A stretch of 64,000 bases of DNA, taken from the NCBI GenBank assembly GCA_050084515.1, contig CM114271.1, positions 46,562,001 to 46,626,000 on the forward strand, written 5' to 3'. Below the pieces are notes generated by a model. It did not search any database. It was not told the origin of the DNA and worked only from the letters and a program-made list of their open reading frames with translations. The DNA comes from Blasia pusilla. Lineage: Eukaryota. The position numbers and the translations under genes are program-made. How positions within the stretch are numbered: the first letter of the stretch is position 1; each line of letters opens with the position of its first letter. This document shows positions 1-64,000 of this stretch, piece by piece.

Positions 1-3000
1 AACATATTTACCTGGGTGAGTAAGATATAAGCGACCAATGGGATGACCAGAACCATTTCTCCTTTGAATTCTACGAATCCATTTTTTTTTGGGTCCAACG
101 ATAATAGGAAGGAAAGTCGATGTATAGATATTTGCGAGCCTCCAAATCTAACTGATTAGTTGCAAACCATTGTGTAAGAGTTGTCTCCCTATTCCTTTGT
201 AGTATCTCCTCAACATTATCGTGATCGTTGAAGAAAACACTTTGTAACTCGGATAGATGAACTCCCAACCTTATAATACTTGGATTTTCCGCATGTAAGC
301 TAAACTTGAACAATCTCCAACATCTTTAAGAGGAAGAAACGTATTTATATATATAAGAGACACAAAAATGATGACAAGAAATTAGTAAAGTGTGATATGT
401 TCTCGAATGTAGACATATTGAAGGAATGAAAAAAGAATTCACAAAAGAGTGATTACCTTGCATCAAGATAATGTGAAGTTTCATCAATTGACTCCCTTGT
501 CGTTTCAGTGCTTGCCTCATTTGAAACCTTAAATGATATCGCATCGGATCCCTTATATACATATTTGTATAAATATTTTACAGCTGAGATGGCATTCGTG
601 ATCTCCAAATTGATATGACAATCAAAGAGAGTACATAACAAAGGATTGTAAGGAAGGACCCAACGTTTGTCCAAACTTTGATTGCGCTTCATTACTTTTA
701 TTCCATTATCCAGCCTGTATCATAAGAATGAAGGAAAACCCTAAACCCTAAACCCTAATATAAATTCACCTGATAAAAAAATTAGAAGTTAGGGAATTTT
801 TGAAAATCCTAAAGATGCAAAGTTAGATTACATACCTTCGATAAATCGGATATCCAACCTTACTCTTCGTAGTTATGCTTGCAAAAGGCTTAGGATAATC
901 TTTGGTATACTTCTTGATTTCCTTATCCATGCATGGAGAATTTGGATTAAGTTGTCCACATGGACCATGAACCATGCAATTTGTTACAGTAGAATGAAGT
1001 GTAGGATGAGTGTTTGGATTGGGAATCTCAGCAGATATTATATCATCATAATCAGATGTTGAGCGTGGCTTATCCTCATGATGAAGAATAATCAAAATAT
1101 GTATATGTGGTAGACCTCTTTTTTGGAATTCAACCACATGAATGCAACCAACAGCCCTTCCCAATATGTGCATCTCGAGAATAAGCCTTAATAACTCCTT
1201 TTTTTTTTTCTCAAAAACTCGCACAATCAAATCTGGTCTATCGGTAGGTTGTTGACAAGGTAATAGTGTTGAAGTGATCTCCACCCATTTAGGATTGCAC
1301 GTCATTGTTAGAAAGTAATCTGGTTTCCCATGGTGCCTCACAATGGCCACTGAATCTTGATAAAGTTGATACATATGGCGCGGGCCTCCACTAAAAGAAG
1401 ATGGCAATACAATACGCCTCCCAAACCTTGCACCATCTCTGTCACTTTGATATAGAATATCCTTTAGACCTTGATATAATTCAGCTCGCAACTTCTTTTG
1501 ATTTAATAGAACTCAAGATAGTCATTGCATCTCTACTATAGCATACAAATCAACCATGTACTCTTGAATAAGATGCCCAAATCAAAGCAAACGATTATCG
1601 TCATCGCACCAATACTTTTTTGAAGTCGAAAAGAGGCAAATTGTAGCGCTGTAATTGTTTTTCTCCTTCCTTCATGAAGAATCTCACCATCAATTCTTTC
1701 TTCCTCAATACAGTCATCAAATCCTTGCATGTCTCCATCCAATGTAGTAGGAATAATGATAGTCATGATTTCCTCAAATCTCCCAAGAGGTATTCCTGGA
1801 TGTCATCCTACTTCACTATAGAGAAATAATAGAACAAAATGTCATAGAACATATGCTTCATTTAGATCTGAAATACGAAGAACTCCTCCACCATGTAATT
1901 GGACAATAATATCATGTGGGTTCACATGTTCACTACCATCACTAGGTAAGATTGCTACAACCTGGATGCAATTGGCAAGCTATAACGTTTGGCCTCGATC
2001 ATGCGTCTTTAGAATGGTACGAAAATTAGATCCACTTGCCTCATTTGCAATGTGTTGAAATATCCTCACATAGGGATTATGTTCATGTAACATATCTTGC
2101 AACCCTCTTAAGATCTCAGGTTGGAGATCATTAGACATAACTCTTCCTCGATTTTCCAATTCATTTTTAGTTGAGCAAATTGGAGATTACTCCCCTCATC
2201 GGGATGCAATGGGCCGATGTTGTGATAAATTCCACCTTGAATACAAAAGTGTCCGGTTCCAGCAACTTGCTCCTTGACTCGAGCTCCATTAGATGCTAAC
2301 TGAAGAGCACAATTATAAGCTCGAGTGTGTCAAAGAAAATGAAAACTTTCAGCTCCAACACCAGAAATCAACGATTTCAAGAATGGAGGACAACACCTTA
2401 AGAAAGGGAGTTGTACTTTTCCATGATTACAACACATTCCAAAACAAGTTTCGATACCTTGTACTCTTTACCTTTTCATACTTCCAATGTAAGGCATAAC
2501 ATGAAGGGCATGTTTTTGTCATAGAACCAATAGTATGACGCCCAGTTACTTTGTTGATACTTGCTCGTAGTCTTAACTTTATTATATCACTCTCTTGGAA
2601 GTTCCGAATTCGTGCAACATTGCGTGACGTGTTAACTCTTGAAACTCGTCCAACATTATGATTTGGTGACTGAGGAGATTTAATCCATGATATACATAAG
2701 ATACTTGCTTGACATCTCTAGGTGTTACATGAGTAGATACCTCAAATGTATTGTGTGTGGAAAAATTGTTGATAACCTCGTCTTCTTGTTGAATAGATAT
2801 ATCCTCCACCATTTTTGTACCATCATTTGTAGATTGACCATCTTTTTGAATGGATATGTCCTCCATAATGGTCGTAGAATTATTCATAGGTTGTCCATCT
2901 TGAGGTACATAGAGATCCTCCATAATAGGATTGTTACATGTTACATTGGGAATGTCCATAATCCCCTCATGAGTCGCGGGCCTACAAAAAAAAAGAGAAT

Positions 3001-3200
3001 ATAATCATCAAAATTTCATTGGATAATTCATCGTATGTGTGATATAGGAAACATGAGAAACTACATACCATGGCTACAACTACCTTACCTAGAAATTATG
3101 TCTTGCATAATAGTTCGATTGTCATAGAGGTTGTGACGGCTTCCTCCTTTTACTTCTCTTCTTCTTTTGTAATCTCTTTGATAGATTGTAATTTTTTTTT
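1..3200 (-). mobile_element. Degenerate Helitron RepHel (Rep domain and upstream region; continues off the left edge)
   Basis: Minus-strand fragments carry Rep motifs GKPDYFLTMTCNPKW, VVEFQKRGLPHIHIL (HUH) and KYLYKYVYKG, plus RIVLPSSFSGGPRHMYQLYQD, WVLPYNPLL and TTLTQWF. A Cys-rich CPSC motif lies near 2500. Frameshifts, stops and two probable GT-AG introns (~717-834, ~326-457). The right boundary is approximate. Confidence 0.93.
2780..2960 (-). repeat. ~60-bp (20-aa) coding tandem repeat upstream of the Helitron Rep
   Basis: ORF 2582-2959 repeats MEDLYVPQDGQ / MEDISIQKDGQ / VEDISIQQED at 20-aa spacing. Confidence 0.7.
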
Positions 3201-3829
3201 TTTTCATGACTAAACTCTCGGCACGAAGAAGTCATTTTCATTTCTGGGCCTCCCCACGTAATACCTTTTGGAAGTCACGAAAAGAAGTTGGATTTGATGG
3301 AATAATAAGTGGGTGCAACCAGATTGCATGCAAAAATGTGAGAAACAAACACCAAGAATTTGGGTGAGTAGGCTAAAACAGGCTCAAAAGGATTAGAATC
3401 GAAATTGCAAATTATGGGCCATAGGAAAAACTCACGTGGGAGATGATTCAATGAGGAGAGGGGGTGGTTGTCGTTTTCTTTGATTTCCTAACTTTTGAGC
3501 ATAAATTGCTCGATTTCTTTTTTGGGCCTCGGCGCGAAGTACCTTTCGATAATCGCATAAATCTACAGGATTTTATGGGAGAGGAAGTTTATACACACAA
3601 TAAGGCCAACATATTGTTAGATTATATGGAAAAAAATGCATTTCAACACCCTCACAAAAGCACAACAATTGAAAGAGATTGGAGGAACTTGGGCACCGTA
3701 CGTTGGGGACATTAGACTAAGTGGAGCATGAGGTACTTGTCCATGTTGCAGTCTTTGAGGTAAATTTGTAATATCACGAAGTCCATGATGCTCCATCCCA
3801 ACATCCACAAATATCTGCTAGACAGACGA

Positions 3830-4455
3830 AGAGAAAAATGGTAAGAAAGTGGAAAAATAGATTAAGATGAAAAAAAACATAGAGTGAAAGAATTATTAAC
3901 AAACTTCAAAATTCCCCTCAAAAAAAAGGAAAAAGTAAGACAAAGGAAAAGAGTGGAGAAAATTATTTTGAACCGAGAAAAAAAAACGGGGAATTGAGAA
4001 GATAATATTGAAGAGAAATAAGATAGAAGGTGTGATGTAGTAGATGAAAATTTGGCACTAAAATGGAAAGGAAGGGAGAAAGTGGAGAAGAATAAAAAGT
4101 AGAGTGAAAGAAGGGAAAAGAAAGGAAAAAAGTGGATCAAAATCTTTGGAACCTAAAAAAAAGACGGGGGATTGAGAAGAAAAAATTGAAGAGAAATACG
4201 ATAGAACTTCTTATGTAGTAGAGTAAAACTAAAATGGGAAGGGAGGGAAAAAGTGGAGAAAAGATTAAAAAAAGTGGAGAAAAAAATAGGAAGGGAAGGG
4301 GAAAAAATTGAGAAAAAAGTTGAATTTTTTTTTAAGAGGGGAGAATAGAAGGGACAAAATGGTTTTATTGGAATTAAAAAAATTATTGAGGGTAAGAAAA
4401 CAAAAATTAGAAAAGGAAAAATGAAAATAGGAAAATAAAAAATAAAGAAAAAGAA
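3830..4455. repeat. Purine-rich low-complexity tract with internal direct duplication
   Basis: A/G-rich tract; 3975-4140 and 4155-4280 share aaaaaacgggg(a)attgagaaga...attgaagagaaata...gatagaa...aaaatgg.aagg.aggga.aagtggagaa. Confidence 0.7.
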
Positions 4456-6377
4456 ATTTGGCCTGCCGATTTTCCACCGTCCGATTGTTTCGATCCGGAG
4501 CGTCAGATCTATGTGAGGAGAATCTGACCATGTAGGATCATAGGTGCATCAGTACCGTCGGATTTAGGGCTCTAAGATCGGACAGTCTGATCTCAGAGTT
4601 GTGTCACAGCCGTTGGATCAAGGGGCGGAGATTGGACGGTCTGATCTCCGCCCAAGTTCAACGGCCTCCTCACTCGCCGCTCTAAGCGGTGAGTGAGGAG
4701 CAACGGCTTCCCCTCCTCCTCACTCATTTTGCACAGGCGGCTCGGGCCTGTGCGTTCCCTCTCGGCGCCTTGCCCTCGCGCGCTGAATTTGCAGAGGACG
4801 CTCAGGCCCATGCGCTCCCCCCCCTACGACCTTCCTTTTCGTCACTCAGCACAGGCCGCTCAGGCATGTTTGCCCCGCCCTCGTTCACTCTGCGGAGGCC
4901 ACTCGGGCCTATCTGCTCCGCTCGCCCTGTCTCTTCCTGTTTCTCAATCTGGCTCAGGGACTCTTTGCTCACGGGTCATTTTTTACGGCTCGGGGCTCTA
5001 CTGATTTTGCTTGGGGCTCTGGTGTTTTAGCTCGAGGTTGCGCTCGTGAGCGCAAGCGCAGGTCGTGTTTCCCCCTTGCGCTTCTTTGCTGTTTGCCTAC
5101 AACATCCCCTCTCGTTGACTGATGTGTCACCTACAGAGAAACTTGCTCCCTTCCATCGCCGTCACCTTCATGCAAGCCTGAGCCTTATGCTCTATTTTCC
5201 GCCTCCCCTTACGTCTGCCATCCATGGCTCTCCCCGTGTTCGGCCCAACACTTTGACGTTCACAGACACCTTACTGCGACTGTCACCCGGTGCCTGCCCT
5301 TGTGTGCTTTCGCAGCAAAGTGTGTGGGTTTATTCTTGTTGGGGAGGTTGGCTTTGCAGGTTTGGTAGACGCCAAGTAGGTTTCGGGTTAGGGGCGGGAG
5401 TGCTCACGACGCTAGTCATAATGGGTACAGGGTGACCAAATGCACACATTTGCAAAATTTGCTTTACAAGATAAATTTGAGAGCTTTACAAGATAAATTT
5501 GAAGGCAACGCTCACTTGCATTGATCTCCTTTGTCTTCCAGCTAGCCCCGACGTCTTTTGTGTGCTCCTACTCGAACTTCCAGTAGAGTCTGATTTAGTT
5601 GGTTCATGGCCTTGAACTTTCTTTTCAACTCGGATATCCTTAACTGGCTTTGGAATGTACTCTTTTGAAGAGTGCACGTCATTTCGTCCTTTGCTTGGTT
5701 TCAGATCGTCACTTAAAGGCCGCTTTGATGTAGGCCGCACATGATACTCGACTGACTATACACGAAATTTCAAGCTGCTATCTGGCTCGATGAAGGGTTC
5801 CTCTATAGGTTCTGAGGAGGGTGGTGAATCCCTTTTGGCATCACCAAACCCTAGCTCGCTGTCATAAACTAACCGTGTCCCCCATTCTGCGATGACTTTG
5901 CCTGAATCTTTCGGACTCGACTCCAACCTGATTGAGTCATTTTCAGAAATTAGATGTTCATGCAGTAGTAGGCAAGAATAGAAAGTAGAACTGAGAATAA
6001 AATGTTGTATGAAGCGTGAAGCAAATGCATGTACGCTTAGCTTTTTACTCTTATAAAAAAACGGAAATCCAAGCCTCACCTCCCCGTGTGTAAAAACTGT
6101 GAATGTGAGACTTGGCTTAGTGGTTAAATACTTGTTTCTCAGACCCCTGAAGTGTCCAAACCGCCTCCTTTCCAATCTGATTAGGTTTCAAATTAGATTT
6201 CGTGGAATGAAATCGCAATTGTCGTTCACTAACTCCACTACTTTCCTTAATGGTATAAAAACCGCTACCGGCTACCGACTACTGAATTTTAATACAACGT
6301 ATGGTTGGTTCTCGTACAAACAAATATACGTTATAATCATACCAAACACGCCGCCACGAAATGCCTAATAAAAAATC

Positions 6378-6420
6378 CACACGTGGCAGCCTGGGAGGGG
6401 AGTATGGAAGGACACGTGGC
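6378..6420. promoter_or_regulatory. Pair of ABRE/G-box motifs (ACACGTGGC x2)
   Basis: cacacgtggc at 6378-6387 and gacacgtggc at 6411-6420, 33 bp apart. Target gene not identified. Confidence 0.45.
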
Positions 6421-6769
6421 AAGTCGGTAGGCCTTCATAACGGACACATGTCATGCGGAGGAAGTTCTTGCCTGGAACCCCAGACTCTTTTAATAGTATA
6501 GATAATTTCATTCTTCTATAAAAGTTTAAATCTATATTATTAGGGGAGAATGCCTTCTTATTTGCAAATTGCAAACATTTCTATGTTCAACACGTTGCAA
6601 TTGAACAACAAGAAAATATGAAATGTTTGGAACCCTTATTCCCGTCCCTTCATGGACTATACACTGATAAAAACTCTTCAAACACTTTTTGATGTCTTGC
6701 GCATAGCACTAGCACCTTAGTAGTAAGCATCTCTCACAAAATTGGTTTTTTTAATAATTTGGAAAGAAT

Positions 6770-7560
6770 TTTCATTTCAAAATTCAAGTATAATTTCCAC
6801 TTTCTCAAATCTAATAAAATTTCAGTTTTAAAATAATACTACTCTTCAATTAAAATTAAAATAATAACCAACTCCCTTAAATAATTTCACTCCTCCATAA
6901 AAGTTTAAACAATATCTACTCTTCCCCCTCCACTCATCCCACCAAAATAACACCCACTAACTAAATTATTAATTAATTTTACTTAATGAAATAGTTTCCA
7001 TTTTCTATTCAAATTCATTTTCCTGTTCCCAAATATCATAAATGAATTAGCATGATTATTTTAAAAAATATTCATATTTATGATTCCAAAAATCATACCT
7101 AATTTATTTTTTCTTAAATCTTAGAATAGTAATAACATTCCACTCTTCTAAATAATTCCACTCCTCAATTAAAATTTGAATGATACCCCACTACTCTAGT
7201 AATTCCACAATTCCATAAAATTTTGAACAACATATACTCCTTCTCTATTAATATTCATTTTCTCTTCCCATCAAATATGAATTAAGGGGAAATTTTTTTA
7301 ATTTTTTTTTCTAATTATTCCATTTTTTATTGTACATCTAGGGTCACATATTATAATATCAATAAATTAAATTAATCATCTTAATTAAATAATAAACCTA
7401 AATTTCTCTTCTACTCAAATTTATTTTCTCTACACATCTAATGTGAATCAAGGGAAAAAATTCAAACATGATATAATTTTGTCCTATTGTACATAACGGG
7501 TTGCCCATTATAATATAGGCAAGATCGCTAATAATAATCTAGATTTTAATCCCTAAATAT
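6770..7560 (+). repeat. AT-rich repeat, diverged inverted copy of 19910-20550
   Basis: 7113-7157 reverse-complements to aattatttagaagagtggaatgttattactattctaagatt, matching 20164-20205. Both ends of the block also align. Confidence 0.75.
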
Positions 7561-7589
7561 TTCTCATGTTGTTATGTGAGAATATTTAT

Positions 7590-9099
7590 CTTAGGTGTTG
7601 AACTTGATGACCTTGATGTATGGATGCGAACATGTTCTCAGAGGGCTGAGTTGTTTCGGAGAATGATGCCCATGGTGTTTGAGAACTCGGCGATTGCGCA
7701 ACATCGGGATATGTTGAGGTATGCGACTATCCGGGGAGGTGGTTATCGACCTACTATCTGGAGGTTTCATCAGGGAGACTATGTCTACTTGTAGCAGACG
7801 GCACCCATGACGTTGCATGTGACTGCTAGGCGTACTATCTTGAGAATGCGTGAGGTTTTGTCATCCGGTGTTCTCTTATTGGAGGGATGCAATGGTATGG
7901 TTTGGAAGGACCATGTGCGTAACTATGCGCCATGTTATCTTCCGAACATTGACGGTACAGTTGATCCGAGCTTAGCAATAGTTCCTGCAGGCTTGCGGTG
8001 TATGTTGTGTGGTTCCGCCCGTGATGCAGCCACTATGGTGGTCTGTGATGGGTGTTCGAGAGGATGGCATATGGCATGTTTGACACCACCTCTCACTAGG
8101 GTTCCTCAGGGACGATAGATGTATCCTAGATGTACATAGAGTAGGTAGTTCTATATTCTGACTTGTGTCTGCCACATGGATGACAAGAAGGCCACTAACA
8201 ATGGGGCCACATGAGCACCCGACCTTCTTGCTCTTAGCGTCCGAGAGATGTATGTCATGGTAGGTAGGGATAGATGGCTATCTGGAGTTAGAGGGACCTA
8301 ACCACCAGCTAGGGGGGGCGATTGGAGATATTTTGGTACTTCTTGTCTCGTTGTTTGGATTCCATGAGTTAGCATTAGACCGTGCGTGTTTGTATGTATG
8401 CGTGTTCGATGACAACGATGTATATTGTGTAGCGATGTATATGCGCACGACATCTGTCACGTATTTTAGGATAGAATGGTGAGATCTAGTAGAGCGCCTT
8501 TGCAAGTAGTGGAGGATAGACTCAGGAGGTGGAGGATGACTTGCTGAGGCTCCGGGAAACCTGAGAGAGCAGGTTTTCCCTTCGTTTCGGCTCATTTGGA
8601 GCCTTGTTGAGAACTTACTATTTTAGGTAAGTACCATTTTGAGTATATGATCAACTTTATATTTTTGGTAAGTATCCCTTGACCTCCTACATTAGGTCAA
8701 GAGCCAAGGAGGTGACTTGGGAGCATAGGTTACCATGGAAAGAGTTTGGGAGAGGGAAGGGGTATACCTCAAGGAGAGAGAGCTTGAGAGCTCATTCTCT
8801 CTTTGTTGAACCTCTTGGCATGAGGTGGCGGAGCTATGGTCTTGCTTGCCTTGTGTGTGTAACCCGAGCCTCTCATTAGGAGAGTGGGTTTGGTTTGATA
8901 TTGAGAGAGACATGTGAGAGTGCACACATATGAGAACTATGGTGTTGTGAGAGAGATTGGATCTTATTTTAATTGGAGATATTTTGGTACTTCCAATCTC
9001 GTTGTTTGGATGCCATGAGTTAGCATGGGATCGTGCGTGTTTGTGTGTGTGTTTAGTAACAACGATGTATATTGTGTAGCGATGTGTATGCGCACGACA
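7590..9099 (+). mobile_element. 3' portion of PHD-integrase Ty3/gypsy element (subfamily 2) with PPT-B1-A2-B2 terminal repeats
   Basis: Integrase C-terminus (MWMRTCSQRAELFRR...WKDHVRNYAPC) and PHD (CMLC...VCDGCSRGWHMACL). PPT agggggggcg at 8311-8320, B1 8321-8452, TC spacer, A 8455-8971, B2 8972-9099 ending GCACGACA. Confidence 0.9.
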
Positions 9100-11099
9100 T
9101 GTATCGTGTCGATCTCCACCTTCTCACTCCTCTACACATCACCATATGTAGACCCAATCGCGACTCTCCCTTATTGTAGCTTGTCCCTTTCACTTGATGG
9201 CCCTGACTAGCCACTTGGTTATGTGCCTTTAACGTTGTCCTCGTTATTGCATAATCCTCACCTTGGGCTCCTACTTACGACCCCCGACTTCTATCACATC
9301 AACTTGATACAAATATGGCCCCATCACCTTCTTTCTCCCTAACTCCTCATTAATGTAGCCAAGCCTTGATGTGTATCTCTATGGATATCGAACTAACCTT
9401 GCTCTTTGGACTCCAAAGATCCCGCGTCCCTGGTCGACCTTTACTCTTATCACTTGCATGGATCGTCTAAGCTCTGTTCTACCTCGATAACTAGCTTTCT
9501 TATTTTCTTTACTCTATTTGGGCTCCGTACTATATCTCCTCTTAGTTGTGCACTTCATATGCACTCCTCGACACAACTCCCTATGCAAGCCTTACCTAGC
9601 GTCGCCTTTGGATCCCACTAAATCCACATTCCTATGCCAAATTCATGAACTCGTCTTGTCACAACTTATCCAACTATCAGCCCACCATATGCATTCAAGC
9701 CCAACGGAGCTTCACTTTGTTACTCTTCGTGACCTAATCCATGGCCCCAACCTCACATATGACCTTAATTCAATGTAATCGGATTCAAGGTATTTGTGTG
9801 TGACATAACCCTAGTCTTGTCTGGTCATATACACACAAAAAATTTCCCCCTACCTCCTCGCATCTTTCTCATATAAAATCAAAGTAAGAACAAATCACAC
9901 GGCCAACTCGACTCTCAAATCTACATTGTAATATCAAACCACATTCATCCTTTGCCATGATGAAATTCGGCATCTAACACCCTAGTTCCTACCAAACACT
10001 AAGCAAGAAAGGTGCTCCCAAGGCTCAACATGAGAAAGATGGCTTGTGAAAGCCTTATGTCCCTCTCTTATATCCTTGGGAAAAGGAAAAAGGTCTTCCC
10101 TAAAAATAACCCTCCAAACAATAATCTATGTGTGTTGGTTATTGGATGATAGTGAACTTGGTCAACCAATATTTTGGCCGAGAATAACAAGACAGGGAAA
10201 TCTCTAGAAATGATGATCTTGACGTAACAAACTTATCGCCAAATTTATTTGACACCTATGGATAAACCCATTGATCCTCTATGTCGTCGACATGGTAGAG
10301 CTATATCCGTTAACTAACTAAGATGTTACACATATTTTGTAAGAGGTCTGATACCGTAAAGTGCTCTAGGTACTTATAGGATTCTCCATGAAAACCCCAC
10401 CTTTCCCATCATCTATCATAGGCCTTTGATATTGCCCACAATCCAAACGTGGTTTGCGACCCGCACACCTATTTTTAGCTAGTTATATATCCCCCAAGAT
10501 GGATGGGCATAGTTTTCCTCCAATTTTGGAAATCCTAACTCCCCAAATGTATCTCAAAGCTTGGACCTGCAATTTTTTATATCTCATGGGTAGCACATAT
10601 CTTTACTCTTGCCGTTTGGTGTCTCATGGTTGTCTTGCAACTGTTCACATTTTGTGACTAGCCTTATGGCGTTTTAGGTGCCCTTCTTGACTACTCTTGT
10701 GTTTAGTGCTTCTTATTCTTGACTCAAATCTTGGCTCAAAGTTCTCACACCTTGCTTGCTTTGCCCTTATCACTGAATGTAGCTTTGACCTTTCTCTCCT
10801 AAGCTAGTCTCAAGGCGCATGCCCGTCTCAACTAGCATTATATTAGTTGTGTGGTTGATTCCACCGTCGGTCCTAGTCTCGCGACTACCTAGTCTAGGTT
10901 TTGAATTTATTGGATCACACAAAGGTCTCTCCTCCTTAGACTTGTAATTATGACTCACTTCTTGGATCCCTATATGGGCAATATAGACTTAGTTGTATGC
11001 AACATTGTACCACATATCAAAATTTGTAACTTATTGGCTAGTTTGACCGTATATTATTGTTCTAATTTTTGACACATAAAAAGTGTACTTTGAATATTA

Positions 11100-12420
11100 T
11101 CCAGATAGAATTTCTTTGATTATCATAGTCTAGGCTATTGTTTCAATGAAACAATCATTTATTTTAAACTCCACTTGATAAACTTATTCTATTTTCTCTC
11201 ATGAAAAAAATAATTCTTTTGCAATGGTATAAATGCAGATAATATATGGAAGAGCATTAATATTGTATGAGGTTGGAATATGTGGATATGTATGATATGA
11301 TATTTTGTATCATCTTCTGTGAGCTCTATTATAGGGTCTTTCACATTCTCCATATTGTTGAATATGTGGATATGAGTTTGTGAAGTCGTATGATTTGACA
11401 CATCAAAGTTGATCTATCGATTTCTAAAGTTTGTTTTTCTACCATTGCTTCCAAATAATGAGTGGAAGTCAAGAGGTAATCAATTTGGGAGTGTTTTTGT
11501 GCTTGAAATTGCACTTGATATTCTTGCTCCACACAGATATTTTTTATTGTAAGGCTCCAATTCTTTATCTAGCTTCTTCTTGAGGCAAACTTTGTATAGT
11601 GATCCTTCATTCCAAACAACAATTACAAGATCTAAAGATCCTCTATTTTCAACCTCCATCCCAACGATTTCCATCGTCATCATCTTGTGATTGAGCTTGA
11701 TACTGGTTCAGTGCAAGCATGAAGATATGTTGATTGCCTCTTCCTCCATATCCTTGGTATCCATAACAACCACGAAAAACCACTACCATAAAACTCTACC
11801 TTTATTTGATCTAATGTATGAAAATAAAGCATTCTCTTCCATACTACGAGTTACCACTCTAAACTAAATACTTCTACTCAATCATTAAAAATTGGACTAA
11901 CTCTTGATATATATGATATTTCTCTCTTATAAAGATGAAGTTCAAGGGCTCGTAACCCTTTGAAAGACCTTGAAGAGTGAAAAAAATCAAATCATCATCT
12001 TTTATAATCACTACAATATTATTTGATTGTTCATTAATATGCTTGATACTCAAAATATAATTATTAATGCTTTATTATCCTTTCCTCACTTCATTCAACT
12101 CTTATTTCAATTGAAAGTTTTTGGCCATTTCAAATAACTATTATAACTTCTCCAAAGCATACCAAACCTTCTTCAAGATATCAACATCTTGATAACAATC
12201 CATCATCACATAATTGATTGATATTTATTTAATGCGTGAAAATTCAAGTTTATTAAACCAATTTTCAATTTGGCCTTAATCACTTGTAACAAGCTCCTAT
12301 TGTTCTTGCTCCATGAGAGATTATTTCATCTGAAACTTTAAGACATTATTGTTCTATTTCAAGGCATTCAACTTCTTGTACGTAACTTTTGTTGATAAGT
12401 ACTCCGTTAAGGGCGATTTA
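11100..12420 (-). pseudogene. Highly decayed Ty1/copia gag-protease remnant
   Basis: Broken minus-strand frames read LKFQMK.SLMEQ, YQDVDILKKVWYALEKL, GLSKGYEPL and a degenerate protease-like SNHTTS. Order and look resemble copia gag-PR; recognised by eye only. Confidence 0.45.
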
Positions 12421-14164
12421 ACTCACAGATCATCAATTTAGCTCCACTATAGTTTGATTGAAGCATAGACCACTCATGTAAAGAAACTGACCTTTAAGGA
12501 ATAAATTGGCCTATAGGGAGTAAATAACACAACTTTTCTTCGTTAATTGCACTTTCTTACATTGGAATTGCAACTATGGGAGATCACAATGTAAAAATTA
12601 TGTGATTTTGGATGCATTAAAAAGATCTTAATGATTTCTACAAGACATGAGGATTTTCTGCAGATTTTTTTTAGTGTTAGTCATCCAGATTGCCCTAAAA
12701 AATTGCCTCAAAAGTTTCTTCATCTTCAAGACTCAACATGAGATCTTCCACCTATTGAACTCCAACTCAAATTTCCTTTCCCAAAACTGAAATGAACTTT
12801 TCTCCTCTTACGTCAAGGATTTTAATGGGTGCTCTCCTCTTGCTTTGATACTACGTAGGAAAGTACTAAATAAGCATAATTGATGGAATATGGCTCTCAC
12901 ACACACATAACATTATGGAGAATGAAATTTTGAAAAGAGAGAGTGATTGGGATATGATCATCTTCTCAATTATATAGGATATGTTCAAACAATTCCACCC
13001 ATAGTCTCTAGTTCCATTAATTCTGGTTAACCAACCCTAGTTAGAAAATCTTGCTTAATAGACGGAAAAAAATCAAACCTTTCCTACTTCATTTGAATAC
13101 CATATAGAATTTTGAGTATCCAATAAGTTATGAGACTACATGTTGAACCCTAATGCTTTGGTCTATAATTCGAGTATTTAATTTTTAAATAATTGAAGAT
13201 ACTACTTCAAGATAGAAAACATATAACAACTTACCTAGATTAGAATGAAGTTATTATTTTTTACTTACGGTTGGGATTGTTCAATAGATTTTTTTTCTCA
13301 AGTATTTGAAAAAGTTAATCTTCATTTTGAAGGTATTGCAATCTATATTATTGTAGGAGAGTGCCTTTTCATTTTGTAAATTCCTCTCCTCTTGACACTT
13401 GGCATTTTTCCATTTTCAGCCTCTTTTTTTTTGGAACTTTTAGGATCACTTGAAATTTATTTTAAATGACACTTAAGAATTGTGAGAATTAATTACAGAA
13501 GGGAATTTAAACCTGCACATCAAACGGGCTTACACTAGTTAATACTAAAAAAATGTATATAGACAACAAGGTCCTTTGAGAAATATGATGGTAGAGTTCA
13601 TGTTTTTATCAACGAGCGAGTCAATCGGCTTTTGGAAGCCTATTTGGGTCACACATGATCACTTTTTTGAGATTGTCTTTGTGGACAATATCAAGAGGCT
13701 TGTTGAGGTCAAAGGGATGATATCTATAGCGATCTTCTTTAAGAGAATTGTTAGATTGTTCTATGCTTTCATCTTGAATTATTTTGTAGATTGTGAGGTT
13801 TGTTCCAAATGGGTATGTTGTGGCCCTAGAATTGGTAATTTTGTTAGAGTCTTAATTTTTGGAAGATTTTAAATTAAGACTCATTCTTAATTTAAATTTC
13901 ATTCATCTATTTTGTCTTAGTCTATTAAGTTGGAAGGGAAATATCTTTTATAGATTTTTTATGATATGCAGTGATTTTTTTCTTGATGGTAATTATATAT
14001 TTATTATTATATGATATAATATTTTATTGAAGTGATATCATATCATATCCCTCAATAGAAATACTAAATTACTACCAAAATAATATTCTTCCCTTCAAAT
14101 ATTTACTTAAATTCATTTACATACGCATTTATAAGGCGACGACAAGGTTCAAAGTACTAGAAAC

Positions 14165-16630
14165 CACTTTATTATAAAATAAACCTCAAAAGAGGACAAA
14201 GAAAGGTAATAACAACTCAAAAGAGGAGTAAAAAAATGCATAAAAGAATGCAAAGAGAAAATGGCAACAAGCCCATGTAAACACCGGCTTAACGAGCAAC
14301 ACGATTGATTGCTTAAAACAAATCTGACAAGAACACAAGTGGTTGGTCAGACGTGAATGGACGACGAGGCGAGCGACCTCCCACCACCTCCGCACGACGT
14401 ATTTATGCCAAGCCTTGTGCACGTTATAAGGCCACTGAGATGCATTGCCTAAAATAAGTAGTAACAACCGAGAGAGAAGGACTATGGGAAGGAGCAAGGT
14501 GATGATTCTTGAGGGAGTGGTGAGCACATGTTTTCAGGAAAGTATCAAAAGACACATGTAAATGACCGAATACTTCCACTGCAAACGGAAATAAATCCGT
14601 CAGTTGCATGTCTCACAGCATTACTTAACTCCTTGATTCTTGCTGCAGCTTCGGCCGCCAAACCTTTGGTATGTGCGGCTCTACACACCAAGTCAGAACG
14701 TGTTGGATCAGCAACCACCACATCACCTAGTGTCCGGAATCCACCTTGAGACATAACAAGATCCACTCTCCGATGAGAGGTTGCTTGTGTGGTTGAAGGT
14801 AGGACATGGAGTTGCTCTTGCCCAACGGTATATCCTGCCGTACGAGCCACCGATGCTACCGCCTCTCTAATGACATCATGTGTGGCCGTTCGTTCTCCAC
14901 CATGTGCACATTGGAGAATATGGATACCCTTGGCATCAATAGGATCCCCGCATACACAATTTGACACACCTAAGAGAGAAGGATGGGGGAGTCCAAGACG
15001 TAACCGCAAAGCTGTCGAGAATATACTTCGAGGAAGACAAAATGGAAGAATAAGAGGATCTGTAGTAAGCCACGCCTCTGCTCCAATACCCGCACATGAA
15101 CGTAGACGAGCTCGATTAGCGTCGGAGGATGCCTTTGAGAGAATGCTGGAAAAGTTGATTTGATGCAGATTCTCGGAGATATGCTCTTGAAGTCGATCAA
15201 GCCCTTCTGTAATTAGTTGATTGAAAGGGGGTAGAATTGCTTGTGTAGCAAGAGGAAGAAGAGCTCGTGCAGATCTTAGTTGTTGTTGAAATAACAAGTC
15301 CCCCTCCTCGACATGGGCGATATGATCCATCAAGATAGGTGTATCTCCTTGGAGAAACCTTGAAGCCATAATCGGTGCTACCAACGCCCAACTCCCCAAA
15401 AAGGCTGCGGAAGCAGATGTGATTGTGGAGGATAGTCCCACCCCTCCAAAAGAAATAGGCAAGATAGCTTGTCGTGAAGCAAAGACACCATCCTCTCCCT
15501 CAAAGGTATTCGAGCCAAGAAGTTGACCAAAAGTTGCCAAGATAGAAGCATTAAAAGAGGCCAGCCGATATAAGAAGCTTGAAGTGGGAGGACAAGTGCG
15601 AAGAAGGTAGGAAGGACGTCGAATAAAACCTTGGGAGAGAATCCCATAAGCCACTTGGGGATCCCCAAGATGAGGTAATAAATGAAGCCATTCCACGTCT
15701 TTCAAAAGGGCCTCATCCAAGAACTTTGAGACATAGTCAATGAAGCCAATTGGGACCCCAAGAACTCTAACCCCTTCAATATAAATGGGGAAATCAGGAG
15801 TAGGTGGGGTGAATATTGAGGGAAGGCATGAAGGAGACCATACTCCACATTTACTAAGTTGGACTTTAAGGTTTAAGAAAGAGAGTTGCTCCACGAAATG
15901 GGTATAAGCAGGAACCACTTCAGAAGGAGGACCTAAAATGTGAGTGTCATCAGCAATAGAAGGGAAAAGACAAGATGGAAATGCTTGCGCTGATGCTCGA
16001 AGGGCACGAAAATAGGCAATGGCAAAGAGTGGGCCTCCCATGGGATCACCTTGACGTGTGCCACAAGCCGATTGTAGAATACTATATTCCCCAGAAGTAG
16101 CATGATGGGAATAGATAATGGGCGTATCATAGGCATAGAAGGAGCGAACAAATGGAATGAGGCTCGCGAGTTGTCATCCTGCACAACGTAATTCCTCAAA
16201 GATGGCCGCACGAGAAACTGAATTGAATGCGTTAGCCACATCGAATTGAATTGCTATCCAATCTGGATGAATATCAAGAGTGGAGCGAATCCCATGCACC
16301 ATAGCCTCACAACCTCTAGAGTTGCCACTCCAAATTAATGAGGAAATAAGTGGGCACTAAAGTGAGGACGAAATTGCAAGCATAGGAATCGACTGACCAA
16401 GTGGTATAAAACCTCTCCAATAGCCAAAGGGCGCACACCTGAAGGAGGCTTATCCATAGCCAACAAACGACAAGCTCCTAAGAGCCTAGAGATAGAGAAT
16501 GGGAGACGACCTGCCGCCATATGTGCACACATCTTATATAGAGAGACAAAGCCACTTGCTGAATCTGCTGGGATAAAGCAATCGCGGAGATACTCAAAAA
16601 CCATCCCTGACAGCCCGCTTGCTGATAAAC
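14165..16630 (-). mobile_element. 5'-truncated non-LTR retrotransposon with RT and restriction-like endonuclease (CRE-like)
   Basis: RT motifs GVRPLAIGE, FDVANAFNSVSR, GTRQGDPMGGPLF and SIADD; thumb-region LPISFGGVGL; C-terminal CVCG...HILQC...H zinc motif followed by RRVDL...DVVVADP (RLE). Stop at 16335 plus frameshifts. Confidence 0.88.
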
Positions 16631-17999
16631 GAAGAGTGTAGAAAAACCCTAGTGGAAACCTCCAAGTCAAAGTCTGTTGTATAATCTTCAATTTTATAAT
16701 ATGAGAATCTTTAAAGTGAAAATTAGATGCCGGAAAGAAATTGGAAAACAGTTTTCAAACCCGGCTGCCCCGTCAGAAGCTTTGAACGGGCACACTCATA
16801 AGACCTTAGAGCCGGGGCTGCCGGGCTCTAAATTCTTAGCAGTACTAGCAGTACTTCTGAGTCCAGCTCTGAGTACCGGCTCTAAAGCCCAGAGTCTTGA
16901 CTCTAAAGGGTACTGCTGCTCCGTCACCCACGGACTCACCGCTATGTACTTCCCGTCTTCGAACCTGTCATGTCTGTCACGGACTCACGGCCACAATCCA
17001 CCGTGCTGGAAGGAACCTACTGAGTGCACGTGAGCGACGTCGTGGCGGTGTCCTATAACTGCGCAGTGCGATTCCCCAGTGCTGCGCAGCTGCTCTCCGT
17101 CGCTTGCTACTGTGGTTTACACCGGGAAGCTGTAGGGAACGTCGTACACCGCAGGGGGCCGGTGACCGCCGGTCATCCGTTGCACTACCACGAGAGATTC
17201 CCATACAGTGTTAAGACCCGGTACAATAGTATGACTATTACTGTAATAGTACTGGACTACTAGTGCTATATGCTTCTGTAGATATGTATTATTGTGGGCG
17301 GTAATGGAAACCGTAAAAGGACTCACGGAACGGATTACTGCTCTGTGGGTTGATTGATTGGATGTCGAACCCGATTCTTCCGTAACGTTGTGGATGAAGA
17401 CGCCATGTAACAGGTGTCGATATGTCATCCATGTGTCGCAATTGACGCGTATTCAAACAGCTCGGACCAGACAAACTTGCAGCATCCGAACCTGACCTGC
17501 TGTGTCATTAGGAGTAACTCGAGGTTAGCCTACGAACCGTACGTCCCTTGGACCTTAAAACCTTACTACGGGTCCGATTCCATTCGTACGAAATCTTCCA
17601 CAATAATACGATGGAGTAATCTCCATAGCCCTCCCGTACGAAAATTAAAAACTCATTCAAATTGTAACGGGAAGTTTTCATTATTTAATAGATATGCATA
17701 ATTAGTAATTCTATTTTTTTAGAAAATTTATTATATTTTATATTTCATTTCAATGTAAAGAATTTTTTATAATTTATAGTAGGGAAAAAGGAGGGGTGTG
17801 AACAATTGAAAAATCAAATGAAGGATCTATGGGTGGAGCTTTTTATTATTGTGAGGAATTATGATAGAAAGATTTGTCACTAGATACACAATACTAACCA
17901 ACATACACTAGCTATACTCAAAACTTATTCAAGATCTATTTATCTTATGAATTCTAGAACATCCTTATATGAAGGACTAAACACACCTCATGTATGGGA

Positions 18000-19800
18000 A
18001 TTCAACAAACAAAATGGAGGAGGAGGCCATGGCGTGAATACCTCGTTCTAAAGATCCGAGTGGAGTTCAAGCTTTCGCAACACTGGTAAATCACTATCGA
18101 GGCAGTGCGATGGACTTGAGTGAAATGCGAAGGTGTTTACTTTGTTCGTCCATTCACTTTTATACAAATCAAAGTATGTTGGATTTAGGAGCAATGCTTC
18201 TTTGAAGTTATCTTGGAGAGATGGTGAGGGTAAGGAGTTTGTAGTGACATATAGGAGCCAATTGAACGAGGTTATGTAGGCAACATATAATTCATGTGAG
18301 GGAGAGTACTTACTTGTAATGTGGGTTGTAGCCCATTTTAGATGTTAATTGTATGGAAACTCTCATACTCATTACTAATCATCAACCACTTAGATGGTTG
18401 ATGAAGTTTGTCAAGTGTACTTGGAAACTTACTAGATTGATACTCTTGATGCAAGATTAAGAATTCAAGCTTGTCCATCATCCAAAACCCCTTAACTAGT
18501 ATATGAATGGCTTGAGCCACAATCTATTACCAAGCCAAAGCGACAAGGCTTTACGTTGGTGGCATAGTGGGAGTTATAAGAAGATGATATAAAATTCGCA
18601 TTCATTTTCCTTCTTATGTAAATTGACTATAAGAGATCAACAACAAATATCCATTTTAGGATGGAGGTTGGATGATGAGTTTTCAGATTTAGAGGTTAGT
18701 AAGGAATCTATGAGGAACACACATATCCACAAGAATGAGGTGTTTTTGGATTATACATACACTAGTGTCATCATGATTATCAAGGTTGCATGGAAACGGA
18801 CATGTCCTCGGACATGCCCGGCCCGGCCCGCACATGCACATGCACCCGAGCCTGCTCTAGAGCTCGCATCTCGCCTAGGAGCCCGCACCCGCATGGTGGG
18901 CTAGGGGCGGGCTCAAGGCGGACAGGGGCGGGCATGCACGGGCTCCATCAGCTTGGGTCTAGGTGGCGGGCTCGGGTGCGGGCCATGGCCCATGGGTACC
19001 CGGGCGGCCGGGCCTACACCAACATGTTCGTCCATAGGACGGACATAAGTCCACGGACATGGACATGTCTGTGTGCAACCTTGATGATTATGAGAGGTGC
19101 CAGAGACTATGTTAGAGCCCTACAACAACCTAAGAGGTTCAAGTGTAAAAGTGAAAGGATGCATGTATTTTGAGTTTGGTAGGATATTCGAGTATAGATG
19201 GTACCTCATTCTTTTTAGTAGGTACGAGTCATGAAAGATGCTTACGAGGAGTTGAGTTATTTTGGAGTCAAGCATGCTTATAGCTTGCTCAAGATTTAGT
19301 ATTAATGCCATGATATATATGTAGATTGATACTCAAAATTGTCTAGCTAAATACAGAGTTTATGATAAAGTATGAGCATCATTCAATGCTTCAAAACCAC
19401 ATTTACATTCTTTACTAATCGTGAGATTAGGTTATCGCTAGAGTTTGTACTTTTGATAGTGTTTACCATATGCATTGATGAGACATTATAGTTGACATGT
19501 GATGGTCGTTGGACTTTTTCGAGTGGATTGAATTGGTGGCATTTCCACCGGAATGGTTAATCATTTCACCACCAAAAATAAGGTGTTGATGGACAAGGGT
19601 ATTATGATCAAATGTGATTTTCAGACCTTGGAATGGAAAAAAGTTGGAGGTTATGGCATCAAAGGATTTCCTTTTGACAAAATTCATCATATTTCAAAAA
19701 TGTATACTATTAATAGAGGATCATTTTTCAGTGGAGACACTTGAGAATGCAACACGTGGCATGATAGGGGAGGGGTGCATTCAAATAATAGATCTTTAGG
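18000..19800 (+). mobile_element. Old degenerate copy of the gypsy pol (RT end, RNase H, integrase), interrupted by a MITE
   Basis: Remnants align to the younger copies: ...EGEYLLVMWVVAHFRC, HQPLRWLM, EWIELVAF. Many stops. Confidence 0.75.
18781..19083. mobile_element. hAT-type MITE, 303 bp
   Basis: Perfect 10-bp TIR CAAGGTTGCA/TGCAACCTTG; 8-bp TSD ATGATTAT at 18773-18780 and 19084-19091; GC-rich interior with GGACATG and CCCG subterminal repeats. Confidence 0.9.
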
Positions 19801-19909
19801 GGAAGGAGAGGGGAGGGTAGGAGGAGGGAGGATTCAATTAATAAGCAACTTGTTTGAATTTTACTATCTGAACCATATTAGATAGGTAGAAATAAATCAG
19901 GTAGAGAAA

Positions 19910-20550
19910 ACCCATAGGGATTTAAATGGAATAGAAAATATTTTATTAAGTAATCAATAATTTACTTAATATTATAATGGGTGATTATAAATATTAATAA
20001 AATATTATATTTTGATAAAAATTAAAATTTTTAGAATTTGTGTCTTAATTCACATGTGATGGAAAGGGAAAATTTCAAAGGAGGAGGAGTAGATTAAAAT
20101 TGTATGGAAGGATAAAATTAATTAGGGAATTGGGATATCATTTAAATTGAAATGGAATACTCTAATTACTTAGAAGAGTGAAATGTTATTACCCTTCTAA
20201 GATTTTAGAAAATAATAATTAAATTTAAATTTTGAAATGAATGATGTGATTATTTTTAAAATTAATTTTATTCATTTACATGTGATATTTTGGGAAGGGA
20301 AAATAAATTTTAATGGAAAGGAAATTTATTTTATTAATTAAAGTTAACTAAGAATTTTTTTTAATGAATTTTATTTTGGTGGGAATATTGGAAGGGGAAG
20401 AATAATTCTGGAGGGGGAAGAATAATTCTTGTTGGAACTTTTAGGGAGGAATTTAATTATTTAGGGGAGATGGACATTATGTAAAGGTGATTTTCTTACT
20501 ATTTTAAGATTAATAAAAGTCAAAATTATACTTAAAATTTGAAATTAAAA
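19910..20550 (-). repeat. AT-rich repeat, inverted counterpart of 6770-7560
   Basis: Reverse-complement similarity across ~650-800 bp. Confidence 0.75.
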
Positions 20551-22368
20551 ATATTTTAAAAACTTAGGTATAATTTAAAAATATCATCCACACATGTTCT
20601 TAAGCCCTTCTATTGAGGAAATTATGTTAGATGTTCATACTATAAACAATATTTCTATTATTACGAGAAAATGTTTTTTTGAATTGCATACACTTCTATG
20701 TTTGACATATAATAATTAAATAAATTTTTTAAAATTTTATACGAAAAATTAAAAAAATTGAATTTATTTACGACATTGTTAATCCCTTCAAAAGACTACA
20801 CACTCAAAAAGTTATGGAAAAAAACATTTTGACAAATGACATAATGTACCCACCATCAATCCCGTATAGGAGATCTCTTCCCGTCGGTGTTAATTGCTAC
20901 CTACAACATCCGGTTTAGGGGGGCGGCCAAGCCCCAATTCCCTTCAAGTTAGGGAATTGAAGGGAACGTAGTAATGTGGATAATTGTGGGGGCGACGAGT
21001 GGCAAAAGGAGTGGCGGAGAATGGGTAGTCGTTGGATACCATTTTTCGGACTCAAGAGTCTAGGGGGCTAGGGAATAAGATAGAGTCCATTAATTAATAA
21101 TTATGGGATTTCCTAATCATACAATCTTTTCCTTCACTCGTGCACCATTACTTACCAACAACTAGTGCTAACCCAATGATAGAAGGGCAGAGAAGCCGCA
21201 TAGAAGGCTCTCCCATGGCTAATTAACCGAGTCCCTTAATTATTTTGGAAAATAGAAGGATCTAGAAATCTCAGTGACCGATAAACTTAATCATAGACTT
21301 CTCGATTCGGACGCCGACCGTGGTGTTTTGTCGTTTACTGTTCCATTTCTTGGGCCCTCAATCATTGACAAAACGAAGGGTCTAGGAAAATCAAAACTAA
21401 TTATCAAATTTTTATATAGGACCGTGGGACATCGATCGTCGTGGAATGTTTGTTTGGATAGAGTTCTGTTGTGTCATAACAGCTTATTTCTATTTTACTC
21501 TTCTCCCCTTATGGCTCTTTTTTATTTGCAGAGTCATTTTCCCTTCCGTTTACAAATTTTCTCATTTATTTATGCGATTTTTAGTTTCATAAATATCGTT
21601 TTACTCTGAGTGTATTACATGACAATATAATAGTTCCAGTGAGAAAGGAATATATATTAGTTCCGATAGGGATTTTTAAATAATATTTTCAACGTTTCCA
21701 ACATGTGGGATAAGTTATGATAGAAAGTTTACCTTAGGATTTCCTAACGATCTCCTAGTGATTTAGTGTCCTCCTACTTAGAGCTCCCTTAATAACCAAA
21801 ATCACCTACCCCATCGGGCAAGGAAATAAAAATAAATAGTCAAGTTAATATTTTGGAAAAGACTAACTCACTATTAGAACAACTCAGAGATACCCTTGGA
21901 CATGGCACTAGCTATTAGACCACATAAATAACTTAAAACCCATGTGTTTAGAACTAGAAAATTGATATAGAATCCTTTGGCCAGTGCCACCCATAAAAGA
22001 GTTATTTAAAAAATATTCTAATGAAATGATATTGAAAATAAAGAAGGAGAAACTTTAAAACTAAGTATGTGTACTAAGCTAATCTTGATAAAAAATAAAT
22101 CTCATCTTGAAAACGGAATTGGAATAACTAATAATTGCATATGAAAAAATACATGAAAAATTTCCTTGGAAGACCCTAGGGAGCTATTCTTAAATGAATG
22201 GCCTCTTCAAGTTATGACATGCTAGTTAGGACTGGCGAGGGTGAGGGATCCTTGTAACCCTAAACGCAGGTTATGCCATACGTCATACATTTTGAGTTTA
22301 AAAGACTAGTTGCCATTTGAAAACCACTCATCTAATAATAATAATAATATAGATGCGCGTACTTGATA

Positions 22369-22588
22369 CTAGTAAGGTGCCCGTACGATGTACCGGAAAT
22401 TAAAAAAAGGTGTTTGAAGAACTAGTGTATATTCCGTGAAGGGAAGAGAGTAATGATGATGCACATAAATTCAATTTTTTTTCCTTACTGCCGGTAGCAT
22501 GTGAAACGTTTTCTTGCTGCCTAGTTATCATGTGTCAAACATAGAGGAGTTTGCAAATCAAGAAGGCACTCTTCCATAATAATATAGA
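22369..22588 (-). mobile_element. Non-autonomous mini-Helitron (~220 bp), with a second Helitron 3' end adjacent (22592-22617)
   Basis: Minus strand begins A|TCtatatt at 22588 and ends with hairpin ccggtacatcgtacggg + caccttaCTAG|T at 22369. The neighbouring end reads gtgcatcgcacgggtacctcgCTAG. Confidence 0.6.
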
Positions 22589-23348
22589 TAGCTAGCGAGG
22601 TACCCGTGCGATGCACAAGTACAATGCGACCGTTAACTGTCCAATTTTAAAATTTTAAAATCTTAATCATCGTACGTAAACGACGGGGGAGAAGAAAGAA
22701 GGGTCCACTCGATCCTGGAAATAAGGCCACATATAAATATTTTAGAGTGGAAAATAAGAACGAAATTCGAACTTGACATGTGTCTAATGCTGAGGAGGTC
22801 TGAATCGAAAGAAGATTCACAAATATAGATTATCAAGTTTGACAACCATAATAGGACTTATGGGCATGTGATGGAACAAATGGTCCACTTAATCGTACTT
22901 GACAACGCTACGTGTCCAGGATTCCTCTTAATCAAGGATAATTCCACGGGGTCTAAGTTACTTTTCTTAGAAAAAAGACGCCACATCCATAAAGTATTCT
23001 ATCCACATAACATTATTGTCAAAATTAAATTAAAAAAATAGAAAATGCGCTGAATGTCTTTTCCTTTTCCTCAGATTGACTTGCATATTTCACATCAAAT
23101 ATTTTTAAAAAATTTATTTCTTTGAATAGCTTAACATAAGATTGTTTCGTGCATTAATCTAATATGAAATAATAATAATAAAATACTCAACGTCAAAGTT
23201 TAGACTTACATCCCCTCGTGCGATCAGATGAAGGCCGGGGGCGCTTGCCTAAAAGTAGGCAAGCCATCGCCAACCAGAAGGGAATCCCGAGCCGGCCCCG
23301 TCTGCAGTCAGTTTCGTTCCCTTTGGGTCACAGTACCGTCATACGCGA

Positions 23349-23452
23349 CCAGTCAGTCAGTCAGTCAGTCCGTCCGTCCGTCAGTTCGGCAGTCAGCCAG
23401 TCAGTCAGCGCACCTGCACGCCCGTCAGGCAGGCAGGCGGGCGGGCGGGCAG
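23349..23452. repeat. Compound tetranucleotide microsatellite (CAGT/CCGT/CAGG/CGGG)
   Basis: Visible directly; lies in the GC-rich region upstream of the BRX-like gene. Confidence 0.85.
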
Positions 23453-25421
23453 TAAGACGGAAGCCAGGCTCCTAGGAGGACGGGCGGGCAGACGGATAAC
23501 GGATTCGTTGAAGTTACGGGGAGCGGTCAACTCGAACAGGCGGAGCAGAGGTGGCGCCGAGGAAGAGGCGAAGGTGAAGAGGATGGGTGCGTTGGGGGGT
23601 TTCGGAGAGGCTTTGCGCGGGGAAAGGACGACGACGATCGACGAATTTGATGGAGGGTAGGTGGGACGCGATGCCAATCCGAGGCCAAAGCGAGAGCGAA
23701 AGGCGGGAGGAGAAGTAAATGCGCAGGTGTCGTAGAGGTTTTCGTCATTCGAGACGATGTGGCGCAAGTAATTGAAGTCATCTTGTACGGCGAAATCCGC
23801 GCGAAGAGAAGAGATCGCGATTGCGCTGCAGGCTCGGAAGGTGCGAAGCCGATACGGTTTGAATTCCTGGTGAGAATGCCGAAAAGCGACAAGATAGGCC
23901 CCGCGAAGAAAAGAGATGAGAGTTAAGAGGGCCCTGGAGATCGAGTGGCGGTGGTGGATTCCGCTGCTGTTGTATGGAGATTTTGCTCAGGATCCGAGTT
24001 GAGAACGCCGGGCGATGCAATGATATGACTGTCAAAAGTGCACCGGTGATCGGGAGGCAGTGGTTAAATCCGCTGCAGTCGCAGTGAGGTGATTGCCTGA
24101 GCGCAGGGTAGATAGACTGATGGATGTTTGTCAAGCCATTAACGGCCGCTGGCAACAGAATACCCGCCTACTGCGTTGGCTTGGCGAGCCAGGCTTCGAT
24201 TCATGGTTAGCTAGGTAGACAGTCGCACAGCGAGGATTAGCATGAAGGATATTAGTGGTAACTACAGTCGCGAGCGATGACGTGAGTACTCCAGCCGATA
24301 AGCCCATTGTGCAATACAACATTTGCATTCCGCGTTGGCTTGGTCAGCCAGAGCTCGATTGATGGCTAAGTAGGCAGTTAAAGAGAGAAAGCAGCATCAA
24401 CGATATTAAACGCTCCTTTCATCGACAAGTGAGGTGAGCAGTCCAGCTCGTGATCAGACTCACGCAGGCCTAAACCCTCGGGACCTGCGATGTTTGATTT
24501 AGGCAGGTTTGATACTCGTCCTAGTAGCGATGAGAAGTTGTCGTGCTTCTGGCAGTCGTGCATAGGTGCCTTCGAGAATTGACTTCAACGGCGACTTTTG
24601 TAACTTGGACTTTGAATAGCCTAGTGGATCAACAAATGAGGAAGGATAGGCTCCGGCGGCAGTCACCAGTGTAATTGTTGTATATCGCTCCATAAGTCAC
24701 GATTTGGAAATTGGGGAATCTTCAGCAGGTTTGTGTTAGTTCACGGTGGCCCGGTCCACCCGGTCCAATGCTCGCGTGCCTGGTTTGCAAACACTCTGAG
24801 AGCGATGAGGGGGACGTTCCGCACGATAATGCAGCAAAGAACATCGCCTCCAAATATGGCATCAGGCTCTTTACCTTCCAGGTGTGTTAGTCGTCTGCAT
24901 GCAAAATTGAAGCGTAATGAAGAGAAGCTGTCCTGTCCGACACGATCCGCACTACGAGTAGTAAAACCCGGAAGGTAAACTTCGCCTACACAGGGAAGAA
25001 TACGTTACAAAAGGTAATGTCAGACAATTGTAGGGTCATCGGTCAATCACCGATCGTAGCCACTAGAGTTTTGTTTGTCTCGACGACTTTTGTCTTTTTC
25101 TAAATTTGTTCGTTCACCAGGACGAATTGAATACATTTGAATTGCCCTTGGAGCCAAATTTCGACATCCGTCCGTTTGAAGATCGATGTATGCCGTGGTG
25201 TAGGAGATTTCACTCTGCAAGTGCGCGCGCCTTGAAACTTGTAAATATAAGTGCGCGGAACACAGAGTAGTTCAGGCGGCTTTCATTGCTTAGACGACTC
25301 TTTGACCTCGCTCTTTGCTCATAGACTAGATGGTAGCCACTAAGCAGTGTCTGTCGTAGCCTTGCGACCATAGACCCCGCGCACTCATTGAGTAGTGCCT
25401 GGCGAGAGAGAGAGAGAGAGA

Positions 25422-27810
25422 ATGGTGCAGAGGCTGGTGCCTGAACCCAACTGGGATCCAACATGCTATTCGTTCAGTTCTTTGGGACAATTCGAAAAGC
25501 AGGTAGTATGTGCTGCGGCTTTCGCCAAAGCCCTCACGAGATGTAGTTTTTGTAACTGCGCGTGCACGTCAGTTTTTAATCTACCCTTACGAATTATTTC
25601 AAACGATTTCCGATCTCTGGAGGATTTCGTTGCCCAGCTAGAGTAGAGTAGTTTGAATTAACAAATTTGGACGCATAAGCTCAGCAGAAGTAGTCAACAG
25701 TCTTGTTCTGTCACGGCGATTGCGTGGGTGAGCTATAGCTCCTCCTTCTATGTAGACGAACTCATCTTGTTTGCTGTCGTAAGTTACTGGCCTCAGCCTG
25801 CGGAACTATGTACTCATTGAATGTCCACACTTGCCATCGCAGCTCAAGCAGATGGCCTCCAGATTTTCTGCAGGAGCTCTGTACAAAAATTTGCGGCCAG
25901 CATGTACGCAAGTACCGCGTCATGATTTGCCTAATGGGAATCACGTGGTGCATCCCTCTTCCGATGAAAATCCAAGTCCCCAATTCTCGTTGAAAAGCTA
26001 CAATATGGACTGCCGGACTCCCGCCTGTCAATACACAGCAGCAACCCAACAGAATAAGGGAGTCTACAAGCGTGCGCCGTTGAAAAGTGTTAGGAACCTT
26101 CAGCGGAATATGTCGGATGCTGCGTTGGGCGAGGATGGATTAATACGTGGTACTGCAGGTCCTGTCGTCAAGACCGTTGACAGTGAGTGGGTTGCACAAT
26201 TTGAACCTGGAGTTTACATCACATTCGTTTCATTCCCCGACGGATTCAACGAACTGAAGAGGATCAAGTTCAGGTCACGGCCTGTCATTCGACTGTGTAA
26301 ACTGTCTTGATAGGTGTCATTCTTCAAATGCTTATCACCACAAATTTGACTGGAGATCTGATGCGTTGAGATGGTTGTGCACATCGATATTTTTTGATCA
26401 TTTGGCGTGGACTTGTATCAATAGAGTGGGTTACGAAACCTGAGCTGCTGGGTGCGATAAGGACAATCTCCCGTGTTTTCATATCAGTCCAGATAGATCT
26501 TCTGAAGTCTCCTGCGTATGATTGTGCAGCCGCAACATCTTTAGCAAACTGGAAGCTGAAAGTTGGTGGACTCAAAACTGCACTTTGGTCCGGGAGTTGT
26601 ATAACGTTCGTCCGCCCTCCTCAACTGCCGACGAAGACGTAAGCGACCTCTTCTTTCCACCCTTCTACCTCTCACAGGGCTCGGCTGCTCATGGCCCTGT
26701 GTCTCGCAAAGTAGCATATTCCATTTTACAAATTGTACTTTTGGATCTTCGAGGAGACTCGGGATTTTATCTTGGAGAGCAACCCACCCAGCCATGTTCC
26801 ATGACTGGAATTTCCCACATCCCTTCTATTTTCGATGCATTTCTGCACACTTCAAATTTGAGGTTCCCACTCGCGTTCCTGCATGTCGTGACTGTTTAGA
26901 AGTCCCCCACCGGTGTTCTTGGCTTCCTGGGTGATCGTGCAGTCCAGGAGACGAAACTGGGACATCCATGACTATATGAAGTAACCCGATATTGGAAAAC
27001 CTGTGAAAAGTGGGTTTGTTAACGCTCTGAATCTTGAGTGACTACGAAGTCATTTGTTCCTAACTTTCAAATTTATGGCTGGCCAAGAAGAGAAATGAGG
27101 GATTTGCTAGGTGGATGTTTGTGAATCAATTCACGTTGGAGGTAACATTTTGACATGTTGAATGAGCAGAGGTTTTCCTCCGGTTATGCTACTCCAGACG
27201 CCCACAGCACAAGAAGTCCTTGCCAATCATTTAATGGCGACTATTCGCTGACCAGGAAGAAGTCTACTGCGGATACGCGGAGCCACGGTTCGAGAAGAAG
27301 TGAGTCTGGAAATAGTGAGTGGGTTGAGCAAGATGAGCCTGGAGTTTATCTTACGATCATATATGTTCCAGGCGTCGGTAAACAGCTCAGACGAGTTCGA
27401 TTCAGGTTCTACTTCGCCTTCTCTTCTTTCTACTTTGATGTCCTTCACCTGCCCCTGCCCAACCTTCGCCTGAGCATATTTGTCAAGATTGGGCTTGATG
27501 ATGCTCCGTCCAATCCTTGGAATAAGAAATGCTTCGGCAGTTTAACTTGGAACAACAGGCAAAGCTAGCGTCTCTTTCGTCCGATCTCACTTTCTGTAAA
27601 GTTAACAGAGTGCTGAGCGAGTGCCTACATGCAGGTGATTGTTCTGGTTGCCCAAATTCTTTGATATTTTTCTGACCCCATCTCTTTTTGTGTGGATGTT
27701 CCAGCCGAGATAAATTTTCGGAGTCAGAAGCAACGGCGTGGTGGGGAGCGAATCGCCAGAGAATTTTCTCACAGTATATTGGTAAAATGTCAGCGTTTCA
27801 GGAGAAATAG
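25422..27810 (+). CDS. BREVIS RADIX (BRX)-like protein, 5 coding exons, ~320 aa
   Basis: Exons 25422-25502, 25843-26273, 26530-26638, 27170-27405 and 27705-27810 join in frame with GT-AG introns. N-terminal QLKQMASRFS motif; two BRX domains EWVAQFEPGVYITF...LKRIKFSRNIFSKLEAESWW and EWVEQDEPGVYLTI...LRRVRFSRDKFSESEATAWW. Exon 1 is less certain. Confidence 0.92.
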
Positions 27811-30800
27811 CGCCCCCACCTGACACCTTGTCCAAACGTCAAAGCAATGCTCTCCGCGCGAAGATGCCTTGTTCACGATATTCCTTTCCAGACACTGATG
27901 TACCATATCTGCTCGAATTCTGTACAATTCTTCATACATTTGAATTACTGAGAGCCACTAGATGGTCACAAGCGACTGGCGAAAACGTTGAAAGTCTCCT
28001 TCGGCTTCAAAGGACGAGGAGAGCAGACGAGAGGAAGCCTTCCAGTGAAAAATTGAGTCTTGACTGCAGTTTCATATCGGTGAGAGTAGGTGGATTTTCG
28101 TCGCTTTCAACCAGTGGATAGGAGATCTTGACTTTCCCAGGAAGGAGTCTCTAAGTTGTCATCGCAGGTTCTCCATGGGCTCCTCTATATAATCATGTTA
28201 AGACAGTAGTGGTCATTCTACGCCGCACATAACACTGCAGCTGGGGAGTTCCCGCCTAGCGAGGAATGCAGAAATCTGACGGAGAAGTCCCGTGGCATGT
28301 GAATGATCCACCTATTGCCTGTAATCCAGCGCTGTACTAGGTCAGTACAGATTTTGGAACCAGAACATGAGATTTCCAGCATTCCACAAGGAGCCGAGAC
28401 TTCTCAGAGCATATCGGCCCTACCCCCGCCTTGAAATGATGGAGTGAGGATATGGAGGTTTGTAACTTCGTCGCAGTGGATATAACTTCACCAGAGATGT
28501 GTTTTCTAGTAAGGAAAACAGAGACTTCTAATAGCCTTAAGAATTCAATCAGCTAATTAGTTTTGACGCTGCCTTTACAAAGGTCGGCCAGAATTACACA
28601 ACAATTCGTCCCGTCACTGTCTGCCTGCGATCTGGCAAATTCTGGTTATTCGAACAGATCGATGCTTAGCTGATAATGCAGCCAGAAAGTATCCAACCCT
28701 GGGAATGATTCATGAGCGTCTTGCTCATAGTTTGCCAGTGAGGTTGCCTTCGATTCCTCTTAATCTTCACTCGTATAGTTGAGCTATGGTCGTCATTTAG
28801 TGACTCCTTGTGCACGGAGATGCTGTAGGAGCACGATATCACAACTCCTCAGCTATCGGGTTGCGGGACAGCAAAACTATCTACAAATCAGCCCATGAGT
28901 TTGAGAAAATCTCGGGGAAATTCATCGTCTCAAGAAGCTGTGGAGGGAATATATCAGGATCGATCATCTCAGCTCGGTCAGGCAGAGAGTACATAATTCC
29001 CTTGGAACGTAAGATCCCCGTTAGTCTTGTGGATGCATCATTCCAGATTTCAGGCACAATGAACATTGAGCACTAGTAATTCAATTGCACGGGCAGTACT
29101 AGTGGAATGGCTGAGGAAAATTAAACTTGGGAAAAAATATGAAATTCCAACTACTGGAAAAGATCTTTGGGGGAAGTGTCATGATAGTAAATTTCGTTTG
29201 CTGGAAACCGCGACATGAAAAAAGTATAATTGAATGTTTCTATCTGACTATTCTCGACCATAGAAAAATAAAACTTGAAAAACAATTCTGGTTTGGATGT
29301 GACCATAAGTTCAACAAATAGAACCCCACCAATTGAGACTTATTTGAGAACGTGGGGAAACCCAAAACATGTGAAGATGGAAATAATAACATGATAACAA
29401 TAACCATTCAATCCATGTAAGCATACTTGACAGAAACCTCACCTTGTTTGGTCCCTCCTAGTGAAACATGTGGATAGAGTGGCTTCCTATGATACTAGTT
29501 ATTTTTGCGATGGTAAAATTAGTATCTTCTTTGTTCCATACCATGGAGGACCATTCGGCGGATCTAATGTCTCTCGCGACATTTGTAGAAGAGAAAGGTG
29601 CAATTTTTTCCCTCCTATTTTACCTCAAAATTTTGAATGCTCCGAGTTGCAACATTTTGGGGTCCATTTCAAGTCCAATTTTTACCCCAAAATTTTGAAT
29701 GGACTTGAATTTTGGACTTGGGAGTCCATTTCAAATCCAAAATTTTCTTACTAAAAAAATGGAGATTCTTTAAGAGTTAATTTTGTTAGTGTGTAGACTT
29801 GCAAGGAACTTACACAAGTATCACTTGGACTTGAAATCTTACTTTTTCACTTCTTCTTCGGTGCTTTAGAGGAATGTGGCTTTTGCTTTGCCCGACTTGA
29901 AGGCATTTCAATACTCCTTGTTTTTTACAAGAGTAAACCTTTGAAGGGTCTAAGATAAAGTACAATGGAGCTGCAGCCTTACATGAATGACATAGCATGG
30001 GACTCCAAATCATATGTCTATGGGATCGCACTTTACCCAGCTCTGAAAGGACTTGCCAAATATGATGAATGTGCATCACTTCAAACTTTTGTCCCTCTAA
30101 ATATGGATGTTTGATAGAAAAGAATTGCTCCATCTAGGAGAGAAATATCAATGGCTCATCGTTCAAATTGTCATCTTGTTGGTACGATCAAGTATCCAAT
30201 CTAAAGACATCACACTCGTCTTGCTCAGTAGTGGATTGGACATGCCCATGCCCTAATAGAAGTAGCACATATCATCAACATTGTAGGACAAGACCTTGAA
30301 ATGTATCGAAGTCCAACTACAAATTCTCCTCCATAAGGCCAAAAATATGGTAGCGCCCTCCCAACCACGCTTGTATCATGTTGAGATACTTGAGGTACAA
30401 CAAACATCTCTATCTTATGTTTGCATATAATGCTCGTCCAAAGTTCTAATTAAAAAATGATGACCACCCTCACATATCTAGGTTTAAGGCAAAGATTGAA
30501 TGAGGACAAAAACTATGGCCACGGATATGTCCAAGCCCGCGAACTTTAGTATGTCTATTAGACCCACTTTTTCGTGCAGGAATATTTCTTGCACAATTTT
30601 CATTTCCCATCGTTCTTGCTCTGCTCATTAAGCACCCTCTCCCTCATCCACACCCAACACCTCTCTTGCCCTCGCCCCGCACCCTATTTTAATACCATGA
30701 AAGTGGGATGTGAATCATATTATTATAGAATCTATGTCTCAATTTTATGGAGTAATAAATGGTTTTTCTCATAATTTAGTGGACCTATGGATATATTACC

Positions 30801-32670
30801 CCTTATACGATCTTCTATTTATGCATACCTTTCTTCTTATATTGCATATATGAGCATATCTATTTCAAATACCAAGCAATAGGTCTCCAAGACCCAACCT
30901 AGCCTTGTGACATCTCATCATTTTTAACTACTCCTGTCTCTCTTGTTACTCGCCCTTGACTCGGAACTTGGATCAAGGGTCTTGCATCTTTCGTACCTTA
31001 CCCTTATTCCAACGAGCGGTTACACCCCTTTACTCCTAAGGTTAGTCTCAATATAAAAGCCCACCTTCACTAGTGTTAATCTCACGACATGTTTTATTAT
31101 CCTTTCTAATCTTACAATTACCTAGTCTAGGTTTCAACTTTGGTGGGTCACACTAAGATCTTTCCGCTTTTGACAAAAATCATGACTTACTTACAAAGCC
31201 CGTGGTGTGGGCATCTTAGATTTAACTTTTCACGACAGGTAAGGATTCTTCATGCTTAATATGGGTACAAAGTAGTGTCTTTCTTGAAAGGGTATCCTAC
31301 AAGAAAGGCCCCCATCTCACTATTGGAACATTATGAAGGAATCCTACCATTCAAGGTTAAATATAATTTTACTATTGAAGTTGTGTTCACTTTGCATCAA
31401 ACCAGGACATGGAAAACCCACATGGTCTAAACAATAAAATTATGTAAGGATTTATCTAAGATATCGACAATGTTATTACAAAACACTTTCCAATCAAGGT
31501 GCGAGTAGAGGCACCATGAATAAAAGAGAATGGAATAACCCATGGTGAATTAATAACTTCCCGGCCCAAAAGCCACAATCAATCATGATGAAATGAAAAT
31601 TGTGAAACCCCCTTTGAATCTACCCCGACAACACAAATAGTATCGATTAGAACAACAAAAACTTGACCACCTAAAGACCAAGATCAATTGGATTCGAAGG
31701 AATCTTAACACGAGAGCAGAGGAATTTTGAACTTGACCTTCGACCATTGGCTCTAGATAATGATAAACTTATGTGCCCATTGCTTATTTAGCCCTAGCCT
31801 CGCATGGAATGATGATGAACCATGGATTAAAAGAATTCAGCTCAATGACTCTGATCAATGTCTCATGCAAACACTGGAGATGCACCAAAGTCTTAAAGGT
31901 CAAAGTCTAATCTAGAAAAAAAAGAAAGTTTGCGTCAAAAAATAGCCAAGAAACCTCTATTACAAACCTACCTGTAATTCGCCATGCCCAAGACAACAAT
32001 TTGTGAAAAGCAATGTGGTATATTCTACTAAAATTTTCCACATGAAATCAATCAAAATCTGATCACAGTGATCCACTGAAACTGGTTCAGGTAGCCTTAA
32101 TCATCTCTTGCATAATTTTCATTGATGTAGTGCATAATGTTCAGTGTCTTTGATCTCTTTTTTTTTCACTGTTGATACCTCGAGACTTCCGGAAGTTCTA
32201 TCAAATCGCTCAGAATAGGTTCCAAAGTAGAATGTAGGGCTGAGTGTGCGCCAATGAACTGTACGACCCTTGAGCATGAACTGTACAAATCTTGAGAATT
32301 TTTGCATCTATTCTATGCTATCTCTCAATTACAGAAAATGATGACGATTGTACTCAAGGATCGGATTGAGCTGATACTTTCTTGCAAATGATACTACTTA
32401 CCGTCTAAATTGACTATAATTTGGACACTGCTAAGATATTCATGTATGCATGGGCTAAAATGGAAACGGCTCAGCTCCAAGAGCTGTTGGAGCTTACGTC
32501 CATGTCCTAATCTCCAAAACATAGTCTGACCTTTAATGGTACAAGGCCACAAACTGCCGCCGAACCTGTGGCTGACTGACTACTATCTGCCCTACCATTT
32601 CCATGTTCACGATGTCTTCATTCGGACGGTTTAGTGATCCAGTTGTCACAATCATCCAACATGCTGACTC

Positions 32671-35600
32671 TCATCGCAAAGGCTTCTTCCTGGCAATGTC
32701 AGACTCTGCTTTCAGTGCTGCTTCAATTCGATCCGAAAATATTTTCCACTCATCATTGCATCTCTCACGAACCTGAAAACAAATAATGGTTAGTTCAACC
32801 TGTGAGGGTAAATCAGCACATTGAAGGTGAAGTTCCACTTAGCCAGTCATGTAAAGGTATCTAAGTTGGTAAGCTTCAAAGATGAAGGAGAAACTTCAAG
32901 CTCGCATAGTAGAAAATCTTACCCCTTGCCAAGGCTGTTTACCACTTGCTGCCTCCCCCTGCATTGGGGACGAGGGTGATCATCAGGACATCATATCCAC
33001 TTGGGTGGGAGATTGATCAAAACGAGCAGAATCACAAGTAAGGACTTTTTCTAACCAGCAGAGAATCTATCCTAGAACACTCTTCAAGAATCTCTGACAC
33101 AGCTTTGCAAGAGTTTGAAGGTGGAGAAAACTTCCACAACTTGCCTGTTCTCCCAGTGATGGTACTACCTCGTGTTTGATCCACTGTGCATCAACAACAC
33201 CAATCTTTTCATGCGCTGGCTGCAAGCCCATATACCCAGTGCAATTAGAGACTGTTGATCAAGGGTAGACTAGTATGGGCTCATGACAAACAGTTTCAAG
33301 CCATTCAACCTTGTTCTTGTTGGAAGCAAAGGCATGAACGAGACTCTGACAGACCATGATTGAAAAGTTCCATCTTTTTATAGACAAGATATCTGAAATA
33401 GGAATCCACTATCAGCATGAAGAGGTATGTGAACTAGGTCCTCACCTCTGCACACTGTCGCATTGCTAAGTCTAGGCCCCACCCATGCACCAGATCATTC
33501 TGCATGTCCAACCATTTGCAATTTTTATATCATGGTTGATTTAGAGAAAACTGCGCTGTCCACTTTTGCCTTAACATGGGGATTCAAGACACTTCGCATT
33601 CCAGGATAAGCTTAACAAGTGCAATCTCTGAACTAAAATCCACCTGCAACATATGCCAAACACAGCGCCATGCTTTCCGAGAAAATACTGGTGCCATGAT
33701 TTCCACAAACCTACACATCCGATATTCAATTCAGCAACTTGCAACTGAGAGCATCCAAACGTTCCAAATCATGGCAAGAGCGGTAAAAGATCAGTAATCT
33801 CAAAAGCTCTTTAGCCTTCATGAGAGCAACAATAGCCTTGATGTGTGAGTGACTCCTTAATTTTTTTATAAAGTAAAAAAATAAAGGAGTGACATTTGAC
33901 TACTTGCAATGGCCGTCATTCAGAGCAGAGTTCCTTACCCAGCACATGGTGGTAAGTGGGGATCAGAGCACCAACCAGGCCGCTCCTCTGATGTCCTGGT
34001 GACAAGAACAGTGGACAGACATCTTAGATGGTGACCGTTGTGATGCACTGCTTCTCCTTGAGTCAAACTTGCCTTGTTCATGGGGTGGTCTAAAAGCTAA
34101 TGAGGAACGTTCTAAAAAATTGCTACACTCGAACACTTACTTGTGTACCTCCACATCACCCCTATGCTTCGTCATCTGCCATGTGGGATAATTTGAAGGA
34201 TCCAGTGATGGTTGAGAGATCTCAGACCATATTTCTTCACCAGTTCAATGTATCTGATGTAAACACCAAAAACTCTTGCATTAGCAACATAAAGTCAAAG
34301 TAGGAACACAATCCCCAAGACACTGCACAGCGCCAGTCATCAAAGCCAACGATGTAGAGTTTTAACCTGTAGATCTGTTCCTATGTATTATTTCCATTAT
34401 GTTTTAAAAAATAGTGACTGTCAGGGAACTGCAGACGTAACCAACTTGATCTATGACTTTAGTACCAAGACGATCTATTTAGTTCCCTTTCTCTCAGTAA
34501 AATCGTTGTCAATTCTCATCTTTGGATCTCCCATGGGGCTTCCAGCACCTCTGGCCTTACAGTGTGAGTGAAATGCATAGTCAGTAGGTAACCTGCTGGT
34601 TCATCTCTTACTGCATCTAATGCCCCAACATCAAATAATAGACAATGAGAAACGTATCTGTACAAGACTTTGCAGGGTGAGTGGTTTCTAAAGCCAGCAC
34701 TTGAGGAGCCTGTTCCCAAAAGCATTCAATCCTCCACCTGTAAGCTAACCTTTTCAGTGTGAAATGACAGAAGCATTCGACTATTGAAGATAAGTGACAC
34801 AGAAAATCTTCTCCAATAGAAGGTCCTTTGGACAAGGGCTCTGGGCCAGTGGTCGGTGCTGAAGCTAATACAATTCTCAAAATTTTCTTTGCGAATTGGG
34901 AGTGCAAGTCATGAATCGTGATTGATGAGAAAATCTGCCTACTGCGGGAAATTCTGAGCTCGTTGAGAGGGTCAGACCCAATTAAATCACCAAATGCAAG
35001 GAAAGATCCCAGGTATGGACATTCCAGACGTCCAATTAAGCAGATTCAACTGGAAAAGTAAGATTTTGCTCACAGAAAGAGGGATCAGTAAGAGGTGGAC
35101 TGCAACTTACTTCTCTCCATCAAAATGGTCAACACCGAGATCCTCATCCCAGATAAAGATGTAATCGTAAGGAGCTACAACATCAGGGTGCAGAAACCTC
35201 TTGGCATACCACCTGGTTCTTGCACAAGAACACGAATTTCCGTAATTATATTGTGAGTTGTAGGAGCAGCTCTCCACCAACGAAGAGGCATAACACACTC
35301 AAAGGAAGGCGTACTGCACTCATTCTAATTCGTTAGACCAAGGCATGAACAACTCAGAAGATACTACGGCGTCTCCCCTCCCCTCCCCTCAGAAACCGAC
35401 TTGCGATGACCGATTCCCATTAATACATACTGAATAAACTCAGAAACTCTTTCACATGCACAGTCGATTGTCCTCACCACTTGGCCTGTTTCCTGACACT
35501 GATGTGAATAGCACTTTTGGCCCACTCAAATTCATCCCAATCATTGGTGTTCCCATCGTAGTGAAAGAGAAGAATGGTCGAGTCTTTCGGAAACTGCACA

Positions 35601-37001
35601 CACCCAATCGACAGATCTTGATTGAGATCGCTCTACACTTAAATTTTCTTTTTTTTTCAATCCGAGTTTGCAGAGTCAGCAGAAAGACCGTGACACAGTT
35701 GGGCAAGTACCACCCCTCGCGTGCACAAATCTCACATTAAATGAACAGGAATACTAGCTTTGCTTCTAGAGTGCTCTGGGACGCTGACCTTAGCAACAGC
35801 CTTGTTCACATAATCTTTCTGCTTGATGCCGACTGTGAAAGTAACCAAGTACTTTGGGGGTGATTCTGGCAAGTCCTGCAAGAACCAGTGCTTAAAATTA
35901 TCACGATGATTTCTGCTATCCATTTCGTCAACTGACCCGAGATAGGACTCTTCAGGAACCTTTATATACACGGCACTTCAGCCATTCGTTCGTTCCTTCG
36001 TTCGTTTCCTCGATCTCCGAAAAGCATGATTCTCCGCGATGCTGCATAGCTGTCTTGGCGATCTCCCTAGCAATGATCGAGAGATTGGCAGCAGCACTCT
36101 TCACTTAAACCCACTATCTCGATTTGCTGAAAGATTCGATCGTCGGCAAGTTATGTTCCTGAGAACAAGCGTAAGGTTCTCAAGAACATAAGTTGAGTTC
36201 TACGATACTCGAGTTCGAAATGTCCTGGAGCACCCGGAAACTCCATCGACAGTTTTCTGACCCACACCATAGCCGTGTGCTGCCCATGGAAGAACCAGCA
36301 CATGGTCACTTAATCTTATTCCTGTCATTATTATTATCACTACTATACAGTTCGCGACGCCAACAACCGATCCAATGAGTGTCGCTGCGGATTCGAGCTC
36401 AGGAGAGGGAAAAGAAGCGAGAAATGGAAACAATTCCGTACACATGTGGCTCGCAAAAAGTAGGTAGATCGATCGTACCTCATCAGGATTTCCCCACAAT
36501 CTGCGCTGATACAAATCCGTTTCCGAAACGATGATACCTAGAGGAAGCCCCGCTGTGCCCCGAGGTCGGCGAGAAGCTGCAGAATCAGGAAGATCTCGCG
36601 CGAAGTCCTCTTCGAAAATGGAGAAGCGCTTGGCGAATCTATTCGTCAATTCAAACTGCAATCCGCTGATGCAAACAATTAAAAAAAAGCCAGAACAACA
36701 ATCCGAGTCGACTATTAGGGACTACTAGACCGCACAGCTTCCAACTCACAGTTGAGGACCTGGTCACATCCATGGCTGACACGATTCTGTGACTCAATGG
36801 GAGTTTGGTACCGCACAGTAAGAGCTCAGAAATAGCAGATGATGGCAGAGGCGCAGATGGCAGGTTAGATTCATGTACCCCGGTGAAGAAGACGCCGAGA
36901 GAGAATCCTAACACCACACCACAGAAGATGATCACCGTCAACCTGAAGACCTCTCCTCGTTTCTTCGATGTCCCATTTCGATGAAACTCGTGATCAGCCA
37001 T
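32671..37001 (-). CDS. DUF707 family protein (lysine ketoglutarate reductase trans-splicing related-like), ~12 exons, N-terminal TM anchor
   Basis: Exons encode GLPLGIIVSETDLYQRRLWGNPDE, KYLVTFTVGIKQK, LFHYDGNTNDWDEFEW, KWWYAKRFLHPDVVAPYDYIFIWDEDLG, PPCAGFVEIMAPVFSRKAWRCVWH, NDLVHGWGLD, KIGVVDAQW and VRERC. TGA stop at 32671. One apparent 1-nt frameshift at ~34223. Confidence 0.93.
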
Positions 37002-38160
37002 TCAATACAACTCCCTGATCTGCTGGCCCTACGTGGACCTCAGCTACTGTATTAGGTGCCTGCAGCATGAATGAATCCATACGCGCTTTGTACAGGTTGT
37101 GGTTGGGAATGAGGAGGTCTCTTTTCCCCACATGAGACTAGCCACAATGATCGTCTAGGGTACCAATAAATCTGCTAACACAACTGCAGCGTTACGTTAC
37201 AATCCGAAGACTTTGTCTTCCACCAGAGCGGACTCGGACGCGATCTTTGCTGCCCAGAATCTCCAGGTGCGTTCCATCATGAGCAGTTCAGCCTACCTCG
37301 GTCAAGCGGATCCTTCAATTGAGGAATTGCGAATCTGCTGCGGTCGCCGCCGCCGCTGCTGCTGCTTATTCTTTGTCCGTTTTGGGGATTCCTTACGGAC
37401 AGTCGAAGCTAGCATGTTTCATTCCGCGCGAGTAGGTTGGTTTCTGAGCCTCTGACGAGATGGAGATCTCCATTAAGGTGACGATGACTTTCCTACTAAC
37501 TAAACACTCGTTGAAAGCTCCCGAGTTTCGCGGACTCGCCCGACACAACTTCAGACAACGTGCGCTCAAATCTCTACGTGCTCACCTGTGATTACTGCTG
37601 GATCTCTCTCTCTCCCCCCCCCCTTCTCTCTTGTGGCTCCCGAGCCCATCGGATCTTCCCGGATATTACAAAAAATCCCGGTTCTGGGACTCAGTCATCT
37701 CCCTGTCCTCTCTTTTTCTTCTGATTGAAACTCTCTCTTAGAAATCTTTCTTTCTTCCTTTCTTTCTTTCTTTCCTTCGATCGAGTCCTTTCTTTGAAAT
37801 TCTGTCTTACGCGAGGGAGGCGCAGCAGCGCGGTGCGAAATCGCAGCCGACGCATGCAGTGCAGGATATGGCTACACAGTAGCGAGCGACGTCATGGGCG
37901 ATGACTGCCAACTGCCAGGACTTTAAGGACCGAACAAAAGAGTGGGAAACACACGCATCACGCTACGGACGGACGGCTATGGCGACGCTGAGCGATGCGT
38001 CGCCATAGCAGAGCACGAGGTGACAACTGCAGTGACAGCCAATACGAACTGAACAGCACCGCCTTCCAATCATGACCCCGATTCTCTCGCGCGCTGCCAC
38101 AGATTCCCGACATCGAACGCTCGCCCTTCTTTCCTCTCCCTTCCTCGCGCTTCGCGGCGC

Positions 38161-38267
38161 CACTTTAGCTTAATTAACTACGACGTACTTAGTGGGTATG
38201 GAGGGATGGCACTTCGTGGCACCACTTCAGCTTGATTAACTACTACGTACTTAGTGGGTATGGAGGG
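38161..38267. repeat. Short direct duplication (~45 bp) upstream of the DUF707 gene
   Basis: cactt.agctt.attaactac.acgtacttagtgggtatggaggga occurs twice, at 38161 and 38223. Confidence 0.8.
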
Positions 38268-40269
38268 ACCATCATGAGATTATATGCGCCTCTTTCTGTC
38301 AATAAGTATCGCGGGAATAAAGGTGGATGGAAGAATTTATGGTTTCCGTTTATGTTAATGGAAACCATATCATTTTGCAAATATCTTTTCGTTACTTTTG
38401 ATATTTTGGGTCTATAGGATTCACGTCTTTTCACCAATGAATTTATTTTATATTAATTTAAAAAGATGTTCCAATATAATTAGAATTAATTATGCGAGGT
38501 AATTTAAGTTTGTACATCGTGAGAATTTGCAAAAGTAAATTAAAATGTGAATATATCTTGGGAAGCGTAGTGAAGTCTTTTACCATAATTTTCTTTTATT
38601 AATAGAGTTAAGTAAAAGCGAGGCGAAGGATATGTGATGTTGAGGTAAAATTAGAATTAAACATAAATTCAAGTATTTGATAGATTCATGAAAGTTAATA
38701 TTGTGAGGTATTTATATCATTGAGTAATTGGAATTGGCTTAGATGTGGATTGAAGTAAATTTTGATTATAAGTACAAATTACAAGTGTTTTATGCAATCA
38801 TGTTGTATAATACAATGACTAAAAAGTATGAAGGGATAAGAAAATTTTGAGTTTGATAGAAAAAAAAAACAATGTGTGTGATATATTAGAGATAGAGGGG
38901 ATATGGCTAATCTCAAATTTAATGTCCATTGATGTAAGGCAACACATCGGGGCTGCTCGAATGATTATCAAGAATCAAAATAACCTTAATAGAAAACTAC
39001 AAAGCAAAAAAAATCATTAAAAGAATATTTTTTTGCATATACAATATTCTAAAAATGCAAGGAAATATACAACATACATATTGTAAGTAGTGAACTAAGT
39101 AGAATGCATTTAAATTGAAAGCTTACATCGGCGGTCTTGTAGGTGCAGAGTAGTGTAAGCTTGTTATGGTGTGGAAAATAAGCACAACAAACAATTCGTT
39201 GTAAAATTTGTGTTAAGACCATTTAGCATGTACTAGAGGTATTAAGTTAAGAGGCCTTACTATTACAATCACAACATGGACCCAATTACAAGTAATGGAA
39301 GGTTGAGCTTAGGATCCTTCTCCATCAAAGGAGTAACATTTTTTCAAAATCAGAAAACTGATCTCTAGTTGCCTTAAGTTGATGTTGTGGAGCTTCCAAC
39401 CTAAATCTCCACATATTGTGTCTAGCCTATCTTAAAGAATTTATTTCTCAACCGGTAGATTAGATTATCTCTCTTCTACATTGTTGAGTGGAGCAAAGAT
39501 GTTATGATAAGCATTTAGTGTCATTGTAGGTACCCAGTAAAGATGGTCCTCCAAGATGGCCAACTTCCAAGTCAATGTTGACAATTACACCCTGGTCCTG
39601 GTTATCTATGTGAAGTTGAGCCATGGTATCTTGCGCGATGTAAAGGTCGAAGTCTTCTAACCTGATTCCCCCAAGTATTGAGCAACAAATAGAGGTAGCA
39701 TTAGAGAAATTGTGAATACTATATCATTCTAGAATGTAACATCGAAAATGCCGATGGAATGAGGAGATCACATAACGTGATATATAGCATAAAGCATTCT
39801 AGAGGTTGATAGATAATAATGTATGAATTGAACTGTAGTGCAATGAAGACAAATAAGAACTTCGAATTCTAAATTTTGGCTCCCTACAATTCAGTATGAA
39901 ACAAACTGAATATGGGAGCATACTATAGCGAAGGTAATGATTAATATACATATTTACATCTTATCAAACAAACATATCATGAATTAGAGTGATAATGTAC
40001 AAATTTAAACATGTATGATAGAACAGATATAAGGTAATATCTGAATGTATCAAAAGAGAAATGGAAAATTTCGAAATAAAAATGCTTGGTTTGCCATGGA
40101 TGTATAAGTAGCCAAAAATGCGCCTATAATAGAATAGCATAAGTTCTTAATAATATATATATATATATATATATATAAATTATGGTGTGCTCAAAATAGT
40201 TGGCAATAAAATAAACACTATTGTCCAAAACAAACTTGAAGTAGAAATGCAATATCTCATTAACATTGA

Positions 40270-40740
40270 ACATTGGTCTAATGACATTTGAAAGCTTGGC
40301 TATTGTTTATCGTAAGGATATATTTGGATATACTACCATTCCTCGAGGGATTTATTATTTTGGGATTAGGAATTTCATGTTGGAGATTATATGTGCTTAA
40401 AGCAGTCAACATTGATATTTTTAGATATTACTACAAGACACACGATTTTGTGTATACGTGACGCGTTACGCATCAAAATCCTCATGTTGGAGGATCAAGA
40501 TAGTATGGTTTGGAAGGATCACGTGTGCAATTGCGTACTATGTCATCTTTCAAATCTAGATGAGAGAGTATATTCAAGCTTGGGAGTTGTACTAATAGGC
40601 TTGAGATATATGTTGTATGGATCTAAGATGGATATATCCATCATATTGGTTTGTGATGGTTTTTGTGGAGGGTATCATATGTTATGCTTCATTCCCACTC
40701 TTGATGCAGATCCCATTGAATAATAGGTGTGTGCTATATG
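40270..40740 (+). mobile_element. Degenerate integrase C-terminus and PHD fragment of the gypsy lineage
   Basis: TILCIRD...MVWKDHVCNCVLCHLSNLD...LVCDGFCGGYHMLC. Confidence 0.75.
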
Positions 40741-43700
40741 TGTATATTGTACTCTATTACATGAGGCTAAGAGTTTTAGTACTACCTAGCGTTAGGAAAC
40801 CTAATTTGTAGATAGGGGAAGGTTTGTAGTCTTGGTATATATGCATGAACCTCTTCTTTTTGTATAAATCTTCTTGGATGTTGGGAATTGATAGTGTTTA
40901 TTGTGTGAATGTGAATAGTGATGTAAATTGGGTATCGATTTGTATGCCCATGACAACTTTTAAATCATTGTTAGTCGAAACGTAGAATTCTACCATGCCA
41001 ATGGTATAGAGAATGAGCGGGATGTAAGGCTATATTTTTTTTCTTGGTCCAATGAAGTTAGTTAGAGAGTTTTTTCATTAGAACCAAAATTTTAAAAAAA
41101 CTCTTATTTTTATTTATGGCCAAGTAATCCATGGACTAAGTCAATGATCACTTAATGAATTGCGTGCATATGTGACCAATTTTTGCTATCTTTGGGTGAG
41201 GGCTCTTTTGGCTCTTTCCAAAGGTATATAAATGGAAAAGAATCTTGGATATCAAGATCCCTATTTTTCATATCAAGCGTTTGCAATACTTCTTCCTCTA
41301 AGGATTGGTACATAGGAGATAGACTGTTAAAGTTTGGATTTCCTCATGGCAAAGGGCAAAAGGATCTTGACAACCATATGTACTTTTCACTATGTTATTG
41401 GCCATATGCATGTAAGCCTTTCTTATTGCAATTTTTTTCATGGTTTCATTGTGCATGTTTTAGTATATTTCAAAGTGTATATGAATTGGAATTTGGGAAA
41501 ATCAAAGGTATTTTTTGTAAGGATATAAACAACGATATGCATGCAAAAAAAATTCCTTATATCCCTACAACAATATCGTATAGATCAAAGTATCAATACT
41601 TTGATCTACCCTATCGTTTTTCTCATAGGATCCATAAGGCAACTCATATATAGGTTATGGCCACTATTGTATGAAGGGTGAATGGGTGTAGGATAGATAT
41701 AAATGCATCATCCTCTTTAATATTTTCTTTTGATAGGTTGTAAAAAAATTCAATAATATAAATCTAACAATAAGAATGATCAATAGGAGCCCTCCAAAAA
41801 AAATTTAATGGGATGATATCCCTTTACTAATTTATCCAAAAAAAATCCGATATTCATGTTTAAGTTTATGATTCCGGATTTCAATCAACCTCTAATTCAA
41901 GATCTTTTCTTTATAAAAAATTTGCATCTAGCATTGCAATAATAACACTTCCATGTTTTTAGTGTGAATGTTAATGGTCCATATATTTTTTTTCTATATT
42001 CCATTTTAACCATACGCCACAACATTTAATCTTGTGGATGTGGAATTTTAACATAAGGTGTAATGGGAAAAATGTCCAAGGGATGCAAATACAAGCGTAG
42101 CAACCTTTGAGCCATATTCAATCTACGTTAGGGAACAAAGTTCTTTTAAAAATGATTAAATCCAGTTTAAATATCAAGAACGATCATGGATCGTCAATTA
42201 TGAATTTAGAAAGGTAGATGAGATTCTATCTATACTTAGAGGGATCTTTTTTAGTTCCCATTTTAGAAGGATATGATAACCTCTTATCTATTTTACCCTG
42301 TTAATTTACTTATATGTATGGATTACCCTTCCCTTGTGTTTGAGTAGCACTATTTGAGAGGGTTTATCTCTTATGCATCTTGTGGCACAATTAGGTGTCT
42401 TGGTAGTTGGTGATGCCACTTTGGCCTATGAGGATTAAGAAAGATGTATCATTAAAGGTAGTATCCTCTTTTATGAGGCCTTTCCTTGTTCTTCTTACCT
42501 TTGGTTCCTATGGAGAGAATTATGTATCATGTACTTCAGGTCCTTTGTGACATATTCTAGGTGGATAACCAATGCACATATGTTATCATGGAGATTGTCC
42601 ATGGAGATACATCCCCAAGGAGACTCACTTTTAGATTCATATTTAGATATCAAAGTCAAACATATGGATATCCGTGATACATTGTAGCTAGGTTATGCTA
42701 GTGTATCGGGCATGGATTTACTTAAGCTAAGAGTTGGCTAGGATTGATATTGAGATCACGTATTGGTCATTGGATTCTATTGACTCATATCTCTTTAATA
42801 TGAACATGGTATGCATATATAAAGTACTTAGCCATATTGGGAGTGCACATAGTGTTAGAACAATAAGTAATACCCTTCCAACAATTCATATCTGAAGATT
42901 TAGAAGGATTAGGTGTATCCAATCATTCATATATAGATATCTAATATTTATATGATAAATGGATCTTATATTTGATCTTATGACATCCAATGAATGTTGA
43001 TTAGAAATATATATTTGCAAGACACCAAAACTCCCTAAATTATAATGTCTAAGAACATCAAATTTTTTTTTTTTATTTTCTAGATATGGAATCTACAAAC
43101 CCTTTAATACAATTCTAGCCCAATTAACTTCTCCATGAGACTAATCCATCAATGGTTTGTTAAATGAGATCTTAGACCTATTTATACATGCCCAAATTTT
43201 CTCATTATAGGAAATTTTCTACTTGACAAGGCCTCATTTTCCTTTTTCATCTTGAGCCTTAATAATAGGAGAATTTATTTAGTACTTAGAAGTTTTTTGC
43301 AAAATTTTTGAGTTGCATGAAAATTTATTTTAGTACCTAAAAGATTTTTAACATCTAGGTTGCTTTTATGTGATACTCTTTGATTCTCCGTAATATGAAG
43401 GAACATAAAGATCATAGATTCTTAGAAAATTCCAAAAGAGAGATAAGAATTTGAGGTGATTTTCAAGAACTAGACTTTGAGTTTTTTGTTAAGTTTCCAA
43501 AGAATAATAATCTCTTAAAGATCCAACTTGATTTCTTTGCAAGTATGATGAAACTAACAAGTCTAAAGGAACATCATGGATTTGGTCAAATCTTGGCCTA
43601 ATTTTCATAACTCATATTTCATACAACAATGATACTTTCTAGTTCAAAATCAATGCCATACAAAATTAGTAAACTCAAAGGGAATTTTTGTGCATATAAT

Positions 43701-43879
43701 CATTGCTATACAAGATACATTCTTGTTGTCATTATCCACACAAATCATGACATTAGCAACTCAAGTTATCTCCGTGACCCCAAAGCTATAATAATGGATC
43801 AAGGATCACTCCCTTAAATACTGAGTCAACTCTTTCAAAACAAGGATCTTGAAATAGTAAGTTTCTTAAACGATCTCCA

Positions 43880-45560
43880 AAAGGATAAAAACCTCATCAT
43901 TATTCATCAACCACTTTAGATGGTTGATGGAGTCTAACAAGCCTATAGAAAAGCTTGCCAGATGGGCACTCTTCTTGGGGGAGTATGGTTTTCAATCTGT
44001 CCATCACCTCAAAATTCTAAACCAAGATGCAAACGGGTTGAGCGGTAATCCATACATGTGCTAGAGCGATGGAACTAGAGCTTAGTGGTATGGTGAGAGT
44101 GATGACAAGATGATGTCGTGTTGGGACACATCTACCTATTTGTGTCTATTGGCTATGTTAGGTTACCAGAAGGCATCCACTCCAAGAAGGAGATTAGACA
44201 GTGAGTCTTTATATTCAAATGCTAGTGAGGAGTCAAGAGGGACTCGAGACATCCGTGATCATGATATGGTCTTGGAGTGCTTATGCACTAATGTCTTAGC
44301 ATACACAGTGGGTACTACAAAGTGGGATTGAGTCTTATAGCAAGCATGGATTTTCAAATGGGATGGAAAGTAGGTGCTTTGAGTTTAGGAGAATGATCAA
44401 GTGCTGATAGTACCACATCCTTCACAATGTGCACAAGTTTTTAGACATGCTCACAAGGAGTTGGGCCATTTTGGATTCAAGCATATGTATAGCTTGCTTT
44501 AAATTCAATATTGGTGGCATAGTATGCAGATTGATGTTCAACATTTTGTAGCTAGATGCATAATATATGATACGATGTGGGCATCGTTCAATGCTCGGAC
44601 GTCACTCTTTCATCCTTTATTGATCACAGAATTAGGGTATTGCTAAAGTTTAGACTTTGCAAAGCCCTTACCATTGACAAGATTTGGTATGTGTTGGTCA
44701 TGGTGGAGGATTTCTCCAAATGGATTGAGTTGGTAGCATTGCTGGAAAATCGAGCAAGAGAGCATCTTATACATTTCTTAATCAAGTGATGAGTTATTTT
44801 GGCACACCAATAGAGGTGTTGTTAGAAGAGGGTATTAAGTTTAAGGATGACTTTCAAGCCTTATGTGATCAAGCACTCATAGATCATCATACAACTTCTC
44901 AAGATCATTTTAAGGCAGATAGTTTGGAGAGTTATGTGAGAAAGTTGTGAAGATGGTGAAGAGAGGATTGAGTATGCATAGGCTACAAAGATGACACTTA
45001 GGAGGTTGGGACCTACAGTTGCTCTGGTTGAAGAAGGATTACCGCTTGAGTCGATATATATCCTTGACATCATTTTCATCGTATTTCTTGCTCTATGGGA
45101 AAGAGCCAAATTTCTATCATATATGCGATAGGATGTTGTTGAGGTACTTGAACTTGATGACCCATATGTATTCTTAGTGGGCTAAGCTCCTTTGGAGAGT
45201 CATGCCTATGGCATTGGAGAATCTGGCTAGCACTCAATATTGCAATGCTCTGAGATAGGGGACGACGAGTGGAGAAGGCTATCGACCAGAGATTCGGAAA
45301 TTCCATCCTTGCAATTATGTCTACCAAAGGTAGATAGCATTGAAGATATTTGACCTGACGGCAAGACACACTATTTTGCGAGTGTGAGAGGCTTTCTCTT
45401 TAAGCGTTCTCGTGTTAGAGGATAGAGATGGTATTGTTTGGAAAGATCATATCCATAATTGTCTGTCATGTTATCTTCATAACATTGATGGGAGTGTCAA
45501 TCCAAACTTAGCAATTATTCCTACATGCTTGAGATATGTTTTGTCTGGGTCTACACAATA
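43880..45560 (+). mobile_element. Degenerate RNase H, integrase and PHD start of the gypsy lineage
   Basis: HQPL..WLMES, HKELGHFG, YVLVMVEDFSKWIELVAL, DGIVWKDHIHNC. Many stops. Confidence 0.8.
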
Positions 45561-45562
45561 TA

Positions 45563-45946
45563 CCAAAATGCATAGAAACGCAGTTTTCTGTCCTTGGGAT
45601 GGACTTATCTAGATATGTCCGTAAACATGCCATCCCGTACTAGATCCCACACTTTTCTCACGTCGTGGCTTGCAATCAGCCCGCAAGGGCCGCAACCCTT
45701 AGATGGGGGCCCCCAAAAAAAATTTAAAATGCCCTCCTGTGCGGGCTATCCATCCACATCCGGCCTCCTCCTTGCCCTTGCCCCTCCCACACAGGAGGGA
45801 TACCGACTTAGGGGGGTGTAGTGCAAGATCAGATAAGGTAAGCTTGGATGCGAGTGTAAGGTGCGGGCGGTCAAGCCACACAAACATGTCCATCCCTAGA
45901 ATGGACATAAGTGCTAGGACACGAACTTTGTTTGTGTGCAACCCTG
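45563..45946. mobile_element. Diverged MITE related to the 18781-19083 element
   Basis: Left end caaaatgcatagaaacg versus caaggttgcatggaaacg; right end gtgtgcaaccctg; similar aaacatg..ggacataagt subterminal motif. No TSD found. Confidence 0.5.
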
Positions 45947-46739
45947 CTTCCCTCCCCTTCACACATTTGGTGCTTTTAGGAATGGGGCCATGTAGAGAGT
46001 TAGTAGAGGGGGAGTAAATAATATACTTCATATTGCTAATGAACTAATGAGAGGAGGTGGCATATGTGCAAAGTACACCTATGAAGATACCTAGGGGCCA
46101 TAGGTTATACTCTTATGGAGGCCCATTTGAGCCTTTGTCTTTCTATTATGCTTGGATCCACTTACACATTGAGAGCTAAGACCTTGTGTGATTCCTAGAT
46201 TCCCTTGTATTGAGGGTGGGCTAGGATTGTATACATAAACCATACTATTTATAGAATTGTGTGTATTCTTATCATATTTTAATCATTATTGAGTGTTAGA
46301 GCTACTCATTAGAGAGGGAAAGACAAAATTTAGTTGTCAAATTTATTAGGGTTGTATAGTCAAACATGTATAGATGTTTTAGGATTCATAGTTAGAAGGA
46401 TCTCAGACTTGTGTGCATGACACCCGATCTATGTTAGCATCGATGTGTATTTTCATGAAAATCCCCATGTCATCCACATAAACATCACGACAAAATGAAA
46501 ATTGTTGACACATGGACAAGTAGTTGAAATACAACATATAACGTTTATGACATATCTATACCAACATTTCAAGAGGTCACACATACAATAAAACCAATTA
46601 GGAAGCAAGGGGTTAAGCTCTTTGATGGAATCACTTAACCCAAACCCACCCTCTACTTAAGGGAGTCCAAGAGGAAATCCAATTCGAACACAAGGTCAAC
46701 ATAGCTAGCACTACACCCTAGCCTATGCTTAAGGCTCAC

Positions 46740-47369
46740 TATCATGACTGTTAGGATAGATCGGCAAGATCTAGTAGAGCACCTTTGGAGATACTAGAAG
46801 ATAGCTTCAGGAGGTCGAGGATGACTTGCTGAGGCCACGGGTAACTTGAGAAAGCAGGTTTCCCCTTTGTTTCGGCTCATTTGGAGTCATATAGAGAAAA
46901 CTTACTATTTTGGGCAAGTTTCCATCTAGATTATAGTTGAATTTCCACTTTGGGAAGTGGCGATTTACCCGCTACAGTAGGTCAAGAGCCAAGGAGGTGA
47001 CCTGTGAGCATAGGTTATCGAGGAGAGAGCTTGGGAGAGGGAAGGGGATATACTCCAAGAGAGAGAGCTTGAGAGCTTATTCTATCTTCGTTGAACCTCT
47101 TGGCATGATGCAACGGAGCTATGATCCTCTTTGCCTTGTGTGTGTAACCCAAGCCTCTCATTAGGAGAATGGATTTAGTTTAACATGAGAGAGTGTGCAC
47201 ACCATAGAGAGCTTGGTGTGAGATGTGATATGAGATCTACTTGATTTATTGGAGATATTTTGGTACTCCTCGTCTCATTGTTTGGATGCCATGAGTTAGC
47301 ATCGAATTGTGCTTGTTTGTGTGTATGTTCAATGACAGCGATATATGTTGTGTAGCGATGCGCACGACA
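46740..47369 (+). mobile_element. Solo A+B terminal unit (solo-LTR equivalent) of gypsy subfamily 2 with 4-bp TSD
   Basis: Collinear with 8455-9099; ends tatcatga (decayed TGTCA) ... GCACGACA; flanked by TCAC at 46736-46739 and 47370-47373. Confidence 0.88.
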
Positions 47370-49309
47370 TCACCTATATAGAGAAAAACCTCTTCAAGAC
47401 TCACCTTGGGATTTACTAACCTCTCTCCTCACCCAGATCTCCAAGAAATTGACATGTCTTCATAAATTACAAAAGGGATGCCAACAAGTCATCATTATAC
47501 TATGAGATTCTAAGCCTATATGGAGATTCTCTATCATACTACATTATATTTTTTGGCTTGATTTCAACTAGAATTACACTTAACTCTCATTAACAATCAA
47601 GAGCTATCTCTTCCAATCAAGAAAGCCAACCATGGTCCTAAATAACTTCTCTAAAATGATAAGTAACGTAATATGGGCCCGATAATACCAACGTAGGCAA
47701 TAAATTACAACCAATTTTCATACAAGCATGCATATCAATGCTTGACCTCTCTAAGTATGTCACACAAAGTTACTCCTCTCCATTACAAATGACGTGTAAT
47801 AACGGAGTCATAAATTATAGGTTCCAAGTTTATAAAATTGTCTCTTTTCCAAAAGAAAAGAAGAGTGTGTGCTTCTTCAAATCACTCGTCCCAAGTATTT
47901 GCTAGTTTAATGGTTTGTGTGACTTGAGATGTTATGTTTCTTCGTCATCGATCCATGTTCATACACTCTCATACGATAGACATCCCTCATGTGTCAAGGG
48001 GAGATGGAGCAAGATGTTGATCTATCCCAAGTATGAGAAGTACAACAATTAAGAATCCAATCACCATTGATTTCTCAATAGTAATAATTTTGTGTAAGTC
48101 TAAGCACATGAACTCCATTCATTTCTCTCTTTAATGTTGCAATTATTTAGCACTAACTTATTTTGAGAGAAAATTAAACATAAAGGAAATTTGTATTTTT
48201 TTAGGATTTGGTTGTGGAAAAAAAATCTAAAATGTAATGTCTTAAGGGTAGTGAGAAGTTAAGAAAAAATGGTTGCAAGCTAAAGAAAAAAGATCTTTTG
48301 CAAGAAAAAAATAATAATTGATCATTTTTTTAAGATAAAGACATATCTATCTAAGAAGGTGTTTGAAGAGAGTGCATAGTCTCCAATAGCAGTAAAGATT
48401 GATTAAGATGAGGGGGGTTTACCAAACCGAATGTATGTAATCCTAAAAAAAATTTTCAATAGGACTTGTGTAATACTCCTTGGTGTTTGAGAGATCCAAA
48501 ATCAGGGCTATTTCAAATCCTAAACCCATGTAAACTCTATTAAAGTTTTAATTATTTTGTTGTAAAAAACATTTAGAATAAAATTTGGCAAGAAATTAAA
48601 AAATCTAATAATTGTGTCAATAGAGAAAATTATTTCAAAATATAAATCGTAGAAGGTAGTGAAAATTTCAGGAAAAATAGTGGAGGGAAGACAAGGATAT
48701 AATTTTCATAAACCAAAAGTTTAATAATGAATGATGGAACGAACAAAAATTGAGGAGCCTAAGCGTCTCCTGTCCATATCTTTGGTTCTATATCCCTCCT
48801 CTCATATTTGTGCTCTCCATCCATTGGATGATTTCATTCATGTATGTAAGAAGGGTATGACTTTCACTCTTGAATCTTGTGGGTATATGAAAACCTAAAG
48901 ATCTGACAACTCAAAACTTTCGTTCAACCCTTTAGCACAATTTTATTCCTTATGACTATGATTTTGTGATAGTAGGATTTCTCAAAGCATACCTACCCCA
49001 AGTTTTATGACTTAGTCACCAATTCGTAAAAAGAAAAAATAGGGTATTTAAGGAGGTACTTGCTTGGGTTGTAGCACATCACCATAATCCTTGAACACTC
49101 AAATATAAACCTTACATTCTTTAAAAGCAAAAAATATAATAGATGCCACAATTTATTGGTTAGAGGCCACATATGTGTAATCTCTAAAGGCTATGGCTCA
49201 TGGCCCACACAAGGGGACTTTGGGAAGCCCTATTGAGATCACACTAAACTTGTAGATTCCATTGAGAAGCTTGTAGGGACTCAAAATTGTAATAGGGTCT
49301 GAAAGTAAA

Positions 49310-50034
49310 AAAAATGCACTTTCTTATAGAAAAAAAGTCTCAAAAAGGATAAAGGAAGGCAACAACATGCCAAGAAGAGAATGAGTCAAGAAACATAAAA
49401 AGAAATTTGCAAGAAGCCATCACAAAAACCAACTCAATGAGCTACATAATGAATAACTTGAAACAAATCTCACAGAAACATTAGACGTTTACATGGATGG
49501 TCAAACAAAAATGGATGACAAGATTAGTGGCTACCAACCACTTCCGCTCGATGTGTCAAATCCAATGCTTGTGCACGTTGTAATGCCACCAGGATATATT
49601 GTCAAAAATAAGTAGTGACTATGGAGAGAGAAGGATTACGATAAGGGACGAGTTGATGATTCTTGAGGAACTAGTGAGCACATCTTTTGAAGAGATAATC
49701 AAAAGACACATATAAGTGCCCAAAAAAATCTACTATGAAAGGAATAAATCCATCGGTAATATGTCTCACCACATAACTCCTTGATTCTTGTTGATGTATT
49801 GGCCACAATAACTTTAGTATATACATCCTGACACACCACATCATAAAATATTCACTTAGCAAACCATCACATCACCCAATAGATGAAAGTCACCTTGGGA
49901 CATAACAAGATAAACTCATTCACAAGAGGTTGCTTGTGTAGTAGAAGGTAGGACGTGTAGTTACTCTTGCCCAACGATATACCTTGTTGTAGGAGCCATC
50001 AATAATATTTCCTCTCTAATCACATTGTGGGTTT
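49310..50034 (-). mobile_element. Degenerate 3' end of a second CRE-like element, interrupted by the gypsy insertion
   Basis: Collinear with 14165-14885 (e.g. gaggttgcttgtgt.gt.gaaggtaggac.tg.agtt.ctcttgcccaacg). Similarity stops at the TGTCAT start of the gypsy element. Confidence 0.8.
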
Positions 50035-50400
50035 TGTCATGACCATACGGATTATGTCGTAGAGTATGGTGTGCTAGTAGAGGCCATTCCTTATGTAGGA
50101 CCATAGTGGCTTGGTAGAAATGCGGTTCCATACATAGGGTTGGGGGTTACTCAGTTGGGGGTGACTTTCCCAGTAGGGCCCGCTCTTAGGTTGGAGGATA
50201 TAAGGTGGAGTGCACTCAAAAAATCGATTCTTTGAGTTGAGCCTTTATGCGTTGGGAGTTAGCCTTGGTAGTGAGTAGAGCTCTTGGCTATGGTGTTTCC
50301 CGCAAGCTTCGACCTAGATTCTCCCATCGTGGAGTGGGTTTGGCTCGATTGTATGTGATTGTATATGTGTTTTATGACAGTACGTCTTTCACGGATTTCA
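50035..50400 (+). repeat. 5' terminal repeat A1 (TG...CA, 366 bp) with TATA box
   Basis: TGTCATGACC...ATTTCA; TATAA at 50199-50203; homologous to 53559-53926 (-) and 63938-64000. Confidence 0.9.
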
Positions 50401-52226
50401 CTCAAAGAACTGCAGTTGATCGATGGTAGCTTCGATTGTAGATCAGTAGGATTTGGTTAGGGCTGATTGTGTACTCAACCGTGGATGTTCGTGGCTTGTG
50501 GCCTATGTTGGAGGTGTGAATCTGGTGCGTGGTTGGTTGGGAAAGAAGCGCCTTGCTGAGAGCTTTCCAACGCGCTTTAGATCGCCGGATTTCGTCAAGG
50601 GAGTTGGAAGTTATCAAGGATTGAAGATTCTGGTTCGTGTTCGACGGTTTTCTGATGTGGAGAACTTGGAGTGCGGAAGCTCTATTGAAGTTCATCCAGA
50701 TCGGGTGAGAGGTTCCTGCTGCTACTTGTATTGTGATCTCATGTGAATCTATCTGCTCGAGTGTGTGGAGCGTTGCGGATTTCTGCGTGCATGAAACTTG
50801 GCGGAAGCGCTGTCGGATTTACGATTCTGGAGGTGTATGGACAGCAAGTTTGTCTGATTTTTAGCTCGGAGTACAGAGCTCGGTTGTAGCTGATTTTTTG
50901 TGGAGAGATAGCTATGGTGGTCAATTGAATTTTGGTTGAAATATATTTGATTTCAATCACGGATTTGTGAAGTAATTTCTGATCGAAATTTCACGGACTA
51001 GCTCAAGGTCTGGCTATGGTGGACAGCGGATCGGAGGGGCTGGTTGGTTGGTGACTCGTTCATTGTTGGAGACGCCTATCCCGTTGGAGGCGCCCTGGTT
51101 GAGCCTCGAGCCATGTCTCGGAGTTTTGAGGCTTCGAGGCTTCGAGGCAACTCGTGGTAGCTCGGGGCGAGTGGGCGTGAGAGGCGGAGTAAGGAGCAAG
51201 GAGCAAGGAGCAAGCAAGCAAGTTCAACTGGAGTTTTATGGCCCTGACCAGGATCACTTTGAGTGGAAATCCGTTATAGGTGGTTTGAATTAATATTTTT
51301 GCAAACGGCACGTAGCAGGTTTTATACTTGCTTGCTTGGGCGTGAAGCAATTTTTGCAGGATTTGGGATTTGAGTTTTGCATAACTGGTCACCCATCTTT
51401 GGGCTATTCTACCTAGAGGACGCTTAACTGTTGGGTTCTTAACTATGCCAGTGTACACACTGTTGTAGCTCATTTGGTGTTGTTCGGAGATGTGTTAGGC
51501 ACTTTATGCATCTCAGGTTTTTGGTTGATGTACCTCTAGCGCATAGTACGGTGTAGCCTCTCCATACAGGTGATATTTTCAGGTGCTGTGAGTTCGACTA
51601 GCACGTCATCGACCCGCGGCGGAGTAGCTATTGCGTTAGAATTGTGTGGTGGGTTTTGTGGATTCAGGGGGCACCACCTTTGGTGGATTATGTTACCTTG
51701 AATTCCATTTGCGATTGGAGGGTTGTCGTTGGACTTCCTGTGTTTGGATCCCCTCCATCGGTGCTTCTTGCTAGCGCGCCCATTGTTAGGGTAGACGCTG
51801 ATTTCCAGAGTAGTGTTACTCCTGTGTGCTACTGATAGTGAGGCTGGAGTGATGACGAGTAGACCGTGGGAGGCTTCTTGTGGTGATGAGAGGTTAGGTT
51901 GCCTACACCCATAGCTAGTAGAGCTACACTAGTAGAGCGACATCGACGTCACTTGGTAATTTGGTGGTGGTGCGGCATCGGCATTGGTCATCACGGAGTT
52001 GTCGGGTGGTCTGGTTGGGGACCGTGGTGCGGACAGTGGTGGTTTCACACGGAGTGGATTTAGGTATCGGCTACCTTTTCCACTTCCGACGGTTGATGAA
52101 GAGGAGGACGAGGGTGTTCCAAACACCGAGTCTTCTACGTTGTTATCGAGTGTTGCAGCTCCATTGATTTGGGACATGGACGGTGGATATGGAGCCATGA
52201 AGGGCCCACGATGATACTCGGGTGCA

Positions 52227-53452
52227 GTGGGCACCATTGAGTTGGAGGACTTCATGCAGGAGTTTGATACGTGGTGTGATATGCAGATGTTGCGGAACGC
52301 CACGTTGTTTACATCCTTCTTGGCTTGGAAGGGGTTGTTTCAGCACTTGGAAGGACCACCCATGGATGATTACCATGAGTTTAGGAAGGACCATGTTGCT
52401 GAGATTGAGGCATGGAGACAATATTGGTCTCCAGGCTATGTGTCTATCACCCATGGTGGTATTGGTAGTAGTGCTCCTACTATGCCAGCCAGCCCGACGT
52501 TGAGTGGTACGAGTACGAGCCGGAGTGGGGGTACCAATGGAGGTACTAGTGGGGGTACTAGTGGAGGTTCTAGTGCCCCACTATCGTTCAGCCCGGTTGC
52601 AGAGTTCTTCAAGAGGTTGAAGAAGAACTATCAGGGAGTGAAGACGGAGAAGTTGAGGAATCTTTAGGACTTTGAGCGAAAGACTGGTGAGAGTCTTCGT
52701 GAGGCATACATTCGTATCACGCTGATTTCGATTACCAAGGTGTGCGAGGATCGAGGCGATCCATTTTTGGTATGGGATCTTGGAGAGAGATTTGCGCCGC
52801 AGGGTACGTGATGCTACTCTTATGAGTGATGATTCACCCACATTGACCCATGTATTTGCTTTATCTGAGAAGATTGAGCTTAACATGATGAAGGAGAGAG
52901 TGGTGACATCCGCATTCAGTAGGGATACAACTACTACTTCTCGTGTTCAGCCGCCCACCTCACAGTCTCGTAGTAGTGGTGGTGGTAGTAGTAGTGGGAG
53001 TCGTGGGGGGTACACACGACCTCAGTCAAGTCCTAGAGGGACACTTGCGCAGAGACCATTGCCTTCATTTGCTGCCCCGCAGCAGGGCGATCATGTTGGA
53101 CATGTGGAGGTGATCATGTTAGGAAGTTTTGTCCCCAAGAGGATGGGAGACGGACTTTGGAGGATGGGCCTCAGTCGGCCCCAACTAAGTGTGATGATTG
53201 TGGGAGACCAGGTCATCCTCGAGAGCGTTGCTTTGATCTTCATCCAGAGTTGAGATCAGGCCGCGGCCGTGGTGGAGTAGCTCTGAGAGGCCGAGGTGGT
53301 AGAGGTGGTAGGGGTGGACCAATGGTTGGAGAGCCTACGGTGGCTACCCCTACCACTACGACAGAGTCAGCTATGGCTACCAGGATTGAGCAGTTGGAGC
53401 AGAAGTTGGCTACTATGGCTGGTATCCAGCATAGATCAGGTTCGGGAGCAGG
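52227..53452 (+). pseudogene. gag with two zinc knuckles (frameshifted, truncated by the nested insertion)
   Basis: Capsid-like ELEDFMQEFDTWCDMQ...FFKRLKKNY; knuckles CWTCGGDHVRKFC (~53094) and CDDCGRPGHPRERC (~53190); RGG-rich tail. Confidence 0.8.
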
Positions 53453-56400
53453 TGTCGTGCGAATCCACATCGTCATACAACATACATCGCTGACATACCA
53501 TACGCACATACATACATAACATAGACGAGAGTATCCACAAAGGCAAGTGTACCACAATTGAAATGCGTGAAAGACCTACTGTCATAAAACACGTTTACAA
53601 TCACATACAATCGAGCAAAGCCCACTCCACGATGGGAGAATCTAGGTCGAAGCTTGCGGGAAACACCATAGCCAAGAGCTCTACTCACTACCAAGGCTAA
53701 CTCCCAAGCATAGCAGGCTCAACTCAAAGAATGATGTTCTTTGAGGGCAAGCCACCTTATATCCTCCAACCTAAGAGCGGGCCCTACTAGGAAAGTCACC
53801 CCCAAGTGAGTAACCCCCAACCCTATGTATGGAACCACATCTCTACCAAGCCACTACGGTCCTACATAAGGAATGGCCTCTACCAAAGACACCATACTCT
53901 ACGACATAATCCGTATGGTCATGGCGGTGTCGTGCGAATCCACATCGTCATACAACATACATCGCTGACATACCATACGCACATACATACATAACATAGA
54001 CGAGAGTATCCACAAACGCAAGTGTACCACAACTCGCCCCCCTAACTGGCGGTTAGGTCCCTCTAACTCCCAGGTAGCCCTATACATCTACTACATGCTA
54101 TACACCTTCTTGGGTGCCCGAATCAGAAGGCCGGGTGCTAGGTTGCCCCATCGTTAGTCGCACATCGTAATCCATATCATGCAAAGATCAAGTCATCTAC
54201 CTCTCCTAAGTACATCGAGGACAAACCCACCTTCCAGTAGGAACAACATCCAAACGTGGAGTCAAACACATCATGTGCCAACCCCTAGAACACCGATCAC
54301 ACACCAACATACGGGTTGCGTTACCAGCAGACCCACACAACATGCACCTCAAGCTAGCACGTATCATGGCTAAGCTTGGGTCAACAATACCATCCACATT
54401 TGGAAGATGACATGGCGCACAATTACGCACATGGTCCTTCCAAACAACTCCATCACGACCCTCCAACATGAGAACTCGAAGCTAACACCTCACACACTCG
54501 TAAAATAGTGCGGCTGCCATCACATCCAACGTTGTCGGGCAATCTGCTGCAAATAGACATAGTCCCCACATGGAACCTACTGAATCGATGGTAGATAACC
54601 TCCACTCGAATGGTTGCATACCGCAACGTATCCTGTGTTGAGCAATGGCAAGATTCTCAAAGGTTGTTGGCATAACTCTCCGAAGAGCTCCGCCCCGAGA
54701 ACACACCCTCATCCACATCTCGGGTCATCAAGGTTCACCACCTCACTAGACTCGACAATTCTTTCTTTGGCAAGTCAAGATCTCGACCGTATAACAGAAA
54801 ATAAGGTGAGAAGGAAGCCAAGGATGCTTGGCGATCGAACCTATATCCCATGGCTAACCATGGCAAGCTCGAATATCCTGTCTCCAAGATGCCCTTCAGA
54901 GGCCATACTTGCGCAATGCCCTCTTCACCGTCGAACCACATGCTCAGCCAAACCATCCGCCTCTGGATGATCTCGAGGCGTGGTCCGATGATCAATCAAC
55001 GCCTTGTCACACAAGACATGAAACTCACCTGAAACTCAGACCCTGGTCGGTCAAGACACTTCAGTGGTGCACCAAAATGACTAAGCACTCTATCCAAACG
55101 CATACGCCGTTCCTCACTTGCCTTGTCCGGTAATGCCACCAACTCAATCCACTTGGAGAAGTGCTCCACCATCACCAACACATATCGATGATGTAAATGC
55201 GGTGAACGGTAACGGTCCCGCAAAGTCCACACTCCAACGGTAACCCAACCCCATAATAGGCAAGGGGTGTAATTGTGGTGTAGGGGCATTAAATGATGCC
55301 CTCACCGGTCACAAACCATACAACGTGACACGAATGCTGCACCTGAGTATGCATGCCACGCCACCAATCTTGGCCAAGGAGTAAGCTATACGCACGCTTT
55401 ACCCCAAAATGTCCCAACTCCTCATGGACATGTCGCACAATCGCTCTCTCTCGAGCCAAATGTGGCACTACTCGTACTCTACCATCCTCCCACACGCGGA
55501 GAATATGTGTTCCCTCAATCGATACCTCTTAGCACGTTGAAGAACACGGTCTCGCTCCTTGGCACTCACTATGCCTGGCACCCTCTTTGGTCCGTAGGAA
55601 CTCCAACACCAACGCATCATCATGAATATCACGCTGATCCGTACCACCATCTCCAACCTTAGGATCTGAAGGCTGGCCGTCTACCCTCTGACTAGAGTAA
55701 GATATCATGTGGTCCTCCATACTAGAGTCCACCCCTAACCAACATAAAAAGGCGGATGCATGCCAACCTGGCACCATCTCCTCATCAACCTCGCCATGCC
55801 ATCTAGCCCCAGTTGTATCCTCTTGGCTAGTACATGGGTTCCTACTCAACCCATCAACATCAAGGTTGGCAACTCCAGGTCTATGTACCACCTGGAAGTC
55901 ATACTCCTGTAAGATAAGAGCCCACCGTGCAAGCTTCCTTGTAAGCTTGTCCGACTCCATCAACCACTTGAGCGGCCGGTGATCAGTAACAAGGGTAAAC
56001 TGTGTGCCAAACAAGTAACACCTAAAGTGTGCCACAGCCCACACTATTGCCAAGCACTCTCCCTCATATGAACTATAGCGCGACTCCGCTGCATTATTCG
56101 AACGACTTGCATAGGCCACCACAAACTCCATGTGCTCATCATCATATTGTGTCAACACCGCTCCAAGTCCCAACCTACTCCAATCAGTGTGTAACTGGAA
56201 TGGGCGCCCTCTGATAGGTCTCCTCAAGATAGGCGCCGCCACCAACTGGGCCTTAAGCTCCACAAAAGCTCTCTCTTGATCATCTCCCCAGTGCCACTCT
56301 TGATATGATTTCAGCAATTGGTTCAAAGGCTTTGCCATAGCACTAAATCCCTTCACATACCTCCGATAGTAGTTCGCCAATCCCATGAATGCTCGAACTC

Positions 56401-59400
56401 TACTCACATCTACCGGACGCGGAATAAGTGCAATAGCCTCCACCTTTGCTTGCTGAACTCCCAAACCACCTGGATAGATCACATAACCCAAGTACTCAAC
56501 ATCCTCATGGAAGAACTTACACTTTCCTGGATGCAAACGTAGACCATGAGCTTTCAACCGCTCAAACACCATCTGCAAATGTATTTGATGCTCCTCCACC
56601 GTGTTACTGAACACCAAGATATCATCAATGTAACACCGAACAAAATCCAACCCTGCTAGGATCCTGTCCATCACTCTTTGAAACTCGGAAGGTGCATTCT
56701 TCAACCCAAAGGGTAAGAATTTCCACTGGTACAAACAATCCTTGCCATGAGAGTTGACATCCCAAAATCGTTGTCTTGGCCTTGTCACTCTCCCGAATCG
56801 GCAATTGATGGTATCCTGCCCGAAGATCCAAAGTACTGAAAATCTTTGCCTGTCCCACCACATCAAAGATCTCCTCAGGTGTAGGCATGGCATACCTATC
56901 GGCCTTGGTTTGCCGATTGATAGGACGGTAATCTCCACACATCCGCCTATCCGTGTAGTTGCCATGCATATCCTTTTTAGCAGGCATGATAGTGGTTGAT
57001 GCATACTCTCCATGCGACAACTCCACTAATCCAGCCTCCAAAAGGTCCAACGTCCTACTCTGAATCAAGTCCCTCTCCATATCACTATATCGGTAGGGAC
57101 GACAGAAGATTGGCGTATCACTAGCCAAATCAATCCGTATACCGGGTCCAACCAGAGAACCCAACTCCTTCATGCTAAAGGCAAAACAACTCCTATAAGC
57201 ACGTAGGAGGCTGTGTCAGCGTCGTTTCTCACCTCCCGTAGCTTGGGCCCAAGTAATGGCTCCCAAGTCTCCTCCTTTGGCACACTAGAGGGAGAGGCGA
57301 TGCCATTGTCTGCTCATAACCCCCTCACAAGATGGTACACCCTTAGCTACACCATCATCCGAGCAAATAACTCCTCCACCAAAGCATGAGCAACCAACTC
57401 CACATGCCCACCATTACATCCCATCTACTCCAAGGATGCAAAATACTACTCTCCTCTTGACCGATGCCTCTACCGTCCCGGTAGCCATCGAGCTCATTAC
57501 AAGGGGTGGAAGACCCATGACATAGTCCGAAGTCGATTTGCTCGGCCATACCAAGACTCAAAATCCAAGTCAAACAATTCAGGTCCATGGCGACCCAACA
57601 CATGACGTCGTGAAGCCTCGAAATAGAAGCAACATTTGTCACACCGATGCAAATCCCATCGCACGCTCTCTCTCATCAGCGTTAGGCTCCACCAATTGTC
57701 GCACATGAGAATCCCATACAAGCCCCCAGGACCACCTTCCTGTAGGCATGTGACGAGGAAAACTCACAAATGTGGGTAGTGCCATCTAGGGGTGGCCCAC
57801 ACGGTTCACCTTGCCATGGGTGACCGATCAATAACCCTCACCACTTGAGAAAGTCGCCCAAGATATCAAGATACTATCCATTGTAAGGCGAGATCATTGC
57901 CTTTGCATCATATGCTCGACGTAGAACCTCCCTAGGCAACAAGTTTGTCCACCACAAGCGTGGGCGATGTGCACGTGAGCCAACTCGCATTGCATCCAAC
58001 AACACCGCTGGTCCAATCCAAGACCGCACCTCATGAACACTCGCCATCATCCGGGTCCGAGTGTCACCCAACAATGGAACATTCTCCAAAATGCTAAGCT
58101 AGAGCACGCGCTTGCGATGAACATTGAAGATGTCGTAACACCCGTAACATCTCCCAAAACAATCGAGCTAGGGTCATGTAATCCCTCACCACGACCAAAG
58201 ACGTGTATGACATCTCGACATGGCCATCCGATGCAAATCACCAAATCCACAGGACCAACCTCTCAAGGTCCTGCGCTCAACAATGCAATGTGTGATGGTA
58301 AAGCATCGGTACCCACGAATAGCTAATGGCGGCAACAATGGGGGGATACCTCCATCAAGCGACCAATATGTGGATGAGACTCTCGGTGGGCGACCGTCTC
58401 ATCTCGCTCCACATACACGTATATCCCTAAGAGGAATACCGGCTGCAACATGGATGCATTACCAAACGTGCTGATCCCACCAAAGAGATCTAACACACAA
58501 ATTGCCCTATGTTGGCGAGTGGGATCTTGCCATACAATGGGTGTAGTATCCAAAGGGGATAACCCAATAGAGTCTTGTTAGGAGTCCGTGGGGTCTCCTC
58601 TTTGATGGGGAAAGCGGCATGACCTCACACCAAGCCTCTGCACTAGGCTTGAGCCTTGCCCATTCTAGATTCAAACATCAAAGTGGCACATCCAACGATG
58701 AGGATGCCAATTCTGCAAAAATAGGGACCTCCTCTACCTCCTCATGAGGAGAATCCATAGCAGAAACATAACCCTCCAAAAGTCTCTGGCCAAGTGACTA
58801 CTCCACTAAAACCACCCGTATGATGCTAACATTGTTGGGGAAGACCCTCCTAGTCGAGCCCCCAAATAAATCTCAGATGGAACTTGGCTCATACGTCCAT
58901 CCCCGGATTGCCAACCAGGTCTGTAAGACGTTGTCTCGATTTATTTAATCCATCTGAAAACCCATCGGGTCTTCTCCTCCAACTAGTACATCATACGACT
59001 GGTTTTAGTGGATGTGACTCACTTGGCAGATATTCCCAAGGGAGCTTTCGCGTCGCATGATTGGTCTCAATGAGGTACAAAAAACTTCTCCCTATCATGA
59101 ATTGAGATCTATCATTGGCTCCTCCAAGTGATGTTTGAATCTAGAATGGGCAAGGCTCAAGTTCGCCCTCGAATACCCCAAACCAATACATGCCGCCTTG
59201 CCCAACATCAAGGGCTGCGCTCCTGAGTCTAACAAGACTCTATCCGGTCTATACACTGCCTTGTAGGACTCACCAATCGGAAGATCCCACTCCGGTTGTC
59301 CAACATACATACACCAGGTGTAAGCCTTCACGATCAATGGTTGGCCGTCGATGTAATGCATCCATCTTCGCGGTATTCTGCCTGCCGGAAGTAACGTGGT

Positions 59401-59735
59401 ACTCAATGCTACACGAGATAGAGGGTCGCTCACCGCAACATCCTCATCCACCTCAACACGTGAGCAAGAATACACCCCCATGTTCACACAACCGCTATTA
59501 GCTGAAATGGGTACCAGGAGCTAAGTCAACTCCTAAAGCCATCACATTGCATTGAAAAAATGGGGGGAACACCGGTTGCCATCCGTCATCTGATGGATTT
59601 GCATCCGTGTCTACTGGACACCAATGTAGATGCCTCGGTCCCCCCGTCTGCCGGCTCAATAGGTGAGGAACCATGGATGGAGTCCTTGTTTTGGACAACA
59701 AGAATGACGGGAAGCGACATCTCGAGGTTCAATAC
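53453..59735 (-). mobile_element. Nested inverted copy of the same family (5'-truncated): PR, DNMT, RT, RH, INT, PHD, B1-A2-B2
   Basis: Protease VLLDSGAQ (~59230); DNMT 57550-58510; RT YIDD; RH DWS...EGECLA; INT; PHD 54209-54345. PPT 54032-54045, B1 53928-54031, A2 53559-53926, B2 53453-53556. Its repeat variants differ from those of the outer copy. Confidence 0.85.
57550..58510 (-). pseudogene. C5 DNA cytosine methyltransferase domain within the gypsy pol (frameshifted)
   Basis: Motifs in canonical order: I VLDLFGGIS, IV DLVICIGWPC...GEGLHDPSS, VI ENVP, VIII DAMRVGSRAHRPRLWWTNL, IX-X EPNADERER.MGF / RRHVLG..MDLNCLTWIL. Confidence 0.85.
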
Positions 59736-59749
59736 CGTGCTCTAGCTTA

Positions 59750-60300
59750 CATTTTGGATAATGTTCCATTGTTGGGTGACACTCGGACCGGATGATGGCG
59801 AGTGTTCATGAGGTGCGGTCTTGGATTGGACCAGCGGTGTTGTTGGATGCAACGCGAGTTGGCTCAGCGTGCACATCGCCCACGCTTGTGGTGGACAAAC
59901 TTGTTGCCTAGGGAGGTTCTCGTCGAGCATATGATGCAAAGGGCGGGATCTCGCCTTACAATGGATAGTATCTTGGATCTTGGGCGACTTTCTCAAGTGG
60001 TGAGGGTTATTGATCGGTCACCCATGGCGGTGGTGAACGTGTGTGGGCGGCCTACGATGGCACTACCCACATTTGTGAGTTTTCCTCGTCACATGCCTAC
60101 AGGGAAGGTGGTCAGGGCTTGTATGGGATTCTCATGTGCGACAATTGGTGGAGCCTAACGCTGATGAGAGAGAGCGTGCGATGGGATTTGCTCGGTGGTG
60201 TGACAGCGGTTGCTTCTATTTTACGAGGCTTCACGACGTCATGTGTTGGGTCAGGCCATGGACCTGGAATTGTTTGACTTGGATTTTGAGTCTTGGTATG
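59750..60300 (+). pseudogene. C-terminal half of the DNMT domain in the outer copy
   Basis: DNVPLLGD, RAHRPRLWWTNL, EPNADERERAMGF and HVLGQAMDL fragments across frameshifts. Confidence 0.8.
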
Positions 60301-60540
60301 GCGAGCGTCGACTTCGGACTATGTCGTGGGTCTTCCACCCCTTGTAATGAGCTCGATGGCTACCGGGGACGGTAGAGGCATCGGTGGGGCGCAGGAGAGT
60401 AGTATTTTGCATCCTTGGAGTAGATGGGATGTAATGGTGGGCATGTGGAGTTGGTTGCTCATGTTGGTGGAGGAGTTATTTGCTCAGATGATGGTGTAGC
60501 TAAGGGTGTACCATCTTGTGAGGGGGTTGCGTAGCAGCCA

Positions 60541-63500
60541 ATGGCATCGTCCTCTCCCTCTAGTGTGCCAGTGGAGGAGACTTGGGAGCCATTACTTGGG
60601 CCCAAGCTTACGGGAGGTGAGAAACGACGCTTGACACAGTTCCTACGTGCTTATAGGAGTTGTTTTGCCTTTAGCATGAAGGAGTTGGGTTCTCTGGTTG
60701 GACCCGGTATACGGATTGATTTGGCTAGTGATACGCCAATCTTCCGTCGTCCCTACCGATATAGTGATATGGAGAGGGACTTGATTCAGAGTAGGACGTT
60801 GGACCTTTTGGAGGCTGGATTAGTGGAGTTGTCGCATGGAGAGTATGCATCAACCACTATCATGCCTGCTAAAAAGGATATGCATGGCAACTACACGGAT
60901 AGGCGGATGTGTGGAGATTACCGTCCTATCAATCGGCAAACCAAGGCCGATAGGTATGCCATGCCTACACCTGAGGAGATCTTTGATGTGGTGGGACAGG
61001 CAAAGATTTTCAGTACTTTGGATCTTCGAGCAGGATACCATCAATTGCCGATTCGGGAGAGTGACAAGGCCAAGACAAAGACATTTTGGGGTGTCAACTC
61101 TCATGGCAAGGATTGTTTGTACCAGTGGAAATTCTTACCCTTTGGGTTGAAGAATGCACCTTCCGAGTTTCAAAGAGTGATGGACAGGATCCTAGCAGGG
61201 TTGGATTTTGTTCGGTGTTACATTGATGATATCTTGGTGTTCAGTAACACGGTGGAGGAGCATCAAATACATTTGCAGATGGTGTTTGAGCGGTTGAAAG
61301 CTCATGGTCTACGTTTGCATCCAGGAAAGTGTAAGTTCTTCCATGAGGATGTTGAGTACTTGGGTTATGTGATCTATCCAGGTGGTTTGGGAGTTCAGCA
61401 AGCAAAGGTGGAGGCTATTGCACTTATTCCGCGTCCGGTAGATGTGAGTAGAGTTCGAGCATTCATGGGATTGGCGAACTACTATCGGAGGTATGTGAAG
61501 GGATTTAGTGCTATGGCAAAGCCTTTGAACCAATTGCTGAAATCATATCAAGAGTGGCACTGGGGAGATGATCAAGAGAGAGCTTTTGTGGAGCTTAAGG
61601 CCCAGTTGGTGGCGGCGCCTATCTTGAGGAGACCTATCGAGGGCGCCCATTCGATTACACACCGATTGGAGTAGGTTGGGACTTGGAGCGGTGTTGACAC
61701 AATATGATGATGAGCACATGGAGTTTGTGGTGGCCTATGCAAGTCGTTCGAATAATGCAAATGGAGTCGCGCTATAGTTCATATGAGGGAGAGTGCTTGG
61801 CAATAGTGTGGGTGTGGGCACACTTTAGGTGTTACTTGTTTGGCACACAGTTTACCCTTGTGTTGATCACCGCCGCTCAAGTGGTTGATGGAGTCGGACA
61901 AGCTTACAAGGAAGCTTGCACGGTGGGCTCTTATCTTACAGGAGTATGACTTCCAGGTGGTACATAGACCTGGAGTTGCCAACCTTGATGTTGATGGGTT
62001 GAGTAGGAACCCATGTACTAGCCAAGAGGATACAACTGGGGCTAGATGGCATGGCGAGGTTGATGAGGAGATGGTGCCAGGTTGGCATGCATCCGCCTTT
62101 TATGTTGGTTAGGGGTGGACTCTAGTATGGAGGACCACATGATATCTTACTCTAGTCAGAGGGTAGACGGCCAGCCTTCAGATCCTAAGGTTGGAGATGG
62201 TGGTACGGATCAGCGTGATATTCATGATGATGCGTTGGTGTTGGAGTTCCTACGGACCAGTAGGGTGCCAGGCATAGTGAGTGCCAAGGAGCGAGACCGT
62301 GTTCTTCAACGTGCTAAGAGGTATCGATTGGAGGGAACACATATTCTCCGCGTGTGGGAGGATGGTAGAGTACGAGTAGTGCCACATTTGGCTCGGAGAG
62401 AGCGATTGTGACAGCGACATGTCCATGAGGAGTTGGGACATTTTGGGGTAAAGCGTACGTATAGCTTACTCCTTGGCCAGATTGGTGGCGTGGCATGCAT
62501 ACTCAGGTGCAGCAGATTAGTGTCACGTTGTATGGTTTGTGACCGGGTGAGGGCATCATTTAATGCCCCTACACCACAATTACACACCCTTGCCTATTAT
62601 GGGGTTGGGTTACCGTTGGAGTGTGGACTTTGCGGGACCGTTACGTTCAGCATGCGACATCATCGATATGTGTTGGTGATGGTGGAGCACTTCTCCAAGT
62701 GGATTGAGTTGGTGGCATTACCGGACAAGGCAAGTGAGGGAACGGCGTATGCGTTTCTGGATAGAGTGCTTAGTCATTTTGGTGCACCAGCTGAAGTGCT
62801 GACCGACCAGGGTACAGAGTTTCAGGGTGAGTTTCAGGTCTTGAGTGACAAGGCGTTGATTGATCATCGGACCACGTCTCGAGATCATCCAGGGGCGGAT
62901 GGTTTGGCTGAGCGTGTGGTTCAGACGGTGAAGAGGGCATTGCGCAAGTATGGCCTCTGAAGCGGCATCTTGGAGACAGGATGTTCAGTTGCCATGGTTA
63001 GCCATGGGGTATAGGTTCAGTCGCCAAGCATCCTTGGCTTCCTTCTCACCTTATTTTCTGTTATATGGTCGAGATCCTGACTTGCCAGCAGCAATTCGTC
63101 AGGAGTCTAGTGAGGTGGTGAACCTTGATGACCCAGAGATGTGGATGAGGGTTTGTTCTCAGCGGGCGGAGCTCTTCCGGAGAGTTATGCCAACAACCTT
63201 TGAGAATCTTGCCATTGCTCAACACAGGGATACGTTGCGGTATGCAACCATTCGAGGTGGAGGTTATCGACCATCGATTCGTAGGTTCCATGTGGAGAAC
63301 TATGTCTATTTGCAGCAGATTGCACCGACAACGTTGGATGTGACGGCAGGCCGCACTATTTTACGAGTGCGCGAGGTGTTAGCTTCTGGAGTTCTCATGT
63401 TGGAGGGTTGTGATGGAGTTGTTTGGAAGGACCATGTGCGTAATTGTGCGCCATGTCATCTTCCAAATGTGGATGGTACTGTTGACCCAAGCTTAGCCAT

Positions 63501-63660
63501 GATACGTGCTAGCTTGAGGTGCATGTTGTGTGCATCTGCTGGTAACGCAGCCCGTATGTTGGTGTGTGATCGGTGTTCTAGGGGTTGGCACATGATGTGT
63601 TTGACTCCACGTTTGGATGTTGTTCCTACTGGAAGGTGGGTTTGTCCTCGATGTACTTAG
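60541..63660 (+). pseudogene. pol: RT, RNase H, integrase and PHD finger (several frameshifts)
   Basis: RMCGDYRPIN, FSTLDLRAGYHQ, LPFGLKNAP, YIDD; RH EGECLAIVW; HHCC zinc region (HEELGHFG...CMVC); catalytic core VEHFSKW, LTDQGTEF, GLAER; terminal C4HC3 PHD CMLC...CDRC..GWHMMC...WVCPRC. Confidence 0.93.
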
Positions 63661-64000
63661 GAGAGGTAGATGACTTGATCTTTGCATGATATGGATTACG
63701 GATGTGCGACTAACGATGGGGCAACCTAGCACCCGGCCTTCGATTCGGGCACCCAAGAAGGTGTATAGCATGTAGTAGATGTATAGGGCTACAGGAGTTA
63801 GAGGGACCTAACCGCTTGATTAGGGGGCGAGTTGTGGTTTTGTGTGTTTGTGGATACTCTCGTCTATGTTATGTATGTATGTGAGTATGGTATGTCAACG
63901 ATGTATGTTGTATGACGATGTGGATTCGCACGACATTTGTCATGACCATACGGATTATGTCGTAGAGTATGGTGTGCTAGTAGAGGCCATTCCTTATGTA

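Follow-up and report, generated by a model that had tools for sequence, protein, structure and literature searches.

Split direct repeats in integrase-PHD Ty3/gypsy elements of Blasia pusilla and related loci, with a candidate internal site for integration

Introduction

A retrotransposon remnant in the genome of Blasia pusilla raises the question of how an element that encodes an integrase can come to end, behind its polypurine tract (PPT), in the repeat order B1-A2-B2. The remnant lies in a window of 64,000 nt (contig CM114271.1, positions 46,562,001–46,626,000), which is the whole stretch of DNA analyzed here; all coordinates below refer to positions in it. LTR retrotransposons and retroviruses integrate linear cDNA by its two tips, and the 1- and 2-LTR circles are regarded as dead ends. 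DIRS-like repeats have already been noted in KnitGypsy-Dnmt3, a Gypsy element of Klebsormidium nitens (de Mendoza et al., 2018; PMC5890265, legend of Figure 4c); the accessible part of that account does not say where the PPT and the primer binding site (PBS) lie, nor does it treat junction anatomy, target duplications, or a mechanism. Searches of the open-access literature yielded no mechanism for a split-repeat layout in elements with an integrase.

Results

Organization of the 3′ End at 8311–9099

The copy is a 3′ remnant of 1.5 kb spanning 7597–9099. The last ~180 aa of its polyprotein are kept, with nothing upstream of these: the C-terminus of the integrase and a PHD finger are located at 7597–8136 on the plus strand (tblastn with P0004, aa 849–1028, 62% identity), and Pfam detected the PHD domain (PF00628, E = 3.6e-9) on the ORF at 7795–8118. 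The region 8311–9099 was confirmed to be the 3′ end of a 5′-truncated Ty3/gypsy element whose integrase C-terminus is a PHD finger.

The order of the parts was read directly from the re-extracted sequence. A conserved 3′ UTR block at 8284–8320 (+), which reads GGAGTTAGAGGGACCTAACC...AGGGGGGGCG(A) at 8284–8320/1, has the PPT (..TAGGGGGGGCG) at its end and directly adjoins B1. As the earlier note had stated, this block is kept between copies, recurring at 63794–63830 and, on the minus strand, at 54034–54071. B1, the repeat-B copy that separates the PPT from A2, occupies 8321–8452 (+) and is 132 nt long; it ends in ...GCGCACGACA, and its end ..GCACGACA is the sequence of the right integration end of the element. 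It is followed by the 2-nt spacer tc at 8453–8454 (+), located between ..GACA of the right-end sequence and TGTCA.. of the left-end sequence; this is the CA-tc-TG junction described before, and we propose it as the internal integrase site. A2 (8455–8971, +, 517 nt) begins with TGTCACG, the left integration end, and by analogy with the second subfamily described below should carry the promoter, R, and U5. The terminal copy B2 (8972–9099, +, 128 nt) forms the right end of the element and again ends in ...GCGCACGACA (..GCACGACA). The identity between B1 and B2 is 87.1% (115/132 aligned columns).

The 5′ end of this copy is missing, and a 5′ state with A1 only is presumed for it from its relatives. 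A solo A-B unit of the same subfamily, without B1 or PPT ahead of it, lies at 46740–47369 (+) and is flanked by the 4-bp duplication TCAC (46736–46739 and 47370–47373); its A (46740–47247) shares ~80% identity with A2.

A Second Subfamily in the Window

Ends of another subfamily, designated X, Y, and X′, are found in the same window. The 5′ end of X consists of A1 at 50035–50399 (+), with B neither before nor after it. This A1 is 92.5% identical to the A2 at 53558–53925, and the identity between 50033–50097 and 63936–64000 is 100%. The 3′ end of Y (53453–54071, minus strand) is located inside the gag of X and in sense order comprises the PPT block (54071–54034), B1 (54033–53928), the spacer (53927–53926), A2 (53925–53558), and B2 (53557–53453), with B1 and B2 98.1% identical. 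The 3′ end of X′ (63794–64000, +) comprises the PPT block at 63794–63830, B1 at 63831–63935, the spacer tt at 63936–63937, and A2 from 63938, which runs out at the window end. A 20-nt RNA-read consensus that continues the gag of X had no match in the window even when up to 3 mismatches were allowed; thus, the 5′ end of Y and its target duplication were not located. Separately, the neighborhood 53453–64000 appeared to be rearranged into a large inverted repeat.

The repeats of the two subfamilies are largely different, as had been claimed: when repeat A is forced into a global alignment, its identity is 48.8%, and blastn finds no match for it, whereas repeat B reaches 62.1% globally, with only the last ~65–69 nt alignable, at ~77%. 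The order PPT-B1-nn-A2-B2 is nevertheless the same in three window copies belonging to the two subfamilies, which bears out the central observation of the earlier note.

Coding Domains and Class Membership

Pfam analysis of ORFs from the window and from the related locus L003 revealed RVT_1, RT_RNaseH, rve, and Integrase_H2C2, together with PHD. Searches by tblastn with P0004 and P0017 gave the pol order reverse transcriptase (RT), RNase H, and DDE integrase (rve). No Pfam match to a tyrosine recombinase (Phage_integrase) was obtained on 7 window ORFs and on 10 of the 20 L003 ORFs of at least 90 aa (10 of 14 from the plus strand and 0 of 6 from the minus strand). The window ORFs likewise gave no match to a chromodomain, the domain expected at the integrase C-terminus of chromoviruses; a PHD finger was found instead. 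Visual inspection of ORF translations showed strings resembling C-x2-C-x4-H-x4-C and the string LLDSGA, candidates for a gag CCHC knuckle and an aspartic protease; these degraded ORFs had no Pfam match, and neither had the gag, protease, and methylase-like fragments of the window.

A PPT before the 3′ repeat, a PBS after the 5′ repeat, and a short target duplication are all present, as in Ty3/gypsy elements. Two identical LTRs at the ends are not: the 5′ ends carry A only, and the 3′ ends carry either B-nn-A-B or B.

Repeat Layout and Junctions in Related Loci

The relatives comprised 80 metagenome loci with 45–86% identity in the integrase-PHD region, de-duplicated to 68 groups, of which 49 had a readable 3′ end. 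These loci come from few sample series, and three or four families account for many of them. The readable 3′ ends divided into 25 of the form B-A-B, 23 with a single B, and one deletion form. The earlier note had expected B1 in most members, and a B does follow the PPT in every readable end except that of L014, which carries the deletion; a G-run adjoins B1 in the related loci. A close pair of direct repeats was detected downstream of the PHD stop codon in 20 of the 38 loci with at least 1500 nt of downstream sequence, and the same detector found 0 pairs in 24 upstream coding regions of 3.6 kb. Thus, the layout is not due to chance. Recurrence of the order in 25 of 49 readable ends supports the earlier view that it stems from a mechanism and is neither a chance duplication nor an assembly error.

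The 5′ ends are organized differently from the 3′ ends. All 10 unique readable 5′ ends (X, L012, L049, L053, L003, L004, L007, L031, L037, and the second element in L063) have A without B, with unrelated flanking sequence before A. Since A stands alone at this end, the repeats are split direct repeats, the feature that typifies DIRS/PAT/Ngaro elements, and the 3′ and 5′ ends together give the layout A1-internal-PPT-B1-nn-A2-B2.

The B1/A2 junction fitted (G/A)ACA-NN-T(G/A)TCA with exactly 2 nt between the halves in 23 of 27 cases, as determined with a regular expression permitting 0–6 nt. The other four junctions are degenerate; three of them are 2 nt by eye, and no other spacer length was found. 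Among the 23, the spacer letters were GC (9), AC (7), AT (5), TC (1), and GT (1).

Perfect 4-bp target duplications were found in four of eight full elements checked (L012, CATA; L049, CATA; L003, TGTT; L004, ACTA). In L007, three of the four letters match, and L053, L037, and L031 had none. In L012 and L049, the duplication encloses the whole A1...B2 unit. Because it flanks the whole unit, we rejected the idea that a solo A had produced B1 and B2 as a long target duplication.

At the A2|B2 junction, the letters that separate the U5 end from the beginning of B vary among sister copies of the L043 family: a in six copies, aa plus g in one, aat in three, and aattt in one. They correspond to the first 1–4 letters of the PBS of the family (AATTCTAG), with one extra letter in two copies. 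Such variation is expected if the junction is re-made from cDNA tips in every cycle; the stretch is A/T-rich, and ordinary indel noise could produce it too.

A weak test on terminal branch lengths did not separate single-B from B-A-B copies (medians 0.041 versus 0.038, p = 0.59, and 0.042 versus 0.031, p = 0.48), and it decides nothing between possible origins of the single-B form, neither of which it proves or excludes.

Putative Primer Binding Site and RNA Evidence

In Tf1, the first 11 nt of the RNA serve as the primer. A comparable arrangement is suggested by the sequence that adjoins A1 in X: the putative self-priming PBS ACTCAAAGAA (50400–50409, +) is complementary to TTCTTTGAGT within A1 at 50228–50237, and a TATAAG box is located 29 nt upstream of this complement. 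The 10-nt complementarity was reached by 5 of 1000 shuffles of A and by 0 of 100 internal control windows. A complement of at least 9 nt, beginning no more than 3 nt from the end of A, was present in 7 of the 10 unique 5′ ends and involved three unrelated PBS sequences (ACTCAAAGAA(CT), AATTCTAGAAAAACT, and AATCACCAAAAGT); the observed lengths were reached in 0–38 of 1000 shuffles, depending on the element. A TATA box lies 23–32 nt upstream of the complement in five elements. The PBS thus putatively pairs with the start of the element’s own RNA, as in Tf1. A tRNA-type PBS (TGGTAGC.., 23 nt after A1 in X) was also considered and was dropped because the adjoining self-complementary sequence covaries in three families.

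Transcripts were taken from two raw-read runs of one study (X22 and X23), whose species label is that of the best-matching DNA. Sense RNA depth was 130 over the 3′ UTR, 46–114 over B1, and 13–47 (X22) or 4–57 (X23) over A. In the bin starting B2, it was 0.38, compared with 13–20 (X22) or 4–30 (X23) in the adjacent part of A. Reads span B1-nn-A2 and A|PBS, and none in the two runs span A2|B2. Eight reads, with a loose end at 53559, continue past the end of A into CTCAAAGAACTGGAG...GATGGTAGC, that is, the PBS and leader, and 5 and 15 reads pass from B via gt/gc into TGTCATGACC. As a separate observation, both runs show an unexplained accumulation of 10 molecule starts at 53764, beside the TATA box.

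Discussion

Proposed Replication and Integration

In this clade, the integration ends (TGTCA ... GACA with a 4-bp duplication) do not coincide with the repeat that reverse transcription defines (PPT|B ... A|PBS). Since the PPT adjoins B1, the PBS adjoins A1, and the TATA boxes and RNA reads fit this arrangement, reverse transcription should yield an LTR of the composition B+nn+A. The genomic RNA would start within A1 and be polyadenylated within A2, which would lead to a self-primed, Tf1-like cDNA with the repeat B+nn+A; U3 would then consist of B, nn, and the first part of A, and the remaining A would provide R and U5. In the genomic copies, the B+nn+A repeat occurs once and in permuted form, and the integration ends TGTCA...GACA stand back to back within it, 2 nt apart.

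These elements belong to a green-lineage clade with RT, RNase H, and DDE integrase-PHD and with the split repeats A1-PBS-internal-PPT-B1-nn-A2-B2. We consider it probable, if not strongly so, that the integrase of this clade opens end-joined cDNA at the internal site. According to this model, the integrase would ignore the cDNA tips and act instead on the pair of end sequences placed back to back within the repeat; cleavage after each CA, with 2 nt between the cuts, would generate normally processed ends. The tips would be joined first, by a 2-LTR circle, by end joining after integration, or by a template switch, making A2|B2 the U5 end followed by the U3 start; opening the molecule at the site beside the PBS would then give a productive copy. 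A2|B2 does look like joined cDNA ends; the circle or end-joining step is inferred. Single-B copies could be by-products, derived from a 1-LTR circle or from the use of both internal sites, or later deletions between B1 and B2. These copies (23 of 49) should be dead on arrival, so the life cycle would be a costly one unless they are secondary deletions.

The model is under mild strain at one point. If a 2-LTR circle were opened at random, the observed form and its mirror, A-B-nn-A-internal-B, should be equally common; the mirror form was not found, against four complete copies of the observed form (X being counted via its identical A ends), an absence expected by chance about 1 time in 16.

Internal cutting by the integrase, with joined cDNA tips as part of every productive copy, is the simplest reading of these data. 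A wider proposition is put forward tentatively, as possible and somewhat doubtful: that the clade, which occurs in DNA associated with liverworts and mosses and has relatives in charophyte and chlorophyte algae, integrates via an inherited palindromic ..ACA-nn-TGT.. within its LTR instead of via the cDNA tips, and that only tip-joined cDNA, such as a 2-LTR circle, gives a copy able to replicate again.

Alternative Explanations

The missing mirror form bears directly on an alternative that shares the B+nn+A repeat. The terminal B may have been added on linear cDNA when the reverse transcriptase switched end to end from the U5 tip to the U3 start; no circle would be involved, and the integrase would use the leftmost internal site together with the second or third as the right end. 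This would account for the lack of the mirror form among 10 5′ ends and for the near-equal numbers of single-B and B-A-B copies, and the variable PBS-derived letters at A2|B2 fit a run-off followed by a switch. However, it requires frequent non-homologous switching, and complete copies are few (4 B-A-B and 5 single-B). We regard it as unlikely.

Replication of the DIRS/PAT type, with an integrase in place of the recombinase, seems a poor prospect as well, the layout notwithstanding. Here transcripts would begin within A1 and end within B2, and B1-A2, in the manner of the internal complementary region of DIRS-1, would act only as a template that restores the tips and closes a circle, which is then integrated. 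The order A1-internal-B1-A2-B2 is indeed that described for PAT/Ngaro (PMC8969392, PMC4157794), both tips of PAT/Toc/Ngaro/VIPER elements likewise meet at the internal B1|A2, and the internal region of DIRS-1 has been reported as essential for restoring the ends (PMC7192593). However, no RNA reads cross A2|B2, the depth there falling to 0.38, and the PPT adjoining B1 and the PBS adjoining A1 are those of ordinary LTR-type reverse transcription. In addition, these groups encode a tyrosine recombinase and have no integrase or protease, and DIRS elements are described as free of target duplications (PMC8969392), whereas our elements have a DDE integrase (rve), 4-bp duplications, a PPT, and a PBS, and the ORFs scanned held no tyrosine recombinase. 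A circular or end-joined intermediate would be required in this case too.

An ordinary LTR element, with A+B as its LTR (TG..CA) and the 3′ part of this LTR (B1) duplicated internally after the PPT, is very improbable. The TGTC..GACA termini and the solo A-B with its target duplication at 46740–47369 speak for it, but recombination between A1 and A2 of the split form is equally expected to leave a solo A-B. B follows A in 0 of 10 5′ ends, with the PBS-like sequence directly after A; the PPT adjoins B1 and not A2; and RNA reads connect the end of A with the leader.

Two insertions (a short A-B behind a B-terminated element) or an assembler looping through the repeat can hardly be credited, even though solo A-B units exist and 53453–64000 is rearranged with a large inverted repeat, because the 4-bp duplication encloses the whole A1...B2 in L012 and L049, a 2-nt spacer is no 4-bp duplication, B-nn-A is crossed by RNA reads, and the layout is present in three window copies and many independently assembled contigs.

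Comparison With Known Systems

The preferred reading, in which end-joined cDNA is opened at the internal site, has a biochemical parallel in retroviruses. Retroviral integrases have been reported to cleave palindromic LTR-LTR junctions, in foamy virus and, in vitro, in HIV-1 (PMC1905944, PMC1180852), where a CA..TG palindrome of both viral ends in a 2-LTR circle is likewise cut internally. In retroviruses, however, the junction arises from ligated cDNA tips and represents a side path, whereas here the palindrome, with its 2-nt spacer, is inherited within the repeat. The ligated tips (A2|B2), unlike those of retroviral circles, are not the proposed cut site.

Self-priming has been described for Tf1/Sushi and Tcn1 (PMC6317226), in which the PBS pairs with the start of the element’s own transcript and not with a tRNA, a likeness judged here from complementarity. 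Their LTRs are ordinary, and they carry a chromodomain; our elements have split repeats and a PHD finger. Chromoviruses also carry a chromatin-reader domain fused at the end of the integrase (PMC6317226, PMC6673714), theirs being a chromodomain and ours, according to Pfam, a PHD finger. A chromodomain is described for the Chlamyvir clade as well, in contrast to the PHD finger found here.

If the proposed integration is true, the clade would offer a natural system for testing junction-based integration, an old idea, by ordinary assays, and would be a natural case in which the “dead-end” circle and internal cutting by an integrase are put to obligatory use. The repeat layout noted in passing in 2018 would be accounted for as well, with a bearing on the origin of the same layout in tyrosine-recombinase retrotransposons: the DIRS/PAT/Ngaro layout would prove compatible with an integrase, whether as a forerunner of recombinase elements or by convergence. 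In practical terms, LTR finders built to detect a pair of equal terminal repeats will overlook such elements in bryophyte and algal genomes or place their boundaries wrongly.

A close described counterpart is KnitGypsy-Dnmt3, in which, as far as the accessible account shows (PMC5890265), Gypsy domains are combined with the A-coding-B-A-B layout; both features are present in our elements. The best named match of the integrase-PHD protein is from Marchantia polymorpha (84%), and K. nitens proteins reach 52%. The window copies differ from KnitGypsy-Dnmt3 in being degraded, with no Pfam match to a methylase on their fragments, including 57627–58595 (−) and 59780–60303 (+). These two stretches are homologous to P0017 aa 142–287 and P0061 aa 775–1130, and the relative P0017 carries a C-5 DNA methylase domain (PF00145) at aa 82–140 in the same polyprotein.

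Organization of the 3′ ends within the window

Re-reading of the sequence at 8311–9099 confirmed the order described in the earlier note, namely a polypurine tract (PPT) followed by B1, a 2-nt spacer (nn), A2, and B2, where A and B are the two parts of a split repeat and A1 denotes the 5′ copy. The conserved block GGAGTTAGAGGGACCTAACC...TAGGGGGGGCG was read on the plus strand at 8284–8320, ahead of B1 (8321–8452), the spacer tc (8453–8454), A2 (8455–8971; first letters TGTCACG), and B2 (8972–9099). B1 and B2 ended with the same terminus, GCGCACGACA, and were 87.1% identical. The region 7597–8136 encoded the final ~180 residues of an integrase with a terminal PHD finger (tblastn; Pfam PHD E-value 3.6e-9), and the rest of the element upstream of 7597 was gone; thus, 8311–9099 belongs to a 3′ remnant of 1.5 kb. 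The same subfamily was also represented by a solo A-B unit at 46740–47369, which was ~80% identical and had the 4-bp duplication TCAC on both sides. A more distant PHD-finger remnant (37% identity; 40373–40744) was followed at 40745–40960 by a short G-run and a block of ~135 nt ending in ATGACA-ac, and a separate distant RNase H-integrase remnant with an interrupted 3′ end was found at 43915–45558.

The claim that a subfamily of largely different sequence keeps this order was also borne out. The A parts of the two subfamilies in the window gave no alignment, and the sequence common to both comprised the PPT block and the final ~65–69 nt of B (~77%), yet copies Y and X′ of the other subfamily read PPT-B1-nn-A2. 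In copy Y, on the minus strand, the PPT block (54071–54034) was followed by B1 (54033–53928), the spacer (53927–53926), A2 (53925–53558), and B2 (53557–53453), with B1 and B2 98.1% identical; in copy X′, on the plus strand, the PPT (63794–63830) preceded B1 (63831–63935), tt, and A2, which ran from 63938 to the window end. The sole 5′ end within the window, that of copy X, consisted of A alone (A1, 50035–50399), with an unrelated flank upstream and ACTCAAAGAACTGCAG..., not B, downstream. The flank is another repeat family (14340–14883 and 49494–50032, 73–78% identical), which helps to fix the boundary at 50035. A alone at this 5′ end, together with PPT-B1-nn-A2-B2 at the 3′ ends, gives the layout A1 ... 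PPT-B1-nn-A2-B2. The assignment of X and X′ to one element was supported by the 100% identity of 50033–50097 and 63936–64000. The letters preceding A1 of X (50033–50034, tt) equal the X′ spacer (63936–63937, tt), probably by chance, as the other complete copies had no such match.

Complete copies and census of related 3′ ends

Unique readable 5′ ends were available for X, the related metagenome loci L012, L049, L053, L003, L004, L007, L031, and L037, and a second element in L063; L009 was left out because of its 5′ truncation. In all ten, A followed an unrelated flank, and B was absent. Four complete copies had the form A1...B1-nn-A2-B2 (L012, L049, L053, and, provided that it forms one element with X′, X) and five the form A1...B (L003, L004, L007, L031, and L037). 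Perfect 4-bp duplications flanked L012 and L049 (both CATA), as well as several single-B copies with A only at the 5′ end (L003, TGTT; L004, ACTA). In L007, three of four letters matched, and comparison of the flanks of L053, L037, and L031 revealed no 4-bp duplication. The duplications indicated that A1...B2 in its entirety, and likewise A1...B, entered the genome in a single integrase-type insertion. The CATA common to L012 and L049, complete copies from different families, could be due to chance (1 in 256) or to a target preference for CATA|TG.

The 80 related metagenome loci (45–86% identity across the integrase-PHD part) included many places assembled in several samples, and de-duplication by 3′ flank yielded 68 groups. 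The 3′ end was B-A-B in 25 groups (24 plus L010, in which an unrelated A-like piece follows), one full B ahead of unrelated sequence in 23, and a partial A-B in one (L014); it was cut by the contig end in 15 and unmatched by the A/B library in four. L057/L055 (identical offsets) and L002/L003 (0.001 branches) are probably duplicates, without which 24 B-A-B and 22 single-B groups are left. Three of the four unmatched loci had a G-run, then 108 nt (L016), 146 nt (L066), or ~190 nt (L076), and then CA-nn-TG. About half of the related copies ended with PPT-B and flank, without A2-B2 (L003, L004, L006–L009, L013, L023, L030, L037, L044, L059, L060, L064, L069, L070, L073, L079, and others). Deletion forms were also observed: B-A(1–92)-B in L071/L077, B-A(1–73) followed by unrelated sequence in L033, and A(179–340)-B directly after the PHD stop in L014. 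As a control, a detector of close repeat pairs was positive for 20 of 38 downstream regions vs. 0 of 24 upstream coding regions.

Junctions between the repeat parts

A regex permitting a spacer of 0–6 nt was applied to 27 de-duplicated B1/A2 junctions. The motif (G/A)ACA-NN-T(G/A)TCA with a spacer of exactly 2 nt was present in 23 (GC in nine, AC in seven, AT in five, TC and GT in one each); the other four were degenerate, three of them still having 2 nt by eye. The window spacers were tc, tt, and cc, the last in copy Y, whose A start is mutated. The right and left ends of the integrated element are ..ACA and TGT.., respectively. Retroviral-type integrases cut after CA, leaving a 2-nt 5′ overhang. 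By this chemistry, cuts 2 nt apart at ..ACA-nn-TGT.. would produce two ordinary processed ends.

The A2|B2 junction was compared in 11 intact B-A-B copies of the L043 family, whose U5 end and putative self-priming primer binding site (PBS), defined from L053, read ...GCATTTC | AATTCTAGAAAAACT; L071 was excluded because its A2 is internally deleted. Between the U5 end and the B start stood a (six copies), aat (three), aa plus g (one), or aattt (one), that is, the first 1–4 letters of the PBS, with a single additional letter in two of the copies. Copies that are sisters in the tree disagreed (L054 aat vs. L056 a; L043 aattt vs. L050 a). The pattern fits a junction remade in each cycle, with the U5 cDNA tip and a few primer-templated letters joined to the U3 tip; alternatively, the variation may stem from ordinary indels, as the sequence here is A/T-rich.

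Reverse-transcription signals and transcripts

In all loci read, the PPT lay immediately before the first base of B1. The sequence adjoining the A1 end, the putative PBS, was complementary to a stretch within A, 84–173 nt before the A end (X 10 nt, L012 11, L003 12, L007 12, L004 9, L053 15, L031 13). In L049 and the L063 element, the complement was only 8 nt, a length within chance expectation (reached in 187 and 177 of 1000 shuffles), and no PBS-like complement to A was found in L037. The pairing sequences differed between families (ACTCAAAGAA.., that of the L043 family, and AATCACCAAAAGT), which indicated that the pairing covaries. A TATA box 23–32 nt upstream in X, L003, L007, L004, and L053 put the complement where transcription is expected to start. 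In Tf1-like self-priming, the PBS complement lies at the element's own transcription start, and the predicted position here is similar. The placement of the PPT beside B1 and of the PBS beside A1 means that the repeat expected from reverse transcription is B+nn+A, not A+B. Self-priming occurs in Tf1/Sushi and Tcn1 (PMC6317226).

Two raw RNA-seq runs of one study (X22 and X23), sharing their species label with the best DNA match, were aligned to 53300–54400. The reads were on the sense strand of the element, and those over X gag (53300–53447), which served as an internal control, showed the reversed mate orientation that a plus-strand gene should give. The depth fell from ~130 in the 3′ UTR to 46–114 in B1, 13–47 (X22) or 4–57 (X23) across A, and 0.38 in the first bin of B2 (53522–53558). 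Sparse reads deeper in B2 belonged to a joint of 53508 or 53983 to 54081, their true placement being B1. The joint to 54081 is the signature of variant copies that have lost 97 bp; in such expressed variants (53983–54081, 2–8 reads per run), the PPT is missing, as is the first half of B1. Among the loose ends, eight reads passed from the A end into CTCAAAGAACTGGAG..GATGGTAGC (PBS and leader), and 5 and 15 reads passed from B via gt or gc into TGTCATGACC. Together with the depth drop in B2, these indicated that the RNA contains A|PBS and B1-nn-A2, not A2|B2. The RNA junctions thus matched R-U5-PBS...PPT-U3-R, as expected. At 53764, beside the A2 TATA box, ten molecules started at exactly the same position in each run; this pile-up is neither at the predicted start nor at a plausible poly(A) site.

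Proposed mechanism

The observed anatomy, target duplications, PPT and PBS placement, spacer rule, and RNA junctions are the basis of the following scheme. The cDNA would be [B-nn-A]-PBS-internal-PPT-[B-nn-A], and the integrase would make two cuts 2 nt apart at the internal ..ACA-nn-TGT.. site. The cDNA tips might be joined via a 2-LTR circle, by joining after integration, or by a template switch; joined tips and opening at the PBS-side site would give exactly A1-PBS-internal-PPT-B1-nn-A2-x-B2. Opening of a 1-LTR circle, or use of both sites of a linear molecule, would give A1-internal-B, which has no 3′ U3-R and should therefore be dead. Such by-products, or else later B1×B2 deletions, may account for the single-B copies; comparison of the terminal branches of single-B and B-A-B copies showed no difference. 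No copy had the mirror form A-B-nn-A-internal-B, vs. four complete B-A-B copies. The spacer rule, the target duplications, and the detector control (0/24 vs. 20/38) support the earlier suggestion that a mechanism, rather than chance duplication or assembly error, underlies the conserved architecture. Integrase cutting of palindromic LTR-LTR junctions has been reported for foamy virus and HIV-1. As far as the literature search reaches, this inferred mechanistic reading is new, and it is open to testing by ordinary experiments.

Relation to known elements

Pfam domains of the element were RVT_1, RT_RNaseH, rve, Integrase_H2C2, and PHD. The best named protein relative was from Marchantia polymorpha (84% identity), and further matches included Calypogeia, Klebsormidium nitens (52%), Sphagnum, Volvox, and Tetrabaena. 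In several relatives from metagenomes, the polyprotein also included a C-5 DNA methylase domain (checked in protein P0017). Upstream of RT, 57627–58595 (minus strand) and 59780–60303 (plus strand) were homologous to the N-terminal part of the methylase-bearing P0017 and P0061, which ties the clade to KnitGypsy-Dnmt3; Pfam gave no match for these degraded fragments.

Split direct repeats of the form A1-internal-B1-A2-B2 have been described as a hallmark of the DIRS order (PMC8969392, PMC4157794, PMC7192593), and TOC1 of Chlamydomonas has been termed a non-autonomous DIRS element (PMC9940879). Unlike the present copies with their 4-bp duplications, DIRS elements are described in PMC8969392 as having no target duplications. 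The legend of Fig. 4c in De Mendoza et al. (2018) assigns a DIRS-type repeat structure and Gypsy domains to KnitGypsy-Dnmt3 of K. nitens (PMC5890265); thus, for a relative, the split layout in an integrase element has already been published. The available text of that paper contained no PPT/PBS analysis, junction, target duplication, or mechanism for it. "KnitGypsy" occurred in no further paper of the searched literature, and the search for papers linking split direct repeats to integrase or Gypsy returned recombinase-element papers and reviews alone. The element, which is from a land-plant genome and has numerous metagenome relatives, is a further case of a barely described Gypsy type with DIRS-like split repeats.

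Inverted repeat in the window

Two copies of the X/X′/Y subfamily stand head to head in a large inverted repeat (53453–58108 vs. 59736–64000), whose outer arms are 98–100% complementary and inner arms 93%. X gag ends at 53452, and its continuation is present in RNA reads and absent from the 64-kb window. The arrangement at 53453–64000 may reflect inversion-duplication, nested insertions accompanied by loss, or misassembly. Its unique 1.6-kb centre (58109–59735) contains, on the minus strand, the protease-like string LLDSGA.

Follow-up and report, generated by a model that had tools for sequence, protein, structure and literature searches.

A Ty3/gypsy-type retrotransposon family with an rve integrase and split terminal repeats in a bryophyte-like plant

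How does a retrotransposon with an rve integrase come to carry the split direct repeats A1-internal-B1-A2-B2? The question is raised by the last part of the window, the 64,000-nucleotide stretch of DNA analysed here, which holds a plus-strand copy (X) and, inside its gag, an inverted copy (Y) that ends PPT-B-A-B (Table 1; PPT, polypurine tract). The coordinates and the repeat layout described in the first-pass annotation hold, and read junctions and metagenome copies agree with the layout. Both joints, CACGACA-tt-TGTCATG at the B/A joint (63929-63944, X) and TTTCA-at-TGTGG at the A/B joint (53563-53552, Y), are as written there. A1 of X and the inverted A of Y (53923-53559) are 93% identical over 367 nt (E 6.5e-154). 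B1 and B2 of Y (54031-53928 and 53556-53453, minus strand) are 99% identical over 107 nt, with a spacing of 475. Upstream of A1 of X, B is absent (local score against B 10, shuffle mean 10.2). Rearrangement has affected the locus, with Y inserted into X and with the 5' part of Y and the middle of X lost through a deletion. At the gag break at 53452, 575 and 589 raw reads in two runs (X23 and X24, respectively) continue into one other sequence with an agreement of 0.97, which is the uninterrupted gag of other copies. At position 53558, plus strand, 492 of 614 X23 reads have C in place of T.

Table 1. Features of the nested copies X and Y, in window coordinates
Feature	Position	Strand	Basis or remark
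Predicted target duplication copy of X (GTTT, last 4 nt of host flank)	50031-50034	+	Inferred from 4-bp duplications of relatives; partner past window end
A1 of X, 5' terminal repeat (TGTCATG to TTTCA)	50035-50400	+	Sequence comparison
TATAAG inside A1 of X	50199-50204	+	
Primer-site complement inside A1 of X	50228-50236	+	9 nt
Putative self-priming primer-binding site of X, adjoining A1	50401-50411	+	9-nt complement within A1
Long leader of X, without recognised domain	50401-52214	+	Pfam
gag of X, two CX2CX4HX4C knuckles, interrupted at 53452 by Y	52215-53452	+	Translations
B2 of Y, 3' terminal repeat unit; CACGACA end at 53453 abuts gag of X	53453-53556	-	
2-nt spacer of A/B joint in Y (AT)	53557-53558	-	G at 53558 in most copies
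A2 of Y	53559-53925	-	93% to A1 of X
Spacer of B/A joint in Y	53926-53927	-	Y 1 nt shorter here than X
B1 of Y	53928-54031	-	99% to B2 of Y
Polypurine tract of Y, directly before B1	54033-54043	-	
Internal part of Y; gag, leader and A1 absent	54044-59735	-	Pfam, ORFs, colinear tblastn with Marchantia proteins
PHD and integrase of Y	about 54200-55300	-	Pfam
RT-RNase H ORF of Y	55529-57025	-	ORFs, Pfam
DNMT-like stretch of Y	57562-59268	-	tblastn with Marchantia proteins
Protease motif of Y, in ORF	59095-59520	-	
Internal 3' part of X	59736-63821	+	
RT of X	60535-61674	+	Pfam
Integrase of X	62412-62960	+	Pfam
PHD finger of X	63520-63654	+	Pfam
Polypurine tract of X, directly before B1	63822-63831	+	
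B1 of X	63833-63935	+	98% identity
Spacer of B/A joint in X (TT)	63936-63937	+	
Start of A2 of X, ends with window	63938-64000	+	100% to A1 over 63 nt

The A1-internal-B1-A2-B2 layout is confirmed as real and family-wide, and is not peculiar to this locus. Junction classes were counted genome-wide in the raw reads of both runs. Among metagenomes, 334 stretches were pattern-matched and 295 were confirmed as relatives, the best 80 of which were used. Runs labelled air metagenome contain small shares of the search words and did not enter the evidence. At the start of A, 535 (X23) and 556 (X24) reads enter unrelated AT-rich flank with an agreement of only 0.38-0.39, and a read depth of 520 and 581, respectively, passes through from B. 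At the end of A, 536 (X23) and 545 (X24) reads enter a single consensus, the leader (agreement 0.94), and a depth of 614 and 641 passes through into B. From the end of B, 431 (X23) and 461 (X24) reads enter low-agreement flank. The metagenome loci L015, L024 and L057 have the layout A1-internal-B1-A2-B2, and B-A-B is found at 12 distinct loci that include diverged sublineages; it is kept in L077-L080 (about 58% amino acid identity) and in L044 (72%). Two identical LTRs bounding the element were not found; the 5' end carries A only, and the 3' end carries B-A-B or B only. Within 160 nt upstream of the 14 available 5' ends (12 distinct flanks), B-like sequence was found in none, with scores at shuffle level. 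The first-pass annotation had named a full A+B 5' LTR in most intact copies, or a missing B1, as the findings that would speak against it; B stands at none of the 14 5' ends and follows the purine tract wherever both are annotated.

The two kinds of joint differ in their make-up. The B/A spacer is 2 nt long and variable (GC, AC, AT, TT, GT) between conserved ends. The A/B joint consists of the A end, G or A, and TTGTGG, with the same AGTTGTGG as on the PPT side, and looks like joined cDNA ends. Most A/B joints are precise; in L015 and L017 the joint contains an insertion made up of repeated A-end sequence and, at its close, the final 4 nt of the PPT. In L015, L024 and L057, B1 and B2 are 91-94% alike and A1 and A2 are 86-92% alike. 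Judged from the B1/B2 identities against those of A in Y and these three loci, B2 is newly made at each insertion.

Copies with both ends preserved in the metagenome contigs define the termini. Perfect 4-bp target duplications surround TGTCATG...CACGACA in 8 of 9 such copies, the ninth matching at 3 of 4 positions, and in all nine the right-hand duplication adjoins B. These copies show that integrated elements begin with TGTCATG, at the start of A, and finish with CACGACA, at the end of B, as the first-pass annotation had proposed from the window alone. The TG...CA ends together with the 4-bp duplications indicate a DDE integrase.

By its sequence, the family is a Ty3/gypsy-type retrotransposon of a bryophyte-like plant. 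Pfam domains RVT_1, RT_RNaseH, rve and Integrase_H2C2 are present in Ty3/gypsy order on both X and Y, and the Pol alignment with relatives is colinear. A C-terminal PHD finger (PF00628, 8e-11 in Pfam) takes the place of the chromodomain. From gag, the domain order runs through a protease and a decayed DNMT-like stretch to RT, RNase H and integrase, and closes with the PHD finger. The first-pass reading of an rve integrase without a tyrosine recombinase also stands: a Pfam scan of 20 ORFs from these decayed copies, leader ORFs of five relatives included, found no tyrosine recombinase domain, and none appears in the Pfam domain lists of the 120 nearest long relatives, with a small probability that such an ORF was lost through decay. 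The 1.8-kb leader was also considered as the seat of a further ORF or a recombinase; this was rejected, as 10 leader ORFs (two from the window) gave no Pfam match at E <= 0.01. Two of these 10 ORFs have weak gag-like Pfam matches (E 0.04-0.06). All copies seen are decayed. Open frames reach at most 498 aa in the window and 467 aa in the 80 loci, and no intact polyprotein was found among the best 80 of the 295 relative loci. A peptide from the integrase C-terminus and PHD finger found no match in viral contigs.

The landmarks of reverse transcription lie at other places than the integrated ends. Nearly the same purine tract, with one or two changed bases in a few loci, precedes B1 in all loci in which both are annotated. 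The PPT abuts B1 and a putative primer-binding site (PBS) of the self-priming type abuts A1, their functions being inferred from sequence. An 11-nt complement of the primer site matches at 9-11 of 11 positions in 11 of 14 5' ends; its place is fixed, some 30 nt downstream of TATAAA and about 171 nt before the end of A. In X itself the complement is only 9 nt long. The RNA start is predicted within A, about 30 nt after the TATA box. Self-priming has been predicted for the Tcn1 clade of mosses and clubmosses in the relevant section of Neumann et al., 2019 (PMC6317226). With the PPT abutting B and the self-priming site abutting A1, the reverse-transcribed LTR should be B+A, as the first-pass annotation had proposed from the same positions.

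Not all 3' ends carry the complete repeat array. Among distinct 3' flanks of the metagenome loci, 19 show A-internal-B versus 12 with B-A-B, and one is discordant; the A-internal-B form is at least as common as A-internal-B-A-B. In the raw reads, depth at the start of B is about 1253 (X23) and 1337 (X24) on the PPT side and 527-614 (X23) and 568-641 (X24) on the A side, which suggests that only about half of the 3' ends carry A2-B2. Collapse of repeats is an unlikely source of the B-only ends, even though the metagenome contigs are short-read assemblies, since 13 of 14 multi-contig flank clusters agree on the 3' state. A-internal-B could arise if integrase cut at B/A in a 1-LTR circle or in linear cDNA without a joint, or through B1xB2 recombination after insertion. 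The latter deletion route is demonstrated by one old insertion shared by L042 and L068.

With moderate confidence, we favour a gypsy family whose cDNA would have a B+A LTR and would insert as U5-U3-joined cDNA cut at B/A. Transcription would start inside A, about 30 nt past the TATA box. The RNA would pair through its initial ~11 nt with the site after A1 and prime the minus strand, as in Tf1, and the purine tract before B1 would prime the plus strand. The product would be a linear cDNA with a B+A LTR at each end. The ends recognised by integrase would lie back to back inside this LTR, as the CA-NN-TG palindrome at the B/A joint. The integration substrate would carry a U5-U3 joint, the end of A joined to the start of B, and might be either a 2-LTR circle or a cDNA whose plus strand had continued beyond the right end by copying the left one. 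Cutting of both strands by integrase at the B/A palindrome of the PBS-side LTR would then yield A-internal-B-A-B. As a precedent, spumavirus and HIV-1 integrases are reported to cleave a palindromic 2-LTR junction (PMC1180852, PMC1905944, PMC4372172). If a symmetric 2-LTR circle, the substrate proposed in the first-pass annotation, were cut at random, the permutation A-B-A-internal-B would be expected about equally often. It is seen at 0 of 14 5' ends, which implies that the choice of site is directed or that the joint exists only at the right end. Overall, the interpretation given in the first-pass annotation is partly supported.

Joined ends could also be made without a ligated circle, if reverse transcriptase switched from the right end of the cDNA (the end of A) to its left end (the start of B) and recopied B. 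Integrase pairing the left internal B/A site with the right-most one would then give A-internal-B-A-B, and pairing it with the middle one would give A-internal-B. Such switching accounts for exactly the two forms observed and for the gain of a unit only at the right end, with A-B-A in none of the 14 5' ends. The precision of most A/B joints speaks in its favour as well, and the joint of L015 and L017, with its duplicated A-end piece and four PPT nucleotides, looks like template switching. However, ligated 2-LTR circles are known to have joints of this sort too, and integrase would still have to act at sites 100-340 nt inward from the ends of the DNA. We consider this route possible but rather unlikely. 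An LTR consisting of A alone is less probable again. The plus strand would start at B/A, B1 would be the end of a 3' UTR and B2 would stem from another replication quirk. A1 and A2 do flank the internal region as LTRs would, A has TG...CA at its boundaries and the primer site directly adjoins A1. Yet it is B, not A, that the conserved purine tract precedes; the end of B is not purine-rich, and a cDNA stopping at the end of A would leave B2 without a source. In addition, all nine two-ended copies have their right-hand target duplication next to B, and no more than a small fraction of the reads that leave the end of A without passing into B enter sequence other than the leader (agreement 0.94).

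The repeats have the layout described for tyrosine-recombinase elements in the part of PMC5890265 that deals with such repeats, and a recombinase acting on the circle in the style of PAT, Ngaro and DIRS, encoded by the element or supplied in trans, would produce it. This is very improbable in view of the TG...CA ends, the 4-bp duplications, which are perfect in 8 of the 9 two-ended copies, the presence of an rve integrase with its zinc domain, and the absence of a recombinase domain from the 20 ORFs and from the Pfam lists of 120 relatives. The rearranged state of the locus, with Y inside X and a deletion affecting both, would suit an origin of the layout in a local accident (nested insertion or unequal recombination) or in faulty assembly. 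Such an origin is refuted, its probability being close to nil: the same junction classes recur by the hundreds each in the raw reads of two runs, and the same layout is present at 12 distinct metagenome loci. The idea that X had a B+A 5' LTR and lost B by microhomology, TTGTGGG standing before A1, was rejected too. All 14 upstream regions score at shuffle level, and reads at the start of A enter unrelated flank with an agreement of 0.38.

The layout would set the reverse-transcription ends apart from the integrase ends. This separation makes the family a natural system for testing whether integrase is able to work on an internal palindrome in circular or end-joined cDNA. More tentatively, there may be a whole green-lineage clade of DDE-integrase LTR retrotransposons with both recognition ends back to back inside the reverse-transcribed LTR, in which plain linear cDNA would be a dead end and integration would require U5-U3-joined cDNA, cut at the internal palindrome. 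If so, the circle-junction route, a matter of long debate in retroviruses, would exist in nature in an obligatory form, and split repeats like those of tyrosine-recombinase elements would have been reached convergently. LTR-finding software and the textbook model presuppose two identical LTRs. DDE-integrase families present as A-internal-B-A-B or as repeat-less A-internal-B will be overlooked or misfiled as DIRS-like.

Several known systems share parts of this organisation. PAT-like, Ngaro and DIRS elements have the same split direct repeats, which are formally a circle of two tandem B-A units opened at one B/A joint. The present family differs in its DDE integrase, TG...CA ends and 4-bp duplications, and a recombinase was not found. 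Tyrosine-recombinase elements are not known to have integrase-type target duplications. Tf1/sushi elements and plant Tcn1, which occurs in mosses and clubmosses according to the relevant section of Neumann et al., 2019 (PMC6317226), likewise do without a tRNA-type primer site; in the present family the putative site after the 5' repeat complements the predicted RNA 5' end. The present family differs from them by a PHD finger in place of the chromodomain, split repeats and a DNMT-like stretch. The 2-LTR junctions of spumavirus and HIV-1 share with the B/A joint a palindrome of the CA-NN-TG type, whose cleavage in both strands gives linear DNA with processed ends. In retroviruses it is the U5/U3 joint that forms the palindrome, and the route is a minor or contested one, whereas here the palindrome lies inside the LTR, so that the circle-junction route, or an equivalent, would be obligatory.

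The closest precedent is a Gypsy-Dnmt3 element of Klebsormidium nitens, for which DIRS-type repeats were noted in the legend of Fig. 4c (de Mendoza et al., 2018; PMC5890265). The novelty claimed in the first-pass annotation was therefore overstated, and the family is a further member of a barely described kind rather than a wholly new layout. Our literature search for split repeats on integrase elements found only this paper, and found no published mechanism. By its description, KnitGypsy-Dnmt3 combines DIRS-type repeats with Gypsy-type domains, and its DNMT lies inside Pol (PMC5890265); in the present family the DNMT-homologous stretch lies between protease and RT, has decayed, and the host belongs to the land-plant lineage. 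The account of KnitGypsy-Dnmt3, in the parts of that paper concerned with the element, gives the repeats one sentence, without target duplications, PBS and PPT positions or a mechanism. With the present data, this one-line remark yields predictions: a 4-bp duplication per insertion, TG...CA ends at the B/A joint, a PPT ahead of B, a self-priming site that follows A, and a U5/U3 joint between A2 and B2.

The present family appears, from protein comparisons, to belong to the same DNMT/PHD-bearing group as KnitGypsy-Dnmt3. The stop-rich DNMT-like stretch of Y is 34-36% identical to the part of the Marchantia protein P0002 that includes PF00145 (aa 460-529); the one open piece of it that was scanned has no Pfam match. 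Relatives in Klebsormidium, Closterium, Haematococcus and Tetraselmis have the order RT-RH-IN-PHD, with DNMT present or absent. Marchantia proteins that contain a DNMT domain come nearest, at 79% and 74% identity, and a PHD-bearing retrotransposon protein of K. nitens (P0112) is 48% identical over RT-RH.

The split repeats lie in two nested copies of a gypsy-type retrotransposon family, X on the + strand and Y inverted within the gag gene of X. Re-reading of the sequence and repeat alignments within the window upheld the coordinates of repeat units A and B given in the first-pass annotation. In Y, the sequence reads purine tract, T, B (TGTGG...CACGACA), a short spacer, A (...TTTCA), AT and B again, followed by unrelated sequence. 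In X, the purine tract, T and B are followed by TT and A (TGTCATG...), whose 63 nt up to the window end match A1 at 100%; a search upstream of A1 in X found no B-like sequence. X begins with A1, a 1.8-kb leader and gag, and picks up again beyond Y with reverse transcriptase (RT), RNase H, integrase and a PHD finger (Pfam, translations). Y carries B2, A2, B1, the polypurine tract (PPT), PHD/integrase, a 498-aa RT-RNase H frame, a stretch resembling C5 DNA methyltransferase (DNMT) and a protease motif.

Repeats and main parts of the nested copies X and Y
Feature	Position	Strand	Alignment or content
A1 of X	50035-50400	+	93% to inverted A over 367 nt, E 6.5e-154
gag of X	52215-53452	+	two zinc knuckles (translations)
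Y, extent	53453-59735	-	
A of Y	53923-53559	-	match to A1
B pair of Y (107-nt unit)	54031-53928 and 53556-53453	-	99% alike, direct order, 475 nt apart
X, resumption	from 59736	+	
B of X	63833-63935	+	98%

The break in the gag of X coincides exactly with the B2 end of Y. At this point 575 and 589 raw reads of two whole-genome runs (X23 and X24, respectively) depart to a single common continuation, gag as it runs on unbroken in other copies (agreement 0.97). Gag, leader and A1 are missing from Y; what X is missing is the remainder of gag, the protease and part of the DNMT-like stretch. A single deletion spanning the inner junction of the nested insertion would account for the gaps of both. Every copy seen is decayed. 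The unique centre between the long inverted arms contains a perfect 33-nt inverted repeat (58648-58680 and 59129-59161).

The split-repeat arrangement is real and family-wide. X23, X24 and two Logan contig sets were aligned to window positions 53151-54350 at 90% likeness. The resulting counts mix clipped-read numbers with depths, so that their ratios are rough, and they fit A-internal-B-A-B and A-B-A-internal-B alike: at the A start, 535 reads in X23 (556 in X24) depart into unrelated AT-rich sequence of low agreement (0.38-0.39), which is host flank, and the through-depth from B is 520 (581); at the A end, 536 (545) depart into the leader found after A1 in X, which gives one consensus (agreement 0.94), and the through-depth into B is 614 (641); at the B end, 431 (461) depart into low-agreement sequence. 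Thus A starts at the element edge or after B and stops before the leader or before B, rarely at the element edge, and B stops before A or at the element edge. In small numbers, the same classes of loose ends recur in contigs from another study's older run. Among the differences between reads and window, C>T and G>A predominate (37 and 42 of the 143 differing places listed by kind for X23), as expected of methylated-cytosine deamination in old repeats. The 37 nt at 54034-54070, in the PPT region, are all that some 600-690 reads in each run match. To left and right these reads continue into other sequence, forming two well-defined consensuses (agreement 0.90-0.93); a second abundant repeat family has just this stretch in common.

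Independent copies were obtained by scanning JGI metagenome contigs with the integrase C-terminus/PHD peptide of X. The scan matched 334 stretches, 295 of them confirmed relatives, and the best 80 of these (58-86% identity) were kept; they are plant DNA from host-associated samples, in places with several contigs per locus. Among these 80, three loci (L015, L024 and L057) are whole elements with both repeat pairs, each arranged A1-internal-B1-A2-B2 (A1/A2 86-92% alike, B1/B2 91-94%), and six further two-ended contigs run from A1 to PPT-B and then directly into flank. A perfect 4-bp duplication (TCTC, AAGG, CATA, TGTT, ACTA, TACA, TGTG or ATTA) lies right outside TGTCATG and CACGACA in eight of the nine two-ended copies, and the ninth matches at three of four positions, bearing out the proposed element ends. 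At all 14 5′ ends (12 distinct flanks, X included) A passes straight into the leader, and none has B-like sequence upstream of A. With no full 5′ LTR at these ends and B1 present, the layout put forward in the first-pass annotation stands. Diverged sublineages (L077-L080, ~58% identity, and L044, 72%) likewise end PPT-B-A-B, with B ending in ACA and A beginning T(G/A)TCA.

The putative priming landmarks delimit what would be reverse transcribed. The purine tract before B1 is near-identical across annotated loci, a few having one or two base changes, and the 11 nt right after A1 are conserved. This site shows no resemblance to the complement of a tRNA 3′ end. Its reverse complement sits at a fixed place inside A, ~171 nt before the A end and ~30 nt past TATAAA/TATAAG, and matches at 9-11 of 11 positions in 11 of the 14 5′ ends; A1 deletions occur in two of the other three. 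Chance recurrence of a 9-mer is expected in ~0.1% of such repeats (332/4^9). The arrangement is that of Tf1-type self-priming, which has been predicted for the Tcn1 clade of mosses and clubmosses (Neumann et al., 2019; PMC6317226). The PPT and the predicted self-priming site place U3 in B together with the leading ~166 nt of A and R-U5 in the remainder of A, so that the reverse-transcribed LTR would be B+A, as had been proposed from their positions. A short hairpin in A (50210-50236 and the homologous site in the loci) has the primer-site motif repeat as its left arm and the inferred RNA 5′ end as its right arm. In L001 (1168-1798), L009 (3246-3878) and L011 (1297-1929), PPT-B-A and the primer-site motif are followed by the first ~180 nt of A in inverted orientation; the two arms of this fold-back meet at the short hairpin motif common to A and the primer site.

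The two internal joints differ in character. B|A is an imperfect palindrome, CACGACA-NN-TGTCATG, with a variable 2-nt spacer (GC, AC, AT, TT or GT) between conserved halves, which are exactly the ends adjoining the target duplications. A|B consists of the A end, G or A, and TTGTGG; G predominates among genome copies (492 of 614 X23 reads at 53558), and the joint then reads AGTTGTGG, just as the PPT|B1 boundary does, which is to be expected of a U5 end joined to a U3 start. The insertion that L015/L017 carry here repeats part of the A end and then has the final four nucleotides of the PPT; L052/L053 and L058 apparently have one extra nucleotide. Between A2 and B2 of L052 (1725-2557) and L053 (1579-2411), ~830 nt including a tandemly repeated stretch look like a later insertion at A|B. 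In young Y, B2 is 99% like B1, versus a 7% difference between its A and that of X, indicating that B2 arises with each insertion rather than being inherited as a relic.

Insertion is of the DDE type, with the A start and the B end as element ends. The repeat layout is the same as that of PAT and Ngaro elements, and the likeness to gypsy elements is at the enzyme level. A tyrosine recombinase as the integrating enzyme is very unlikely given the target duplications and TG...CA ends; as first annotated, a Pfam integrase is present, and no recombinase domain occurs in 20 scanned ORFs or in the domain lists of 120 relatives. The normal cDNA would be (B+A)-internal-(B+A), whose own ends, the B start and the A end, are not those integrated. 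With the integrase sites inside the LTR, a substrate yielding A-internal-B-A-B must hold A joined to B. Our best guess is a 2-LTR circle or a cDNA whose plus strand has been extended; cutting of both strands by integrase at the B|A palindrome of the primer-site-side LTR would then give A-internal-B-A-B. Palindromic circle-junction cleavage has been reported for spumavirus and HIV-1 integrases (PMC1180852, PMC1905944, PMC4372172). What speaks most against a symmetric circle is that the permutation A-B-A-internal-B occurs at none of the 14 5′ ends (12 distinct flanks). Extension of the plus strand from the right cDNA end onto the left end would account for this absence, and is our second choice.

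Two internal cuts in a plain linear cDNA, one at each site, or a single cut in a 1-LTR circle would yield A-internal-B, a form probably unable to restore the promoter half of A. A second, repeat-less form does exist. Sorted by distinct flank, 3′ ends among the best 80 of 295 relatives comprise 12 B-A-B, 19 B-only and one discordant cluster, the sorting covering loci with an annotated PPT-B apart from 17 with incomplete B1 or a contig end. Of 14 flank clusters covered by more than one contig, 13 agree on the 3′-end state, indicating that the state belongs to the locus and arguing against assembly collapse as the source of B-only ends. In the discordant pair, L042 has B-A-B and L068 only B, with flanks 95% and interiors 90% alike. 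Both descend from one old insertion, and A-B was lost in one of the two lineages, which shows that B1×B2 recombination does happen. The B-only class could be fed by A-internal-B products and by later B1×B2 deletions alike. Read depth at the PPT-side B start (1253 in X23, 1337 in X24) is roughly twice that at the A-side B start (527-614 and 568-641), which suggests, as a rough estimate, that about half of the 3′ ends in the genome of these runs have A2-B2.

The first-pass annotation had thought the combination of split repeats and integrase unknown. It is already in print for a relative, among the DNMT-bearing gypsy elements described in Klebsormidium nitens (de Mendoza et al., 2018; PMC5890265); the text of that paper, figures and supplements aside, does not treat target duplications, priming sites or mechanism. 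Literature searches found no other paper on the split-repeat layout of integrase elements. The family adds a new member, from land plants, to a kind of element that has hardly been characterised. The present analysis contributes evidence that insertion at the B|A ends is of the integrase type, the landmarks for the PPT and for self-priming, the character of the A|B joint and the repeat-less genomic form. Among the relatives listed, Marchantia polymorpha has the nearest proteins (79% and 74% identity), and others come from Closterium, Klebsormidium, Haematococcus and Tetraselmis; most have RT-RNase H-integrase-PHD, and many also a C5 DNA methyltransferase domain. From protease through RNase H, Y can be aligned colinearly with a Marchantia protein that has this domain at aa 460-529; a DNMT-like stretch, now decayed, thus separates protease and RT in the window element. 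Window positions 57562-59268 (-) and 59715-60285 (+) are 34-49% identical in amino acids to the DNMT-carrying part of Marchantia retrotransposon proteins, a homology by which the family belongs with the streptophyte gypsy elements that bear DNMT.

Follow-up and report, generated by a model that had tools for sequence, protein, structure and literature searches.

Reverse transcription of the liverwort retrotransposon described here is, as judged by sequence comparison, most likely started by a piece of the element's own RNA and not by a tRNA. Such self-priming is well supported because the required pairing persists with unrelated letters in three lineages and includes two changes made on both sides of the helix. 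The initial annotation of the window (the whole stretch of DNA analyzed, 64 kb) had proposed self-priming of the Tf1 type. From that proposal, the lack of a tRNA-type primer binding site (PBS), the complement of the element's own repeat lying flush with the end of the 5' repeat, and the pairing itself (now seen in three lineages) stood, while a transcription start at 50228 and the treatment of the 5' repeat as a plain long terminal repeat (LTR) found no support.

By its coding content, the window element is a degenerate Ty3/gypsy-type retrotransposon of the liverwort with gag, reverse transcriptase (RT), RNase H and a DDE integrase carrying a C-terminal PHD finger; all element copies examined were degenerate. 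The 5' terminal repeat of this element (A1 of element E1; 50035..50400, plus strand; TGTC...TTTCA) joins unrelated DNA on its left side, and it represents a true 5' end because gag remnants lie downstream (52215..53450, plus strand; translated in three frames and showing, by eye, two CCHC-type knuckles at ~53080-53200). The end of A1 at 50400 was set by the point where similarity to an inverted copy (53923->53559; 93.5% identity) stops, and the 65 nt from 50033, at the A1 start, recur at 63936-64000 (65/65 identical). Within the window, nhmmer detected five A copies. A long, G+T-rich leader (50410..52214, plus strand) without ORF or Pfam match separates A1 from gag; the Pfam search gave no match for the gag, leader and spacer ORFs.

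The pol of the plus-strand copy (59736..63660) comprises RT (60535-61674), RNase H, the integrase core (62412-62960) and a frameshifted PHD finger (62932-63660). Pfam matches on its ORFs were RVT_1 (3.9e-33), rve (4.3e-12) and PHD (8e-11), and the inverted copy matched RT_RNaseH (1.1e-36); the order RT - RNase H - DDE integrase (RVT_1, RT_RNaseH, rve and Integrase_H2C2; 60535-62960 plus the inverted copy) is that of Ty3/gypsy elements. The PHD finger lies at the extreme C-terminus of the integrase, its cysteines and histidine are kept in 26 aligned relatives, and Pfam found no chromodomain among the ORFs scanned. A putative protease was marked by an LLDSGA motif read by eye on the minus strand (59520->59095). 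Downstream of pol, a polypurine tract (PPT; AGGGGGCGAG, 63822..63831, plus strand) sits directly 5' of B1-tt-A2 (63832..64000, plus strand), which is clipped by the window end: B1 (63832-63935) ends in GACA and is followed by the dinucleotide tt and by A2 (TGTC..., from 63938). The 3' end of the inverted second copy (53451..54032, minus strand) reads B1 (54032->53926), A2 (53923->53559), one extra A, and B2 (53557->53453) plus 2 nt.

Flush with the end of A1 lies a PBS-like word, ACTCAAAGAA (50400..50409, plus strand), which is, as had been claimed, the exact reverse complement of TTCTTTGAGT (50228..50237, plus strand; hereafter arm 2, the proposed self-primer segment). The claimed lack of a TGG-type PBS was likewise confirmed: the first TGG past A1 is at 50424-50426, 24 nt off. 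A scan of the window and of 60 loci found no tRNA genes, and a tRNA primer for the element is unlikely. The TATA-like motif TATAAGG (50199..50205, plus strand) does start 29 nt before 50228, and all lineages keep a version of it (TATAAAG, TATGAAG, TATAAAAGG or AATAAGG); its role as a TATA box is only putative because the RNA start cluster described below sits 3 nt upstream of it.

An upstream hairpin arm had been reported in both A copies and was found at 50214..50223 on the plus strand (arm 1, ACTCAAAAAA) and at 53745->53737 on the minus strand (CTCAAAGAA). Arm 1 forms a local hairpin with arm 2 and differs by one base from the PBS-like word; ~80% of RNA reads have CTCAAAGAA at this site, followed by a 7-nt loop. 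The arm is deleted in loci L011 and L081 and absent from the lineage of L073. Arm 1 and the PBS-like word compete for arm 2, so the pairing could have other purposes. The arrangement noted for subfamily 2 was also recovered, with CAAGGAGAGAG (8770-8780) and TTCTCTCTTTG (8795-8805) both following GGGTATACC; a profile of four A copies did not find the 5' end of this subfamily in the window.

Against the loop version carried by most RNA reads, the complementarity of the PBS-like word grows to 13 nt (to 50412). A complement of at least 10 nt arose in 0.7% of 20,000 dinucleotide shuffles of the repeat (for words starting at 50396-50406), a figure that does not require the position behind the TATA-like motif. 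Under a looser duplex score, 43 of 500 shuffles equaled the window copy, and RNA folds of the window copy alone were no better than shuffles (z -1.19 and -0.60). Since the folds and the loose score are weak, the weight of the evidence comes from the relatives and not from the window copy alone.

A set of 80 related loci from metagenomes yielded 17 5' repeats, of which 14 were distinct insertions, in three deeply diverged lineages. In every lineage, the word abutting the 5' repeat pairs with a site ~100-170 nt upstream inside the same repeat: for the 14 insertions, the best or homologous duplex links the first bases past A1 with A positions ~147-194, and in most lineages it starts no more than 2 nt from the repeat end. 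The duplex is a perfect 17 nt in L022 (23 nt with two G.U pairs), 15 nt in L073, 13 nt in L080, 12 nt in L014, 10 nt plus 7 nt with one G.U pair in L031, and 8 perfect nt in L069 (16-19 nt with one mismatch). Complementarity in the relatives extends 2-13 nt upstream of the 10-mer, and in L014, L048 and L073 the duplex begins at AG, 26-32 nt past the TATA-like motif. The post-A1 words themselves are unrelated among the three lineages (ACTCAAAGAA..., AAAATCCA... and AATTCTAGAAAAACT), and these three primer words amount to a natural covariation series. A search of viral contigs with an 18-letter pattern gave nine chance-like matches, which were set aside, and a protein scan of these contigs gave no match.

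The initial annotation had suggested looking for covariation among subfamilies, and it was found in two forms: i) pairing is kept with unrelated words in the three lineages; ii) within the window lineage, two base pairs show changes in both partners (U-A to C-G twice and G-C to A-U twice). In a swap test, post-A1 words scored 23-50, 33.5 and 28-33 against the repeats of their own lineage and 12.5-22 against those of other lineages. Shuffled post-A1 words matched the observed score in at most 6 of 500 trials for eight of the 14 insertions, while in six the duplex score was no better than that of shuffles (43-149/500). In the window lineage, 93% of the cells of the 10-bp helix are paired, and the 23-pair version is 78.4% paired versus 33-49% when the register is slid; the pair-count shuffle control for this lineage was not significant (41-76/500). 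Several copies carry uncompensated mismatches (two each in L027, L081 and L087, one in L011). RNAalifold, unprompted, picked the helix of arm 2 and the PBS-like word as the closing stem of the consensus, and the L022 RNA folded into a 24-bp long-range duplex (z -2.59; 2/200 shuffles equally good).

It is therefore likely, in our assessment, that the element's own RNA serves as the primer of minus-strand synthesis, with the segment ending at 50237 paired to 50400-50409 or to 50412. The segment (TTCTTTGAGT, with a few upstream bases in most family members) would fold back onto 50400-50409/12, a cut 3' of it like that made by the Tf1 RNase H would yield the priming 3'-OH, and synthesis would begin by copying 50399, which would fix the repeat end at 50399/50400. 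Strong-stop minus-strand DNA would then begin opposite 50399 and carry ...UUCUUUGAGU RNA at its 5' end. With an RNA start upstream of 50228, as is probable, the primer would be a longer 5' piece of the RNA with its last 10-23 nt paired, unlike the first 11 nt used by Tf1. The bases that come after the repeat end in the A2|B2 joints, A in the window lineage and CA in that of L073, are those with which the PBS-like word of each lineage begins; this would be expected if the 3' end of the primer pairs there.

Sense-strand reads of the element were present in raw RNA-seq data from the same species (three runs: X22, X23 and X24), with a leader depth of 10-40 up to 50800, and a 281-nt contig of run X11 (presumed to be RNA) spans 50228-50495. 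RNA fragments start at 50196 on the plus strand, a candidate transcription start, for 23 molecules in X22 (depth 88) and 19 in X24 (depth 95); this cluster was present in two of the three runs (X23 is not among the starts listed), no loose end is listed there, and it comes from ordinary RNA-seq, which maps 5' ends poorly. The claimed transcription start at 50228 is thus not supported: among the starts listed, they pile up at 50196 and none falls at 50226-50228, and the pairing reaches further upstream in relatives. The element RNA probably starts upstream of 50228. Because of the starts at 50196 and the 2-13 nt of additional upstream pairing in relatives, the primer is not simply the first ~11 nt from 50228; it is probably longer than the 11 nt of Tf1 or internal to the RNA. 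A start at 50196, if it is that of the genomic RNA, makes the paired segment internal, which is at odds with a Tf1-type reading. Among the variants listed, none lies inside either 10-mer and positions adjoining both vary; past ~12 nt after A1, expressed copies vary at 50412, 50413 and 50417. Over 50300-50400, RNA depth falls off gradually, and none of the reads listed continues from A into B. Since the element is transcribed and its host is a transformable model liverwort, self-priming is directly testable.

The pairing could instead belong to a long-range RNA structure with another job (hiding a 5' poly(A) signal, packaging or dimerization, or translation control), with priming by something else. 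Such a role would agree with the ability of arm 2 to pair with either arm 1 or the PBS-like word, which looks switch-like, with transcripts that seem to stop near the end of A, so that the same site in the 5' copy has to be skipped, and with the start cluster at 50196, which places the paired segment within the RNA. We nevertheless regard it as unlikely: in most lineages, the duplex sits at most 2 nt away from the repeat end, the place required of a minus-strand primer in LTR-type elements; no alternative site for a primer can be seen; the A2|B2 joints contain a copy of the opening bases of the PBS-like word; and pairing of arm 2 with this word stays in the L073 lineage, L011 and L081, where arm 1 is missing. 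A passive origin, in which the leader start is an inverted duplicate of the hairpin region produced or refreshed by recombination or template switching and plays no part in priming, appears very improbable. In L022, the leader does begin with 23 nt that repeat arm 1, loop and arm 2 almost completely in inverted orientation, more than a primer would require, yet independent lineages with unrelated words always hold the duplex flush with the repeat end, and a PBS refreshed from the primer is itself a prediction of self-priming.

Priming at 50400-50415 by an internal segment of a host tRNA (half-tRNA) or by another cellular RNA, with the repeat match being secondary, is a further alternative to which we give very little credence, even though half-tRNA priming occurs in some copia lineages and ~2% of plant elements have half-tRNA sites (PMC6317226). 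The words differ wholly among lineages and each fits only its own repeat, so one host RNA cannot explain them; moreover there is no TGG within 23 nt after A1, and the letters past ~12 nt after A1 vary among expressed copies at the three positions named above. As for a chance match in a single copy, the window copy is only moderately unusual in its loose score (43/500) and folds (z -1.19, -0.60), but the exact 10-mer appears in just 0.7% of shuffles, and the recurrence of the arrangement in 14 insertions of three lineages contradicts chance, the probability of which we take to be negligible.

Beyond self-priming, A1 turned out to be part of split direct repeats (A1...B1-A2-B2) and not an ordinary LTR. 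B-A-B follows the PHD tail in 24 of 62 loci, seven of which also contain A1; a G-run adjoins B1 in all of these B-A-B loci (24/24), and no B was found in front of A1 at any of the 5' ends (17/17). Instead of the two identical bounding LTRs of Ty3/gypsy elements, integrated copies have the form A...B-A-B or A...B. The PPT adjoins B and the PBS-like word adjoins A, and the element termini are TGTC...GACA (the TG..CA type). Target duplications of 4 bp, scored in relatives (the window element runs off the window end), flank three of four complete split-repeat elements (L022, AAGG; L027, CATA; L069, CATA) and three of four A...B elements (L011, ACTA; L080, CCAA; L048, TGTG). Of 20 ORFs scanned, none matched a tyrosine recombinase. 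LTR finders built to expect identical repeats on both flanks plus a tRNA PBS would miss or mis-annotate such bryophyte elements.

With the PPT next to B and the self-primer site next to A, the LTR defined by reverse transcription would be B-nn-A, and the permuted integrated form would mean that the cDNA ends have to join before the integrase cut. Tentatively, therefore, two repeat frames may coexist in this liverwort and moss lineage: reverse transcription would use the LTR B-nn-A, with a self-primer longer than that of Tf1 or internal to the RNA, while integration would use TGTC(A)...(B)GACA and yield A-internal-B-nn-A-x-B. Such a scheme needs cDNA ends joined as A-x-B before the integrase cuts GACA-nn-TGTC, i.e., a pre-integration DNA, circular or end-switched, whose ends are necessarily joined. 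Of the PBS-like word, the A-x-B joint keeps one or two bases; in the window lineage it also contains a base possibly derived from the PPT end. A plain 2-LTR circle opened randomly at either internal junction was rejected, as it predicts A-B-A-internal-B, which was found at none of the 17 5' ends. We know of no integrase-bearing retroelement described with a joined-end pre-integration route, and the split-repeat architecture is a more novel feature than self-priming.

Split direct repeats are known in tyrosine-recombinase retrotransposons (Ngaro, PAT-like, VIPER, and TOC1 of Chlamydomonas), which are not known to leave a target duplication. The liverwort family is like Ngaro, PAT-like and VIPER elements in the arrangement A1...B1-A2-B2, in transcription that would have to start inside A1 and end before the outer end, and in a B1-A2 copy that would restore the missing parts. 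It is unlike Ngaro and PAT-like elements (DIRS order) in its rve DDE integrase, TGTC...GACA termini and 4-bp duplications. The family unites features usually assigned to different retroelement orders, since it combines split direct repeats with a DDE integrase, TG..CA termini and target duplications. In the portion of the open-access literature covered by our search, the papers listed for split direct repeats dealt with tyrosine-recombinase elements or were general reviews, and no description of the present family was found.

In S. pombe Tf1, the primer is the first 11 nt of the element's own mRNA, and to our knowledge self-priming has been proven experimentally only for Tf1 and its close kin, with sequence predictions in plants. 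Like Tf1/Tf2 and the Tf1/sushi group, the liverwort element has no tRNA-type PBS and carries a post-repeat word that can pair with its own RNA close to where R starts; it also shares with Tf1/sushi the order of RT, RNase H and integrase, a duplex that starts at the repeat end, and a branched structure enclosed by the primer/PBS stem. It departs from Tf1 in a pairing of 10-23 nt that reaches upstream of the 10-mer and in RNA read starts that lie 32 nt upstream, and from Tf1/sushi chromoviruses in an integrase that ends in a PHD finger, with no chromodomain by Pfam in the ORFs scanned. Its repeats, unlike those of Tf1/sushi, are split (A...B-A-B) with no plain LTRs, and the likeness to this group is one of features.

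Self-priming has been described in general terms (PMC6317226), and the plant lineages predicted in that text to self-prime are Tcn1 chromoviruses (mosses and clubmosses) and TAR copia elements (Neumann et al. 2019, PMC6317226). The liverwort family resembles these Tcn1 and TAR elements, as they are presented there, in its bryophyte host range and in predicted self-priming that replaces a tRNA PBS; the terms Marchantia, liverworts and PHD each have 0 occurrences in the main text of that paper. For SM-Tcn1, an earlier study identified no site for either a tRNA or self-priming (PMC2864245).

For foamy virus and HIV-1, the integrase has been reported to cleave the palindromic junction of 2-LTR circles, a side pathway at joined LTR ends (PMC1180852, PMC1905944). 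Cleavage of an internal ...CA-nn-TG... by an integrase thus has a precedent, and the liverwort family would need such a cut if its cDNA ends join (A-x-B) before integration at GACA-nn-TGTC. Unlike the retroviral junction, that of the liverwort family would lie inside the LTR defined by reverse transcription, and its cleavage would be the regular route. If the two-frame scheme is true, in which the cDNA must join end to end, the family bears on joined LTR junctions as integration substrates.

The window is eukaryotic DNA crowded with transposon remnants, among which Pfam recognized, from 5' to 3' along 60535-63660 (+), RVT_1, RT_RNaseH, rve and a terminal PHD finger, and the same domains in an inverted copy running from 57215 to 54200 (-). 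By this domain set and order the element is of Ty3/gypsy type, with a PHD finger in the position occupied by the chromodomain in chromoviruses; such a finger may provide a mode of chromatin reading for target choice different from that of the chromodomain. The integrase-PHD C-terminal piece (62932-63657) shares 83-88% identity with hypothetical PHD proteins whose source is named as Marchantia polymorpha, with further relatives in another liverwort, a peat moss and many metagenome contigs, which identifies a liverwort as the host. An alignment of 26 liverwort and moss relatives revealed that the cysteines and histidine of the finger (62932-63660) are kept. Upstream, gag remnants with two CCHC knuckles were read by eye at 52215-53450 (+), so the terminal repeat A1 (50035-50400) is a genuine 5' end; a 1.8-kb leader without ORFs lies directly 3' of A1 (+). 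The DNA left of A1 (49534-50025) is part of a different repeat family, of which a copy with 74% identity lies at 14380-14876, thus the element is located within an older repeat. Stop codons were found throughout all element copies examined.

Because a single 5' end is present in the window, relatives were fetched for a covariation test. Using an alignment of 26 integrase-PHD tails, we obtained 600 candidate stretches from metagenome contigs, 503 of which encoded a relative, and kept 80 loci; BLAST with the A and B repeats of defined elements found a match in 62 of them.

A1 is not a plain LTR: the repeats are split (A1...B1-A2-B2). The 3' ends read PPT-B1-nn-A2-x-B2 (PPT, polypurine tract; x and nn, joint bases) in both families of the window, as they do in 24 of the 62 loci (20 when loci with shared flanks are counted once); 23 loci (19 distinct) had PPT-B followed by unrelated DNA, eight were too short to classify and seven were arranged otherwise. 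This architecture spans 50035-64000 in the window and recurs in loci L022, L027, L069, L073 and 20 others, and copies with A...B only were about as numerous. B preceded A in none of 17 5' A copies, and the A-B-A form was not seen. Without exception, integrated termini were TGTC...GACA and the B1|A2 joint was GACA-nn-TGTC; 4-bp target duplications flanked three of four complete A...B-A-B elements and three of four A...B elements. Thus split direct repeats occur here in an element that encodes a DDE integrase, ends in TGTC...GACA and is flanked by 4-bp duplications, and its reverse-transcription frame (PPT|B...A|PBS) is offset from its integration frame.

The A2|B2 joint in the window's lineage was ...TTTTC, A, A or G, TTGTGG, where the first A equals the opening base of the PBS-like word that follows A1 and G equals the last PPT base; in the lineage of L073 it was mostly CA, the first two bases of that lineage's word. 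The cDNA end at these joints is therefore the A boundary plus the first one or two bases of the word, which supports the priming claim independently. In the proposed mechanism, reverse transcription defines the LTR B-nn-A as usual, between the PPT on the left and the self-primer site on the right; both ends of the cDNA would be joined into a putative A-x-B intermediate; and the DDE integrase would cut the internal GACA-nn-TGTC junction, yielding A-internal-B-nn-A-x-B. For an integrase that cuts a palindromic junction of joined LTRs, retroviruses offer a precedent in the available text of PMC1180852 and PMC1905944. The A...B copies could be either B1 x B2 recombinants or products of a one-repeat intermediate.

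As for priming, a TGG-type PBS is missing after A1 (the nearest TGG is 24 nt downstream), and 50400-50409 is the exact reverse complement of 50228-50237. TATAAGG starts at 50199, an upstream arm at 50214-50223 is one base off the post-A1 word (CTCAAAGAA in the inverted copy), and subfamily 2, the second family of the window, has a different hairpin in the same place (8770-8805); all coordinates of the initial annotation were verified. A complement of at least 10 nt near the repeat end arose in 0.7% of 20,000 dinucleotide shuffles. For the window's copy, fold energy was unremarkable (z -1.19 and -0.60) and a looser duplex score was matched by 43 of 500 shuffles.

BLAST on the 80 loci identified a unique left flank for 17 A copies, representing 14 distinct insertions since flanks were common to three pairs. 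They formed three lineages (tail identity to the window's ~72-83%, 55% and 47-48%), and in all three the pairing partner of the post-A1 bases lies 100-170 nt upstream of the end of the repeat: i) ACTCAAAGAA and variants in the window's lineage (L022, 17 nt perfect; L014, 12 nt; L031, 10 + 7 nt with one G.U); ii) AAAATCCA in L069 (8 nt matched perfectly, or 16-19 when one mismatch is allowed); iii) AATTCTAGAAAAACT in L073 and L080 (15 and 13 nt). Shuffled words reached the observed score in at most 6 of 500 trials for eight of the 14 insertions; the other six alone were no better than chance (window's copy 43, L011 79, L081 70, L032 98, L087 112 and L048 149 per 500 shuffles). The swap test gave a cleaner result than word shuffling: own-lineage pairs of word and repeat scored 23-50, 33.5 and 28-33, and other-lineage pairs 12.5-22. 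Covariation among relatives was thus borne out, pairing being kept with lineage-specific words in three lineages and the swap test agreeing.

Within the window's lineage (10 sequences), a 10-bp helix was paired in 93% of cells, with two-sided changes at two pairs (U-A to C-G and G-C to A-U, each in L032 and L048), and a 23-pair version was 78.4% paired, falling to 33-49% when the partner was slid by 1-3 columns. For these sequences a column-shuffle control fell short of significance (41-76 of 500), unsurprisingly given their similarity. Some copies (L027, L011, L081, L087) carried uncompensated mismatches. RNAalifold independently closed a branched structure with this helix, and L022 RNA folded into a 24-bp long-range duplex (z -2.59). 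L027 (2467-2477) and L081 also have a second word, TTCTTTGAGTG, ~74 nt before the A end, which matches the post-A1 word better than their decayed canonical site does; this could reflect a displaced primer site or coincidence.

Three raw RNA-seq runs (X22, X23 and X24), sharing the species label of the best-matching DNA data set, and one contig set were mapped on 49900-50800 at 90% likeness. Reads were nearly all of one orientation, as for sense RNA. Depth reached 60-190 over A and 10-40 in the leader, with no coverage of the left flank. The end of B appeared as a loose end before 50034/50035 (in 121, 142 and 100 reads of the respective runs), internal B1-A2 copies being the source of most reads over A. 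No A-into-B2 read was among those listed and depth tapered across 50300-50400, so the transcript seemingly ends near the end of A. About 80% of reads carried CTCAAAGAA and TTCTTTGAGT separated by a 7-nt loop, with 13 nt of complementarity to 50400-50412. Among the variants listed none fell within either 10-mer (50228-50237 and 50400-50409), and 50226/7, 50245, 50247, 50412, 50413 and 50417 varied.

The self-primer had been proposed as the first ~11 nt of an RNA starting at 50228. Such a start is unsupported, since the pairing extends upstream of 50228 in relatives; moreover, none of the molecule starts listed lay at 50226-50228, and loose ends at 50228 came from reads of copies with another loop. 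The only start site listed was 50196 (23 molecules in X22 and 19 in X24, X23 having no listing), with counts close to leader depth in both runs, and a start at 50196 is tentatively favoured. Ordinary RNA-seq locates RNA 5' ends with little precision, and the duplexes of L014, L048 and L073 start at an AG 26-32 nt past the TATA-like motif, which would suit an RNA start there. Self-priming without a tRNA PBS was right in kind, while the start at 50228, the first ~11 nt and the plain LTR were wrong or unproven. Separately, reads in the three runs (3, 5 and 4) contained a joint from 50350 back to 50064, with 4 nt shared between the two sides, which could stem from genomic rearrangement of a copy or from template switching within A, and four X23 reads had a strand-switch joint at 50035.

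Judged from sequence, the PBS-like site would be functionally akin to the Tf1 self-primer, and the available text of PMC6317226 predicts self-priming for Tcn1 chromoviruses of moss and clubmoss and for TAR copia elements. The element cannot be placed firmly in the Tf1/sushi group, because it bears a PHD finger rather than a chromodomain, its repeats are split and its primer is perhaps not 5'-terminal. Ngaro and PAT-like elements have similarly split repeats but use a tyrosine recombinase, whereas this element has a DDE integrase and target duplications. No description of this family was found in the portions of the literature searched. The split-repeat architecture is a more unusual finding than the self-priming site.

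Elsewhere in the window, the pol-to-A2 part forms a 4.3-kb inverted duplication (53863-58108 versus 59736-64000; 95.7%) around a 1.6-kb spacer. The B2 of the inverted copy keeps two bases beyond GACA and adjoins antisense gag, thus this copy arrived by rearrangement, not integration. The spacer contains a protease-like ORF with an LLDSGA motif (59520-59098, -) and its weak inverted relative (58313-58678, +; 32% over 138 aa, E 2.4e-4), neither with a Pfam match. Subfamily 2 occupies 7593-9100 and 46751-47370, with a PPT-B-A-B 3' end at 8318-9100; its one isolated A-B unit, with flanks alike at only three of four bases, looks like a solo product of A1 x A2 recombination. Further diverged relatives comprise a PHD tail with PPT and B-like block (40284-40960), a remnant of RNase H, integrase and PHD finger (43897-45555) and, more distantly related, a gypsy pol at 17996-19639.

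What the first reader, a model, noticed from the sequence alone, without database searches (positions are those of the whole stretch)
57550..60300. Ty3/gypsy retrotransposon encoding its own C5 DNA methyltransferase between protease and RT
Seen: motifs I (VLDLFGGIS), IV (GWPC catalytic), VI (ENVP), VIII (AHRPRLWWTNL) and IX-X (EPNADERERAMGF..VLG.AMD) lie in order between the DSG protease and RT. The set is complete in the inverted copy and the C-half is present in the outer copy, so this is a family feature rather than a one-off capture. Known: DNMT capture by retrotransposons has been reported in dinoflagellates and charophyte algae; I am not aware of it as a standard land-plant gypsy feature. 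Inference: being part of the polyprotein, it would be packaged in the particle and could methylate the cDNA or the new insertion.
Basis: partly seen in the sequence, partly recalled or inferred. Interest (0 to 1): 0.92.

Follow-up and report, generated by a model that had tools for sequence, protein, structure and literature searches.

The report
Dead retrotransposon copies carrying DNMT3 domain
Two decayed, oppositely oriented copies of a plant jumping gene that carries its own DNA-methylating enzyme domain, a kind first described in a green alga in 2018 and here traced through liverworts, peat mosses and their algal relatives.

Summary
C5-methyltransferase motifs I, II, IV, VI, VIII, IX and X lie in order on the minus strand (58496 down to 57565), between a DSG protease and the RT. 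The C-terminal half recurs on the plus strand (59736-60496).

Neither copy can encode anything. The minus-strand domain is spread over three frames, with about 16-21 frameshifts and 2-3 stops. Seven of the 10 plus-copy frameshifts coincide with minus-copy ones, so the two copies are not independent witnesses.

Evidence for a family feature comes from outside the window:
- Uninterrupted relatives exist in Marchantia, Sphagnum, Riccia, Calypogeia and Closterium, and a Klebsormidium nitens protein has the same gag-PR-DNMT order.
- All 6 relatives tested pass PF00145.
- Their profile and an AlphaFold model match DNMT3A/B best.
- The catalytic Cys is kept in 135 of 136 domains.
- dN/dS between the window and related loci is 0.25, against 0.16-0.17 for RT-RH.

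The family also carries a PHD finger on the integrase and DIRS-like split direct repeats (X...Y-X-Y). The 2018 paper notes DIRS-like repeats for KnitGypsy-Dnmt3.

Verdict: a decayed land-plant member of the known Gypsy-DNMT3 lineage. It is a new member of a known kind, of moderate interest. Enzyme activity and cDNA methylation remain untested.

The parts
50035..50400 (+). 5' terminal repeat 'X' of the outer (+) element. It starts TG and ends TTTCA, and no 'Y' unit precedes it.
   Evidence: 93.2% identical to 53923-53559 (inverted), and 50033-50097 equals 63936-64000. Sequence read.
52176..53445 (+). gag of the outer element, with a CCHC knuckle seen by eye. It has 2 frameshifts and 2 stops.
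   Evidence: tblastn of Marchantia P0016 residues 1-424, E 2.3e-116. Frameshift-aware alignment gives 68% identity. Pfam found no family in 3 of 3 gag pieces.
53453..54034 (-). 3' terminal split repeats of the inverted copy: Y1 54034-53928, X 53925-53559, Y2 53558-53453. A G-rich purine run lies just 5' of Y1. The copy ends inside the outer element's gag.
   Evidence: 107-nt direct repeat at 99% with spacing 475. Sequence read. The same Y-X-Y layout occurs in loci L039, L042 and L069.
54212..54346 (-). PHD finger at the C-terminus of the integrase (inverted copy)
   Evidence: PF00628, 44.6 bits, E 1.5e-11, cut-off 24. Nearest solved PHD fingers are listed.
54347..55528 (-). Integrase region of the inverted copy, in broken frames
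   Evidence: Aligned with the plus-copy integrase, which carries rve PF00665 at 46.6 bits. ORF pieces listed.
55630..57283 (-). RT-RNaseH of the inverted copy, with only 2 frameshifts and 1 stop
   Evidence: RVT_1 E 4.9e-25 and RT_RNaseH E 1.1e-36. 78% identity to Marchantia P0022.
57358..58577 (-). DNMT3-like C5 methyltransferase domain with motifs I to X in order, broken by about 16-21 frameshifts and 2-3 stops
   Evidence: In the best frame it is 64% identical to P0004.
58578..59094 (-). Spacer between protease and DNMT. It is conserved in relatives and also broken here.
   Evidence: Frameshift-aware alignment to P0022 residues 61-395 spans 59508-58510 at 53% identity, with 12 frameshifts and 3 stops.
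59095..59520 (-). Aspartic protease (LLDSGAQ at 59215-59235)
   Evidence: ORF, motif, aligned to the protease of P0022. Pfam found no family in this piece. Relatives hit Asp_protease_2.
59735..59736 (.). Junction where the inverted copy (truncated at its 5' end, without gag and 5' repeat) abuts the outer copy, which resumes in mid-DNMT
   Evidence: The inner ends of the inverted duplication are 58108 and 59736. The plus-copy profile match starts at profile position 172.
59736..60496 (+). C-terminal half of the DNMT domain of the outer copy (just before motif VIII, through motif X), with about 8-10 frameshifts
60566..62217 (+). RT-RNaseH of the outer copy, with 5 frameshifts and no stop
   Evidence: RVT_1 at 115.4 bits. 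78% identity to P0022.
62412..63660 (+). Integrase (rve) with a C-terminal PHD finger (63520-63654) in the outer copy
   Evidence: rve at 46.6 bits and PHD at 42.2 bits, E 8e-11
63830..64000 (+). Start of the outer copy's 3' repeats: Y 63830-63935, a 2-nt spacer, then X from 63938 to the window end
   Evidence: Sequence read. Repeats.

Best explanation
The region holds two decayed copies of one retrotransposon family with the order gag, protease, DNMT3-like methyltransferase, RT-RNaseH, DDE integrase, PHD finger. The ends are split direct repeats (X ... Y-X-Y) rather than plain LTRs. A minus-strand copy inserted into the gag of a plus-strand copy. One deletion then most simply explains the loss of the inserted copy's gag end together with the outer copy's protease and N-terminal DNMT half; this step is inferred. 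Both copies are pseudogenes. They belong to the Gypsy-DNMT3 lineage first described in Klebsormidium nitens, and here it is found in a land plant. For active members the most likely mechanism is inferred, not shown. The methyltransferase is translated as part of Gag-Pol and travels with RT and integrase. It then methylates the element's own new DNA, either the cDNA or the fresh insertion. The integrase-borne PHD finger steers integration towards chromatin with unmethylated H3K4.
For: Anatomy:
- ORFs and Pfam hits for RT, RNaseH, rve and PHD.
- An inverted duplication, 53863-58108 against 64000-59736, 95.6% identical over 4305 columns.
- Terminal repeats read directly.

Reality of the DNMT domain:
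- Colinear profile hits down to E 4.7e-39 and tblastn E 6e-44.
- PF00145 is passed by 6 of 6 relatives tested, at 29.0-40.8 bits against a cut-off of 22.
- The profile of relatives hits DNMT3A at E 6.9e-12, then DNMT3B at 1.8e-9, a plant 'DNA methyltransferase' (4onj) at 3.7e-6, DRM2 at 1.4e-3 and M.HhaI at 0.017.
- An AlphaFold model of relative P0004 has pLDDT above 90 across the domain. Its best Foldseek match is DNMT3A 6w89_A, E 5.6e-19, TM 0.83.

Family feature and constraint:
- 304 clusters at E<=1e-30 and 1001 at E<=1e-10 among 1.84 billion representatives.
- A 2358-aa open frame holds PR, DNMT, RT, RH, INT and PHD (P0219).
- Among 136 domains the catalytic Cys is kept in 135, the ENV Glu in 136 and the two Arg in 134 and 135.
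- NG86 dN/dS between the window copies and 33 related loci is 0.25 for DNMT and 0.16-0.17 for RT-RH.

Link to the Klebsormidium elements:
- GAQ93235.1 of K. nitens scores 214.5 bits to the profile, is ordered gag-PR-DNMT, and aligns at 34% identity over 335 residues (E 2e-50) with the Marchantia DNMT domain.
- The split separating PR-DNMT types, including K. nitens, from RT-RH-DNMT types has support 0.967.
- The X...Y-X-Y repeats, with 4-bp target duplications, occur in the window and in loci L039, L042 and L069. The 2018 paper's Fig. 4c legend says KnitGypsy-Dnmt3 repeats are arranged as in DIRS (PMC5890265, passage read).
Against: - No window piece reaches PF00145 (0 of 8 pieces at E<=1).
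- In this window the protease-DNMT segment is far more broken than RT-RH or gag: 15-19 breaks per kb against 1.8-3.2. Locally the domain looks less protected than RT.
- Only 3 of 80 related metagenome loci keep motifs I-X in one open frame.
- dN/dS among those loci is 0.57 for DNMT and 0.40 for RT-RH.
- Codons for dN/dS were picked by a protein-guided alignment, which biases dN downward, and dS of about 0.85 is near saturation.
- No host DNMT3 or DRM sequence could be fetched, so the tree is unrooted. A second, independent capture from a host DNMT3 is not formally excluded.
- The isolated KnitGypsy-Dnmt3 domain gave no detectable methylation in yeast, a result the authors called inconclusive (PMC5890265, passage).
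- 62 of 136 domains have Glu-Cys instead of the canonical Pro-Cys in motif IV.
- CpG observed/expected is 0.65 in the element and 0.66 in the whole window, so there is no trace of special self-methylation.
Confidence: 0.8

Rival explanations
1. Independent capture. A bryophyte gypsy lineage picked up a host DNMT3 catalytic domain on its own, and its likeness to the Klebsormidium elements is convergent.
For: Capture of DNMT3 by unrelated elements has happened more than once: DIRS in dinoflagellates and Gypsy in K. nitens (PMC5890265; bioRxiv 10.64898/2026.05.21.726589). The DNMT tree has no host DNMT3 or DRM in it.
Against: The K. nitens protein has the same gag-PR-DNMT order. Stretches outside the classical motifs are shared across 335 residues. 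The same unusual split repeats are present (figure legend read). Closterium members fall in the same PR-DNMT group. The profile gives 176-373 bits to the top 150 proteins, including K. nitens at 214.5, but only 48 bits to human DNMT3A.
Confidence: 0.1
2. The domain is kept in the family but does not methylate the element's DNA. It might act on RNA, on host DNA, or serve a structural role in the polyprotein.
For: No activity was detected for the KnitGypsy-Dnmt3 domain in yeast, which the authors called inconclusive. Motif IV is Glu-Cys in 62 of 136 domains. The element shows no extra CpG depletion.
Against: Catalytic Cys, ENV Glu and the Arg pair are almost invariant. The fold and the best sequence matches are DNA-acting DNMT3A/B/C rather than DNMT2. 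SymbioDIRS-Dnmt3 domains do methylate CG in yeast.
Confidence: 0.25
3. The many frameshifts in 57300-60500 are assembly or consensus errors near the centre of an inverted repeat, and the real copies are much less broken.
For: Breaks here are mostly 1-2 nt indels: 57 of 60 indel events between the arms are 1-2 nt. They cluster around the centre of the palindrome. Related loci from elsewhere decay mostly by stop codons, with 0-1 frameshifts per DNMT domain in the 33 well-covered loci. Contigs of public runs differ in length from the window at 12 listed places, with 70 more not shown.
Against: Seven of 10 plus-copy frameshift places coincide within 10 nt with minus-copy ones, where I estimate about 3 would be expected by chance. 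At the listed places a large share of the contig depth in run X1 agrees with the window. There are also 2-3 stop codons. The arms differ by 141 substitutions, so they are old copies and not a mirrored artefact.
Confidence: 0.12
4. The methyltransferase motifs belong to a host DNMT gene that was disrupted by transposon insertions, not to the element.
For: None beyond the presence of the motifs.
Against: Single open frames in other species run from protease through DNMT into RT (P0017, P0022, P0054, P0219). Both window copies show the same order and the same junctions with RT.
Confidence: 0.01

Closest known systems
KnitGypsy-Dnmt3 of Klebsormidium nitens (de Mendoza et al. 2018, PMC5890265; passages read)
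   Same: A non-rearranged Dnmt3-type domain sits inside the polyprotein of an element with gypsy domains. A K. nitens protein, GAQ93235.1, shows the same gag-PR-DNMT order. The repeats are arranged as in DIRS (legend of Fig. 4c). The domain is under purifying selection (paper: Ka/Ks < 0.2; here 0.25 between lineages).
   Different: The host is a land plant: a BRX-type gene lies next door (seen by eye) and the nearest relatives are bryophyte. DNMT domains are only about 35% identical to the K. nitens one. The passages I read of the 2018 paper do not mention a PHD finger (0 occurrences), whereas this family has one on the integrase. I did not confirm that GAQ93235.1 is one of the copies the authors named. 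The window copies are dead.
Host DNMT3A/3B/3C de novo methyltransferases
   Same: They give the best sequence and fold matches. Motifs I-X are in the standard order. The motif VIII stretch AHRxR..W.N is shared (alignment).
   Different: About 20-22% identity. There is no PWWP or ADD domain next to the catalytic domain. Instead, a PHD finger sits far away on the integrase. The domain is embedded in Gag-Pol.
SymbioDIRS-Dnmt3 of dinoflagellates (PMC5890265)
   Same: A retrotransposon-borne Dnmt3 domain in Pol, with split repeats (A-coding-B-A-B).
   Different: Those elements use a tyrosine recombinase. This family has a DDE integrase (rve) and 4-bp target duplications.
Chromoviruses (Ty3/gypsy with a chromodomain on the integrase)
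   Same: A chromatin-reader module is fused to the C-terminus of the integrase.
   Different: The element also carries a methyltransferase and has split repeats instead of LTRs.
EpiLTRs of Cymbomonas and Euglena (bioRxiv 10.64898/2026.05.21.726589; passages read)
   Same: LTR-type elements that combine a cytosine methyltransferase with a chromatin reader.
   Different: According to that preprint, those DNMTs are sister to DNMT4. They sit at another position and come with an adenine methyltransferase and a chromodomain.

Membership tests
C5 cytosine DNA methyltransferase (PF00145) | Conserved motifs I (FxGxG), IV (PC), VI (ENV), VIII (RxR), IX and X in order | tested here: met
   All are located in order on the minus strand. 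There are colinear profile hits. The motif names are recalled from general knowledge of the family.
C5 cytosine DNA methyltransferase (PF00145) | Score above Pfam's gathering threshold | tested here: not met
   0 of 8 single-frame window pieces hit at E<=1. Intact relatives pass: 6 of 6 (29.0-40.8 bits, cut-off 22), and K. nitens at 58.4 bits. A read-through of the window copy was not sent to Pfam.
C5 cytosine DNA methyltransferase (PF00145) | An open reading frame that could yield an enzyme | tested here: not met
   About 16-21 frameshifts and 2-3 stops in the minus copy. The plus copy is truncated, with about 8-10 frameshifts.
DNMT3 subfamily | Closest to DNMT3 among solved methyltransferases, by sequence and by fold | tested here: met
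   Tested on relatives. The profile hits DNMT3A at E 6.9e-12, ahead of 3B, 3C, DRM, DNMT2 and M.HhaI. The top Foldseek matches are all DNMT3A/B/C, TM 0.80-0.83 normalised by target length.
DNMT3 subfamily | Branches within the DNMT3 clade in a rooted tree with DNMT1, DNMT5, DRM and bacterial enzymes | not tested
DNMT3 subfamily | PWWP and/or ADD reader domains N-terminal to the catalytic domain (as in animal DNMT3; recalled) | tested here: not met
   Pfam shows only protease upstream and RT downstream. A single PHD finger lies on the integrase instead.
Ty3/gypsy LTR retrotransposon | Pol order PR, RT, RNaseH, DDE integrase | tested here: met
   for the window. for complete relatives.
Ty3/gypsy LTR retrotransposon | The same long terminal repeat at both ends | tested here: not met
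   The 5' end carries X only and the 3' end carries Y-X-Y. This holds in the window and in L039, L042 and L069.
Ty3/gypsy LTR retrotransposon | Short target-site duplication and TG...CA ends | tested here: met
   4-bp duplications flank L069 and L042. Ends are TG or TA ... CA. This is not testable for the window copies, because one end lies outside the window and the other is deleted.
Gypsy-DNMT3 lineage (KnitGypsy-Dnmt3) | Dnmt3-type domain inside the polyprotein of an element with gypsy domains | tested here: met
Gypsy-DNMT3 lineage (KnitGypsy-Dnmt3) | Repeats arranged as in DIRS elements | tested here: met
   compared with the wording of the Fig. 4c legend. The figure itself is not held.
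Gypsy-DNMT3 lineage (KnitGypsy-Dnmt3) | DNMT domain groups with K. nitens element copies | tested here: inconclusive
   The unrooted tree has the split (PR-DNMT types including K. nitens | RT-RH-DNMT types) at support 0.967, and the pairwise E-value is 2e-50. No host DNMT3 is in the tree.
DIRS order | Tyrosine recombinase instead of a DDE integrase | tested here: not met
   rve and Integrase_H2C2 are found. No phage-integrase family appears in any Pfam table.
Chromovirus | Chromodomain at the integrase C-terminus | tested here: not met
   A PHD finger (PF00628) is found there instead.

The most novel reading that the evidence does not exclude
The window samples an old, green-lineage-wide clade of DDE-integrase retrotransposons with DIRS-like split repeats. 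Each carries a two-part chromatin kit: a DNMT3-type methyltransferase, and a PHD finger of the kind whose nearest solved relatives mostly read unmethylated H3K4 (recalled). Together these mirror the catalytic and ADD modules of host DNMT3. The PR-DNMT form runs from Klebsormidium and Closterium into liverworts, Sphagnum and this host. The RT-RH-DNMT form fills chlorophycean algae. If members are still active in bryophytes, element-encoded de novo methylation becomes testable in a tractable land plant such as Marchantia.
Probability: 0.45. Interest if true: 0.7.

Novelty: new member of a known kind. Interest (0 to 1): 0.5.

Why it matters
Retrotransposons that carry their own cytosine methyltransferase have been documented for dinoflagellates and one streptophyte alga, and what the enzyme does for the element is still unknown.

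This window shows that the same lineage lives, or lived, at high copy number in a land plant. Annotated relatives sit in the reference proteomes of Marchantia polymorpha and Sphagnum. That moves the open question into organisms with genetics and methylome tools. The question is whether the enzyme serves self-silencing, camouflage of new DNA, or protection of cDNA.

It is also a practical warning. In bryophyte gene sets these models are labelled 'DNA (cytosine-5-)-methyltransferase' or 'hypothetical protein', so they can inflate counts of host DNMT3 genes.

In seven literature searches I found no paper that describes the bryophyte or chlorophycean members, the PHD finger, or the two domain orders. 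Supplements were closed and many journals are not in the library, so this is not proof that it is unpublished.

Tried and rejected
- Pfam on single-frame pieces of the DNMT region gave no PF00145 hit. I therefore turned to intact relatives.
- No genome is held for the window, so no census of other copies in the host was possible.
- The look-up of sequencing runs returned coded organism names. The best holder had 0.32 of the words, and no RNA holder was listed. This says nothing about expression.
- The protein-atlas search gave only PF00145-labelled clusters with no taxa recorded.
- CpG observed/expected is 0.65 in the element and 0.66 in the whole window, so there is no special depletion.
- dN/dS between the two window copies is unreliable, because codons next to frameshifts are misaligned. 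I do not use it.
- C>T accounts for 140 of 260 stop-creating changes in related loci. This is not interpretable as deamination, because the genetic code itself favours C>T routes to stop codons.
- I saw no obvious tRNA primer-binding site after the 5' X repeat by eye and did not test further.
- Two further gypsy-like stretches of the window (17984-18565 and 43897-44379, which tblastn aligned to the RT-RNaseH part of P0022), and 44444-45552, which blastn aligned to the integrase, show no DNMT pieces nearby. They are too fragmentary to say whether a domain was ever there.
- Three name look-ups covered 30 of the proteins.
- One hit is labelled as a bacterial MAG. I take this to be a misbinned eukaryotic contig but did not check.


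Full report
**What is there**

The last 14 kb of the window hold two copies of one retrotransposon in opposite orientation.
- Self-comparison shows 53863-58108 matching 64000-59736 in reverse complement. Identity is 95.6% over 4305 columns, with 99 gap positions (the fragmented arms also appear).
- The 1.6 kb between the arms (58109-59735) is unique. Read on the minus strand it holds the N-terminal half of a methyltransferase-like region, a spacer, and a DSG aspartic protease.
- Upstream on the plus strand lie a 366-nt repeat unit (50035-50400) and a gag gene (52176-53445). The gag matches the gag of Marchantia protein P0016 at E 2.3e-116.
- The plus-strand element is therefore: 5' repeat, gag, [interruption], C-terminal half of DNMT, RT-RNaseH, integrase, PHD, 3' repeats. 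It runs off the window.
- The interruption is a minus-strand copy that begins with its complete 3' end at 53453, inside the outer gag, and runs up to 59735.
- The simplest history is a nested insertion followed by one deletion. The deletion took the inner copy's gag end and the outer copy's protease and N-terminal DNMT half. This history is inferred, not shown.

**Check of the observation**

- The motifs are not in one frame. On the minus strand, motifs I, II and IV and the EPNADERERAMGF stretch lie in one frame. ENVP, AHRPRLWWTNL and AMDLNCLTW lie in a second. FWEMLRVLRHLQ and RRHVLG lie in a third.
- A frameshift-aware alignment to an intact 472-aa relative (P0004) needs 21 frameshifts and 3 stops over 1417 nt, at 64% identity. 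Against Marchantia P0022 it needs 15 frameshifts and 2 stops over 884 nt. The plus-strand half needs 10 frameshifts.
- Pfam finds nothing in any of the 8 single-frame DNMT pieces, even at E<=1.
- The signal is nevertheless far above chance. A profile of 15 intact relatives hits 8 colinear minus-strand pieces (best E 4.7e-39, 5e-18, 1.5e-14, 2.6e-14) and 7 colinear plus-strand pieces. Among the remaining ORF pieces of the window (3336 in all) it finds only hits with E above 1.

**The two window copies are not independent evidence**

- I converted coordinates through the arm alignment. Seven of the 10 plus-copy frameshift places fall within 10 nt of a minus-copy one, where I estimate about three by chance.
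- The copies therefore descend from an ancestor whose methyltransferase region was already broken.
- Decay is very uneven along the element. There are 19.2 breaks per kb in DNMT and 15.0 in protease plus spacer. RT-RNaseH has 1.8 (minus copy) and 3.0 (plus copy), and gag has 3.2.
- The arms are also much more alike in RT (0-8 mismatches per 250 nt) than in the DNMT half or the integrase.
- I cannot explain this mosaic with certainty. Recombination or gene conversion that renewed the RT segment is one reading. Local assembly error near the centre of the palindrome is another, and I rate it at about 0.12.
- Contigs of public runs show the family at very high depth in the coded 'organism A': 33,536 contigs were laid from run X1, and all 30 bins were covered. 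These contigs differ from the window in length at 12 listed places, with 70 more not shown.

**What the domain is**

- A 120-aa plus-strand piece finds 33 proteins at E<=0.01, of which 19 carry PF00145. Named sources are Sphagnum troendelagicum, S. tenellum, Marchantia polymorpha, Riccia sorocarpa and Calypogeia fissa.
- Six of six relatives tested pass PF00145, at 29.0-40.8 bits against a cut-off of 22.
- Marchantia models P0017 and P0022 join DNMT, RT and RNaseH in one frame. P0016 joins gag, protease and DNMT.
- The profile of relatives finds DNMT3A first among solved structures (E 6.9e-12). DNMT3B, DNMT3C, a plant DNA methyltransferase, DNMT2, DRM2 and M.HhaI follow.
- An AlphaFold model of P0004, built with a 39-sequence alignment, has mean pLDDT 79.6, with block means mostly above 90 across the domain. 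All of its listed Foldseek matches in the PDB are DNMT3A/B/C. The best is E 5.6e-19, TM 0.83 normalised by target length, at about 21% identity.
- The motif order is the standard one, not the rearranged order of DRM.

**How large the family is, and whether the domain is constrained**

- Against 1.84 billion cluster representatives the profile finds 3174 proteins at E<=1e-3, 1001 at E<=1e-10 and 304 at E<=1e-30. The best 150 score 176-373 bits, and many are polyproteins of 1000-3400 residues.
- Two domain orders exist. The first is gag-PR-DNMT-RT-RH-INT-PHD, as in the window (for example P0219, 2358 aa, and P0054). The second is RT-RH-DNMT-INT-PHD.
- Named members of the second order come from Scenedesmus, Haematococcus, Chromochloris and Monoraphidium.
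- In a FastTree of 136 non-identical near-complete domains the two orders do not mix. The clade holding 27 of the 29 PR-DNMT-type domains (34 leaves) contains none of the other type. The split between all PR-DNMT types and all RT-RH-DNMT types has support 0.967.
- Across the 136 domains the catalytic Cys is kept in 135, the ENV Glu in 136, the two Arg of motif VIII in 134 and 135, and the motif IX Glu in 132.
- The residue before the Cys is Pro in only 65 domains and Glu in 62. The window has Pro.

**Selection measured on DNA**

- A scan of JGI metagenome contigs gave 80 loci of the window's subfamily.
- Only 3 of the 80 keep motifs I-X in one open frame.
- Their decay is mostly by stop codons. 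In the 33 loci where both domains are well covered, DNMT has 0-1 frameshifts and 0-9 stops, and RT-RH has 0-4 frameshifts and 0-9 stops. This contrasts with the indel-rich window copy.
- NG86 dN/dS among these 33 loci is 0.57 for DNMT and 0.40 for RT-RH. Both values are inflated by neutral decay after insertion.
- Between the window copies and the loci (dS about 0.85) it is 0.25 for DNMT and 0.16-0.17 for RT-RH.
- Over the longer divergence the methyltransferase was therefore conserved almost as strongly as the polymerase. Two caveats apply: codon choice was protein-guided, and dS is high.

**Relation to the known case**

- De Mendoza et al. 2018 (PMC5890265; passages read) described KnitGypsy-Dnmt3 in Klebsormidium nitens. 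[quoted passage not shown] Its activity in yeast was inconclusive.
- One of the top-150 representatives, P0093, is K. nitens GAQ93235.1. It is ordered gag(CCHC)-PR-DNMT. It aligns with the Marchantia domain over 335 residues at 34% identity, E 2e-50, including stretches outside the classical motifs.
- Four further PR-DNMT representatives are from Closterium species.
- The repeat structure agrees as well. In the window the 5' end carries unit X only. The inner copy's 3' end is Y(107)-X(367)-Y(106), with a purine run before Y1.
- Loci L039, L042 and L069 show the same X ... Y-X-Y layout. L069 and L042 have 4-bp target duplications, and element ends read TG or TA ... CA. That fits a DDE integrase and not a tyrosine recombinase.
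- I therefore file the window element as a member of the Gypsy-DNMT3 lineage.

**Extra module**

- Both copies end their integrase with a PHD finger: PF00628 at 44.6 and 42.2 bits.
- The finger recurs in complete relatives of both domain orders.
- Its nearest solved relatives are PHD fingers of KMT2C/D, CHD4, DPF2/3, ATXR5, KDM5A/B, PHF21A, UHRF1 and AIRE. From memory, most of these read the H3 tail with unmethylated K4. This is a lead, not a test.

**Mechanism**

- Shown: the domain is DNMT3-like, part of the polyprotein frame in intact relatives, catalytically conserved, and under purifying selection.
- Inferred: it is made as part of Gag-Pol and travels with RT and integrase. It acts on the element's own new DNA, as de Mendoza et al. 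proposed for elements that make cDNA before insertion (passage). The PHD finger biases integration towards H3K4-unmethylated chromatin.
- Nothing in the window tests this. CpG depletion of the element equals the window average.

**Novelty**

- The kind is known. A 2026 preprint already speaks of 'streptophytes (Gypsy-DNMT3)'. A 2025 paper says some DNMT3 members are embedded in retrotransposons.
- In seven searches and the passages read I did not find four things: the bryophyte and Closterium members, the chlorophycean form with the other domain order, the integrase PHD finger, or the 4-bp duplications with split repeats.
- Supplements were closed and may list some of these.

**Verdict**

The element is a decayed land-plant member of a known kind. 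Interest is 0.5.

Noticed in passing
54212-54346 (-) and 63520-63654 (+): A PHD finger (PF00628) sits at the C-terminus of the integrase, where chromoviruses carry a chromodomain. It recurs in complete relatives of both domain orders. The nearest solved PHD fingers are KMT2C/D, CHD4, DPF2/3, ATXR5, KDM5A/B, PHF21A, UHRF1 and AIRE.
   Followed up: partly
50035-50400; 53453-54034; 63830-64000; loci L039, L042, L069: The terminal repeats are split direct repeats (5' X only, 3' Y-X-Y), not LTRs. They are combined with a DDE integrase, and in two loci with 4-bp target duplications. Each Y-to-X junction has 2 variable bases between ...ACA and TG/TA..., like joined element ends.
   Followed up: yes
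57300-60500 against 55630-57283 and 60566-62217: Frame breaks are 5-10 times denser in protease, spacer and DNMT (15-19 per kb) than in RT-RNaseH (1.8-3.0 per kb) or gag (3.2 per kb). The two arms are also nearly identical in RT but about 5% apart elsewhere. The cause is unexplained: it may be a mosaic from recombination or a local assembly problem.
   Followed up: partly
Loci L001-L080 (metagenome contigs): Relatives in these contigs decay mainly by stop codons. In the 33 loci where both domains are well covered, the DNMT domain has 0-1 frameshifts and 0-9 stops. The window copy decays mainly by 1-2 nt indels.
   Followed up: partly
Proteins P0043, P0059, P0072, P0133, P0220 and others: A second domain order, RT-RNaseH-DNMT-integrase-PHD, fills a separate clade of the DNMT tree. 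Its named members are chlorophycean algae: Scenedesmus, Haematococcus, Chromochloris and Monoraphidium.
   Followed up: partly
136 aligned DNMT domains: Motif IV reads Glu-Cys instead of the canonical Pro-Cys in 62 of 136 domains (for example GWECQD), in both domain orders. The window has GWPC.
   Followed up: no
40370-40723 (+), 44444-45552 (+), 7593-8317 (-): These are older, more diverged stretches (64-72% at DNA level) related to the integrase, PHD and 3' part of the same kind of element. The ORF at 40370-40723 still shows a decayed PHD-like pattern by eye. No DNMT pieces were found near them.
   Followed up: partly
25783-27568 (+): Exon-like ORFs carry two BRX-type stretches (EWVAQFEPGVYITF..., EWVEQDEPGVYLTI...). 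By eye this is a BREVIS RADIX-like plant gene, and I took it as a hint that the host is a land plant. It was not tested with any tool.
   Followed up: no
823-1512 (-) and 14545-16173 (-); 49302-50025: By eye, 823-1512 is a Helitron-helicase-like ORF and 14545-16173 is a long LINE-type reverse-transcriptase ORF. The stretch 49302-50025, just upstream of the element, is 70% identical to 14151-14876.
   Followed up: no
Protein P0254: A polyprotein of the RT-RH-DNMT-INT-PHD family (RT, RNaseH, integrase and PHD on record) is filed in NCBI under a bacterial metagenome-assembled genome (Minisyncoccia). It is probably a misbinned algal contig.
   Followed up: no

Follow-up and report, generated by a model that had tools for sequence, protein, structure and literature searches.

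A PHD finger at the integrase end of decayed, DNMT-carrying Ty3/gypsy elements in Blasia pusilla

Decayed Ty3/gypsy elements in a 64,000-nucleotide stretch of the Blasia pusilla genome (contig CM114271.1, positions 46,562,001 to 46,626,000; hereafter the window) were found to carry a canonical C4HC3 PHD finger right after the SH3-like C-terminal domain of the integrase. Judged by similarity to other proteins, this integrase-PHD fusion defines a large green-lineage family, covering chlorophytes and streptophytes up to liverworts, in which the finger is probably a chromatin docking device on the integrase. All of the window copies are dead, so that they display the design of the family and not a present activity, and the element once carried its own DNA methyltransferase (DNMT). 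The features recognised, with the evidence for each, were as follows.

63520 to 63654, + strand: PHD finger of copy B, the final polyprotein domain (pattern, PF00628, model, ~1 A rmsd to solved PHDs)
63658 to 63660, + strand: stop codon of copy B (sequence, translation)
62932 to 63657, + strand: copy B ORF encoding the PHD and, ahead of it, the C-terminal part of the integrase (a helical linker, an SH3-like barrel) (translation P0001, predicted strands, 77 relatives)
62412 to 62957, + strand: integrase zinc-binding domain and rve core of copy B, in a frame differing from that of the PHD ORF (PF00665 E 4.3e-12; PF17921 weak)
60535 to 61946, + strand: reverse transcriptase (RT) and part of RNase H of copy B, with a stop and a frame change inside (RVT_1 E 3.9e-33; RT_RNaseH E 2e-8)
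59780 to 60192, + strand: C-terminal half of the DNMT-like module of copy B (tblastn with P0018, P0057 and P0003)
63944 to 64000, + strand: start of the 3' LTR of copy B, continuing beyond the window (same repeat as in copies A and C)
54212 to 54346, - strand: PHD finger of copy A (pattern; PF00628 E 1.5e-11 in ORF 54209-54481)
54347 to 57185, - strand: copy A region of RT, RNase H and integrase, its frame broken many times (Pfam in ORFs 55532-57025 and 55292-55528; tblastn with P0018)
57627 to 58562, - strand: DNMT-like pseudogene of copy A (tblastn, three-frame translation; no PF00145)
53559 to 53923, - strand: 3' LTR of copy A, ~365 nt, ~285 nt downstream of the PHD stop (93% identity to 50038-50400, +)
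50038 to 50400, + strand: LTR of copy C, a third, 5' partial copy (repeat alignment with the copy A LTR)
52215 to 53519, + strand: gag-like ORFs in copy C, which contain two CCHC knuckle patterns (translations; gag suggested by the CCHC patterns and position)
7597 to 8136, + strand: older decayed integrase C-terminus and PHD, with stops (tblastn 74% identity; PHD E 3.6e-9)
40370 to 40744, + strand: strongly decayed integrase C-terminus and PHD (tblastn 44% identity; without Pfam match)
45010 to 45558, + strand: decayed copy in which similarity ends at the first PHD Cys pair (tblastn 48% identity)

Copies A and B are 95.6% identical and lie head to head, copy B being truncated at ~59736, the point at which its similarity to copy A begins. 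In both, matches to RVT_1, RT_RNaseH, Integrase_H2C2 and rve follow one another in this order (Pfam, tblastn), and both are inactive because of frameshifts and stops; in copy B the rve core lies one frameshift upstream of the PHD ORF. In A and B the ~365-nt repeat comes after the PHD stop, in C ahead of the gag-like region; no copy in the window has both ends, and the gag-like ORFs of copy C gave no Pfam match at E<=0.001. The decayed copies were located by tblastn with the 236-residue copy B ORF as query. That at 7597 has its PHD in ORF 7795-8115 with a stop within the last Cys pair, several zinc ligands are gone from that at 40370, and that at 45010 belongs to a decayed pol that extends further, over 43921-45558 (tblastn). 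Repeat-induced point mutation was considered as the source of the AT-rich decay and rejected, given a plant host and a bias in keeping with ordinary methylcytosine deamination. A plant gene, BRX, also lies within the window.

The preliminary description of this DNA had reported a C4HC3 PHD finger at the integrase end at five places and had named a PF00628 search as the check; all five were recovered by pattern scan, Pfam and tblastn, and the search gave matches at E 8.1e-11 for copy B and, for copy A, at the value listed above. The scores (42.2 bits for B, 44.6 for A and 36.9 for the copy at 7597) all exceed the curated gathering cut-off of 24 bits. The zinc ligands of copies A and B share the spacing C-x2-C-x11-C-x2-C-x4-H-x2-C-x14-C-x2-C, only two residues distinguish the fingers, and a six-frame scan of the 64 kb for the C4HC3 pattern returned these two sites only, both at integrase ends. 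Translation of the copy B ORF ends in ...CMLCASAGNAARMLVCDRCSRGWHMMCLTPRLDVVPTGRWVCPRCT with the stop one residue past the last zinc-binding Cys, and in copy A one residue likewise separates the PHD from the stop. In the predicted model of the copy B ORF, strands at residues 118-168 form a beta-barrel ahead of a confident PHD fold (residues 191-236, pLDDT 87-93) that matches solved PHD fingers on superposition with 0.6-1.5 A rmsd; in both copies the PHD is joined to a Ty3/gypsy integrase at its SH3-like C-terminal domain. A two-domain Tudor-PHD arrangement shared with PHF1 and UHRF1, the top Foldseek matches, was not accepted, the rmsd being 12-15 A.

The position of the finger was also said to be that of the chromodomain of chromoviruses, and this was borne out, in that the chromodomain family PF00385 was absent from 203 window ORFs and 8 relatives (E<=0.001) and from 25 relatives (E<=1e-4), making 33 relatives without one. 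The description of the finger as the extreme C-terminus holds for copies A and B, where it occupies the final 45 residues of the integrase polyprotein, but applies to only 8 of 124 representatives across the family and to 31 of 67 closer relatives. Between 100 and 470 residues follow the PHD in 95 of the 124 representatives, and in one relative (P0193) it is followed by a Tudor domain. As most members have such further residues, the finger may act inside a larger module.

The best named relative of the copy B ORF was a Marchantia polymorpha protein (P0003), which is visibly a chimeric gene model. PF00628 is listed in 72 of the 77 relatives of this ORF, and 67 of them keep all eight zinc ligands; aligning 31 sequences showed no or almost no variation at the zinc ligands and at D207, G212, P226, G228 and W230. 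At E<=1e-30 there were 302 clusters, with the match running through the PHD in 144 of the best 150, and the finger was present in every one of 25 long representatives. Integrase and PHD form a single continuous ORF in the relatives, among which are volvocine algal proteins (P0037, P0042) and two Klebsormidium nitens proteins (P0017, P0026; 52% identity). Comparison of copy B with the copy at 7597 gave a dN/dS of 0.117 over 178 codons and of 0.195 for the PHD alone, and the divergence of the family, at dN/dS ~0.12-0.2, looks selected.

The Pfam families matching the finger were PHD, PHDvar_NSD, PHD-1st_NSD and PHD_2 only, and the nearest solved sequences (best 60) were those of KMT2C/D, CHD4, DPF2/3, ATXR5, PHD1 of KDM5A/B, PHF21A, BAZ2A/B, UHRF1 and AIRE. 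Among solved folds, the nearest were the ATXR5 PHD with H3 (PDB 5vab; 1.1 A, 43% identity), that of BHC80, and those of UHRF1 and BAZ2A, solved with the unmodified H3 tail and with an unmodified H3 peptide respectively. On these comparisons the finger appears closest to readers of the unmodified H3 tail, not to the ADD domain of DNMT3, which itself reads the unmodified H3 tail. An ADD origin was rejected, since the Pfam matches include no ADD family and the best 60 solved matches no DNMT3 or ATRX ADD. The H3 contacts described for the ATXR5 PHD (Pro60 and Gly62 for A1; Leu39, Cys40 and Asp41 for R2; Val23, Gly31 and Leu37 for K4me0; bioRxiv 10.1101/2020.10.15.341198) would by spacing map onto P, G, V, C, D, L, A and M of the finger studied here. 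The equivalent of ATXR5 Asp44 is a Ser in the window copy and varies among relatives; in PAIPP2 the equivalent residue, Asp306, is described in the same preprint as contacting H3R2, and its mutation abolished PAIPP2 binding. Because this position is not conserved, H3 binding or the preferred methylation state could differ.

The polyprotein had further been said to include a DNMT. This stands to the extent that the module belongs to the same element, with motifs I, IV (GWPC), VI (ENV) and VIII and a C-terminal ERERAMGF recognisable in copy A (58562-57627, -) upstream of the RT, but it is decayed here: three-frame translation finds it spread across two frames with stops, and PF00145 had no match among the 203 window ORFs. 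In relatives P0018 and P0057 the module is intact and in frame, and of 24 relatives with a PHD that were tested for a homologue of it, 22 had one (~325 aa, E down to 3e-44). A word-based search from the DNMT of P0018 gave just 3 more proteins, and nothing further on named organisms. DNMT3A/B/C accounted for the best 29 of 34 solved-structure matches of the P0018 module. Across the family the module occupies two polyprotein positions, before the RT or between RNase H and integrase. PF00145 was reached in 8 of 25 long representatives, in which the order is RT-RH-DNMT-IN-PHD, and in chlorophyte-type relatives a DNMT-like module stands between RNase H and integrase, and the protein continues far past the PHD. 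In the window architecture the DNMT stands before the RT, ~750 residues from the integrase-PHD, and since RT and RNase H lie between them a single mature DNMT-reader protein is not implied. Some relatives, P0037 among them, have lost the PC motif and kept the PHD.

The reading that we favour, and consider fairly probable, is that the integrase PHD of Gypsy-DNMT3-type elements is a predicted reader of the H3 tail (K4me0) that docks integration and biases landing. The element would have had the order gag, protease, DNMT, RT, RNase H, integrase and PHD. Its finger would bind the free N-terminal tail of H3, most likely unmethylated at K4, so that the integration complex would dock on nucleosomes away from H3K4-methylated promoters and the landing sites of new copies would be biased. 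Chromodomains direct chromovirus integration (Gao 2008, cited in PMC6673714), and for a PHD-bearing Gypsy of Chlamydomonas intergenic insertion is given as 2.6 times the expected frequency in PMC9940879, the authors of which state that the PHD may influence insertion placement.

Were the finger an accident with no role in the element, owed to capture of a host exon, to a chimeric gene model or to Cys residues spaced by chance, it would be no surprise that every window copy is a pseudogene and that the one named Marchantia protein is chimeric. However, the finger sits at the same place in five window copies, is kept by hundreds of diverged clusters, has Pfam E-values of ~1e-11 and shows a dN/dS far under 1; the conservation data refute this explanation, which we regard as extremely improbable. 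PHD fingers are also able to bind non-histone partners, and here the target might be a host chromatin or import factor, nucleic acid or part of the intasome, or the domain might be a structural zinc module. Loss of conservation at the H3R2-contacting Asp of ATXR5 and PAIPP2 is consistent with this, as are the extensions past the PHD in many relatives (with a Tudor domain in P0193), which suggest a composite module whose specificity may lie outside the PHD. Such a role nevertheless seems distinctly unlikely, given that there is little or no variation in the L/V-C-D strand and in the residues anchoring H3 A1 (P-x-G), and that the closest solved relatives are all H3-tail binders.

A further alternative is coupling to methylation, in which the PHD would work with the element's own DNMT3-like enzyme as the ADD domain does in DNMT3, reading H3K4me0 and thereby placing or activating the enzyme, with the new copy or its target becoming methylated. 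The co-occurrence of DNMT and PHD across the family argues for this, as do the likeness of the P0018 enzyme to DNMT3A/B/C and the unmodified-H3 class of the finger; where the order is RT-RH-DNMT-IN-PHD, the DNMT directly precedes the integrase and one mature DNMT-IN-PHD protein is conceivable. Retrotransposon DNMTs are described as methylating CG de novo (PMC5890265). But the ~750 residues between DNMT and integrase-PHD in the window order mean that the protease probably separates them, the PHD persists in relatives that have lost the PC motif, and the finger is not an ADD by Pfam or by the best 60 solved matches, so that we judge coupling to be unlikely. The parallel with the ADD and catalytic domains of DNMT3 drawn in the preliminary description is supported for the enzyme and, by resemblance, for the probable class of H3 tail read, not for the kind of finger. 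A broader proposal, tentative and in our view rather doubtful, would have an ancient green-lineage Ty3/gypsy clade with a conserved read-write kit (a DNMT3-like enzyme and an H3K4me0-type PHD), in which the DNMT relocated at least once and the parts cooperate as an analogue of ADD plus catalytic domain, choosing H3K4-unmethylated chromatin and methylating the element or its surroundings. The DNMT would then have changed places, in one direction or the other, between a site ahead of the RT and one separating RNase H from integrase.

The biological weight of the window itself is small because every copy in it is a pseudogene. What it adds is a land plant among the hosts in which Gypsy elements with a DNMT, known first from Klebsormidium, have left copies. 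It also shows that a predicted histone reader is a regular ending of their integrase, and that the pairing of PHD and DNMT is met repeatedly in a very large family whose DNMT module takes either of two positions. An intact member, if put to the test, could show a PHD finger, not a chromodomain, choosing integration sites, and whether a mobile element reads and writes chromatin marks for its own benefit. The novelty is lower than the preliminary description had assumed, as PHD-bearing Gypsy elements from Chlamydomonas and Gypsy-DNMT3 from Klebsormidium are already in print. A literature search returned nothing relevant on a Chlamyvir with PHD or on Gypsy DNMT elements in Marchantia, PMC11982613 being silent on them.

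Among known systems, KnitGypsy-Dnmt3 is the streptophyte 'Gypsy-DNMT3' (de Mendoza et al. 2018, PMC5890265; the name recurs in bioRxiv 10.64898/2026.05.21.726589). It is described as Ty3/gypsy, its Pol ORF containing a Dnmt3-like DNMT, as is the case, in decayed form, here. It differs in that PMC5890265 assigns the acquisition to the K. nitens lineage, whereas the host here is a land plant, and in that the copies in the window are dead; it may also differ in its DIRS-like repeats (Fig. 4c legend, PMC5890265), the repeats seen here being LTR-like direct copies, with no complete element in the window. The word PHD does not occur in the text or three supplementary files of PMC5890265, the figures of which may still draw one. 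Gypsy-7a_cRei of Chlamydomonas (PMC9940879), which we liken by description, has an LTR Gypsy polyprotein with an accessory PHD finger and is active in laboratory strains, for which 86 new insertions are reported, and REM1 (Perez-Alegre 2005) is cited as a further PHD-bearing Gypsy of this alga; in the former, however, the PHD is listed before INT in the figure legend, and the passages on the two elements mention no DNMT.

With DNMT3 the family appears to share a DNMT3-like module that travels with a zinc-finger reader of the H3K4-unmethylated class, but here the reader is a standard C4HC3 PHD, closest to those of ATXR5, BHC80, BAZ2 and DPF, and reader and enzyme are non-adjacent, RT-RH or the integrase lying between them in all relatives. 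The ATXR5 PHD has the L/V-C-D strand and the P-x-G-x-W loop in common with the finger and differs at the Asp44 position, which is Ser here. Chromoviruses such as MAGGY are described as having, like this family, a histone-reader type of domain at the end of a Ty3/gypsy integrase past the SH3-like domain (PMC6673714; bioRxiv 10.1101/2021.11.30.470311), and the expected role in both is to tether integration to chromatin state; the reader here is a zinc PHD in place of a chromodomain, and the mark read is probably the unmodified H3 tail instead of H3K9me.

The open reading frame at 62932-63657 (+) in copy B ended in CMLCASAGNAARMLVCDRCSRGWHMMCLTPRLDVVPTGRWVCPRCT, followed by a stop codon. This end carries a C4HC3 pattern at 63520-63654 (+), which Pfam assigned to the PHD-finger family PF00628 (E 8.1e-11, 42.2 bits, cut-off 24). 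When the window was searched for this pattern in six frames, C4HC3 occurred at only one other site, 54212-54346 (-), the finger of copy A (PF00628 E 1.5e-11). With the 236-residue C-terminal ORF of copy B as tblastn query, three further copies were matched in the window, where the preliminary description had also placed fingers:

7597-8136 (+), old copy, 74% identity; PHD finger still matched (PF00628 E 3.6e-9), stop within the last Cys pair
40370-40744 (+), old copy, 44% identity; zinc ligands partly lost
45010-45558 (+), old copy, 48% identity; no similarity past the first Cys pair

All five places named in that description were borne out, two by PF00628 and the C4HC3 pattern and the three older ones by tblastn; the Pfam search that it had proposed recovered the domain in copy B, copy A and the 7597-8136 copy.

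To place the finger in its element, all 203 stop-to-stop ORFs of at least 70 residues in the window were scanned against Pfam. Both A and B contained RVT_1, RT_RNaseH, Integrase_H2C2, rve and PHD domains and are two copies of one Ty3/gypsy element, with 95.6% identity over 4.3 kb in head-to-head orientation. Frameshifts and stops disrupt both; in copy B the rve core (62412-62957) lies in a different frame from the PHD ORF. A repeat of ~365 nt, starting ~285 nt past the PHD stop, occurs three times in the window; copies A and B and the three repeats lie as follows:

about 53559-59736 (-), copy A
59736 to window end (+), copy B
53923-53559, ~365-nt repeat of copy A
from about 63944, ~365-nt repeat of copy B
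50038-50400 (+), ~365-nt repeat in front of gag-like ORFs

We read these repeats as LTRs, and the one at 50038-50400 (+), together with the downstream gag-like ORFs (52215-53519, bearing two CCHC patterns), as a third, 5' partial copy, C. None of the copies within the window is an element with both ends, and all are fossils. Copy B begins at 59736, partway through the DNMT3-like methyltransferase (DNMT) module and exactly at the end of A's sequence; A lacks gag and the 5' LTR, and piece C (50038-53559, +), with 5' LTR and gag, abuts A's 3' LTR. Such a layout suggests rearrangement, or nested insertion accompanied by deletions, more than three simple insertions made independently.

The DNA around the copies is plant, as indicated by a BRX-domain gene and a Helitron Rep fragment. 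The former, the sole clear host gene seen in the window, comprises three ORF pieces at 25783-27565 (+) with PF08381 matches (E 8e-12 to 9e-5) that probably represent exons of a BREVIS RADIX-like plant gene; the latter is a 229-aa ORF at 826-1512 (-) with the Helitron helicase-like N-terminal domain (PF14214, E 1.8e-46). A 542-aa open frame at 14548-16173 (-) matched RVT_1 only weakly (E 0.0019, failing the cut-off), and a direct repeat with 70% identity links 14151-14876 to 49302-50025, just before the LTR at 50038; the 14548-16173 region is probably another retroelement family. A second direct repeat (8466-9100 and 46751-47370, ~640 nt, 80% identity), lying a few hundred to ~1200 nt downstream of two decayed PHD copies, is possibly the LTR of the older subfamily. 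The old-copy regions (7400-8400, 40200-40800 and 44400-45600) are AT-rich, with a GC content of 0.35-0.45 compared with 0.50. Measured against copy B, they have accumulated C/G-to-T/A transitions in excess (106 vs 70, 105 vs 44 and 161 vs 65), a bias consistent with methylated cytosines having been deaminated once the copies were silenced.

Among longer proteins, 77 matched the C-terminal ORF, with PF00628 listed for 72 and all eight zinc ligands kept, by pattern, in 67. Named sources were Marchantia polymorpha (84% identity), Calypogeia fissa, Klebsormidium nitens, Pleodorina starrii, Volvox reticuliferus and Tetrabaena socialis, the last with a relative lacking the PHD finger; for the related protein P0006, a transcriptome assembly supplied a complete ORF. 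When 1.84 billion representatives were searched exhaustively without a profile, 5192 proteins matched at E<=0.001, of which 1019 reached E<=1e-10 and 302 reached E<=1e-30. The best matches extended through the finger, to query residue 232 or further, in 144 of 150 cases, and the full C4HC3 pattern was kept in 124 of 136 new representatives. In a 31-sequence alignment the zinc ligands were invariant or nearly so, as were D207, G212, P226, G228 and W230. Comparison of copy B with the 7597 copy gave approximate dN/dS values, with synonymous sites near saturation, of 0.117 (178 codons) and 0.195 (finger alone), indicating that these two subfamilies diverged under purifying selection, PHD included. 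The PHD finger at the integrase end is confirmed in full, as real, conserved and far beyond chance. Its placement at the extreme C-terminus holds for the window's subgroup (within 15 residues of the protein end in 31 of 67 closer relatives) but not for the wider family (8 of 124 representatives, with at least 100 residues past the finger in 95). In most family members the PHD finger is followed by a further 100-470 residues (for example, residues 1555-1883 of relative P0037); in relative P0193, residues 1191-1239 form a PTM/DIR17-like Tudor domain (PF21743, E 6e-8), giving a PHD-Tudor cassette on an integrase. The Marchantia polymorpha gene model P0003 (Mp_7g09570) combines a protease-like end with a broken piece of DNMT and an integrase C-terminus bearing the PHD; it appears to be a chimera annotated over a decayed copy of this element and not a host PHD gene.

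The nearest solved chains by sequence were KMT2C, KMT2D, CHD4, DPF2/DPF3 (second finger), ATXR5, WSTF and PHF12, together with KDM5A/B (first finger), PHF21A/BHC80, BAZ2A/B, KAT6A/B, UHRF1 and AIRE; the best 60 solved matches included neither ING, BPTF or TAF3-type chains nor an ADD domain. A model predicted from the 31-sequence alignment had pLDDT 87-93 over the finger, with a beta-barrel before it, and the modelled finger superposed at ~1 A on the H3-bound PHD of ATXR5 (43% identity), on BHC80, DPF3 and MOZ, and on BAZ2A and UHRF1 with an unmodified H3 peptide and tail, respectively. In ATXR5, H3 A1 is held by Pro60 and Gly62, R2 is recognised by Leu39, Cys40, Asp41 and Asp44, and Val23, Gly31 and Leu37 form the pocket for unmodified K4 (bioRxiv 10.1101/2020.10.15.341198, the AIPP2/PAIPP2 paper). 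In a register set by identical Cys-to-Pro spacing, these contacts would correspond to P, G, V, C, D, S, L, A and M in the window finger, eight of the nine positions appearing identical or conservative, with Ser replacing Asp44. In ING and BPTF fingers, the tryptophan of the K4me3 'cage' lies two residues before the zinc histidine; the window finger has Gly there. By its resemblances, the finger is placed among readers of the free, K4-unmethylated H3 tail, a class assignment made uncertain by the lack of conservation at the Asp44 position.

The preliminary description also put a DNMT in the same polyprotein. Tblastn with relatives as queries located a DNMT-like module just upstream of RT, and three-frame translation of copy A revealed its motifs:

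motif I, DLFGGISTFG
motif IV, IGWPC
motif VI, ILENV
motif VIII, RAHRPRLWWTN
C-terminal motif, ERERAMGF

This part of the claim therefore stood, but the module is decayed, its motifs spread over two frames and broken by stops, and PF00145 matched none of the 203 window ORFs. In copy B, cut off at 59736, only the portion from just past motif VI remains. Relatives P0018 and P0057 have the module in frame before RT, and that of P0018 matched DNMT3B, 3C and 3A as the best 29 of 34 solved structures (E about 1e-6). Elsewhere Pfam placed PF00145 after RNase H and before integrase, both in relatives P0051, P0063 and P0070 and in 8 of a set of 25 long representatives. By BLASTP, the P0018/P0057 module aligned over ~325 residues with the spacer separating RNase H from integrase in 22 of 24 relatives (E down to 3e-44), the two without a match having short spacers; PF00145 recognises the module in only a minority of these relatives. 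The finger and the module therefore co-occur in most of the family. The RNase H-integrase placement was seen in P0051, P0063, P0070, P0105, P0117, P0125, P0127, P0145, P0146, P0150 and P0193, so that the same module occupies two positions. Modules at the two positions resemble each other far more than human DNMT3, the reference in this comparison, which tentatively suggests one capture followed by relocation.

On the best-supported reading, the finger would anchor the integrase to nucleosomes by way of the H3 tail and so bias integration, as the chromodomain does for chromoviruses (Gao 2008, cited in PMC6673714 and bioRxiv 10.1101/2021.11.30.470311); if it favoured tails unmethylated at K4, new copies would be kept away from active promoters. 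The one empirical hint of such steering is indirect and comes from the PHD-bearing Gypsy-7a_cRei of Chlamydomonas, whose intergenic insertions reach 2.6 times the expected frequency, with targeted insertion offered by its authors as one explanation (PMC9940879). The further proposal of the preliminary description, that target choice by the PHD finger is coupled to methylation by the DNMT, is a less probable alternative; it would be more natural in the RT-RH-DNMT-IN-PHD architecture than in that of the window, where RT and RNase H stand between the two domains. Its interpretation is, overall, partly supported.

Published accounts call PHD fingers widespread among retrotransposons as a whole (PMC6673714; bioRxiv 10.1101/2021.11.30.470311), and Chlamydomonas transposons, Gypsy included, are said to carry them commonly as an accessory domain (PMC9940879, PMC8557442). 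The literature searched yielded no explicit PHD-DNMT link in these elements, no report of the family in liverworts and none of two positions for the same DNMT module; 'PHD' is absent from the text and three supplementary files of PMC5890265, though the finger may be drawn in its figures. That paper describes Gypsy elements with an internal Dnmt3 in Klebsormidium nitens, and a 2026 preprint uses the name 'Gypsy-DNMT3' for streptophyte elements (10.64898/2026.05.21.726589). The kind of element is already known, and the window copies are a further member of it; the DNMT3 best matches of the P0018 module agree with the Dnmt3 assignment made for the Klebsormidium elements by de Mendoza et al. 2018.
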